Assembly (NCBI GenBank): GCA_025839675.1
Contig: CP104013.1
Span: 870,001-902,000, forward strand
Reading direction: 5' to 3'
Origin: Candidatus Lokiarchaeum ossiferum
Lineage (GTDB): Archaea > Asgardarchaeota > Lokiarchaeia > Sigyniarchaeales > Promethearchaeaceae
Length of the DNA: 32,000 nucleotides
Shown here piece after piece: positions 1 through 32,000 of this stretch. Below the pieces are notes generated by a model that was not told the DNA's origin, did not search any database, and saw only the letters and a list, made by a program, of their open reading frames with translations. Numbering within the stretch: position 1 is the first letter of the stretch; every line of letters starts with the position of its first letter. Both the position numbers and the translations under genes were made by a program.

Positions 1-1656
1 TACGCTGTTGATCAACTCGCAAAGCCAAATATTCTTCTTTTTTATGACCTTTCAAATGGAAAACAAGCAGGAATTTGTGATTATTTATTGATCAATTTTC
101 CTTTAGTAAAACAACAAATGCCAATCTATGTGATTGCCACAACATCTATCGATGAAGGAGCAGGTGCTTTATCTATTTATTGGAGTATTTTAGGGCTAAA
201 CTCGATCATTCAAGGATCCACAGCAAAAGCTTGTATTCTATTAGATTATGAAGCAATTGGAAATTCAATTTTTCTAAAACGAATTAAGAAAATGGATGAT
301 ATTGATTTTGAGAGTTATAACTATGTTGTAGCCCAATTAATTTACTCCATCACATATTATGATAGAGAACCATATTCAAATGCTGTGCCATTTTGTCAAA
401 TGATTGATAAACTCGTGATTTTCAATGACATGAAATTCATCATTCCCTTCATGACAATGCCTCGTCGTGAATTGATCGAAGATGAAACGTTTTCGGGCTA
501 TTTAAACGAGTTGGTAAATGATTGCAACCTATTTTCAATGAATTATAAACGCCCCATAGATGAAAATGGCGTTGAACAAGATTATCCTAAAATTAGTCTC
601 GCTAATGCATTTATTGCCTTTGGGGAAAAACAAGATACACACTATCTAAACTTAATCCGGAATAATTTACCTCCGATCATGGAATATTTGCCTGGCACTA
701 AAACGTTTTATACATATCCCCGCGGGGACCCTTTCTCCGTTTTTTTAGAGAATAATACAGTTGTTCGTCAATATTTTCAAGACCTTTTGGAGAAATTTGA
801 TATTCTTATCTCCCATCATTCTTATCTACATGTTCTTGAGGATTTAGGAATCACCGTAGATTCATTTTCGGATGCCTTAGACAAATTGGTCTCAATAGTG
901 GATGCATACCAAGAAAGTGAGGATCTGCTCTATGATGATGAAGAATTCGATTATGAAGAAGAAATATCCAAGTATGATCAACCTGTTGATGAAGAGGAAG
1001 AACTAAAACGAAAGTATGGAGATACTACAGAAGGCACTTTAGAAGGAGAAATATCTGAGAAAATAAAGGGAATAAGCGACGCAAATGATCCTGAAAATAA
1101 TGAATTTCAAGGAGAAGAAGGAAGCAAACCAGAAATTTCTTCACCAAAAACTGATGCTTCGGAAGATTCAATAAATAAAACACCAAAATTGGATAAAACT
1201 CAAATCATTAGAACAAAAGATGATGAAATCAATGATATTGATAAATTATCACAAAATATTGACGCCAAATCAATTTCAAACTTAAATGAACAAGCAATAA
1301 AACAAAATCCACGAAGATCCCGTCCAACTCGCACTCTGAAATTACAAAAAGCCGATCCAATTTTAGTCTCAAGGGAAGGAGGTCGAATTGTGAAAGAAGA
1401 AAAACCAGATAAAGCGGAAGGAAGCGCTTTAGGTTGGTTAGAAATGCGTGCCAATAAGGAAAAAGAAAAAGTTCAGCAAGAGAAGGCTGAAATCACCAGA
1501 GAACGAGAACGCATTGAACTTGAAAAACGCGAATTTGAAGAAGCACAAGAACTCATTCGGTTAGAAGAAGAGAAGAAAACCCAAGAAGAAACGGAAAAAA
1601 CATTAAAGAAAAAAGAAGAACTGAAAGAATTAGCTAAAATGTTTGAAAATCTATAG
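1..1656 (+). CDS. Highly divergent tubulin-superfamily protein, 5'-partial, with degenerate GTP-signature loop and ~245-aa acidic/charged C-terminal extension ending in a K/E-rich coiled coil
   Basis: Frame 1 is open from nt 1; the 'M' at 88 in the ORF track is a TTG inside a longer frame (YAVDQLAKPNILLFYDLSNGKQAGICDYLLINFP...). By-eye alignment to the two tubulins in this window is collinear. ILLFYDLSNGKQAG aligns with GFIMTHAVGGGSGGG (T4). ACILLDYEAIGNSIF aligns with TVVIDNHALFQIV. KLVIFNDMKFIIPFMTMP aligns with NLVPYPRSHFLMASFAPM. ISLANAFIAFGEK aligns with FLACSLLFRGEN. YLPGTKTF aligns with FIPTGIKY. ENNTVVRQYFQDLLEKFDILISHHSYLHVL aligns with GNNSEIVSVFERIGANFDRLWSRKAFAHWF. GITVDSFSDALDKLVSIVDAYQ aligns with GMSKDDFAGARDNVQKLSDEYK. 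The tail starts at ~916 (ESEDLLYDDEEFDYEEE). Confidence 0.55.
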   Translation, partial: YAVDQLAKPNILLFYDLSNGKQAGICDYLLINFPLVKQQMPIYVIATTSIDEGAGALSIYWSILGLNSIIQGSTAKACILLDYEAIGNSIFLKRIKKMDDIDFESYNYVVAQLIYSITYYDREPYSNAVPFCQMIDKLVIFNDMKFIIPFMTMPRRELIEDETFSGYLNELVNDCNLFSMNYKRPIDENGVEQDYPKISLANAFIAFGEKQDTHYLNLIRNNLPPIMEYLPGTKTFYTYPRGDPFSVFLENNTVVRQYFQDLLEKFDILISHHSYLHVLEDLGITVDSFSDALDKLVSIVDAYQESEDLLYDDEEFDYEEEISKYDQPVDEEEELKRKYGDTTEGTLEGEISEKIKGISDANDPENNEFQGEEGSKPEISSPKTDASEDSINKTPKLDKTQIIRTKDDEINDIDKLSQNIDAKSISNLNEQAIKQNPRRSRPTRTLKLQKADPILVSREGGRIVKEEKPDKAEGSALGWLEMRANKEKEKVQQEKAEITRERERIELEKREFEEAQELIRLEEEKKTQEETEKTLKKKEELKELAKMFENL

Positions 1657-1657
1657 G

Positions 1658-1664
1658 TTTTTTT
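1658..1664. terminator. Oligo-T tract between convergent genes (candidate archaeal-type terminator)
   Basis: T7 run 1 nt after the TAG stop at 1654-1656. It lies in the 20-nt gap between the convergent genes ending at 1656 (+) and 1677 (-). Confidence 0.35.
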
Positions 1665-1676
1665 ATCCCTTACTTT

Positions 1677-1982
1677 TTAATTTTGATCGTTATGATGAAG
1701 AGTATTTTGCTTAAATTCTTGAAAAGTTGTCTCTAACCAAGCCATTCGATTTTTCCTCTTCACATATCTTGAATAAAGAAATATCAAGATTAAAGTTAGT
1801 GCTATTGTTGGAAGAATAAAGTACATTGCTGATCCCCGCACGATCAAAATATATCCCCATAACAAAATCGTAATCCCAAACCCATACAAAAATATTTTTT
1901 TTTCCAATGCCGCATCGGGAATCATAGTGTTCCCTTCTTCATGAGAATCAACCAAATCCTGATCTAATTTTGCACCTTCCAT
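1677..1982 (-). CDS. Small 2-TM membrane protein, short paralog of the 9980-10781 pair
   Basis: 101 aa with two hydrophobic helices. The segment SAMYFILPTIALTLILIFLYSRYVKRKN matches SNLYIIPALLMVALLGLIVYSFIKRKD (9980-10378) and KVYLWILPIVIISILGLLFWIFVRKD (10371-10781). Confidence 0.6.
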   Translation of the reverse strand: MEGAKLDQDLVDSHEEGNTMIPDAALEKKIFLYGFGITILLWGYILIVRGSAMYFILPTIALTLILIFLYSRYVKRKNRMAWLETTFQEFKQNTLHHNDQN

Positions 1983-2320
1983 CTCATCTTGGTTGACTTG
2001 GATACCAATTTTTTCTGAAATGATTTTCTAACCTCCGAAACTTTTATGAAAATACAAGAAAAACATAGGTATTTGTATGTTTGGAGAAAAGTTTTTCGAT
2101 TAAATTCTAAAAAAAATGAATAAGGAAAAATTCCATTAAAATATTAATTAATTAAAATCTATTCAGTAAAGAGAGTTTAGAATATATTAACCACTTGTTG
2201 AACCTAATTCTAAGAAATAATTGGAATTAAAAGCTATTCGATAAGATTCAACACACTTCTAAGAGAGAAGGATGAAAAATGAATGGTGAGAAAGAAAAAT
2301 AGTTAAAACTTTAGAAAAAA

Positions 2321-5300
2321 TTAAGAATTCGCTTCGTCTTGAATCAAAGAAGGTAAATTTTCTTTCGCTTTTATCGTTTTATAGAGAAGTAAAACAAAAA
2401 CAATCCCTATGACTAAGAAAAGCAAAGAAATATATTCAAAATCGCGTGAAAAGGATCGAATAATGATAAAAAAGACATAGGAAATGCCGATTAGTGCGAT
2501 TAAACCGTATTGGAATTTAATATGGTAATCAATCTCTAAATTAGCGATAACCCAGCCTGCAAACAGAGCAAGATTGAAAATTATGCCAAATTTGACTTCC
2601 GATAAGAATCCAGTCATCATCAAACTAATGATCACAACCATTAGAGAATAATAAAATCGATAGAGAAGATATTTTTCATTAGTTTTAGGACGATTAGAAT
2701 ATAAAAGTGAAACTATACAAGTACAGGCAATAACTGCAGTATAAATAAAGAGAAAATTGAATTCAAAATTATCGTCCATTATCCCCACTAACATTCCGAG
2801 ACCAGAAAGACACGTAATTCCAAGTTGTTGCCACATTTTAGGGTGATATGAGAATAAAAATGTTAACAATATTTGCAATAGAATTATTTGTATCCAGAAA
2901 TATTCACCAGAGATGAAAGTTTGTTGGATGAAACTACCGTAATAATATATTACTGCGAAGGAAATGACAGAAAATCCAAAATTAAAAATTAAATTCACGA
3001 GTAACAATTTTTGATCCTGGTTCGACGTTTTTGATTTTTTTTCTTTATGATTTTGCCGATCAAGAACCGAAAGACTAAGCTCAATAATTAACAAAAGAAC
3101 AAAAACCAAAGGAATAAAGAGTCCAAACTGGGTGAAATCACTCTCAAATATAAAAATAACACAAATAGAATTCATGAGATTTAAAATCAACATGTAAGAA
3201 GAAGTTGAAATTGGATTCTCGGAGATTATATTTTTCATCCAGAAAACAAGAGTAGCGCCAAGAATAATGACAATTTTTGTCCAGGTTGCTAATAGATTAT
3301 TGTAAGAATAATTAATCACTAATATTACAATGATGTTAATCGAATGGGCAAGAAAAGTGTTAATTTTTACATTGATTTGAGTATAAAAAATAATAAGCTG
3401 GAAAGCTACCCAAAAAATAGAGATAAATATTATCCAATAACTTGAATACCGAAAGAATTGAATACTCTTTAAAGATAATAAATAAATGGAAGCGAAATAT
3501 GTTAAGATCCCATACTGCAATACAGATTTTTTGGAAAGATTGGTGTCCTGAGTTAAGAAAAACTTGCCGAATAGACCGGTGATTAATAATCCACCCATAA
3601 ATATCGAAAATAGCACGAGAGTTTCTTGCATTATTGTCAAAATGAAAAGGACCCCTATGGAGGTTAAGAAAATATGAAGAAGGTTTATTTTAGTTTTTGC
3701 ATACTCTACGAATTGGTCTTTTTTGGAATCTTGTAATATTTTCATGCCTACGATAAACGGATAAATAAAAAAGCATAAAATTAGAATAAATTCAACAATT
3801 TGTGTGGATCCCTCAAGATCTCCCATATATAGTTGAAGGATAAGAAAGTTAGTTAAGGATGTGATGAGAAGTTGAAGTGAAATAGCACTTTTTTCTCCAG
3901 AACCATCGATCGTTCTTGAATAATAGAGGGAAAATCCCAAGATTATCATAGTAATAATGAAGAATGCTGGTTTATCGGACGTATTTCTTTCGAAAAGACA
4001 TATAATGAAACCAATCCTCGCCATCAATAAGTAAAATAAACGGACAAAAACTCGCACTTTGGAATATTCAAATTCCAAAAATTGAGTCATACTTAATGCC
4101 ACGTAAAAGCTGAGAATGAACCCCAAAATAACAGCGAAATTATCCCAGATTACTCTAGAGAAAAGTGAAAAATTCAATAAGGTTATAAGGTTGATGAAAA
4201 TTTGAACGGCGTGATTAATAAAAACAAGGAGCAGATAGGGAGTTTTTAGATCATGGCTTAAATCTTGCTTAATAATCCCAATTTGCTCTTTAATCTGAAT
4301 ATAAAACTGAGCTTGAAGAATGATGAATAAAACAACTATTTCTATACTCGAAGAATCTCGGTGATGAATATTGATTACAAGGAAATAATAAGCCGCCATT
4401 GGTAAAATTTGATTAATAATGAGAAGGACAAACTTAACTACACTGTTTTTGTAAAATTCATAGTGATCTCCGTATCCCTTTAATAGCAATCTCCCAAATA
4501 TAATATTTACACAGATAATCAAACTTAGATTCAGGGATATAATTTCAGAAAATTCACCAATAAACGAGAGAATTGAGATGCTAATCATGACTGCAACTAA
4601 AGGAGTGAGGGATATTTTTTTAAGAGCTAACCCTGTTGCAACAATGATTAATGCAGCATAGAAGATTGTGTTAAGATTTTGATAATATATTCCTAAAAAC
4701 TGATTATTAATAAAAGATGGAATTAAAACCAAGATAAGAATGCTCAAAAAGACTTCTCCAATGAAAAAATCATTGCGATACTTTATAAGAAGTATGATAA
4801 ATACGAAAATGAGTGATATAATAGATAAGCACCATATTATTACGTTTAATACAGAGTCCCCAGATAAAACTGCTGTTGGGAGAATATATGCAAGCGACAG
4901 CCCAATTACCCCTAATCCGATAAAACTCCACGGAAAGATAAAAAGTTGTGATTTTTGAGATTTTATGTATTTATTTATCAGATAAAATCCAGCGATTAAG
5001 AATCCGGCTGATAAAATATAAATATAGATAAAAATATTTAAAAAGGTCAAAAAACCTTCCTCAAGCCACCTTATTAACATTAGAAAACTAATGTAAATTG
5101 TTACAGACAGTAAAATATAAAAGAAAAATAGAAGAAGATAGGGTTTTTTTTGATCGGAAGGAGTATTATACGTATTCCTTTGCGATTTTTTAGTTTGCTG
5201 GACCGATTTATTGTCATTTATACCTGGAGATCTTACTCGAGTATATTTCGATAATTCCTTGTGTTGAAGTAAATCTTTGTTTAAAAGTGGTACACTGGCA

Positions 5301-5626
5301 AGTTTTTTCTGAATAAAATTTTGCTCTTTTTGAATTTTTTGTTGAGAAACTGCATCAAACTTAGATACTTTTGTTGATTCTGTTAGTTTTTTTTTAGAAT
5401 AAGATAAATCAGAAGGAAGATGAGGGAGAGCACTAACCAAATGATTTTTTTTAACCTCGTTTGTAGGTAGAGTTTTTTTCATCCCCAATCGCATCTGAAT
5501 GGAATCTAAACTTGTAGCAATAGTATCAACTTTCATTTCTAATGAGGAAATTCGTTGAATCATGTTTTTGAGTTCAGAATTGGAATTGGGATCTGAAGAT
5601 TTTTCTTTTTGTATTTTATCTTCCAT
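2321..5626 (-). CDS. Giant polytopic membrane protein (1101 aa) with ~170-aa basic, coiled-coil cytoplasmic N-terminus
   Basis: Single 3.3-kb ORF in AT-rich DNA. The N-terminus MEDKIQKEK...MIQRISSLEMKVDTIATSLDSIQMRLG has heptad-like spacing and is followed by a K/S/Q-rich segment. After that comes near-continuous hydrophobic helices, a few dozen by eye. The architecture resembles DUF2339-type proteins; that is from memory and not verified. Confidence 0.75.
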   Translation of the reverse strand: MEDKIQKEKSSDPNSNSELKNMIQRISSLEMKVDTIATSLDSIQMRLGMKKTLPTNEVKKNHLVSALPHLPSDLSYSKKKLTESTKVSKFDAVSQQKIQKEQNFIQKKLASVPLLNKDLLQHKELSKYTRVRSPGINDNKSVQQTKKSQRNTYNTPSDQKKPYLLLFFFYILLSVTIYISFLMLIRWLEEGFLTFLNIFIYIYILSAGFLIAGFYLINKYIKSQKSQLFIFPWSFIGLGVIGLSLAYILPTAVLSGDSVLNVIIWCLSIISLIFVFIILLIKYRNDFFIGEVFLSILILVLIPSFINNQFLGIYYQNLNTIFYAALIIVATGLALKKISLTPLVAVMISISILSFIGEFSEIISLNLSLIICVNIIFGRLLLKGYGDHYEFYKNSVVKFVLLIINQILPMAAYYFLVINIHHRDSSSIEIVVLFIILQAQFYIQIKEQIGIIKQDLSHDLKTPYLLLVFINHAVQIFINLITLLNFSLFSRVIWDNFAVILGFILSFYVALSMTQFLEFEYSKVRVFVRLFYLLMARIGFIICLFERNTSDKPAFFIITMIILGFSLYYSRTIDGSGEKSAISLQLLITSLTNFLILQLYMGDLEGSTQIVEFILILCFFIYPFIVGMKILQDSKKDQFVEYAKTKINLLHIFLTSIGVLFILTIMQETLVLFSIFMGGLLITGLFGKFFLTQDTNLSKKSVLQYGILTYFASIYLLSLKSIQFFRYSSYWIIFISIFWVAFQLIIFYTQINVKINTFLAHSINIIVILVINYSYNNLLATWTKIVIILGATLVFWMKNIISENPISTSSYMLILNLMNSICVIFIFESDFTQFGLFIPLVFVLLLIIELSLSVLDRQNHKEKKSKTSNQDQKLLLVNLIFNFGFSVISFAVIYYYGSFIQQTFISGEYFWIQIILLQILLTFLFSYHPKMWQQLGITCLSGLGMLVGIMDDNFEFNFLFIYTAVIACTCIVSLLYSNRPKTNEKYLLYRFYYSLMVVIISLMMTGFLSEVKFGIIFNLALFAGWVIANLEIDYHIKFQYGLIALIGISYVFFIIIRSFSRDFEYISLLFLVIGIVFVLLLYKTIKAKENLPSLIQDEANS

Positions 5627-6296
5627 TATTGCTTGATAGATTTTTGAATTTTAAACTTTTTTGGTCAAATTCTTTGTATTTTCCATTAAACCTATCTCCT
5701 TTATCATTATAATTTTTTATACTTGAATATGTATTCATCTAAGTTGAAATAAAAATGAATTATCTTAAACACATTAACTTTAAAAGAGAAAAAAATACAC
5801 ATTTTTAATATTTATAGTCAAGGGATTAATAATTTAAATCAGAAAGACCAGTATATGCTCTCGATCAATAGTCTTATTCCCAATACTCATCCTGGCAGTT
5901 ACAAGACAGTGTGTTTTAGGAATTTCAACAAATTTTAGAATATTGTTCTCTAAACATCCCCATTACCTCGATCAAGGCTTTGTTTGTCCGAAAGTTTAAA
6001 ATTTGGAAATCTCAATTAAAAAAATAACAAAAATACTCAATATATTTGACATTATAGGCTTCCAATGGTAATTGGATTACTATTGTATTATTGATTCTCT
6101 ATTTTCCCTACATATTCTAATAATTTACTCTGGAATATATAGGATAAAATAAGAACTTCACTAAAGAGCCACTTTAAGATAATTTTTTGCTTTAATCTTC
6201 TTTCCTTCGTGCGTCATCTTTAAAAAAAAAAATTTCCATTGTTCGAAAAATAGGAAAATATATTTGTGAATAAGTATTCAGATAATATGATATAAT

Positions 6297-6986
6297 TTGA
6301 ATGCATTACAGTTTGAAAAAATGAAAAAAAGCTATTTTTATGATGAATTCATGCAGAAAGCTTTAGAATATGACAATCTCAAAATGGAAGATTATATGCA
6401 TTTCATGCCCAAGGTTCTCCCTTTGATTTTAGCTCATACAGAAAGAGATCCTGTAGAACTTTTCCAAACCCTAATGGAAGAGTTACGAGAATTATGGGAT
6501 GCTTCCGAAGAAATTCCTTTTCATGGTCCTTGGCATCATGGAATAATTCCCGCAGTATTGCTGCAAACTTTGCAAAATAATGGAGATAATATTTTAAAAG
6601 AAGATATAGTAGAAGCTTATGGGCGAGGTTTGAAAATAACAGCTGGAAGTTGTGGGTTTTGTGGTATATGTGGAGCGGGATCTGGGGTTGGAATAGCCTT
6701 GAGTATCGCATTGAAAGCAAATCCATTTCAGAATCATCCCCGAACATCAGTATTCGGTGCAAGTGCTCAAACAATCAAGAAAATTGGGCAGTTAGGTGGC
6801 CCTCGCTGTTGTCGATTAAGTTCCTATGTTGCTCTTGAAAAAGGAACGGAATTCCTCTCAAAAGCGGGATTTACGATAGAACCGCGCAAACTTACAGGAT
6901 ATTGCACAATCTTTGAGAGAAATGCAGAATGTCATACTATTCGTTGTCCATATTATTCTAAAAATAAATCTAGGATAGAAGAATGA
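6297..6986 (+). CDS. Cys-rich putative metal/Fe-S-binding protein (DUF5714-like)
   Basis: Motifs HGPWHHGIIPAVLL, GSCGFCGICGAGSGVG, GGPRCCRLSSY and C-x-ECHTIRCPYY. The ORF-track start is TTG at 6297; the first ATG is at 6321. The family name is recalled from a motif pattern and was not searched. Confidence 0.6.
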   Translation: MNALQFEKMKKSYFYDEFMQKALEYDNLKMEDYMHFMPKVLPLILAHTERDPVELFQTLMEELRELWDASEEIPFHGPWHHGIIPAVLLQTLQNNGDNILKEDIVEAYGRGLKITAGSCGFCGICGAGSGVGIALSIALKANPFQNHPRTSVFGASAQTIKKIGQLGGPRCCRLSSYVALEKGTEFLSKAGFTIEPRKLTGYCTIFERNAECHTIRCPYYSKNKSRIEE

Positions 6987-7100
6987 ACTTCACTTTCCCA
7001 ATCTATCATTTTTTCAGTATTTCATCTTCAATCTGAATACTTCAATCCCAAAATTTAGTCGTAATTAAGAATTTTTTTGCTTAAAGATGGATTAAGAAAG

Positions 7101-7109
7101 AAAAAAAAA
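7101..7109 (-). terminator. Oligo-T (T9 on minus strand) after the tubulin pair, candidate terminator
   Basis: A9 on the plus strand at 7101-7109, which is T9 on the minus strand. It begins 10 nt downstream of the TAA stop (7120-7122) of the alpha-like tubulin. Confidence 0.4.
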
Positions 7110-7119
7110 TTGATACGAA

Positions 7120-8394
7120 TTATTCTTCGTCTCGTTTATATTCATCGCTGAGTTTCTGAACGTTGTCTCGAGCCCCTGCGAAATCGTCTTTGGACATACC
7201 TTCAATTTCATACCAATTCAAGAATGCACCCTTGTCGAACATAAGGTTAAATTGGGCTAAGATCCGATTGAAAATTTCAGCCACACCAGTGTGATTAATT
7301 AAAGCAGACCCACTGCGTTCCAAACCTTCAGGAGCGGTGCCAGTCATACCATACTTAATACCGGTAGGAATGAATGAACTAAATTTAATGCGTCCTTTGA
7401 TGTCTAAGAGAGCATTGGTAATATCTTGAGCAGTGTTTTCACCCCGGAAGAGGAGAGAACAGGCCAAGAATGTGCCTTTGGTGACATCGACTGCAGCCAT
7501 CATATAATTTTCTTCGAAGAGAGCATTAGCGAGGTTACTGGTGGTCAATTTCGCATATTGGCGATCTTCCGCAGTTGCCATCGGAGCAAAGGAAGCCATG
7601 AGAAAATGACTGCGTGGATAAGGAACCAAGTTGACCAAGAATTCCTTCATATCGGTGTTGAGTGAACCTTTGAAGCGAAGGGAGGCAGTAATATCAGATA
7701 AAGCCTGAGAGATCACATGGTTCAAATCATCGTAAATAGGATCATCAATACCCATATTCTTCGTGACAATTTGGAACAAAGCATGATTGTCAATAACGAC
7801 GGTTTCATCAGTATATTGAATCATTTTATCCAAAGACAAGATGGCGTTGTATGGTTCTACGACCGCATCGCTTAATAAGGGGCTTGGTAGGATGGAATAA
7901 CTCCACAAAATTTTCTTGGGATATTCTTCTTTAATCTTTTCCATGATTAAACATCCCAAACCTCCACCAGATCCACCACCAACAGCATGGGTCATGATAA
8001 ATCCTTGAAGAGATTCACATTTTGCAACTTCTTTCTTCAGTTGTTCCATGATATTGTCAATCATATCGCGACCTTCACCCAAATAACCTTTTGCAAAACT
8101 GTTTGCACCCCCATAGAGTCCATGGATCAGGTTTTTAGGATCGAAGAAACTTGGTAATTGTTCATTGCCAACTTGTCGAACGACCTTTGGTTCTAAATCA
8201 ATCAAAAGAGCTCGTGGAACATATTTTCCACCACTTGCTTTCATAAAGAAACAATCAGGATCACCTTTAATATCCCCACCAATAGGGGCACCATTATGAT
8301 CTAAATTGTGCTCAGCACAGATTTGTTTCCAATACATTGCACCAACTTGAATACCAGCTTGTCCAACGTGTAACATAATAACTTCTCGGCCCAT
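7120..8394 (-). CDS. Tubulin, alpha-like (catalytic Glu in T7 loop); Asgard AtubA/B-type family candidate
   Basis: 424 aa. MGREVIMLHVGQAGIQVG (compare alpha-tubulin MRECISIHVGQAGVQIG). T4 signature GGGSGGG at 7960-7980. VVEPYNAILS. T7/H8 LNTDMKEFLVNLVPYPRSHF has Glu251 (codon 7642-7644) where alpha-tubulin has E254. FIPTGIKYG; NHTGVAEIFNRILAQFNLMFDKGAFLNWY. Short acidic end ...EYKRDEE. Confidence 0.95.
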   Translation of the reverse strand: MGREVIMLHVGQAGIQVGAMYWKQICAEHNLDHNGAPIGGDIKGDPDCFFMKASGGKYVPRALLIDLEPKVVRQVGNEQLPSFFDPKNLIHGLYGGANSFAKGYLGEGRDMIDNIMEQLKKEVAKCESLQGFIMTHAVGGGSGGGLGCLIMEKIKEEYPKKILWSYSILPSPLLSDAVVEPYNAILSLDKMIQYTDETVVIDNHALFQIVTKNMGIDDPIYDDLNHVISQALSDITASLRFKGSLNTDMKEFLVNLVPYPRSHFLMASFAPMATAEDRQYAKLTTSNLANALFEENYMMAAVDVTKGTFLACSLLFRGENTAQDITNALLDIKGRIKFSSFIPTGIKYGMTGTAPEGLERSGSALINHTGVAEIFNRILAQFNLMFDKGAFLNWYEIEGMSKDDFAGARDNVQKLSDEYKRDEE

Positions 8395-8395
8395 T

Positions 8396-9667
8396 TTATG
8401 CGTCCTCCGTTAATTTTCTGTAATCATCGATCACTTTTTGGACCAATGCACGAGCATCATCGAGATCTTTTTCTTCGAAACCAGAATCAGTAAACCAGTG
8501 AGCGAATGCTTTTCGAGACCAAAGTCGATCAAAATTAGCGCCAATTCGCTCAAAGACTGAGACAATTTCAGAGTTGTTTCCTAACATAATGACACCTAAA
8601 GCACTATCTTTTGGAGAAGTTTCACTCTTTGAAATCTTGAATCCTGTTGGAATCCAGTTTACAAAGGAATTCTGTTCTTTGACAGTAGCCATAGCTTCAT
8701 TTACATCACTAGTTTTGACAGCACCACGGAATAGTACGGAAGCTGCAAGATATCTCCCAGTGGTAGGTTTGCATGCCGCGCAAATATATTCATCACCAAA
8801 TACTTGTGCCGATAATTCTTTGGCGGTCATTTTTTCATAACTTTCTTTACCTGCCAACACGAGTGGAGCAGTAGAAGCCATTAAGAAATGTAAGTTAGAG
8901 AATGGGACTAAGTTGGTGACTAATTTGCCAAGATCAAGGTTCAAAGTTCCGCTAAATCGTAAGGATGCGGTCACATTGGTCAATACTTGAGCAATGATTA
9001 AGTTTAAGTCTTCTAAACTTGGATTTTCCACTTCTAATTTCTTTTCTGCAATGCTAAATAAGGCTTCATTATCTAAAACAATGGAACAGCTAGCATATTT
9101 GATTAAATTAGATAATGTCATGATGGCATTATATGGTTCAACCACAGTTTCAGAAATTTTAGGACTTGGGAAGATACTGAAGGTAAAGATTGGGACCTTT
9201 GGATATCTTTCACGAATGGTTTTCAAAATTTTTGAACCAAATCCGGATCCGGTTCCACCACCACAGCTGTGGGTTAATATGAAGCCCCCGATCGATTCGG
9301 TTTCAGATACACGTTGTTCAACAACTTGCATAACTTTTTCTAATGTCTCAGCTCCGTGTTCATTGAAGCCAATTGCAAAGTTATTTCCGGCACCATCAGC
9401 ACCTGAGACAATTGATTTAGGATCAAAGAGAGTCCCAAATTTTTCACGAATATTTTCCACTACTGCTGGTTCTAAATCCACAACGACGGCTCGTGGAATA
9501 TATTTATCCCCAATAGTATTAAAGAAAATATCGGTATCGCCAACTACATCGATGGCTTTACCATTTACAGGATCAATGCCGTGTTCTGCGCAAATTTTTT
9601 GCCAAAACGCACCAGCAATTTGGTTTCCGGCTTGACCGACCTGTATACAAACGATTTCTCCTGCCAT
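8396..9667 (-). CDS. Tubulin, beta-like (Lys at T7 catalytic position); Asgard AtubA/B-type family candidate
   Basis: MAGEIVCIQVGQAGNQIAG (compare beta-tubulin MREIVHIQAGQCGNQIG). T4 signature GGGTGSG at 9242-9262. VVEPYNAIMT. T7/H8 LNLDLGKLVTNLVPFSNLHF has Lys (codon 8924-8926) where beta-tubulin has K254. WIPTGFK; GNNSEIVSVFERIGANFDRLWSRKAFAHWF. The ORF track starts at GTG 9682 (MGMINM...). ATG 9667 aligns exactly with the partner's MGREVI start, so I prefer it. Confidence 0.95.
   Translation of the reverse strand: MAGEIVCIQVGQAGNQIAGAFWQKICAEHGIDPVNGKAIDVVGDTDIFFNTIGDKYIPRAVVVDLEPAVVENIREKFGTLFDPKSIVSGADGAGNNFAIGFNEHGAETLEKVMQVVEQRVSETESIGGFILTHSCGGGTGSGFGSKILKTIRERYPKVPIFTFSIFPSPKISETVVEPYNAIMTLSNLIKYASCSIVLDNEALFSIAEKKLEVENPSLEDLNLIIAQVLTNVTASLRFSGTLNLDLGKLVTNLVPFSNLHFLMASTAPLVLAGKESYEKMTAKELSAQVFGDEYICAACKPTTGRYLAASVLFRGAVKTSDVNEAMATVKEQNSFVNWIPTGFKISKSETSPKDSALGVIMLGNNSEIVSVFERIGANFDRLWSRKAFAHWFTDSGFEEKDLDDARALVQKVIDDYRKLTEDA
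8404..8408 (-). promoter_or_regulatory. Shine-Dalgarno GGAGG for the alpha-like tubulin, embedded in the end of the beta-like gene
   Basis: The minus strand reads ACGGAGGACGCATAAAATG. GGAGG lies 9 nt upstream of the ATG (8394-8392). The upstream TAA (8398-8396) is 1 nt from that ATG. Confidence 0.7.
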
Positions 9668-9979
9668 GTTTATCATACCCACTTGAAATTTTGCATTTCG
9701 AATATTATCGTTAAATTATTGGTCTTTATGATGTGAGACTCAATAACTATCGCGAAATATTTAATTCAAGAGTTATGTCAATTTTATGCGATCGAGCTAA
9801 TAATAATATATTTTAAAAAATAGGGTCGAAAAATGATTGAAAAAAGCATGGAAAAATTTCTAATGTTGAAATATAAAAGAAACCACTAAATATCTATGAA
9901 AAATTAGTAGGATTGGAAAAATTTATTTTCTTGAAAAAAGGACGAAATCGGTAAAAAATGTTTTAAATTGGAAGATGGA

Positions 9980-10378
9980 TTACCGACGATCCAAATACCG
10001 TGAAATAAAATAATAAATAACTAAAAAGCCAACTTCAGTAATAGAGAAAATAATACTTACAAGGAGCTGTGGAAAGATTCCCATTGCTTCTGTGATCCAA
10101 TAGAAACTGATGATAATAAAAAGCATAGTAAAGATACGAATGATATCTTTTCGTTTAATAAAGGAATATACTATCAGCCCTAATAAAGCAACCATTAGTA
10201 ATGCAGGAATGATATATAAATTACTAAAACGTTGCATACAAAAAATGGAAATTGTAAAGGAGAATATAAAATTAATTCCAGACATCACTAAATAGGTCAG
10301 CCCGATTTTATCAGTTAAAATTTCCCAATCCTCACTAGTATATAACAAATCTTTTTTTTCTTTTTTAACTTCAGTCAT
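9980..10378 (-). CDS. Small 4-TM membrane protein (paralog A)
   Basis: 132 aa with four hydrophobic helices. Shares T-x-LV...IN...IF...Y..(I/L)P......LGL.....F..RKD with the adjacent ORF. Its start overlaps the upstream stop (ATGACTGA, 10371-10378). Confidence 0.65.
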   Translation of the reverse strand: MTEVKKEKKDLLYTSEDWEILTDKIGLTYLVMSGINFIFSFTISIFCMQRFSNLYIIPALLMVALLGLIVYSFIKRKDIIRIFTMLFIIISFYWITEAMGIFPQLLVSIIFSITEVGFLVIYYFISRYLDRR

Positions 10379-10781
10379 TAAAAATTACCGTCCCAGGATG
10401 AGAGTCATAATAATTCATGCAAAGAAGACTAATTTCAAGGAGTGTGATCACTAAAACAGGCCACACCCCCCAAATGTCTAATAATGCTAAAATGGTAAGA
10501 AACGTGCAAGCCACGATGATGTACGAAAAGATATTAATCATCAGAGAAAAATAATCTTTACGAACGAAAATCCAAAATAGAAGACCTAAAATACTAATTA
10601 TTACAATAGGGAGGATCCATAAGTAAACTTTACTTTCTGAAACCAAAAAAATGACCCCTACAATAATAACAAGCAAATTAATAAAGGCATAAACAAGATG
10701 TGTGAATGAATTAGTTCTTACCATTTCTCCGGGAGTTTCTTCATTTCGATCAAAAATGCGTTCACTTCCATCACGAATCAT
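10371..10781 (-). CDS. Small 4-TM membrane protein (paralog B)
   Basis: 136 aa. Tandem paralog of 9980-10378, with an 8-nt overlap that indicates co-transcription. Confidence 0.65.
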   Translation of the reverse strand: MIRDGSERIFDRNEETPGEMVRTNSFTHLVYAFINLLVIIVGVIFLVSESKVYLWILPIVIISILGLLFWIFVRKDYFSLMINIFSYIIVACTFLTILALLDIWGVWPVLVITLLEISLLCMNYYDSHPGTVIFND

Positions 10782-11015
10782 AATAGATTAAGCTAATTTT
10801 TCCCTTTATTTGAACATTCAGAAATTTAGAGATAGAGATCGATCTACTTTATATGAACTCCTAAAATAGATAATAATCTTAATTTAAGGCTTTATAGCAG
10901 GAGCATTATCGAAATATTGGTTATTCATAAAATTAAGGAAAAAACTAAAAGAAGAACGAGAAATAAGAGATGAAAAGGAAAAAAAAAGGAATAGTTTTGA
11001 ATTGTGACTTGTTTC

Positions 11016-12311
11016 TTACAATAATTTCATCATTTTCTTCAAATTACCAGACATGATTAATTGCATCACACCACGTGAGCCACCAATAACTTCTTGGATA
11101 GAAGAAACACCCCAAGTCCGCATCACACGAGTATTATCTGTCACAGAGACGCCACCCATCAATTGTTGAGTTTCATAAGCCGTTTCTGCAGCTAATTTTG
11201 CACAAAGATATTTAATTTGACCGGACCATTGAGCACTGGCTTTAGACATTTCTGGAGTGACTTTTTCACCACGTTGCATTACTTGCAATACATTCTCATC
11301 ATACATCTTTGCAATATTAAAGGCTGCCATTGTAGCCGAAGAAACACGAATTAGAAGGTCAGAGAATGGATAGGATACAGCTTGATACTTCATGATTGGT
11401 TTTCCAAATTGGTTTCGAAGATTGCTATAAATTATACCATTAAGGATCGAACTCCAACAAATACCTAAACTGGAACCTACGATAGAGAGTCGTTCTGGAA
11501 CTAAGCCATCAAATAAATTATGGTAACCTTGACCGGGTTTACCTGTGATCATTGCTTCAGGAACAACTATACCATTATAATGAGTTTTCCCAATATGTAC
11601 TCTAGGCACGGCATTAATTTTCAACCGTTCAGTAGTTATCCCCATATCTCGGCTTAACATTGCTTGAACCATAGTACCGCGAGGATTCGCCTCATCTACG
11701 CAACCATACCCTAAGAAATAATCGGATTTTGGACCATTAGTGGTAAATATTTTCATTCCTTCAAATTTATATCCACCATCCACGGGGCTAACTTTAGCTT
11801 CCATATTGACTGTATCAGATCCATGGTTAGCTTCGGTCATTGCAATACACCCAACTTTGGTCCCTGAAAGTAATTCATCTTGGACTTTATCTAATTCAGG
11901 AGTCCCTCCATGTTGGAAAGTAGGATTTCCACACAAAATTCCAGAAGCAAGTCGTGCCAGATCAAATTCAGCATCCATCATAGCAAGGTTCATTCCCAAT
12001 AACATTTCATATTTACAACCCGCTAATTTAAACTCCTTCCAAGGATTTAGGCGTTGAATGTATCCCTTTTTCCCAAAATCAGGAAACATTCCATAAACAT
12101 CGGTTTCATAGTTGATCTTTGGATCATAATCAATACAAAATTCTTGTAATTCTTTCACAAACCCACGTTCTTCCTCTGTTAAGAGAAGATTGACTTGATC
12201 ATTCCATAGTTTATACACATTTTCAAGGCGCATCTGTTCCTCGATATCTTGTGGAATTATTTTTACTTTATCGACCATATTATTCACTTTTTTAGAAAAA
12301 TCCATACCCAT
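11016..12311 (-). CDS. Acyl-CoA dehydrogenase family protein
   Basis: 431 aa. CIAMTEANHGSDTVNMEA (compare the ACAD (L/M)TEPxxGSD motif). GGYKFEGMKIFTTNGP (ACAD middle beta-domain). Length is typical of the family. Substrate is unknown. Confidence 0.8.
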   Translation of the reverse strand: MGMDFSKKVNNMVDKVKIIPQDIEEQMRLENVYKLWNDQVNLLLTEEERGFVKELQEFCIDYDPKINYETDVYGMFPDFGKKGYIQRLNPWKEFKLAGCKYEMLLGMNLAMMDAEFDLARLASGILCGNPTFQHGGTPELDKVQDELLSGTKVGCIAMTEANHGSDTVNMEAKVSPVDGGYKFEGMKIFTTNGPKSDYFLGYGCVDEANPRGTMVQAMLSRDMGITTERLKINAVPRVHIGKTHYNGIVVPEAMITGKPGQGYHNLFDGLVPERLSIVGSSLGICWSSILNGIIYSNLRNQFGKPIMKYQAVSYPFSDLLIRVSSATMAAFNIAKMYDENVLQVMQRGEKVTPEMSKASAQWSGQIKYLCAKLAAETAYETQQLMGGVSVTDNTRVMRTWGVSSIQEVIGGSRGVMQLIMSGNLKKMMKLL

Positions 12312-12651
12312 TTTATACTAATTTATAAAAATGGACTATCAGTTTAGATTTAGAATGCAGAAAATAAAAAAGCTTTACCCACAAATATTTACAAATAGCT
12401 GATTATGTCGAGAAAATGCTGCAAAATAGTCATTTCTGCGGAAATTATAGGCATGAAAGATCATCATCAGTAATTTTCATGCCCCTTGAAATTAAATAAT
12501 TCGGATTAGCGATATAAAAAGGTCTAACAAGAATCAAATTTTGGATGGTTAAAAAAAAAGAATAAAGTGTCAGGTTCTTCGGATGTAATGAAAATTGTTG
12601 TCAAAAAATTCTTTTTATTCTATTAGCACCATATAGTTACATGACTACCCC

Positions 12652-14238
12652 ATGGATGAAACGATCGCTTTATTTGTAAGTCTTGGATTAATTGTGATTT
12701 TTATTTCATATACTGTATTGTACTATCTAATAGTTGTTAAAAAGCGTGAAGATATACAAGAAGGCTCAATAACAAGATCCGCAGTTCAAACATTAGAGGA
12801 TTTATTTAAAGAACAAGAAATGGAATCGATCCGTTCGAAATTAGCGAATTTACACCAAATCGCGTCAACTAAAGGAATTCAAGAAGCGGGTCCACTTTCT
12901 ATAAAGAAAGACGAAAAATTGCTTATTGATGAAGGAGAACAATTATGGAAAGAATGGAATGCCGAATTAGGGGAAGCCGAACCAATTTCTGATGAACAGC
13001 GTCAAAAAGATATTGAATTATTAAAAACAACCGTTTCTGCTTTAGAACAATTGGATAAAGAGCATTATAACGAATTAGAGAAAGAAGAAGTAGATATGGG
13101 GAAAGGAATGTTTTATGATTCGATCTCACGAAAGTTGGGGAGAATTTTAAAAAATAAAAATTGGAAAGAATTACCATTTATTCAAGCGGAAAAATTGGAA
13201 AATGAAGCATTAGGAACAGTTAAACACCTCGAACATGATGATTTTAAGGAAACTCTCAAATTGATGAAAGTTGTTGGGATATTTAAAGACATTGTTGAAA
13301 TTGATCCTCATACTACACTCTTAGTTTTTACTAAAACGCCTTTAAAATTTTCCCTTGTTGAAAAAGTAGTGCTAAGTTTTATTGCCCATTCTGAAAATTC
13401 CTCGATCACCGAATTACAAAAGTTAACTGGATGGAAATCTTCATATTTATATCAAGTTATCGAAGATCTGGAACAGAGAAAAATAATTTTAAAACAAGAA
13501 AACCAACTCCAAGCAATTGGATTCATGACAAAGGAGGAACGCACAAATCGGCATCAAAAACTCCATGAAATTCAACTGAAAAAGGAAGAAAAAGAAAATA
13601 AAGTTAATCAGCTCCAACGTGAACAACAAGCGAAAATGAAAGCGGAACAAAAAGAGAAGGAACTTCAACAGAAATTAGAACTGGAACGGAAGCAGAAGGA
13701 ATTAGAAGATGCACGATTGAAAGCAGAAATCGAAGCTCAAAGCGAATCTATGAAAATAGATGTTGATGAACCTGTTATGGAATCTTCAACTCCAGAATTG
13801 CTTGAAGTTCAAAAACGCGAAGAAATTATTCAAAATATTCAACAAATTTTTACAAACACAATGCCCTTAACGGGAGGAATTATCATCCTCCAAGCTTTAC
13901 TATACTATATTAATCAAGGACCATATCCAAACATGCAAAAGATTGAATTGCTTCATTACATCGATATTATGAAAGAACGTCAAATCATTTATGAAGAAAT
14001 TTCCTATTCGGGAGTAGATATCTACATTTTCCAAGATCTTATGATTGATGATGAAATGAAAGTAGCGCTCCGTCATTTTGTCACCCATGGAGAAATGGAT
14101 ATGGAGGATCTTGAAACTGCTACGGACTGGGATACTGAACATGCAAAACGAGTATTAAAACGTTTTTATGATCAAAAAATATTACAACTTAATCAGCGGA
14201 ATCACTTTTATATACCGGGATTGTTCAATACTAATTAG
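12652..14238 (+). CDS. N-terminally membrane-anchored coiled-coil protein with winged-helix-like segments
   Basis: N-terminal TM helix IALFVSLGLIVIFISYTVLYYLIVV. Long E/K/Q-rich coiled coil (KEEKENKVNQLQREQQAKMKAEQKEKELQQKLELERKQKELEDARLKAE). wHTH-like stretches SITELQKLTGWKSSYLYQVIEDLEQRKII and MEDLETATDWDTEHAKRVLKRFYDQKIL. Confidence 0.6.
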   Translation: MDETIALFVSLGLIVIFISYTVLYYLIVVKKREDIQEGSITRSAVQTLEDLFKEQEMESIRSKLANLHQIASTKGIQEAGPLSIKKDEKLLIDEGEQLWKEWNAELGEAEPISDEQRQKDIELLKTTVSALEQLDKEHYNELEKEEVDMGKGMFYDSISRKLGRILKNKNWKELPFIQAEKLENEALGTVKHLEHDDFKETLKLMKVVGIFKDIVEIDPHTTLLVFTKTPLKFSLVEKVVLSFIAHSENSSITELQKLTGWKSSYLYQVIEDLEQRKIILKQENQLQAIGFMTKEERTNRHQKLHEIQLKKEEKENKVNQLQREQQAKMKAEQKEKELQQKLELERKQKELEDARLKAEIEAQSESMKIDVDEPVMESSTPELLEVQKREEIIQNIQQIFTNTMPLTGGIIILQALLYYINQGPYPNMQKIELLHYIDIMKERQIIYEEISYSGVDIYIFQDLMIDDEMKVALRHFVTHGEMDMEDLETATDWDTEHAKRVLKRFYDQKILQLNQRNHFYIPGLFNTN

Positions 14239-14314
14239 AAAAATAGGAACCAAAAAAAAATGTTGTTGAACCTTCTCTCCAATGAAGGACAGCCGAAGAT
14301 TAACGGAATTCTTT

Positions 14315-15502
14315 TTAAGATTTCATGCCTAAAACAAAATCAGCTAATAATTTTGCGGCGTCCTTGGGATTTAGAGTTCCTTTGGGAGGATTTTTAAATC
14401 CATAGCATGAAATTTCATTAATTGACCCGGAAGATCCTTGATGTAGAGCAATTTTCGTTGCACGGATAATGTCAGCTAAAATAGCACCTCCATTAGGTCC
14501 ATCTTGAGTCTGAATTTTAACATCCATAACAATTTCTGATCCTAAAAAACCATGTCCCACAATCCAAAGCATAGAATTACGAGCATTACCCATGTGGGGA
14601 ACATAATCAGAAGTACCTGCTACAATTGGTGCATCAATTTTTAGAGAAGAAGCAACAGTTTTACTTTTTATGTCACGTTTCAATTTTCGAGATCGATGAA
14701 TTGTATTAAGGGATTCTGCTCCACCTCCAACATCTAATGCATAACTTTCTTTTATATGAACCCCTTGTTGAAGCATCTGTTGCAAAATCATTTTATGAAC
14801 GATGGTTGCACCAAATTGGTCTTGTAAATCATCTCCAATGAGAGGCAACCCCGCATCATGATATTTTCGAGCAAATTCTTTATTTCCCGCAATAGTTGTC
14901 GGAGTTGCGTTGATAAAAGCACAACCAGCGCTTAAAGCAATATCTGCATAATATTCTACAGCCTTCGTTGCCCCAGAAGGAAGTAAACACAGGACTATTT
15001 CAGCAAGACTTTCTTTTAATTCTTGCACAATATTTACAGGTGTTTCCTCCGATGGATTAATTATTTTACGAGTTTCATCAATTACTCCATCCAAAATTTC
15101 ACCCATTTGCACTTTAACTTCCGATGTAGGCATTGCCACTTGAAGAACAAATTCATTAGCTGCAATAGCTTCATTTAATGGTTTTCCCACTTTTTTTGCG
15201 GATATATCAAAAGCGGAAACAACTTCAATATCTGAAATGTGATATCCTGCCAAAGTCGGGTGTAATAACCCAATATTATTATTTCGGGCTTTATAAAATT
15301 CTATACCTTGAATTAAAGCTGAAGCGGCATTTCCGACTCCAATGATTGCTAAATTTATTTTTTGAGGCATTATTTGGACCTTATTTCGTTTTTTTATACG
15401 AGAAACCGTCATTCTGGAGATGTTGAAATGCTCCATCGCCTCATTATATGTATGAGATCCGAGGTAGCGAAGAACTTCATCGTCTCGAAATTTGGAATTC
15501 AT
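14315..15502 (-). CDS. ino1: Inositol-3-phosphate synthase (myo-inositol-1-phosphate synthase) with in-frame 44-aa HTH-like N-terminal extension
   Basis: Collinear with the bacterial/archaeal Ino1 family as I recall it. IIGVGNAASALIQGIEFY matches IVGVGNCASSLVQGVEYY. GDDLQDQFGATIVHKMIL matches GDDIKSQVGATITHRVL. LDVGGGAESLN matches LNVGGNMDFLN. The internal Met45 (ATG at 15370-15368, MPQKINLAIIG) is the conventional start. The upstream 44 aa contain YNEAMEHFNISRMTVSRIKKR. Confidence 0.85.
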   Translation of the reverse strand: MNSKFRDDEVLRYLGSHTYNEAMEHFNISRMTVSRIKKRNKVQIMPQKINLAIIGVGNAASALIQGIEFYKARNNNIGLLHPTLAGYHISDIEVVSAFDISAKKVGKPLNEAIAANEFVLQVAMPTSEVKVQMGEILDGVIDETRKIINPSEETPVNIVQELKESLAEIVLCLLPSGATKAVEYYADIALSAGCAFINATPTTIAGNKEFARKYHDAGLPLIGDDLQDQFGATIVHKMILQQMLQQGVHIKESYALDVGGGAESLNTIHRSRKLKRDIKSKTVASSLKIDAPIVAGTSDYVPHMGNARNSMLWIVGHGFLGSEIVMDVKIQTQDGPNGGAILADIIRATKIALHQGSSGSINEISCYGFKNPPKGTLNPKDAAKLLADFVLGMKS

Positions 15503-15726
15503 TGATCAAAATATGTTACTATTATTTTTTAATGTTACTTTACAACTCCTAGCGTATTTTGTTTTTTTTGTTCTTATTCTTTTTTAAAAAGCGCATTATT
15601 TTCATGATTTTCTCTCAGATTCCAAAATTCTGGAAAATTTTCTTTCAATCAATACTAGTTTTTTGAATCAAATGTCACCACATTTTCCATAGATTTATTT
15701 AGGTTAACTGCAACAATATTGTCAGA

Positions 15727-16629
15727 ATGCCAAATACTAAAACAAAAACTAAAACAAAATCTAAAAGTAAAGTGACAAAAAAGAGTTCAAAAAAAAATGT
15801 AAAAAGAAAATCCTCAAAAAAATCAAATAAGTCCTCTTTAAAAAAAACCAAAAAAACAAATTCTAAAAACAATCAAAAATCTACTAGTACACAAAGCGAT
15901 TCTTCTAATCTCAAAAAAGAGGTTAAGTCACAAATGCAATTAAAATCGGAAGTAAAACCAAATAATATCCATAAGAAAGACAATGTGGAACCAAAATCTA
16001 CAGTTGTTGCACGAAATCTTCTTCGACTTTATCAATACCTTCAAATGGACAAACCTATTGAAGAAACTAAATTGATAGAAGAAATGGAATTGAATACCCC
16101 AAATGAAAAATTACGACAAAAATTGATGCAAATTGAATTAGAAAGTCAATCGATTTATGAGGAAAATCATGCATTGAGGCAAAGCGCCCTTCAAACCCAA
16201 ATTGAAGCTGAAGAAAAGGTTGAAGCTATTGAAATGGAGAATGAAGAATTAAAGGGAAAAATCAAACAATTTAATACACGAATTAAAGTTGAACTTGAAA
16301 AAGTGGCTCAGAAATATGAAGCGATTATAAAAAAATTAAAACTTGAATTAAATTCCGCCCAAAGTAAAAATGAAGAAATATCGGTGGTTAGTGACGGAAT
16401 TGAAGGGTTACAAGCCAAATTCACATTACTATTTCAACAAAATGAAGATCTTCAAACTGAAAATACCGCATTAAAATCCACCATTGAAGATTTAAATGAA
16501 AAAATTGTTGAAAGCAACGAAAAACGAGAAAAACAACAAAAGAAAGAACGGGAACTGGAGAAAAAAGTGGAATTGCAGAAAATGGTAATAGATGGGTATA
16601 AAAGAAAAGAACAAAAAGAAACCCAATAG
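15727..16629 (+). CDS. Protein with Lys/Ser/Thr-rich basic N-terminal tail and long coiled coil
   Basis: MPNTKTKTKTKSKSKVTKKSSKKNVKRKSSKKSNKSSLKKTKKTNSKNNQK, followed by ~200 aa of heptad-like E/K/Q/L sequence. No recognisable enzymatic motif. Confidence 0.6.
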   Translation: MPNTKTKTKTKSKSKVTKKSSKKNVKRKSSKKSNKSSLKKTKKTNSKNNQKSTSTQSDSSNLKKEVKSQMQLKSEVKPNNIHKKDNVEPKSTVVARNLLRLYQYLQMDKPIEETKLIEEMELNTPNEKLRQKLMQIELESQSIYEENHALRQSALQTQIEAEEKVEAIEMENEELKGKIKQFNTRIKVELEKVAQKYEAIIKKLKLELNSAQSKNEEISVVSDGIEGLQAKFTLLFQQNEDLQTENTALKSTIEDLNEKIVESNEKREKQQKKERELEKKVELQKMVIDGYKRKEQKETQ

Positions 16630-16711
16630 TGAATTCTTCAAAAGTTGATTTAATAGTAGTGGATTTCTAATTTGTTTCTATCTCTTAGATACATTTTTTT
16701 CCTTATAACAA

Positions 16712-17284
16712 TTAAAGTTCTAATTTCCAATCTTCAATCTTTTCCAACAGTAAACTGGAGACATTTTCATGGATTATATCCATACCCGGTTTTATTTTAC
16801 GCTCAAAAGTTTTTATATCAAACAATATTTTATGACCACCTGTGATAATGAATAACTCTTCCTTTGAAGCTTTAATGACCGACAATAATTCATGAGCAGT
16901 GCTAATGGACCGGACTTTTCTCTCTAAATCATTCAAAACATCCAACGCAGTTTTATTTTCTTGCGGATCTTGTTTTGAAAAGTTTTCTGAATTCATATCA
17001 GTAAATTTTAACGACAGTTTAGATAGATGATTCTTAATTTTTTGCGCTTCATTGAGAATTTCTGATCGAGAACGGTTCGTTTCATGCAATTGATATTTCA
17101 AATCTCGTAATTCATGAACTTCTTCTTCAATTTTACCAACTTTATCAGATAAGATCGAAAGTTCGTGTTTCATTTCACCTATATTCTGTATAAGATTTAA
17201 GCCAAAATTTTGCAAGATTTGACCAAAACCATTAATTTTTTCTTCAAGAGATTTCTTTGATAATTGATCTTGTGGGTTCGCCAT
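16712..17284 (-). CDS. Hypothetical coiled-coil protein
   Basis: 190-aa ORF transcribed divergently from the GTPase gene. The N-terminal two-thirds are heptad-like. No recognisable motifs. Confidence 0.5.
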   Translation of the reverse strand: MANPQDQLSKKSLEEKINGFGQILQNFGLNLIQNIGEMKHELSILSDKVGKIEEEVHELRDLKYQLHETNRSRSEILNEAQKIKNHLSKLSLKFTDMNSENFSKQDPQENKTALDVLNDLERKVRSISTAHELLSVIKASKEELFIITGGHKILFDIKTFERKIKPGMDIIHENVSSLLLEKIEDWKLEL

Positions 17285-17423
17285 ACTAAATCACATATTT
17301 AGATATTGAAACTATAAAACAAATAATACACTTATAATCCTATTAATTAAGTAATAAGTTAATAAGATTTATATCTAAAGTATTTATTAAGAAAGAAAAA
17401 ATCACTCAAAGCCGATTAAAAGA

Positions 17424-18302
17424 ATGATACAACATGTCAATATTTTAACTATCGATGGAAAATCGCTACTTTTTCGTGAATATGGTGCAACTAAAGTAGA
17501 TCAAGACTTACTTGCAGGATTTTTAAGTGCTTTCAGTGGATTTATGATGGAAATTTCCCAATCTGAAATTAAATCAACAATCACTGGCAAGTCAAAATTC
17601 ATATATAGTAAAGCGAAATCAATAATCGTGGTGATTTGTGCAGATATTGCAGATAAGGATGATGAAATCATCCCAATTTTAGAAACGATTTTAAAAAAAT
17701 TTATCGATCGGTATTGGGATGTGTTTAGAAATGATAATTGGAATGGGGAACGTTCTCTTTTCAATGATTTTTTTGACGAAATTGATAAACTTATTTTAGG
17801 TCCAATTAAAGTATCCATTTTAGGATATGCCGGTGTTGGAAAAACAACGATTACCCGCTTGATAATCGGAAAAGAAGCTAATTTAGAATATATCCCTACA
17901 ATTACGGCAGATATCGCAAATTATGATAAATTGGGAAGTCGAACAATAGTTCTCTGGGATTTTGCAGGTCAAATTCAATTTACTGATTTATGGAATTCCC
18001 TATTAAAAGGAACTCGAATTATTCTTCTAATCACCGATTCAACTTATAAAAATGTGCAAGCTTCAAAAAAAATTATTGAAAAATTTGTAGAAAAACGTTA
18101 TTCTGATGCCGAAATCATTGGAATTGCCAATAAGCAAGATCTTCCTAACCGATTAACAAGCACATTCGTTGAAAAAATCTTAAACATTCCAACATATGGT
18201 ATGATTTCTACGAATGCCGACTATCGATTAATGATCCACGAGATTTTAAAAAAATCTATTGATCGAATTAATCAACAAGACAGTTTTCGCGAGATAAAAT
18301 AG
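17424..18302 (+). CDS. Longin-like N-terminal domain fused to Ras-superfamily small GTPase
   Basis: GTPase motifs are G1 GYAGVGKTT, G2 region IPTITAD, G3 WDFAGQ, G4 NKQD and G5-like ISTNA. The N-terminal ~125 aa (MIQHVNILTIDGKSLLFREYG...LLAGFLSAFSGFMMEI...KFIYSKAKSIIVVICADI...IIPILETILKKFIDRYW) show a beta-beta-alpha-beta-beta-beta-alpha pattern by eye. Confidence 0.85.
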   Translation: MIQHVNILTIDGKSLLFREYGATKVDQDLLAGFLSAFSGFMMEISQSEIKSTITGKSKFIYSKAKSIIVVICADIADKDDEIIPILETILKKFIDRYWDVFRNDNWNGERSLFNDFFDEIDKLILGPIKVSILGYAGVGKTTITRLIIGKEANLEYIPTITADIANYDKLGSRTIVLWDFAGQIQFTDLWNSLLKGTRIILLITDSTYKNVQASKKIIEKFVEKRYSDAEIIGIANKQDLPNRLTSTFVEKILNIPTYGMISTNADYRLMIHEILKKSIDRINQQDSFREIK

Positions 18303-18349
18303 ACGTTTTACCAAAAATTTTTTTTAACAAAAATAAATAGGTCTTTATT

Positions 18350-20098
18350 ATGCAGCTACAAGTCGAACCCCTAGCAATTCAAGAATCAGATAAATTTGAT
18401 GTGGTAAAATTACCCCTACTTTCTGAAGAACAACAGAAGATAATTAACCCTATAGTCCCGCCTACCTCAGGAATTCGAATGGTTATTTTGGACAAAAAGA
18501 ATGATTTGTTATTGATGCCCGCAAATCGGCAATATATGTTCCTACGCGTATTCAAAGCAATAAGTGAAGTCGCAAAACAAGAAATAGGTAAACCCCAACC
18601 GGGAGTTTTGCTTGTTTCCGACGATCGACCTTCGGCAAATCATCTCGTTGGATTATACGCAAAAATATTGGCTTATGATGGATATAAAATTTATTTCCAA
18701 AAAACCTATGATCCCCAATCGAAAGCGGAAGCAGATAACGAGCCCTTTTATAGTCGCATGGGCACCCCTCATGGGAGTGCAAGTGTTGCTTTATTTGAGG
18801 AAATAGATTTAGTGATCGTATTAACTGCCAGTCATAATGATCTGATCTGGAATGGGGTGAAGTTTTACATTGATTTACCAATGCCTATTAGTGGAAGGGT
18901 TATGCAATCTGTTTCACAACGAGCATTAGAAATGTCCGAAATTCGGATGCAAAAGGATTTTTGTGCCCAATACATAGATGCAGATAAACGAAATAATGAT
19001 TACATAATAGATTTAACCAAAAAAGTCATAGATCTTTCGATATTGAGAAATACGAAGTTACTTTTATGGCCATATATGGGACGTGCGCCAGAATTACGAG
19101 ATCTATTCGAACGCGTTGGTGTAAATGTCGTTTTAATAGAAAGAGCCATGGAGCCCCCTAATCCAACAGTGAATATTGACTATCCGTATCTTGAATCCAA
19201 AATGCAGGAGCATCAAATATCCGTCGCAATTTTATTAGATACAGATCGCGATCGCATTGTCTTGGTAACACGTAATTCTAAAACTTCCAAACTGGAAACA
19301 TTTTTACCTAATTCCCTGTATGCAGCGATGCATAGCATTCTTGCAAAAGATTTTCACAAAAATATAATTAATGTGCGGACAATCCCAAGCGATCCACGCG
19401 GTGATAGCGCTTGTAAATTGAGTTTTGTTACTGGAGTAGGATATAAACACCTTGGCATGATATTATATGGTGCTTTGGGAAAAACCATCGATACAGCCAA
19501 ATTTGATACAGGGATATTGTACGTTGAACAAAATTCTAAATATGAAAAATTAAAACACATCCACGATATTCAACGAGCAATTCAACAATCTCCCATTCGT
19601 GGAGAAGATATCCTAATGGTCTTATGGGAAGAATCGGGAGGGCACACAATCAACCTCCTTGACATCACCGAAGACAACAATCACATGCAAATTTCCTCGA
19701 AAATCCCTACCATTGGGGATAAATATCCTGCAGAAGCATTATTAATCATTTGCACTCTATTAGCCAAAGGATATAATTTTAGTGACATACTCTCTAAGGA
19801 GATCGCAGGTACGCGAAAAATGATTGAGGCAGATGATGAAAAAAAAGTGAAAATTGTTTCAACTTTTGCCCAAATGGAAGGTCAATCTTTCCAAGTAAAG
19901 GAGCAAACATATACAATCAACACGTTTCAACAAGTCAATAACCAAATTGCGATCATTTATCTTAGTTCTTTGCAGACTAAAGTTTATTTCCGCCCCTCTG
20001 GAACGGGTCCGGGAGTGCGTGTCTATATTTTTGGTCCGAAAAACACCATTGACCAAGAATTAGATCAAATTATTGGTAGGATCAATACAATGTTTTAA
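18350..20098 (+). CDS. Alpha-D-phosphohexomutase superfamily protein (phosphoglucomutase/phosphomannomutase-like)
   Basis: Phosphoserine loop LTASHNDLIWNGVKFY (compare TASHNP). Metal loop LLDTDRDRIV (D-x-D-x-D-R). Sugar loop WEESGGH. Phosphate loop RPSGTGPGVRVY (compare RPSGTEPxxRxY). Confidence 0.85.
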   Translation: MQLQVEPLAIQESDKFDVVKLPLLSEEQQKIINPIVPPTSGIRMVILDKKNDLLLMPANRQYMFLRVFKAISEVAKQEIGKPQPGVLLVSDDRPSANHLVGLYAKILAYDGYKIYFQKTYDPQSKAEADNEPFYSRMGTPHGSASVALFEEIDLVIVLTASHNDLIWNGVKFYIDLPMPISGRVMQSVSQRALEMSEIRMQKDFCAQYIDADKRNNDYIIDLTKKVIDLSILRNTKLLLWPYMGRAPELRDLFERVGVNVVLIERAMEPPNPTVNIDYPYLESKMQEHQISVAILLDTDRDRIVLVTRNSKTSKLETFLPNSLYAAMHSILAKDFHKNIINVRTIPSDPRGDSACKLSFVTGVGYKHLGMILYGALGKTIDTAKFDTGILYVEQNSKYEKLKHIHDIQRAIQQSPIRGEDILMVLWEESGGHTINLLDITEDNNHMQISSKIPTIGDKYPAEALLIICTLLAKGYNFSDILSKEIAGTRKMIEADDEKKVKIVSTFAQMEGQSFQVKEQTYTINTFQQVNNQIAIIYLSSLQTKVYFRPSGTGPGVRVYIFGPKNTIDQELDQIIGRINTMF

Positions 20099-20248
20099 CT
20101 CTTTTTTCTACTTCTTTCTTTTCTTTAGAGATCTTCTTAGACAAATACAATCAAAAGATTCTTGTAAACTAATTTTACACGAATGAATAACTAATTAAAA
20201 GAGAAGTTCAAGTTACTAAAGGTTTAATTTTGAGTAAAAGGGGTAAAA

Positions 20249-20268
20249 CAGTCTTCAAGGTTATAAAC
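20249..20268. repeat. Left terminal inverted repeat of the IS
   Basis: 18/20 match to the reverse complement of 21708-21727. Confidence 0.8.
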
Positions 20269-20353
20269 GATCCGAATTAAATCGCCTATAACCGTTCCAA
20301 GCTGAAAACCGATCAAGTTATAAAAGGGAAAGAAGAAATAATATTGAATCTAT

Positions 20354-21708
20354 ATGATATCTTTACAGTCACGGGCGATTCCCCAATCGACCGACTGCTC
20401 TTTCCCTAAGGATATCTTTCTTTTGAAAGAATTTAAAGCTTTACTTAATGAGCAGATCAAACTATTGGGGCTGGCCAAACGATTCCGTCCTCGGCTATAT
20501 ACATGGGCTGATTTTGTCTTCCCAAAATTATATGCACTTACTCGACAAATCTCAGTCCATGTTGCTTCTGAAGGTCTAAATGCTTTCCTTGTTAGACATT
20601 ACAAGTCAAAATATCGCTTACAACCCAAACGATTTCAAGATAAAGTACGTCATCGACGATTTATCCCACATCAGACCGATGTCGACAAATTTTTCCGCCG
20701 GTTATCGAAAAAAGAAGTTCAAAATCTCTTCGGAAATATCAATATGGCCCTCTGTCGTAAGATCGCTACTTTCTTTGGTCCTTCTCAAAAATGGCGATTC
20801 TTGGTCGATAATACGGAATATCCTTATTATGGTTCAACTCAGACCCCGTATGAACAGAAGACCTTCAAGCGTCACATGGGTACAAAACAGTGCGTATGTT
20901 TCAAGGTCATTCAACTCATTGTCAAAATATTACCCTCTTTACCGATTTCTATTTACTGCAGAAAGGGGTGGGACGTTGGCTATCAATCCCAAATTCTGTT
21001 GATTGGTTGAAATTCAATAATTTTGGGTTTAATTATGGTCTAATGGATCGGGAATTTTATCGAGTACAACTCGTGAAAATGTTAAAAGATCGTAAAATTC
21101 CGATCATAATGCCAGCAAAGAAATACTCACATGTTAAACGCCGAATTAAAAACTACTTGCTAAAAACGGCCCCTTTAGTCTCAACTTACTTATTTAAACA
21201 GAAACCAGGTGCAAAACCCTGGCAAAGTTCGGTGAATCTACATATTGTCATTGTAGGACATGATGATCAACCTGCGTGGAAAATCCGTGATCAATTCTGG
21301 AAGAAGCAAATCACTTATGATGAGGCGATTCACCAATTATCAGCATTCTTTACAACCTTGGATCCTTGGAAAAATAAACGATCGTGGGCAAAATGGTTGA
21401 CTAAGACCTATAAAATTCGATGGAATCAGGAAACAGGGTTCAGCTCTTTAAATAGAATTCATGAACAATTCCGATACCGCTATCCAACTGTACATCTGGC
21501 GGAATTGTACCTTCGTGTAATGATCCACAATGGATGGCAGTTTTATCGTAATCAAGGTTTAAAACAAGGGATTCATCATCAAGAATTAACTCTTTTTTGG
21601 TATAGAAATCGTATGTTAAATCAACTTGAGGAAATCATTGTAAGATCAAGCTATGAAAATGTAAAATATTTACAAAAAAGGAAAAGGAGGCTATACTTTG
21701 AAATATAG
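20354..21708 (+). pseudogene. DDE transposase (IS4/ISH3-like) interrupted by a frameshift near 20881-20892
   Basis: Frame 2 (20354-21010) carries the first Asp region, RFLVDNTEYPYYG. Frame 1 (20890-21708) carries GLMDREFY (second Asp) and YKIRWNQETGFSSLNR (Y-x2-R-x3-E signature). The frames switch around the A-run in acaaaacagtg. No single ORF spans all three catalytic regions. Confidence 0.75.
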
Positions 21709-21727
21709 GTTATAACCTTTAAGACTG
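21708..21727. repeat. Right terminal inverted repeat of the IS
   Basis: ggttataacctttaagactg. It overlaps the transposase TAG stop (21706-21708). Confidence 0.8.
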
Positions 21728-21787
21728 GGTAAAAAAAAAAGATGAATAAATTCATCTTGAATACTTAAACAAGTATATGCTTGCTAC

Positions 21788-23587
21788 TTAATGTCGTTTT
21801 TTGTAAATTAAAGCGGACATGGTAATAGCGGCAATACCCATTAAAGCAACTACTGAGAAACCAGGAATACCTTTTGGAATTTCAGAATAGTCGAAGTCCC
21901 AGAGGTAGAAGTACAATTTACCCATAGCATTTCGAGCGGTGTTCTTACATCCAGTGAAGTATACGGATCGAGCGTTGCTAACGTATAAGTATGCCCAGAC
22001 ACCTTGATCAATAACACGTGCTTGAATGTCTTTGTAAATTTGTTCACGGAGGGTTTCATTGGTTTCAACTAAACCGGCTTCCATTAAGTCATTTAATCCA
22101 ACAACAGGTGTTGAATCATTTACGTGTGCATGGTTAGAGGTTGAGGTTGGGGATAATAATGGGTTGATAAAGTTGCTAGGATCATTATAGTCTGGACCCC
22201 ATCCCAACATAAAGATTTGGCATGATCCGTCATCTAATGAGTCTAAGAATTCACCCCAGGTTAATCCACTAACGGTGACTTTGATTCCAATTTTAGCGAA
22301 GTTAGCTTTTGCTAATTCTCCAACTCCTTCACGCATGGCGTTTCCAGAGTTATAGGTGTATGTGTAAGAAACAACGGTAGCTGCTTCCCATTGATCATCG
22401 GTAGAGCTTGCGGTTAATCCAGTGGTTTGTGATAAGGCTAAATCTCCAGTTCCTTCACCAGCTGCAATAGCGGCTAACATCTTTTCACGTGCCAAAGTAA
22501 GGTTTTGGACAGGTGCTTTAATGGTGTCATCATGGTACATAATACCTTTTGGCACAATAGAGGTCATTTGAGCTAATTCACCTTGACCTAATTCTTCAAT
22601 GATGTAAGTATAGTTCAAAGCGGCTTGCATAGCGTTTCGAGTGTTTTTCTCAATCTTATTGAAATCGAATCCCATGTAAATGATAACGGTTCCTTGCATT
22701 CGGTCTCCAACGTCATGATATTCACTTGATTCGTATTCGTCCATGAATTCCATACTGATTCCACCGATTGCATCGATATCTCCAGAGAGGAAAGCTTGGT
22801 TCAAAGTGGTTGCATCATCGTATAATACCCAGTGCATTTCTAAAATGTCAGGGGCATCTCCACCATACCAGTCTTCAAAGTATTTGAATACAGTTAAACG
22901 GTCGGTGTTAGATTCTTGATAGTATGGACCGGTTCCGATTAAAGTATCGGTTGCGGTTACATAATAATCATCTTCAGGTGTACTTCCTTCGAAGTCGGAT
23001 AAGATTACGGAACCTGCAAAGCATAATAATGGAATGAAGGCGACGTATTCATAGTTTAATAAGAATTTAACGTGGGTTGCATTAATTGCGGTAGTGCTGT
23101 AGATCAACAATGGAGTGTTTGGATATAATGAAGCCAAAGGTTCATATAATTCTGCGATTTGGGTGGCTGATTCGTTTGAACATAAGAAGTTTAATCGATC
23201 GAATGTAAAAACAACATCGTCAGCATTAAAATCGGATCCATCATGGAATTTAACTCCAGTTTTTAATTCAACGGTATAACTATATTTAGTTCCGTTTGTT
23301 GTACTTTCTTCACCCCAAACACCGAAGGCTTTAGCCAATTGTGGTTGGATGGCGAGGCTTGGATCGGTTAAATCATAAGAGAATAGACCTTCACATACTT
23401 GATCAATGTGGTCGATTGATGCACTATCCCATGCAAATTGTGGGTCTAAATCCACAACGAGCGAGGAAGTTCCATAAATCATAGGTCGAGGCTCTAATGC
23501 TTCATCAGCTGCTGCAATAGGTAACAGTGCGCTGAGAACCAAAGCTGCCATTACGACAAATACATTTATTTTTTTCATTTTAATCAC
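21788..23587 (-). CDS. ABC transporter substrate-binding protein, family 5 (peptide/nickel, OppA/DppA-like) with signal peptide and PGF-CTERM-like C-terminal anchor
   Basis: N-terminal signal MKKINVFVVMAALVLSALLPIAAA. Family-5 motifs LIGTGPYY and GWGPDYNDP. The C-terminus is IPGFSVVALMGIAAITMSALIYKKRH (PGF, hydrophobic helix, then basic end). Confidence 0.85.
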   Translation of the reverse strand: MIKMKKINVFVVMAALVLSALLPIAAADEALEPRPMIYGTSSLVVDLDPQFAWDSASIDHIDQVCEGLFSYDLTDPSLAIQPQLAKAFGVWGEESTTNGTKYSYTVELKTGVKFHDGSDFNADDVVFTFDRLNFLCSNESATQIAELYEPLASLYPNTPLLIYSTTAINATHVKFLLNYEYVAFIPLLCFAGSVILSDFEGSTPEDDYYVTATDTLIGTGPYYQESNTDRLTVFKYFEDWYGGDAPDILEMHWVLYDDATTLNQAFLSGDIDAIGGISMEFMDEYESSEYHDVGDRMQGTVIIYMGFDFNKIEKNTRNAMQAALNYTYIIEELGQGELAQMTSIVPKGIMYHDDTIKAPVQNLTLAREKMLAAIAAGEGTGDLALSQTTGLTASSTDDQWEAATVVSYTYTYNSGNAMREGVGELAKANFAKIGIKVTVSGLTWGEFLDSLDDGSCQIFMLGWGPDYNDPSNFINPLLSPTSTSNHAHVNDSTPVVGLNDLMEAGLVETNETLREQIYKDIQARVIDQGVWAYLYVSNARSVYFTGCKNTARNAMGKLYFYLWDFDYSEIPKGIPGFSVVALMGIAAITMSALIYKKRH

Positions 23588-24769
23588 ACAGTTCCCAAAT
23601 TTTTATTAAAAAACTTGAAAATTTTTAGGAACATTTACTATTTAGAATTTTGACTTTAAAAAAGCTTCCTTTTTGGGCTAAGTTAAGATCCTACCTTTTT
23701 ATATTGTCAGTAAGATTTTTCGCCCGATCAAAAAATCATTGAATAAATGTGATTTTTATGGTCATCGGAAGAAAATGAGAATGAAAAATTTGATAAAGGA
23801 ATAAGTTAGAAATATGGCCCAAAATTGCACCAAAATGGACTATTGATCAAATAGTGATCTAATCAATTAATACTATATGATACCATTTAAATTTTTCAAC
23901 TGAAATCGACGTCGAAAATAATCGCTTGCAAAAAAAAAATTTCTACAGTGGATTATGCTAATGTTGAGCACAGAAAAAACCGAATAAATTACCAAATTTG
24001 GAAAATAATTTCACGTGATGAAGAATTTTTGATTATTCACAACTTCATTTTTCAAATTTGAAAAAATCCAATTCAAAGTGATTTTAAACCTGCAAAAAAC
24101 TAGATTGAAACTAATATTAATATGAAATTTATCAAATACTTCTGTTTTCATATAACAGTAGAATTACAGGAAATGTGCACAATAAGGAACAAATCGGTAG
24201 CTTTGTGATGAAGCAAGACAAAACAAATTGGAGGTAATTTCTTTTTATTCAGTAGAAGAAGAAAATGAAAATTATGAACTTTAAACATACAAAAAATAAT
24301 TTTATTGAAATTATTGAATAATTCTATAGACGCTGAGAATTCAGATCATAAGTTATTATTCCAATTTATAGAACGAGTCTTCCAAGGTATTATCACTGTA
24401 CAGCGGAAAAAAACTTTTATAAAATGAGAATAAAAATTAATTATCATCAAAAACTTGTTTTAGTAAATTAAATTCAATTGAAATAAAATTTATTTTTGTC
24501 CCGCTTTTTTTTCATGCTGGAAAATTTCGATAAGCTTTGCTAGGTGATATTTTCAAATTGGAAGGAAAAGTTAATAAAAAATTGAACTTCGTTTGGTTTC
24601 AAAATTATGTAAAAATGAAAAGTTTTTTATTATTATCCTTTTTCATTTTTATTAAGATTTGATTTCTCAAAGCTAGAGTATCAAAATACCTAAAAACAAT
24701 TACTCAAATGAAAAATCAAACGGTATTTGTTTTTTTATAATTTACATAAAACAATTTTTTTATATAGAG

Positions 24770-25417
24770 TTGAAAATTATGGTTGAAGAAACAGAAAAAA
24801 AAAAATTTTCCATAGATTTTAAGCGAATAACAAAATTTGTTGTAGCATTTTTGTTAATTAACTTCTTATTCTTCGGTTGGATTTGTAATACAGGTTTATA
24901 TGATTCGATCCAGTTAGATCCAAACTATATTATGAATCTGATGGAAACGGAGTATATCCGAGAACCGAGGTTATTGTTCGTATACACAAATTTATGGGAC
25001 TTCACAAATACATTCACACCAATGGGGATCCATTTACCTCCTGTAGTCGATTTTGTCGAATATTTACCAGGAGCCTTTTCTATCCTAATTTTGTTTTTTA
25101 TTGGGATATATCAAGGATATCAAGAAGATTTTATGGTGTATTCCATCAAAAATAATTTCTGGATGGTTCCTTTCATTGTTCTTTTGTCGTGGATCTGGTC
25201 CGCAGTAGTGTACGTTGGAACTCGAAATATTTTCCAAATTATTGGAGACTATTTTAGCAGTTATCATGGGTATTTAAACATAATCTTCCTTGTTATCTGG
25301 TACACGAGCGCAGGAATTGTGGGAGGCATTTTGAAAAGTTACTTCTATCAGAAGGCCCATGCAGTTGAAGCAGGAGTTCTTGCTGAAGAAGAAGCGAGTG
25401 AAGAAATTGCAGCATAA
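24770..25417 (+). CDS. Multi-pass membrane protein of unknown function, first gene upstream of the ABC permeases
   Basis: 215 aa with several hydrophobic helices and an acidic C-terminus (EEEASEEIAA). The track start is TTG 24770; an ATG is at 24779. Confidence 0.55.
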   Translation: MKIMVEETEKKKFSIDFKRITKFVVAFLLINFLFFGWICNTGLYDSIQLDPNYIMNLMETEYIREPRLLFVYTNLWDFTNTFTPMGIHLPPVVDFVEYLPGAFSILILFFIGIYQGYQEDFMVYSIKNNFWMVPFIVLLSWIWSAVVYVGTRNIFQIIGDYFSSYHGYLNIIFLVIWYTSAGIVGGILKSYFYQKAHAVEAGVLAEEEASEEIAA

Positions 25418-25448
25418 TTTTTTTTAGAATAATATAAAATGAAAATGG

Positions 25449-26501
25449 TTGAAAAATATGAGTTTATTAAAATATACTATTAGAAGGATATTAGCTTTAA
25501 TTCCTATCCTCTTCGGAGTATTATTCATGTCGTTTGTGCTCACTCGTGCGATGCCCGATAATCCATATAAGGCACTACTTGGAGATGGGGGTTTCAAATC
25601 AGACGCGCAAAGACAAGAATATCTCAACAATGTGGAGAGATTGGGGTTAGATAAACCGGTTATCTCACAATTCCTTATTTATGTTGGAGCTTTATTCCGA
25701 GGGGATTGGGGAACATCTATATCTATGCAAAACGGGGCGGATGTATGGGATTTATTGATGGCAGCTTTTCCAAAGTCCATTGAAATTACCATTTATTCAA
25801 TGGTTTTTGCCACAATAATTGGAATTCGTGCAGGAATTATTTCTGCAGTAAATAGAAATCGCCCTAAAGATACAGCCATTCGATTCGTGGCTTTGGCAGG
25901 GGTTGCAATCCCAGTTTTCTGGATGGGTTTAATGCTCCAATATATATTAGTTATCAAAGGACAAATTTTACCTTTCGCAACTAACTATAATTCAACGAAG
26001 TATGAAATTAGTTACGCTGATGATAAAATTACTGGATTACGTTTGTTGGATTCTTTAATCAACTTAGATTTCGGAATGTTCTGGGATACTTTCTTACACT
26101 TGATTTTACCAGTTTTCTGTCTGAGTTTCATTACCATCGCAGGAATCACGCGACAAACCAGATCGAGCATGTTAGAAGTACTGGAATTAGATTATATTCG
26201 AACTGCTCGAGCTAAAGGATGCACCGAAAAACAAGTTATCTACAAACACGCTTGGCGAAATGCCATGATCCCTACGATCACAATTGTTGGTCTGAATGTA
26301 GCGGGATTAATGGGAGGCGCAGTCTTAACCGAGCACACTTTCAATCTTTCAGGAATGGGAGTCACGACCTTACTTGCCATCAGAGCAGTTGATTATTATG
26401 TAATTAATGCAGCGGTTTTCTTAATGACCTTCATCTTTGTTGTGGTGAACTTAATTACCGATTTAATCTATGGGCTCGTAGATCCTAGGATCCGTTATTA
26501 A
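25449..26501 (+). CDS. Opp/Dpp-type ABC transporter permease (DppB/OppB-like)
   Basis: LKYTIRRILALIPILFGV N-terminus. EAA-loop region YIRTARAKGCTEKQVIYKHAWRNAMIP. Ends LVDPRIRY. The track start is TTG 25449; the likely start is ATG 25458 (MSLLKY...). Confidence 0.9.
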   Translation: MKNMSLLKYTIRRILALIPILFGVLFMSFVLTRAMPDNPYKALLGDGGFKSDAQRQEYLNNVERLGLDKPVISQFLIYVGALFRGDWGTSISMQNGADVWDLLMAAFPKSIEITIYSMVFATIIGIRAGIISAVNRNRPKDTAIRFVALAGVAIPVFWMGLMLQYILVIKGQILPFATNYNSTKYEISYADDKITGLRLLDSLINLDFGMFWDTFLHLILPVFCLSFITIAGITRQTRSSMLEVLELDYIRTARAKGCTEKQVIYKHAWRNAMIPTITIVGLNVAGLMGGAVLTEHTFNLSGMGVTTLLAIRAVDYYVINAAVFLMTFIFVVVNLITDLIYGLVDPRIRY

Positions 26502-26514
26502 GGAGGAAAAAAAT

Positions 26515-27621
26515 ATGTCAGCAGAAGAAAATAATATTGAAGCACCTACCTCCGTCGTAGGAACTATTGATGGAGAAAAAGCCTGGGCGATTCGTCAAAG
26601 CAAATTGTACAAACCATCAAGCTACAAAGAACAGTTAAAAGAGGTTAAAGAAAAATACATTAAATTTATCTTAACCCCAAATGCTAAAGATGATGAGCTG
26701 ATTCGACGAGATTTTGAATTTAATAAATTGAAAAGCAAACGTAAATTTGCATCAAAATTAAATAACTTCTTAACCGTCTTTGGAATATTAATTATCGGAA
26801 TGATTTTATTATGGGTAGTTTTTGCCCCATGGATAGTATCTCGATTCTCATTTTCAGTTTTATCAGGAGTAAATGAAAGTATTCCCCCATATGCACCTCC
26901 AGACGATACTTATTGGTTAGGTACTGCAAAATTTGGGCGTGATGTATATGGCCGATTGATTTGGGGAGCTCGCTCTTCAATCACCATGGGGTTATTCTCA
27001 ATCGCAATAAGTTCCATTTTTGGAGTGATGTTAGGAATCTACGCAGCCTTCCAAGGAGGTATCATTGATAATATCATTATGAGAATAATGGACATCATTA
27101 TGGCTTTCCCAGGATTAATCATCATCATCATCATCCTCTCCATTGTTGGAACATCCATGCAAACGATCTTGCTTATTTGGGGATTTTTAGGGATTCCAGG
27201 ATATGCTCGATTAATTCGTGGATCAGCCTTACAAGAAATTGGAAAAACTTATGTCGAAGCCGCAAAAGTAGCAGGGACAAAAGATGGTCGAATCATGTTC
27301 AAACATGTAATGCCTAATTGTATTGCTCCTGTCGTAGTATCAGTCACCTTCAATATTGGAGGAATGATCTTAGGTCTTGCGGGATTAAGTTATCTTGGGT
27401 TTAATGACCCCACATTAATTGAATGGGGAAATGATATTAGTTTAGCTCGAGATAAATTGTATAATGCAATCTGGGCCGCTTTAGTACCTGGGTTGGGTAT
27501 TTTCATCACTGTGTTAGGTTTTATGTTGTTAGGTGACGGATTACGTGATGCAATGGATCCACGCCTTCAAGGGCATAAGATGAAAAAAGTCAAAAAATCA
27601 AAAAAGAAAAAAGCGGAATAA
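26515..27621 (+). CDS. Opp/Dpp-type ABC transporter permease (DppC/OppC-like) with ~85-aa N-terminal extension
   Basis: YVEAAKVAGTKDGRIMFKHVMPNCIAPVVV EAA loop; LGDGLRDAMDPRL. A strong SD, AGGAGG (26501-26506), lies 8 nt upstream of the ATG. Confidence 0.9.
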   Translation: MSAEENNIEAPTSVVGTIDGEKAWAIRQSKLYKPSSYKEQLKEVKEKYIKFILTPNAKDDELIRRDFEFNKLKSKRKFASKLNNFLTVFGILIIGMILLWVVFAPWIVSRFSFSVLSGVNESIPPYAPPDDTYWLGTAKFGRDVYGRLIWGARSSITMGLFSIAISSIFGVMLGIYAAFQGGIIDNIIMRIMDIIMAFPGLIIIIIILSIVGTSMQTILLIWGFLGIPGYARLIRGSALQEIGKTYVEAAKVAGTKDGRIMFKHVMPNCIAPVVVSVTFNIGGMILGLAGLSYLGFNDPTLIEWGNDISLARDKLYNAIWAALVPGLGIFITVLGFMLLGDGLRDAMDPRLQGHKMKKVKKSKKKKAE

Positions 27622-27640
27622 ATTGAGATGAATATAAAAA

Positions 27641-28855
27641 ATGAGCACAACTAAAAATTACGAAAATCTACTCGAAGTAAAAGATTTGCATACATATTTC
27701 TACACCGAAGAGGGAGTTGTTAAGGCCGTTGATGGTGTATCATTTTCAATTAAAGAAGATGAAATTCTTGGATTAGTCGGAGAAACAGGATGTGGCAAGT
27801 CAGTTACCGCTTTATCTGTCGTCAGATTAATTCGATCTCCTGGAGAAATTGTTTCTGGTGAAATATTCTTTCAAGGGGAAGATATGACAAAAAAAACTGA
27901 AAATGAAATGTTGAAGTATCGAGGAAATTCCATAACAATGATTTTCCAAGATCCAATGAATTCTTTAAATCCAGTGTTAAAATGTGGAGATCAATTATCT
28001 GAAGTCTATCTGATTCACCAAAAAGAATTCTTAGAAGCAGAATTGGAAAAAGCAAAACAAGAAAATGCTGTTTTAAAACAGAAATTATCTCAAATGAAAC
28101 AGAATTTAAAGACAGCTTCTGCTGAAGGGGTTGAAACATTGAAAAAACAAATCAAAGCAATCAAAAGCCGAATTAAAACTCGAATTTCCTTGCAAGATAT
28201 TGCAAATCGAGAATCAGCGAAGCTTTTAGATCGTATTGGACTTCCCAATGCTGAAACTTTGATTGATCGATACCCACACGAACTTTCAGGAGGGATGCGC
28301 CAACGGATCATGATTGCAATGGGTCTAGCTTGTAATGCTAAACTTTTAATTTGTGATGAACCAACTACTGCATTGGATGTAACCATTCAAGCCCAGATTC
28401 TGGATATGATTCGGGAGCTCAAAAAGAAACTTCATAATTCCGTACTATTCATTACTCACTCTTTAGGTGTAATATATGAATTGTGCGACAAAGTAGCAGT
28501 GATGTATTCGGGAAATATTGTAGAATATGGAACGGTGAAAGATATTTTTGAAAACCCTCAACACCCATACACAAAGGGGTTACTTGCAGCAATACCTCGA
28601 GTTACCCGTGAAGATAGAAGTCGAGAATTGGCAATTATTCCTGGAATGGTGCCAAACTTAATTTATCCCCCACGAGCTTGTCGTTTCCATCCTCGATGTG
28701 AACATGCAATGACAATTTGCCAAGAAATCGATCCAAAGTTGATCAAAATGCCAAATGATGTTCAAGTTGCATGTCATTTATTTAATGAAGATAAATCGGA
28801 TCCAGAATTGTATCGAAGATTAACACTATCTGAACGTTTGGAGGATGAATTATAA
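27641..28855 (+). CDS. Opp/Dpp-type ABC transporter ATPase (OppD/DppD-like) with coiled-coil insertion
   Basis: Walker A GETGCGKS, signature LSGGMRQR, Walker B LLICDEPTTALD. C-terminal Cys motif CRFHPRCEHAMTIC...VACH. An extra heptad-like segment spans ~28022-28210. Confidence 0.9.
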   Translation: MSTTKNYENLLEVKDLHTYFYTEEGVVKAVDGVSFSIKEDEILGLVGETGCGKSVTALSVVRLIRSPGEIVSGEIFFQGEDMTKKTENEMLKYRGNSITMIFQDPMNSLNPVLKCGDQLSEVYLIHQKEFLEAELEKAKQENAVLKQKLSQMKQNLKTASAEGVETLKKQIKAIKSRIKTRISLQDIANRESAKLLDRIGLPNAETLIDRYPHELSGGMRQRIMIAMGLACNAKLLICDEPTTALDVTIQAQILDMIRELKKKLHNSVLFITHSLGVIYELCDKVAVMYSGNIVEYGTVKDIFENPQHPYTKGLLAAIPRVTREDRSRELAIIPGMVPNLIYPPRACRFHPRCEHAMTICQEIDPKLIKMPNDVQVACHLFNEDKSDPELYRRLTLSERLEDEL

Positions 28856-29877
28856 TGACAGAAGAAGTATCTGAAAATATTGAAGAAGTATATGATAAAA
28901 CTAAAGAAATAATGACCGTAGAAAATCTTCAAGTGAATTATCCAATTCTCGGAGGGATTTTCATGCGAAAAATTGGTGAAGTACGCGCTGTGCGAGATGT
29001 TTCTTTTAAATTATATCCAGAACAAACTCTGGGAATTGTCGGAGAAAGTGGATGTGGAAAAACAACCATTGCCAAGGCATTGTTAAACCTTGTTGAATCC
29101 TCTGGAGGCGAAGTTTATTACCGGAATACTCGAATCGACAATCGATTGGACAAAGAACGAATGATTCGCCAAAAAGTCCAAATGGTATTCCAAGATCCTG
29201 ATGCTTCATTAAACCCCCGATGGAAAATAGTTGATATTATTGGGGAACCTCTCCGAAATTTGCGAGGTGTTAAGGATAAAACAAAATTGCGAACAAAAGT
29301 TTTGGAACTCCTTCGATTAGTTTCACTCAAGGCAGAACATTTAGATCGATTCCCTCATGAATTTTCTGGAGGTCAAAAACAACGTATCGTAATTGCTCGT
29401 GCTTTGGCATGTGATCCTGAGATAATCGTTCTTGACGAACCAACTTCCGCATTAGATGTATCGGTCCAAGCCCAAATTTTGAATTTATTACAAAAAATTC
29501 AAAAAGAATTCCACTTAGCATATATTTTTATTACTCATGATTTAAGTGTAATTCATCACATTGGACATCGGATTGGTGTCATGTATCTGGGTAAATTTGT
29601 TGAAACAGGGGATATTGAAGATATTTTCTACAATACATCTCATCCCTATACCCGAGCATTACTTTCCGCCCGACCAGCAGTAAGTGAAATTGAAAAACAA
29701 GAAAAAATCATTCTTGAAGGAGAAATTCCAAGTCCTGCCAATCCTCCAAATGGATGTTCTTTCCACCCTCGGTGTCAAGAAAAAATGTTGCCTGAATGCA
29801 ACAAGAAAATTCCGGAAGAAACCATATTAACTGACAGTCACCATGTATGGTGCTGGAAATACGCTAATCGCGACTAG
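28855..29877 (+). CDS. Opp/Dpp-type ABC transporter ATPase (OppF/DppF-like)
   Basis: Walker A GESGCGKTT, signature FSGGQKQR, Walker B IIVLDEPTSALD. C-terminal CSFHPRCQEKMLPEC...HHVWCW. The start overlaps the upstream stop (TAATG). SD GGAGGA is at 28840-28845. Confidence 0.9.
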   Translation: MTEEVSENIEEVYDKTKEIMTVENLQVNYPILGGIFMRKIGEVRAVRDVSFKLYPEQTLGIVGESGCGKTTIAKALLNLVESSGGEVYYRNTRIDNRLDKERMIRQKVQMVFQDPDASLNPRWKIVDIIGEPLRNLRGVKDKTKLRTKVLELLRLVSLKAEHLDRFPHEFSGGQKQRIVIARALACDPEIIVLDEPTSALDVSVQAQILNLLQKIQKEFHLAYIFITHDLSVIHHIGHRIGVMYLGKFVETGDIEDIFYNTSHPYTRALLSARPAVSEIEKQEKIILEGEIPSPANPPNGCSFHPRCQEKMLPECNKKIPEETILTDSHHVWCWKYANRD

Positions 29878-29932
29878 ATAGATTACTATCTCCTTTTTTT
29901 ATTATTTTTAAACTTATTCAAGTGAGATTCAA

Positions 29933-30898
29933 ATGTTTTCCAAAAATCAAAGTAATTCAAGAAAATCAATGTCAAAAATGCCGACAAAAAAAAATGATGG
30001 CGCTCCTATGATACCCTTCATAGATATTTTGAAAAGTAAAAATTTTCCTCAACCCATTTTGCCTATGCCTTGCAGGATAGATAAGGTTGTTAATGGAAGT
30101 ACCTCTTTAACCATGCTACCAAAAAAACCAATCTCGATCGAATATGATTCCAAGATCATCACTTATGATTTTCATAAATTGTATTTATCTTTCTACCAAA
30201 ATATCATCTATTACGCCAAAATCAAATACAAAGAAATGACTCAACGAGAACTCCCAATTTCATTAGCAAAAAAATGGTGGGTTCAGTCGAAACCTCTTAA
30301 AGGTCAGATTAAGAATTATTCTCAAGATATAGATTTTCTTTTAACAAGCTACTTAAAGGCTTACATTAATTATTTACAATCTAATAACCAAGAAGAAGCC
30401 TTATTGGAATATTGCAAAGAAATTATTGACTATTGTCAAAAAAAAATTGAAGAAAACTCAATAACCTTCAATTTTAAGGAAAAAGAAATTACAAAAAGAA
30501 TGTATCGAACCAAAAAGAAGTACCATTTTCCAGATATTTGGGAGTTTGATGTTTTAAGTGAAGAAACACAAAAAACAACAAGAAAAGCTTTCATCCCAGT
30601 GATGATTTACGATGATCTACTTGAAAGCTTTCTTTATAATAAAATGAATTTAGAAAAGAAAATGGGGAACCTTCAGGAAGAATATGGGGAAACCGAAGAA
30701 AATGAAGATGAGATTGACGTGAATTCTATAGAATTTGTAGGTTTCAAAGAGTTAGAAGATATGAAAATTATAGTTCATATTCCAACGAATCAATACAAAG
30801 AAAATGATGTTGATTTAAAAAATATTATTAATAAAATTGAGTTTAGCGATATCTTTATTGATGTAGAGGAAGAAGACGATGATTTCTTCAATATCTAA
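29933..30898 (+). CDS. Hypothetical protein with acidic C-terminus
   Basis: 321-aa ORF with no recognisable motifs. The C-terminal third is rich in E/D (EEYGETEENEDEIDV...VEEEDDDFFNI). Confidence 0.5.
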   Translation: MFSKNQSNSRKSMSKMPTKKNDGAPMIPFIDILKSKNFPQPILPMPCRIDKVVNGSTSLTMLPKKPISIEYDSKIITYDFHKLYLSFYQNIIYYAKIKYKEMTQRELPISLAKKWWVQSKPLKGQIKNYSQDIDFLLTSYLKAYINYLQSNNQEEALLEYCKEIIDYCQKKIEENSITFNFKEKEITKRMYRTKKKYHFPDIWEFDVLSEETQKTTRKAFIPVMIYDDLLESFLYNKMNLEKKMGNLQEEYGETEENEDEIDVNSIEFVGFKELEDMKIIVHIPTNQYKENDVDLKNIINKIEFSDIFIDVEEEDDDFFNI

Positions 30899-31017
30899 TT
30901 TTTTATCTCCTTATTATATATAACATTTTTAATGGAAAATTCATTAGCATGCATAGTAGGAGAGTTTATTAAAATATAATTTTTGACGAACGATTTTAAA
31001 GTAGAAATGAGAAAAAA

Positions 31018-31941
31018 TTACAGATTTTGAATTTCCAAAATTTGTTTTTCGATTTTTTGTTTTAGTAATTCTAATCTTCCAACCTTCTGTTCATAATCTT
31101 CATCTGAAAGATCTCCAGTAATGTTTTCCATCTCAAGATCTAACATTTTGTTGTTTACATTCGCTAATTTAATTTTTAATTCAGTTACCATTTGTACAGA
31201 AGATTTAGTTTCCGTTGAAATTGACTCAGCTTTAACCGGAGGTGAAACATCGTGTTTATTAGAACTTTGGTCGAGATGTGGAATCGGGGGCGGAATAACA
31301 GCAGAAACAGATGCATTTGAAGAAGATGGTTCGTTTATGGGAGATAATATACTCGGACTTATACCCAAAGTAGCTTTTGAAAGCGGATTTTCTGGAGATT
31401 TGGGGGTTTCTTTTTTTGCTTGTAATTTGTTTAATAACATCCCCAATTGGTCCAGTTGTTGAGGGGGCTGAGATGCACCATCAGGAAGAACGGTTGATTT
31501 TGGTGCTGGAGGAACTTGTACAGAAGGCTTCGGAGGCACCTGAACGGGTGGTGCGGGAGGGACTTGCACGGAAGATGCTGGAGGAACTTGTACAGATGGC
31601 TTCGGAGGCACCTGAACGGGTGCTGCGGGAGGAACCTGCACGGAAGGTGCTGGAGGAACTTGTACAGATGGCTTCGGAGGCACCTGAACGGGTGCTGCGG
31701 GAGGAACCTGCACGGAAGGTGCTGGAGGAACTTGTACAGAAGGTTTCGGAGGCACCTGAACGGGTGCTGCGGGAGGAACCTGCACGGAAGGTGCTGGAGG
31801 AACTTGTACAGAAGGTTTCGGAGGCACCTGAACGGGTGCTGCGGGAGGAACCTGCACGGAAGGTGCTGGAGGAACTTGTACAGATGGCTTCGGAGCGTTT
31901 TGAATTGGTGTAGATGAAGAATCTTGGCTTGCAGGTGCCAT
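31018..31941 (-). CDS. Proline-rich tandem-repeat protein (16 x 8-aa xxxVQVPP units) with C-terminal coiled coil
   Basis: This is the longest ORF across the region (307 aa). KPSVQVPP/APSVQVPP/AAPVQVPP is repeated in 24-aa super-units. A non-repeat S/P-rich linker follows, then a heptad-like end (VTELKIKLANVNNKMLDLEMEN...LELLKQKIEKQILEIQNL). No N-terminal signal peptide. Confidence 0.7.
   Translation of the reverse strand: MAPASQDSSSTPIQNAPKPSVQVPPAPSVQVPPAAPVQVPPKPSVQVPPAPSVQVPPAAPVQVPPKPSVQVPPAPSVQVPPAAPVQVPPKPSVQVPPAPSVQVPPAAPVQVPPKPSVQVPPASSVQVPPAPPVQVPPKPSVQVPPAPKSTVLPDGASQPPQQLDQLGMLLNKLQAKKETPKSPENPLSKATLGISPSILSPINEPSSSNASVSAVIPPPIPHLDQSSNKHDVSPPVKAESISTETKSSVQMVTELKIKLANVNNKMLDLEMENITGDLSDEDYEQKVGRLELLKQKIEKQILEIQNL
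31507..31893. repeat. Tandem repeat, 72-bp period (about 5.3 copies), each copy made of three 24-bp sub-units; visibly GC-rich relative to surroundings
   Basis: The string cggaggcacc recurs at 31531, 31603, 31675, 31747 and 31819, an exact 72-nt spacing. Copies are near-identical. Confidence 0.95.
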
Positions 31942-32000
31942 TTGCTTTAGTATGGAGCGTATTTTCTGAGATTTTTCATTAAAATCTTGACTTACTCGAT

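Follow-up and report, generated by a model that had tools for sequence, protein, structure and literature searches.

A highly divergent tubulin-family protein with a long charged tail, encoded between tubulin genes of Candidatus Lokiarchaeum ossiferum

The window analysed in this study, a stretch of 32,000 nucleotides from the genome of Ca. L. ossiferum, opens inside a gene that is annotated as hypothetical. Our analysis confirmed that this is a real, highly divergent yet strongly conserved tubulin-family gene, whose product we call the pseudotubulin. The features used below are the following, in window coordinates.

1–1656, forward strand: 3′ part of the pseudotubulin gene (codons 108–658 and the stop codon), for a degenerate tubulin-family protein of 658 aa
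1–915, forward strand: tubulin-like core from the end of H3 to H12 (residues 108–412 of the full-length protein P0001), found by phmmer, hhalign and AF2/Foldseek
52–72, forward strand: degenerate T4 loop, SNGKQAG for GGGTGSG, from alignments
367–414, forward strand: degenerate T7 loop and H8, EPYSNAVPFCQMIDKL, from alignments, with D251 replaced by V and E/K254 by C
913–1029, forward strand: acidic, E-hook-like segment directly after H12, from net charge (dN/dS 0.05)
1030–1419, forward strand: variable, low-complexity and probably disordered linker (dN/dS 0.33; pLDDT <40 over most of it)
1420 (approximate start)–1653, forward strand: C-terminal module with a G[AVI]LxW[LVI] motif, an E/K/R-rich helix and an LxxLAxxF end peptide
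7120–8394, reverse strand: AtubB, an alpha-like tubulin with the catalytic E in T7 (PDB 9f6t_B, 100% identical in the alignment shown)
8396–9682, reverse strand: AtubA, a beta-like tubulin with K in T7 (PDB 9f6t_A, E 2.5e-283); the PDB protein begins at residue 6 of the window ORF

Tubulin homology and genomic setting

Frame 1 is unbroken from nt 1 to a stop codon at 1654–1656 in the ORF listing of the window, which bears out the preliminary description of an ORF reaching the window edge. The window thus holds the last 551 residues of the 658-aa protein, and codons 1–107 lie to its left. They were recovered in P0001, the full-length protein of Ca. L. ossiferum (gene at 10001–11977 of locus L005; CP163304.1, 890164–892140). 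They comprise S1-T1-H1 of tubulin type (LLFIFIGQRGLQIGSIFF) and, after it, a shortened H1-S2 region, and this N-terminus is compatible with a tubulin N-domain.

Sequence comparison places the core among tubulins along its whole length. The collinear alignment that had been drawn by eye is reproduced by phmmer against the PDB, where window residues 12–305 match residues 135–424 of BtubB (E 2.2e-7) and where beta-tubulins, Odin tubulin and AtubA match too. It is also reproduced by hhalign of the family profile against a tubulin profile (probability 99.4%, E 1.3e-21, 389 collinear columns), which pairs pseudotubulin residues 9–421 with tubulin columns 3–432, from S1 to H12. Across 1.84e9 proteins, searched exhaustively, tubulins were the only matches from outside the family at a whole-library E ≤1e-4. 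The PDB matches listed are all tubulins, BtubA/B, Odin tubulin or Atub proteins; no FtsZ, CetZ or TubZ chain is among those listed. The region that matches beta-tubulin best is H11-H12, and membership of the FtsZ / CetZ / TubZ group was rejected on the presence of these helices together with the missing FtsZ-like chains among the matches listed. Identity to tubulins is ~16%. The protein escapes family-level annotation: five family members matched no Pfam family at E ≤10, PF00091 and PF03953 included, NCBIfam gave no relevant match, and scans of both collections with the window fragment, five cores and the full-length proteins returned nothing usable.

Structure prediction and Foldseek, proposed earlier as a check along with HMM-HMM comparison, gave the same fold. 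The AF2 model of the core from the deeper alignment (pLDDT 77.5, pTM 0.83, with low confidence in the M-loop region) retrieved tubulins at E 1e-22 and TM 0.77–0.81, the best single score being to gamma-tubulin (3cb2_A, TM 0.81); tubulins are present in that alignment and the result is partly circular. A model from the 5-sequence family-only alignment, which served only for the tail helix and for a Foldseek comparison free of that circularity, reached a pLDDT of 47 and its top matches were still tubulins (E 2e-8). Judged from sequence profiles and predicted structure, the pseudotubulin is a tubulin-fold paralogue of the eukaryote-type branch with H11/H12. Within that branch, family profile scores descend from beta-tubulin fragments through AtubC and AtubA to AtubB and then gamma, and beta-tubulin and BtubB head the PDB search, although on such a long branch scores fix no closest class. 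The alignment contains no indels common to the pseudotubulin and a particular tubulin class. A specific affinity with gamma-tubulin was rejected, as the gamma-tubulins P0023 and P0024 score 8–11 bits, below beta-tubulin, AtubC and AtubA.

The pseudotubulin gene lies 5.5 kb from AtubB in an island ordered as atubC, a winged-helix/zinc-ribbon gene, the pseudotubulin gene, and then atubB and atubA on the opposite strand. This order is kept in five Lokiarchaeial loci (L001, L002, L005, L011 and L014) and partly in four more (L003, L004, L008 and L010); on contig L013, AtubC is present and the pseudotubulin gene is missing within 10 kb. Co-occurrence with tubulins in related genomes, which the preliminary description had named together with the fold and the N-terminus as a point on which it could fail, was thus found, as were the other two. 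The proximity to tubulin genes may partly reflect shared ancestry of closely related genomes. In every locus with upstream sequence, including those of a second pseudotubulin subfamily (42–44% identity), the gene directly upstream is a DZR / AAA_assoc_C / wHTH gene. No significant similarity was detected among the coiled-coil/wHTH proteins (window 12652–14238; near P0009, L007 1539–2681) or with the zinc-ribbon protein. A scan of the GTDB species genomes with the family alignment gave 290 pattern matches and 0 confirmed members; it missed Ca. L. ossiferum itself, where the source region may be masked.

The pseudotubulin had been introduced as a "third" paralogue, which is wrong. Just upstream of the window (L005 6465–7874) is a canonical tubulin of 469 aa with strong Pfam hits, on the same strand as the pseudotubulin and two genes upstream of it (three in Ca. 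L. ossiferum). Its distance from AtubB is 9.6 kb in Ca. L. ossiferum and 4–8 kb in the three other loci with both genes; it carries K at the alpha-E254 / beta-K254 position in the alignment and forms its own Lokiarchaeial clade. According to Lowe et al. (2026; PMC13394414), Lokiarchaeia encode AtubC no more than 10 kb from AtubAB. A tubulin of this kind must fall in one of three published clades and it is neither AtubA nor AtubB, which makes it the AtubC candidate; it is most probably the published AtubC and is called so here. AtubB2 is encoded elsewhere in the Ca. L. ossiferum genome, far from the island. Counting the pseudotubulin and setting FtsZ/CetZ aside, the organism has at least five tubulin-family genes.

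Nucleotide site, tail and conserved surfaces

Nucleotide-contact residues are changed in T1, T3, T4, T5, T6 and T7 according to the alignments. The T4 loop at nt 52–72 lacks the tubulin signature [SAG]GGTG[SA]G, as had been noted; SNGKQAG is invariant in the close family, and the second subfamily has SSGLTAG or SSGFDAG. The T7 region at nt 367–414 is likewise without Asp/Glu equivalents, as first described, and reads NAVPFC with V at 251 and C at 254 (V at 254 in the second subfamily). The losses extend further to T1, which is G-x-R-G-x-x where tubulins have GQxGxQ, so that the two glycines alone are kept, to T3, where NN has become DL, to position 206, where N has become Y, and to E183 and three T4 glycines. 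Retained are the T1 glycines (GxxG), G127 and G131 of T4, Y167, D189 and N214. Since the residue that replaces the T4 signature varies between subfamilies (K, L or F), the pocket appears to have been filled rather than adapted to a new ligand. This pattern predicts a protein unable to bind GTP or to trigger its hydrolysis.

After H12 the pseudotubulin continues for 244 aa, with an acidic stretch, a variable linker and a charged helix and with no Pfam match. The long tail opening with an E-hook-like acidic run had been recognised at the outset, and the run indeed begins at about nt 913, directly after H12, where it aligns with the beta-tubulin tail. Its first 35 residues have a net charge of −12 here and of −11 to −20 across the family. 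The linker, taken as the stretch between the end of H12 and the C-terminal module, ranges from 53 to 190 aa across the family, and the module itself is near-constant at 70–81 aa, with pN of 0.055 against pS of 0.76. It ends in Ca. L. ossiferum with LAKMFENL, of which LAxxF is the conserved form. In the family-only AF2 model, residues 583–657 form one long straight helix (pLDDT ~85). The K/E-rich helix of the preliminary description stands (about nt 1420–1653), but a canonical coiled coil is doubtful, as heptads are weak, with a hydrophobic fraction at a/d of 0.30–0.55 in the best register. Opposite-charge pairs at i/i+3 and i/i+4 are many, and sequence and model suggest a single alpha-helix rather than a coiled coil at the end of the protein.

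Purifying selection on the core is strong, with dN/dS of ~0.02 and synonymous sites near saturation; the end of the tail is constrained as well, and selection on the linker is relaxed. The segments best conserved from one subfamily to the other include loops on the longitudinal faces, namely S3 and its preceding loop, T3, T6, T7 and H10. Among lateral elements, the H1-S2 loop is truncated and the M-loop is less conserved; the T5 loop, on the plus-end face, is shortened and not conserved. The well-kept loops line the former pocket and the structural core as well, and their conservation does not prove a surviving interface.

Candidate roles and alternative explanations

The reading that we prefer, and to which we give about an even chance, is that the pseudotubulin serves Atub filaments as a non-catalytic partner or as a tether, with its core docked on a GTP-binding Atub subunit. 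Docking would use the longitudinal tubulin-tubulin contact. AtubC would be the most likely partner, being co-oriented and co-distributed with the pseudotubulin and having, like AtubA, a non-catalytic Lys in T7; an alternative partner would be AtubA, in the way that the nucleotide-site-deficient AtubB2 pairs with AtubA. Gene linkage points to AtubC at least as much as to AtubA/B, the pair for which the preliminary description had suggested a cap, nucleator, anchor or adaptor. Since pairing with AtubC would leave both subunits without a catalytic T7 residue, the resulting polymer would not hydrolyse GTP. Having no GTPase chemistry, the pseudotubulin could be a static heterodimer partner, an end cap or a lattice decoration, and its FtsZ-like tail (acidic stretch, flexible linker, 11-nm charged helix and conserved end peptide) might link the filament to some other partner or to a further copy of the pseudotubulin. 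More tentatively, and with a probability we would put on the low side, it could be a forerunner of an accessory tubulin, that is, a nucleotide-free subunit that heterodimerises with AtubC or caps or nucleates the AtubA/B mini-microtubule while its tail anchors the polymer to, or spaces it from, some other structure of the cell.

The pseudotubulin could instead be a scaffold repurposed away from tubulin, its fold surviving as no more than a stable platform, and could act as an adaptor for nucleic acid or cargo (TubR-type-like) together with the zinc-ribbon protein, or within the archaellum-like machinery encoded nearby. The constant DZR / AAA_assoc_C / wHTH neighbour, kept even in the 42–44% subfamily, is in its favour, as are the loss of all catalytic chemistry and the deletion of the H1-S2 lateral loop. 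We consider it unlikely, however, given that the gene always has bona fide tubulin genes on either side, that loops on both longitudinal faces are among the best-kept segments, that the acidic tail and H11/H12 remain beta-tubulin-like, and that Pfam and NCBIfam scans found no DNA-binding or other domain in the pseudotubulin itself.

There is a small chance that the pocket has been remodelled rather than lost and that the protein continues to bind nucleotide and to self-polymerise as a cytomotive tubulin. The pocket region is its most conserved part, and the T1/T4 glycine skeleton, Y167, D189 and N214 survive; yet both T3 Asn, three T4 glycines, E183, N206, D251 and E/K254 are replaced, the bulky T4 residue (K, L or F) differs by subfamily, and Pfam Tubulin does not match even at E 10.

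It is quite improbable that the pseudotubulin has already been published, as AtubC or under some other name in Wollweber et al. (2025). The 5.5 kb that separate its gene from AtubB do fit the reported distance of AtubC (≤10 kb from AtubAB; Lowe et al., PMC13394414), but so placed near AtubB is also the canonical 469-aa tubulin with its own Lokiarchaeial clade. Moreover, the searches of Lowe et al. used PF00091, COG5023 and PSI-BLAST at 1e-10, with long branches removed (PMC13394414), and would hardly have retained so divergent a sequence. Membership of the AtubC clade was rejected on direct comparison, AtubC-type proteins scoring 1–31 bits against the family profile (full-length members >400 bits) at ~14–19% identity. 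In the accessible Asgard tubulin literature, which leaves Wollweber et al. (2025, Cell) aside, we found no mention of a nucleotide-dead, tailed tubulin paralogue.

A decaying, functionless relic of a tubulin duplication, as the loss of all signature motifs might suggest, has next to no probability, the pseudogene reading being rejected by the core dN/dS of ~0.02, by a frame unbroken in about ten contigs and by replaced motifs that are themselves invariant (SNGKQAG in the close family).

Comparison with known systems and implications

Several known proteins share part of this combination. AtubB2 reportedly lacks a nucleotide site; its sequence has GELG in T1 and GDGTGAG in T4. Like the pseudotubulin, it is a paralogue with an impaired nucleotide site in the same organism. 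It passes as a normal tubulin without a tail (match to AtubB at E 6.7e-119), whereas the pseudotubulin, with its low tubulin identity, escapes Pfam, lacks the H1-S2 loop and has the 244-aa tail. AtubB2 of Ca. L. ossiferum heterodimerises with AtubA as a non-catalytic partner (PDB 9f6v, 9hxc; review). The AtubC clade resembles the pseudotubulin in being confined to Lokiarchaeia and in sharing its island and strand, but retains GGGAGSG and all GTP contacts. Gamma-tubulin is a non-lattice paralogue that caps or nucleates through longitudinal contact and works within GCP complexes. It shares with the pseudotubulin its status as a tubulin paralogue and the top TM-score, and differs in binding GTP, in keeping the signature motifs and in lacking a long tail.

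FtsZ offers an analogy only: it too has a globular tubulin-fold core, a linker variable in length and sequence and a short conserved terminal peptide of a kind that could recruit partners, but it is an active GTPase without H11/H12, and its tail has neither an acidic E-hook nor a charged helix of 70–81 aa. Eukaryotic Misato/DML1 is also a tubulin-superfamily protein whose motifs are degenerate and whose role is not polymerisation; membership of this family was rejected, as PF10644 and PF14881 have no match at E ≤10 and taxon and architecture differ. The acidic run right after H12 is shared with the beta-tubulin E-hook. Opposite-charge pairs like those of the end helix occur in ER/K single alpha-helices and stathmin-like helices. 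The likeness of the tail to the E-hook and to these helices may be compositional only.

Asgard mini-microtubules were discovered in 2025–26, and the literature leaves their role in the cell and the existence of regulators or motors as questions. The pseudotubulin is a concrete, conserved candidate regulator, encoded between tubulin genes and invisible to Pfam/NCBIfam. In it a pseudo-GTPase tubulin fold is combined with an E-hook-like acidic tail and with a tether of linker and terminal peptide; elsewhere, these three features typically belong to the biology of eukaryotic tubulin or of FtsZ. AtubA/B reagents and a culture of Ca. L. ossiferum exist, which makes it directly testable. Even as a mere scaffold, it is a new and very divergent branch of the tubulin family tree. 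If it is an accessory tubulin, it would be the first microtubule regulator derived from tubulin to be known outside eukaryotes, and the division of labour among tubulin paralogues would have begun in Asgard archaea.

The complete gene and its tubulin fold

The tubulin-like reading frame that the preliminary description saw running open to the window edge was confirmed, and its complete gene was recovered as the database protein P0001 (658 aa, annotated "hypothetical protein"), of which the first 107 residues lie outside the window.

Window 1-1656, + strand: pseudotubulin ORF, frame 1 open from nt 1, stop codon 1654-1656, 551 residues

P0001 and the window translation differ in one residue; nt 1303-1305 encode Ala (LQKADPIL) where P0001, from genome CP163304.1, has Thr (LQKTDPIL), and the window thus represents an L. 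ossiferum assembly or strain slightly different from CP163304.1. The recovered N-terminus is a tubulin-type S1-T1-H1 (LLFIFIGQRGLQIGSIFF), the S3 motif is PEEN (RPDN in tubulin), and alignments with tubulins show the H1-S2 loop and H2 region shortened by some 25-40 residues.

The pseudotubulin is a member of the tubulin family. The window fragment matched BtubB in the PDB with an E of 2.2e-7 (window residues 12-305 to BtubB 135-424), with further matches to beta-tubulins, Odin tubulin and AtubA, and the family profile matched beta-tubulins with an E of 2e-7, mainly from H10 to H12 and in the acidic tail. hhalign aligned the family profile collinearly with an AtubA/AtubB/AtubC/gamma-tubulin profile over 389 columns, which begin in S1 (residue 9) and reach the end of H12 (residue 421), with a probability of 99.4% and an E of 1.3e-21. 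Only tubulins were returned as non-family matches below a whole-library E of 1e-3 in an exhaustive HMMER search of 1.84 billion representatives, and the pseudotubulin itself is rare there (five clusters with E below 1e-30). AF2 prediction from five family sequences alone gave a pLDDT of 47, and the best Foldseek matches were still tubulins (E 2e-8). A better core model, from an alignment of 23 sequences with tubulins included (pLDDT 77.5, pTM 0.83), compared well in Foldseek with alpha/beta-tubulin (TM 0.77-0.79), gamma-tubulin (TM 0.81, rmsd 3.3) and BtubA (rmsd 2.9). The tubulin fold first proposed by eye is therefore upheld by both profile-profile and structural comparison. Pfam gave no match to the pseudotubulin even at E 10 and NCBIfam no relevant match, which explains the "hypothetical" annotation.

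Nucleotide pocket and tail

Alignments with AtubA/B/C and with alpha, beta and gamma tubulins bore out the earlier claim that the T4 and T7 chemistry is lost, and other contacts are replaced too. T4 GGGTGSG has become SNGKQAG, and T7 NADL(R)K/E has become NAVPFC (V for D251 and C at position 254). T1 has changed from GQ(A/C)GxQ to G-x-R-G-x-x, T3 from GAGNNW to SGDLW, with both Asn gone, and T6 from DNEA to DYEA (N206 to Y), while T5 is 2-4 residues shorter with LSIYW for VEPYN. N228 is retained in the close family and is D in the second subfamily (P0006 and P0013, 42-44% identity), whose T4 reads SSGLTAG or SSGFDAG. K, L or F thus intrudes into the T4 glycine loop, and such variability suggests that the pocket has been filled rather than turned into a site for a new specific ligand. 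From these replacements we infer that GTP binding has been lost.

The tail layout is common to every full-length member that could be segmented; in P0006 the GVIGWIE module start was missed by the motif search, and the same tail parts are visible by eye. Directly after H12 comes an acidic run with the motif LLY(D/E)(D/E)EE (net charge of the first 35 residues -11 to -20 across the family), which HMMER aligned with the beta-tubulin E-hook, as the preliminary description had suggested. The linker, 53-190 residues if everything between the end of H12 and the C-terminal module is included, is almost unconserved in sequence. The module itself has a near-constant 70-81 residues, starting with G[AVI]LxW[LVI][EK], continuing as an E/K/R-rich helix and ending in LxxLAxxF, where the L. 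ossiferum peptide is LAKMFENL. Residues 583-657 are predicted by AF2 as one straight helix (pLDDT about 85). The description of this helix as a coiled coil probably needs correcting: even the best heptad register has hydrophobic residues at no more than 30-55% of a/d positions, and the sequence abounds in opposite-charge pairs spaced i/i+3 and i/i+4. A single charged alpha-helix bearing hydrophobic motifs at its two ends therefore appears a better fit than a classical coiled coil. The end motifs might also pair in an antiparallel dimer. The tail of FtsZ follows its core with a variable linker and a conserved end peptide, an organization that the pseudotubulin seems to resemble by analogy.

The tubulin island and the identity of AtubC

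Left of the window, the L. ossiferum chromosome region (L005) carries, in order, a 469-aa tubulin, a MaoC gene of opposite orientation, a 252-aa zinc-ribbon protein and the pseudotubulin, which lies 5.5-8 kb from the AtubB and AtubA genes.

Genes of the tubulin island and its surroundings
L005 6465-7874, +: canonical 469-aa tubulin, 2.1 kb upstream of the pseudotubulin, outside the window
L005 9085-9852, +: winged-helix / AAA_assoc_C and double-zinc-ribbon protein, 252 aa, directly preceding the pseudotubulin
L001 8396-9151, L014 11217-11981, L011 9203-9934, L008 1204-1935, L010 12164-12898: zinc-ribbon protein at other loci
L011 10106-11416, -: DDE transposase between zinc-ribbon and pseudotubulin genes, divergent subfamily
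L011 13363-16206, +, and L006 2528-4150, +: large N6-adenine methylase / Eco57I-like gene after the pseudotubulin
L005 1-6299, L001 1106-6666, L010 1623-9568, L011 364-6684, L014 629-9359: archaellum-like cluster
Window 1677-1982, -: small membrane protein
Window 2321-5626, -: 1101-aa polytopic membrane protein, no Pfam match
Window 6297-6986, +: DUF5714 protein
Window 7120-8394, -: AtubB, identical to PDB 9f6t_B
Window 8396-9682, -: AtubA (PDB 9f6t_A, E 2.5e-283)
Window 12652-14238, 15727-16629 and 17424-18302, +: three genes downstream of AtubA
Window 16712-17284, -: 190-aa protein, Pfam DASH_Dad3 (E 3.4e-5, 24.2 bits vs cut-off 23.1)
L007 3119-4267, +: P0009, 382 aa, 22% identity to the pseudotubulin
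L007 3-827, -: canonical tubulin near P0009, different lineage, catalytic Glu in T7

The mechanical AtubA ORF begins at a GTG that precedes the first Met of the PDB protein by five codons, and its residues 6-428 correspond to PDB chain residues 1-423.

The 469-aa tubulin has both Pfam tubulin domains, an intact T4 (GGGAGSG) and a large H1-S2 insertion. Its T7, RADFNK, places Lys at the alpha-E254 / beta-K254 position, and its homopolymer would therefore be without a catalytic T7 residue. Tubulins of this type make up a separate Lokiarchaeial clade (P0014-P0022) with about 25-30% identity to AtubA/B, and in L. ossiferum the distance between the gene and AtubB is 9.6 kb. Lowe et al. (PMC13394414) reported exactly three clades in Asgard archaea, namely AtubA, AtubB and AtubC, plus AtubB2, and located AtubC in Lokiarchaeia "within 10 kb" of AtubAB; they had searched with PF00091, COG5023 and PSI-BLAST and removed long branches. 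Such a search would find the 469-aa tubulin and would hardly keep the pseudotubulin. From the three-clade scheme, the 10-kb rule and the search strategy, we conclude that the 469-aa tubulin is very probably the published AtubC and that the pseudotubulin is a further, undescribed family member; counting AtubC and AtubB2, it is at least the fifth in the L. ossiferum genome, not the third paralog as initially described. It has no mention in the accessible literature, to which the Cell 2025 paper does not belong.

The order AtubC, zinc-ribbon protein, pseudotubulin, followed on the opposite strand by AtubB and AtubA, is also found in L001, L002, L011 and L014, and in part in L003, L004, L008 and L010, where contigs end; it includes the divergent subfamily. 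Unannotated neighbors in these loci were identified by hmmsearch as pseudotubulin family members, and co-occurrence with tubulins in related genomes holds. L013 has an AtubC-type tubulin (P0019) with no zinc-ribbon or pseudotubulin gene within 10 kb, which may reflect a chimeric assembly or a genuine break in synteny. It also carries bacterial-type POTRA/ShlB and ExbB/ExbD genes and, at the contig end, just part of the archaellum-like cluster. In the other loci examined, this archaellum / type-IV-pilus-like cluster (archaellins, KaiC-like ATPase, T2SSE, T2SSF) is found upstream of the AtubC gene in divergent orientation, with a Gtr1/RagA-like small GTPase beside it in L001 and L010.

The zinc-ribbon protein (about 250 aa) combines an N-terminal winged-helix / AAA_assoc_C region with a C-terminal double zinc ribbon. 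Its gene lies directly 5' of the pseudotubulin wherever upstream sequence exists, the transposase insert in L011 being the exception, and it is a possible functional partner. The three genes between pseudotubulin and AtubB (1677-1982, 2321-5626, 6297-6986) stand at this place in L. ossiferum only; L001, L002 and L014 have one short gene there (about 120-330 aa). The three genes downstream of AtubA encode two coiled-coil proteins rich in K/E, of which one weakly matches a MarR-like winged helix, and an Arf/Ras-like small GTPase extended at its N-terminus by about 125 aa. DASH_Dad3 is a subunit of a fungal kinetochore microtubule-binding complex; the protein matching it, about 7 kb from AtubA, may represent a chance coiled-coil match.

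The more distant P0009 has no tail and a T4 of AEGLVGA; its N-domain is shortened like that of the pseudotubulin, and both contain the motifs PE(D/E)N and DxxW. Between P0009 and its canonical tubulin there are genes for a coiled-coil/wHTH protein and for a protein of 138 aa. With P0009 near a canonical tubulin, canonical tubulins and pseudotubulins may have been paired before the L. ossiferum lineage arose, a suggestion drawn from a single 4.4-kb contig.

Possible roles and selection

The T7 position 254 is Lys in AtubA and AtubC and Glu in AtubB, in agreement with the published statement on AtubA K248 (PMC13394414). A Lys-type T7 belongs to a partner whose own nucleotide stays unhydrolysed. 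In L. ossiferum AtubB2, T1 and T4 are altered, and this paralogue reportedly already fills such a partner role for AtubA; review text describes it as the non-catalytic partner of AtubA in heterodimers. The pseudotubulin is co-oriented with AtubC and present only where AtubC is, and it is plausible that, being predicted to be nucleotide-dead, it would serve as a dedicated AtubC partner; alternatively, it would add to the competitors for AtubA. Identity between the two subfamilies is 91% in S3 and the preceding loop, 67% in S8 and H10, 64% in the H11-H12 loop, 62% in T6, T7, H9 and S10, 60% in H7 and 59% in T3. Several of these best-kept segments line the two longitudinal faces; the lateral H1-S2 loop is truncated, T5 unconserved and the M-loop only moderately conserved. 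This pattern hints weakly at end-on contacts rather than full lattice membership, weakly because the same loops also border the former pocket and the structural core. The tail would then hold the filament to a partner or set its distance from one, and this partner could be the zinc-ribbon protein, a second pseudotubulin copy or a membrane. Taken as a family, we regard these Atub-partner models as having an even chance of being right.

A tubulin-independent scaffold working with the adjacent zinc-ribbon protein is a less likely reading, and retained nucleotide binding with self-assembly, the opposite of the loss suggested by the replaced loops, is unlikely. It is more improbable still that the pseudotubulin has already been described, given the search of Lowe et al. 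and the assignment of AtubC to the 469-aa gene. Selection was estimated against the L002 orthologue (83% identity overall): dN/dS was 0.02 in the core (dS about 1.7), 0.05 in the acidic segment and 0.33 in the linker, and the C-terminal module had a pN of 0.055 vs a pS of 0.76. This core value, together with replaced motif residues that are invariant in the close family, rules out a relic of tubulin duplication. The preliminary interpretation holds in part: the tubulin fold, the lost chemistry, the tail and the co-occurrence with tubulins stand. The pseudotubulin falls inside the tubulin family as a new and highly divergent variant and does not constitute a new kind of system. For work on the Asgard cytoskeleton it is of real interest, since it offers a ready-made candidate for a regulator or partner of the recently discovered archaeal microtubules.

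What the first reader, a model, noticed from the sequence alone, without database searches (positions are those of the whole stretch)
7120..9682. Translationally coupled beta-like and alpha-like tubulin genes in a prokaryotic operon: candidate heterodimeric, microtubule-type tubulins
Both ORFs are full-length tubulins rather than FtsZ/CetZ.
- Shared hallmarks: N-termini MAGEIVCIQVGQAGNQIA and MGREVIMLHVGQAGIQVG, T4 signatures GGGTGSG (9242-9262) and GGGSGGG (7960-7980), VVEPYNA, the (W/F)IPTG(F/I)K motif, and the C-terminal ...F(D/N)..(W/F)...AF..W(F/Y) helix.
- T7-loop asymmetry: the downstream protein has Glu251 (codon 7642-7644) in LNTDMKEFLVNLVPYPRSHF, where alpha-tubulin has catalytic E254. 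The upstream protein has Lys (codon 8924-8926) in LNLDLGKLVTNLVPFSNLHF, where beta-tubulin has K254. In eukaryotic alpha/beta dimers this asymmetry leaves one GTP site hydrolysable and the other structural.
- Gene arrangement: the genes are 1 nt apart, with a GGAGG 9 nt upstream of the second ATG. That implies stoichiometric co-expression.
- Tails: neither protein has a long acidic E-hook tail.
- Prior work, from memory: Asgard archaea have a single OdinTubulin, and more recently Lokiarchaeial AtubA/AtubB were reported to build few-protofilament microtubules. I cannot check whether these ORFs are those proteins or new paralogs.
Basis: partly seen in the sequence, partly recalled or inferred. 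Interest (0 to 1): 0.92.

Follow-up and report, generated by a model that had tools for sequence, protein, structure and literature searches.

The report
Known Asgard tubulin pair AtubA/AtubB
The two genes are exactly the published microtubule-forming tubulins AtubA and AtubB of the cultured Asgard archaeon Lokiarchaeum ossiferum, so the finding is correct but not new; the left edge of the window holds part of a very divergent tubulin-like gene that I found described in none of the papers I could read.

Summary

ORFs 8396-9667(-) and 7120-8394(-) are 100% identical over full length to PDB 9F6T chains A and B. These are AtubA and AtubB of Candidatus Lokiarchaeum ossiferum, GenBank UYP44425.1 and UYP44424.1. 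Papers citing Wollweber et al., Cell 2025, report heterodimers and five-protofilament microtubules.

Confirmed here:
- the T7 asymmetry (AtubA K248, AtubB E251);
- the 1-nt gap between the genes;
- the GGAGG in front of atubB;
- the short C-terminal tails.

The asymmetry and the junction are conserved in five related loci. Novelty for the assigned finding is nil.

A by-product may be new. The gene at 1-1656(+) is cut by the window edge and belongs to a 658-aa "hypothetical protein". It is a Pfam-invisible, highly divergent member of the tubulin superfamily:
- hhalign gives 98% probability, E 2e-13;
- in PDB and 1.84-billion-protein profile searches, every listed hit that could be classified outside its own family was a tubulin;
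- the modelled fold matches tubulins at TM 0.70-0.77;
- dN/dS is 0.02.

It lies near bona fide tubulin genes in seven of the eight loci examined. I could not confirm that it is unpublished.

The parts
8396..9667 (-). atubA: 423-aa Asgard tubulin A. It is beta-like, with the non-catalytic Lys248 in the T7 loop. Stop codon TAA at 8398-8396.
   Evidence: 100% identical to PDB 9f6t_A. GenBank UYP44425.1. Pfam Tubulin + Tubulin_C.
7120..8394 (-). atubB: 424-aa Asgard tubulin B. It is alpha-like, with the catalytic-type Glu251 in the T7 loop. Stop codon TAA at 7122-7120.
   Evidence: 100% identical to PDB 9f6t_B. GenBank UYP44424.1. Pfam Tubulin + Tubulin_C.
8404..8408 (-). GGAGG Shine-Dalgarno-like motif inside the 3' end of atubA, with 9 nt between it and the atubB ATG. 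The stop-1 nt-start junction is at 8398-8392.
   Evidence: Read directly. The same TAA-N-ATG junction, preceded by GGAGG (GGTGG in L091), occurs in five related loci. Translational coupling is inferred, not shown.
8924..8926 (-). AAA codon for AtubA Lys248, the T7-loop position equivalent to beta-tubulin K254.
   Evidence: Invariant in 6 AtubA orthologues.
7642..7644 (-). GAA codon for AtubB Glu251, the T7-loop position equivalent to alpha-tubulin E254.
   Evidence: Invariant in 6 AtubB orthologues.
7094..7109 (-). Oligo-T tract (T9 then cTTTcTT) starting 10 nt after the atubB stop. Likely archaeal intrinsic terminator that ends a bicistronic unit.
   Evidence: Sequence read. The next gene is convergent (6297-6986, +). 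Function as a terminator is inferred.
9668..9979 (-). 312-nt AT-rich intergenic region upstream of atubA. It is the presumed promoter region; no promoter element was mapped.
   Evidence: Sequence. Inferred only.
1..1656 (+). By-product, not part of the assigned finding. These are the 3' 551 codons of a 658-aa highly divergent tubulin-superfamily protein (P0132, annotated 'hypothetical protein'). The gene is cut by the left edge of the window. The T1 and T4 motifs are degenerate and Gln occupies the T7 Lys/Glu position. An acidic segment follows the H12-like helix, then a disordered linker and a C-terminal coiled coil.

Best explanation
The region is the atubA-atubB operon of Candidatus Lokiarchaeum ossiferum.

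Expression (inferred): the two genes are probably made from one transcript. The atubB ribosome-binding site lies inside the end of atubA and the start codon is one base after the atubA stop. This favours equimolar synthesis.

Assembly (inferred by analogy with alpha/beta-tubulin and with the published description of the Kariarchaeaceae AtubAB orthologues):
- The proteins form a heterodimer in which the AtubA T7 loop, carrying Lys248, sits over the nucleotide bound to AtubB. That site therefore cannot hydrolyse GTP, like the eukaryotic N-site.
- On polymerisation, AtubB Glu251 of the next dimer completes the active site over the nucleotide bound to AtubA. That GTP is then hydrolysed, like the eukaryotic E-site.

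What is shown here: the identity of the proteins, the motifs, the gene junction, and their conservation in relatives.

What is taken from the literature: heterodimer formation, five-protofilament microtubules in vitro, and seven-protofilament tubes with the paralogue AtubB2.

What is inferred: translational coupling, the terminator, and which site hydrolyses GTP.
For: - Full-length 100% identity to PDB 9F6T chains A and B, named AtubA and AtubB of Ca. L. ossiferum.
- Exact sequence match to GenBank UYP44425.1 and UYP44424.1 on a 6.04-Mb chromosome of that organism.
- Pfam Tubulin + Tubulin_C in both.
- K248 and E251 at alpha-tubulin position 254, invariant in six loci whose AtubA is 64-100% identical.
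- TAA-1 nt-ATG junction with an upstream GGAGG, conserved in five related loci (GGTGG in L091).
- Oligo-T tract after atubB and a convergent downstream gene.
- Literature: PMC13394414, PMC13371889, PMC12993045 and bioRxiv 10.1101/2025.07.22.663070 all describe the L. ossiferum AtubA/B pair as heterodimeric tubulins that build mini-microtubules, citing Wollweber et al., Cell 188:2451 (2025).
Against: Nothing contradicts the identification.

Limits:
- The primary paper is not in the held library, so the experimental details come second-hand from papers that cite it.
- No transcript data were available to prove a single mRNA or translational coupling.
- Alpha-like and beta-like are functional labels only. 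Over full length both proteins score best against beta-tubulin chains.
- In the heimdallarchaeial orthologue the N-site density looked like GDP rather than GTP, so the structural-GTP analogy may not be exact.
Confidence: 0.97

Rival explanations
1. The ORFs are CetZ/FtsZ-type archaeal tubulin-superfamily proteins, as the GenBank product name 'Tubulin-like protein CetZ' says. On this reading they are not microtubule-type tubulins.
For: The source annotation of UYP44424.1 and UYP44425.1 reads 'Tubulin-like protein CetZ', and some JGI relatives are named 'cell division GTPase FtsZ'.
Against: - Both proteins match the Pfam Tubulin_C domain at 95-97 bits.
- All 60 PDB matches listed for each protein are Atub, Btub or eukaryotic tubulin chains. 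No CetZ or FtsZ chain appears among them.
- The solved structures are deposited as Asgard tubulins.
- Published phylogenies place them with eukaryotic tubulins.

The product name is an automatic misannotation.
Confidence: 0.01
2. The pair is eukaryotic DNA on a chimeric or contaminated contig.
For: Tubulins are otherwise a eukaryotic hallmark. Stray tubulin fragments do turn up in bacterial assemblies (the two short contigs).
Against: - Identity to eukaryotic tubulins is only about 36-41%.
- The genes are intron-free, 1 nt apart and preceded by a Shine-Dalgarno-like motif.
- The flanks are prokaryote-type genes (ABC transporter operon, small GTPase, myo-inositol-1-phosphate synthase) in DNA of 25-45% G+C.
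- The same locus is present in two complete L. ossiferum chromosomes and in several related assemblies.
Confidence: 0.005
3. The ORFs are new paralogues (for example AtubB2- or AtubC-like) and not the characterised AtubA/AtubB. The reader raised this possibility.
For: Lokiarchaeal genomes do carry extra paralogues. AtubB2 lies elsewhere in the genome, and AtubC lies about 9.6 kb from atubB.
Against: - Identity to AtubA and AtubB is 100% over every residue.
- AtubB2 (9f6v_D) matches the downstream ORF at only 401 bits, against 967 bits for AtubB.
- AtubC is only 26-28% identical to either protein.
Confidence: 0.005

Closest known systems
AtubA/AtubB of Candidatus Lokiarchaeum ossiferum (PDB 9F6T, 9F6U, 9F6V, 9HXC; Wollweber et al., Cell 2025)
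   Same: Everything. The protein sequences are identical and the organism is the same.
   Different: Nothing. These are the same genes.
Heimdallarchaeial (Kariarchaeaceae) AtubAB, also called Heim-alpha/beta-tubulin (PDB 24RT, 9TQJ; PMC13394414, PMC13371889)
   Same: - Tandem atubA-atubB operon in which the second ribosome-binding site overlaps the end of the first gene.
- Lys in the AtubA T7 loop (also K248) and Glu in AtubB.
- Heterodimers that build mini-microtubules.
   Different: - The proteins are distinct orthologues: they score 431-450 bits against the window proteins, versus 942-967 bits for the L. ossiferum chains themselves.
- They build four protofilaments, against five reported for the Loki pair.
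BtubA/BtubB of Prosthecobacter (PDB 2BTO, 2BTQ, 5O09)
   Same: A prokaryotic tandem tubulin pair that forms 4-5-protofilament mini-microtubules. Published trees place BtubA within the AtubA clade and BtubB within the AtubB clade.
   Different: Bacterial host. BtubA matches AtubA at E 1e-115, and BtubB matches AtubB at E 1e-118.
Eukaryotic alpha/beta-tubulin
   Same: - Same fold and the same T1, T4 and T5 motifs.
- The same Glu/Lys asymmetry at position 254.
- Heterodimer logic.
   Different: - About 36-41% identity.
- No acidic C-terminal tails.
- Encoded as an operon.
- Few protofilaments.
- Not clearly orthologous one-to-one with alpha and beta.
OdinTubulin (PDB 7EVE)
   Same: An Asgard archaeal tubulin close to eukaryotic tubulins.
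   Different: It is a single gene in which every subunit keeps the catalytic residue, and it forms homopolymeric tubules of a different architecture.

Membership tests
Tubulin family proper (as opposed to FtsZ/CetZ) | N-terminal Tubulin/FtsZ GTPase domain together with the tubulin-specific C-terminal domain (Pfam PF03953) | tested here: met
   Both domains lie well above their cut-offs in both proteins.
Tubulin family proper (as opposed to FtsZ/CetZ) | Intact nucleotide-binding motifs: T1 GQAG.Q, T4 GGG(T/S)G.G, T5 VVEPYN | tested here: met
AtubA/AtubB (Asgard heterodimeric tubulins) | Sequence identity to the characterised proteins | tested here: met
   423/423 and 424/424 identical residues against PDB 9f6t_A and 9f6t_B.
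AtubA/AtubB (Asgard heterodimeric tubulins) | Genes in tandem on one strand, atubA first | tested here: met
   1-nt spacer in the window. The same arrangement holds in five related loci. PMC13394414 states that the genes are always in tandem.
AtubA/AtubB (Asgard heterodimeric tubulins) | Complementary T7 residues: Lys in AtubA and Glu in AtubB | tested here: met
   K248 and E251, invariant in six loci.
AtubA/AtubB (Asgard heterodimeric tubulins) | Heterodimer formation and GTP-dependent assembly into hollow few-protofilament microtubules | not testable with these tools
   Reported for these exact proteins by Wollweber et al. 2025, as summarised in PMC12993045, PMC13394414 and PMC13371889. Deposited cryo-EM entries are 9F6T and 9HXC.
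CetZ/FtsZ (the GenBank product name) | Closest relatives are CetZ or FtsZ, and the tubulin-type C-terminal domain is absent | tested here: not met
   No CetZ or FtsZ chain is among the 60 PDB matches listed for either protein. Tubulin_C is present.
Eukaryotic alpha- or beta-tubulin clades (one-to-one orthology) | AtubB groups with alpha and AtubA groups with beta; acidic C-terminal tails present | tested here: inconclusive
   The T7 residues match the alpha/beta pattern. However, both proteins score best against beta chains over full length, and both lack acidic tails. Published trees disagree on placement. I built no tree.
Tubulin/FtsZ superfamily (for the by-product gene at 1-1656) | Significant profile and fold similarity to tubulins over the GTPase, intermediate and C-terminal domains | tested here: met
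   - hhalign: 97.9-98.0% probability, E 5.5e-13 and 1.9e-13.
- PDB profile search: 86 chains matched; the 60 listed are all tubulin chains.
- Search of 1.84 billion proteins: the hits are family members, one further Pfam-negative relative (P0140), and three proteins with Pfam tubulin domains.
- Foldseek: TM 0.70-0.77 to tubulin structures. The model's alignment included true tubulins, so this last point is partly circular.
Tubulin/FtsZ superfamily (for the by-product gene at 1-1656) | Canonical GTP-binding and catalytic motifs | tested here: not met
   - T1 reads G(Q/H/T/S)RGLQ.
- T4 reads SNGKQAG.
- DNEA reads DYEA.
- The T7 Lys/Glu position is Gln.
- Pfam finds no domain even at E <= 10.

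The protein is therefore a tubulin-fold protein but probably not a canonical GTPase.

The most novel reading that the evidence does not exclude
The atubAB operon may be one arm of a conserved lokiarchaeal tubulin gene island. Besides AtubC and a zinc-ribbon/AAA_assoc_C protein, the island encodes a fourth tubulin-superfamily paralogue that I found in none of the papers I could read.

This paralogue is 658 aa, and window 1-1656 is its 3' 84%. Pfam does not detect it. Its nucleotide-binding motifs are degenerate, and Gln replaces the catalytic Glu or structural Lys. An acidic segment follows the H12-like helix and aligns with the eukaryotic acidic tails, which AtubA and AtubB lack. It ends in a conserved coiled coil.

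Such a protein could bind a protofilament end or the lattice without hydrolysing GTP. It might then act as a cap, a nucleator or an adaptor for Asgard microtubules.

I rate homology to tubulin as about 0.9 likely. The overall probability is lower for two reasons. I could not read the primary Cell paper to exclude prior description, and the link to microtubules rests only on gene neighbourhood.
Probability: 0.35. Interest if true: 0.65.

Novelty: already known. Interest (0 to 1): 0.15.

Why it matters
The biology is important. These proteins are the published evidence that heterodimeric, microtubule-building tubulins exist in an Asgard archaeon, which bears on a possible pre-eukaryotic origin of microtubules. 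That case has already been made with structures, in vitro assembly and cryo-tomography, so re-finding the genes adds nothing.

Three practical points come out of this check:
- The GenBank product name ("Tubulin-like protein CetZ") is wrong and could mislead automated surveys.
- The Lys/Glu asymmetry and the stop-1 nt-start junction are conserved across lokiarchaeal relatives.
- A Pfam-invisible tubulin-fold paralogue lies near the tubulin genes in most loci examined. If it is unpublished, it is a concrete candidate for a microtubule-associated or regulatory factor in archaea.

Tried and rejected
- **Genome-collection scan** with the AtubA/B alignment. It returned only two short stray contigs and not even the source genome, so it gave no information.
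- **Metagenome scan**. It returned 80 loci, all about 35-39% identical to the query. That is the identity level of the eukaryotic tubulins, and most are single genes on short contigs. None is an Atub relative, so this did not help with synteny.
- **AtubC inside the window.** tblastn found no third canonical tubulin. AtubC lies about 2.4 kb outside the left edge.
- **DASH_Dad3 hit.** The 190-aa ORF at 16712-17284 scored 24.2 bits against a 23.1-bit cut-off. This looked like a kinetochore and microtubule link. None of its three orthologues reproduces the hit, and each matches a different coiled-coil family at noise level. I rejected it as a coiled-coil artefact.
- **AlphaFold2 on the divergent paralogue with a family-only alignment of 5 sequences** gave mean pLDDT 47, which is unusable. 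Only the deeper alignment that included true tubulins gave a usable model, so that model is partly circular.
- **tRNA and Rfam scans** of the window found nothing.
- **The primary Cell paper** could not be retrieved.
- **The sigma-70 promoter/terminator scanner** was not used, because it does not apply to archaeal promoters.
Full report
**1. Observation**

The two ORFs are real. One lies at 8396-9682(-). The mechanical ORF starts at a GTG, but the biological start is ATG 9667, which gives 423 aa. The other lies at 7120-8394(-) and encodes 424 aa.

Both carry Pfam Tubulin (199 and 179 bits) and Tubulin_C (97 and 95 bits).

- GGGTGSG at 9242-9262;
- GGGSGGG at 7960-7980;
- GAA (Glu251) at 7642-7644;
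- AAA (Lys248) at 8924-8926.

Fragment searches align both residues with position 254 of eukaryotic alpha-tubulin chains.

The junction reads ...ACGGAGGACGCA-TAA-A-ATG..., so there is one nucleotide between the stop and the start. GGAGG lies at 8408-8404, with 9 nt between it and the ATG.

The two proteins are 40.5% identical to each other and end in short, only mildly acidic tails.

**2. Identity**

A search of all PDB chain sequences gave full-length, 100% identical matches. The upstream ORF is 9f6t_A, [quoted passage not shown] (942 bits). The downstream ORF is 9f6t_B, "AtubB" (967 bits).

The next-best matches are:
- the heimdallarchaeial orthologues, deposited as Heim-beta-tubulin = AtubA and Heim-alpha-tubulin = AtubB;
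- AtubB2;
- BtubA and BtubB;
- eukaryotic tubulins.

No CetZ or FtsZ chain appears among the 60 matches listed for either protein.

Exact-sequence look-up gives GenBank UYP44425.1 and UYP44424.1 on the 6,035,313-bp chromosome of Ca. L. ossiferum. Both are annotated "Tubulin-like protein CetZ", which is a misannotation. The same genes occur in a second assembly, CP163304.1.

**3. What is published**

[quoted passage not shown] It is not in the held library. Four held papers describe its results:
- PMC13394414: AtubA and AtubB are always encoded in tandem. AtubC lies within 10 kb in Lokiarchaeia, and AtubB2 lies elsewhere. In the Kariarchaeaceae orthologue, AtubA K248 cannot support hydrolysis in the GTP pocket of AtubB below it.
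- PMC13371889: one Loki/Heim branch keeps the catalytic Glu and the other carries Lys, which predicts a stable alpha/beta-like dimer. Its alignment uses the L. ossiferum structures 9HXC and 9F6T.
- bioRxiv 10.1101/2025.07.22.663070: a relative with about 84% identity has the same adjacent pair and the same inactive T7 loop.

**4. Mechanism**

Shown here: both proteins keep intact nucleotide-binding motifs. The T7 residues are complementary (Lys in AtubA, Glu in AtubB). The genes are 1 nt apart, with a Shine-Dalgarno-like GGAGG inside atubA. An oligo-T tract (T9 then cTTTcTT, 7109-7094) begins 10 nt after the atubB stop, and the next gene is convergent.

Conserved in relatives: I retrieved five loci whose AtubA is 64-86% identical. 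All have the TAA-N-ATG junction preceded by GGAGG (GGTGG in L091). All have Lys in AtubA and Glu in AtubB.

Inferred:
- one bicistronic mRNA with coupled translation, giving equimolar subunits;
- a heterodimer in which AtubA Lys248 covers the nucleotide bound to AtubB, making a non-hydrolysing, N-site-like pocket;
- on polymerisation, AtubB Glu251 of the next dimer activating hydrolysis of the GTP bound to AtubA, an E-site-like pocket.

The labels alpha-like and beta-like are functional, not phylogenetic. Over full length both proteins score best against beta chains. Published trees put AtubA and AtubB either as their own sister clades or near alpha-tubulin.

**5. Rivals**

- CetZ/FtsZ, the database name, is refuted.
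- Eukaryotic contamination is refuted by about 36-41% identity to eukaryotic tubulins, by the operon structure, by the prokaryote-type flanks and by the locus being present in two complete chromosomes.
- "New paralogues" is refuted by the 100% identity. AtubB2 scores 401 bits against 967 for AtubB, and AtubC is 26-28% identical.

**6. By-product: a divergent tubulin-fold gene at the left edge of the window**

*How it turned up.* I compared the window ORFs with the genes of the related loci. The ORF listed as 88-1656(+) has no Pfam hit, yet it is 57-71% identical to unannotated 653-737-aa proteins. In the relatives these lie between atubB and a DZR/AAA_assoc_C gene followed by AtubC. The same ORF also hit AtubC and AtubA weakly. 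Frame 1 is open from base 1, so the window cuts the gene. The full L. ossiferum protein is 658 aa (P0132, "hypothetical protein").

*Evidence for homology to tubulins:*
- Profile-profile comparison against an AtubA/B/C profile gives 97.9-98.0% probability, E 5.5e-13 and 1.9e-13, over 234-259 columns that cover tubulin residues about 151-421.
- A family profile searched against all PDB sequences matches 86 chains. The 60 listed are all tubulin chains, the best at 4.5e-6.
- An exhaustive HMMER search of 1.84 billion representative proteins returns nine proteins. Five are family members, one is a further Pfam-negative relative (P0140), and three have Pfam tubulin domains (whole-library E from 3e-6 to 1e-4).
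- A 27-sequence alignment is co-linear with tubulins from S1 to H12, with G17, G20, G127, Y167, D189, T225 and G315 invariant.
- An AlphaFold2 model built from that alignment (pLDDT 76.9, pTM 0.83) matches solved tubulin structures at TM 0.70-0.77 and E about 1e-20, with only 13-18% identity. The alignment contained true tubulins, so this point is supportive and not independent. A family-only alignment was too shallow (pLDDT 47).

*How it differs from working tubulins.* Pfam sees nothing even at E <= 10. The motifs are degenerate:
- T1 is G(Q/H/T/S)RGLQ;
- T4 is SNGKQAG;
- DNEA is DYEA;
- the T7 Lys/Glu position is Gln.

After the H12-like helix comes an acidic segment (YQESEDLLYDDEEFDYEEEI) that aligns with the acidic tails of eukaryotic tubulins. 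About 150 poorly conserved residues follow, and then a conserved helix of about 75 residues that is rich in Glu and Lys.

*It is a working gene.* dN/dS is 0.02 for the globular domain and 0.26 for the linker, comparing L. ossiferum with the organism of locus L093.

*Genomic association.*
- L. ossiferum (L092), L093, L087, L088 and L089: the order is AtubC, DZR/AAA_assoc_C, then the divergent gene.
- L090: the gene follows atubB after an MmeI-like methyltransferase.
- L094, a distant member: it is directly preceded by the DZR gene, and no tubulin gene is visible on this 4-kb contig.
- L095, a still more distant member: it lies about 2.3 kb from a canonical tubulin gene.

*Why it may have been missed.* The published survey of Asgard tubulins used PF00091 and COG seeds, single-iteration PSI-BLAST and long-branch removal. 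That procedure would plausibly miss this family. The two versions of that paper do not mention it. I cannot exclude that the Cell paper does.

**7. Wider locus**

In L. ossiferum the order is as follows (window base 1 corresponds to L092 position 10322):
- a cluster of Flagellin_arch-type (archaellin-like), T2SSE, T2SSF and KaiC-like ATPase genes;
- AtubC (469 aa);
- a MaoC-like dehydratase;
- the DZR protein;
- the divergent tubulin-like gene;
- a 101-aa protein and a 1101-aa membrane protein;
- DUF5714;
- atubB and atubA.

AtubC ends about 2.4 kb left of the window and about 9.6 kb from atubB, in line with the published "within 10 kb". The following genes have no counterparts in the related loci, so they look like lineage-specific insertions around the operon:
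- the 1101-aa membrane protein;
- DUF5714;
- the two small membrane proteins just upstream of atubA;
- the acyl-CoA dehydrogenase.

**8. Verdict**

Novelty is "already known", and interest for the assigned finding is low (0.15). The by-product gene at 1-1656 deserves a literature check and, if it proves unpublished, follow-up.

Noticed in passing
window 1-1656 (+); full gene in L092:10001-11977: The gene is cut by the left edge of the window. It encodes a 658-aa 'hypothetical protein' that is a Pfam-invisible, highly divergent tubulin-superfamily member. Evidence: hhalign 98% probability and E 2e-13; PDB and 1.84-billion-protein profile searches in which every listed hit that could be classified outside its own family was a tubulin; modelled fold TM 0.70-0.77 to tubulins; dN/dS 0.02. 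The GTP-binding motifs are degenerate, and Gln sits at the T7 Lys/Glu position. It has an acidic segment like the eukaryotic tubulin tails and a C-terminal coiled coil. It lies near canonical tubulin genes in seven of the eight loci examined. None of the papers I could read describes it.
   Followed up: yes
just left of the window: L092:1-9852 (CP163304.1): AtubC (469 aa; intact GQAG and GGGAGSG motifs; Lys at the T7 position) lies about 2.4 kb outside the window. It is flanked by a cluster of Flagellin_arch-type (archaellin-like), KaiC-like ATPase, T2SSE and T2SSF genes, and by an AAA_assoc_C/double-zinc-ribbon gene. The order AtubC, DZR, divergent tubulin-like gene is conserved in L087, L088, L089 and L093.
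   Followed up: partly
window 12652-14238 (+): A 528-aa protein with an N-terminal hydrophobic (probable transmembrane) segment, Glu/Lys-rich coiled-coil-like stretches and weak winged-helix hits (MarR, TrmB, EAP30). It has homologues near atubAB in L089 (35% identity). In L090 and L091 its homologue is the immediate divergent neighbour of atubA. Function unknown.
   Followed up: partly
window 16712-20098: A block of three genes recurs near atubAB in L089, L090 and L091: a 190-aa coiled-coil protein (-), an Arf/Roc-type small GTPase with an N-terminal extension of about 125 aa (+), and a PGM/PMM-family protein (+). The DASH_Dad3 Pfam hit of the 190-aa protein (24.2 bits) is not reproduced in its orthologues and is a coiled-coil artefact.
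   Followed up: yes
window 9980-10781 (-): Two small predicted membrane proteins (132 and 136 aa, overlapping by 8 nt) lie directly upstream of atubA on the same strand. They have no Pfam hit and no counterpart in the related loci.
   Followed up: no
window 2321-6986: A 1101-aa polytopic membrane protein with no Pfam hit (-) and a DUF5714 protein (+) lie between the divergent tubulin-like gene and atubB. Neither has a counterpart in the related loci, so this looks like a lineage-specific insertion into the tubulin island.
   Followed up: partly
window 7120-9667; GenBank UYP44424.1 and UYP44425.1: Public annotation calls both proteins 'Tubulin-like protein CetZ', and JGI relatives are named 'cell division GTPase FtsZ'. 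These names are wrong for proteins with solved structures deposited as AtubA and AtubB.
   Followed up: yes
window 20354-21708 (+): Two overlapping ORFs (218 and 272 aa). The second has a weak DDE_Tnp_1 transposase hit. This may be an insertion sequence with a frameshifted transposase.
   Followed up: no
window 31502-31895, inside ORF 31018-31941 (-): A 72-bp tandem repeat with 5.5 copies and 96% matches. It accounts for the G+C jump to 0.45 and the strong GC skew at the right end of the window. The 307-aa ORF has no Pfam hit and would contain 24-residue repeats.
   Followed up: no
window 21788-29877: An ordinary oligopeptide/dipeptide ABC transporter: a family-5 solute-binding protein on the minus strand, then two permeases and two ATPases on the plus strand. 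A 1.2-kb stretch with no ORF of 90 aa or more and 25% G+C lies at about 23.6-24.8 kb.
   Followed up: no
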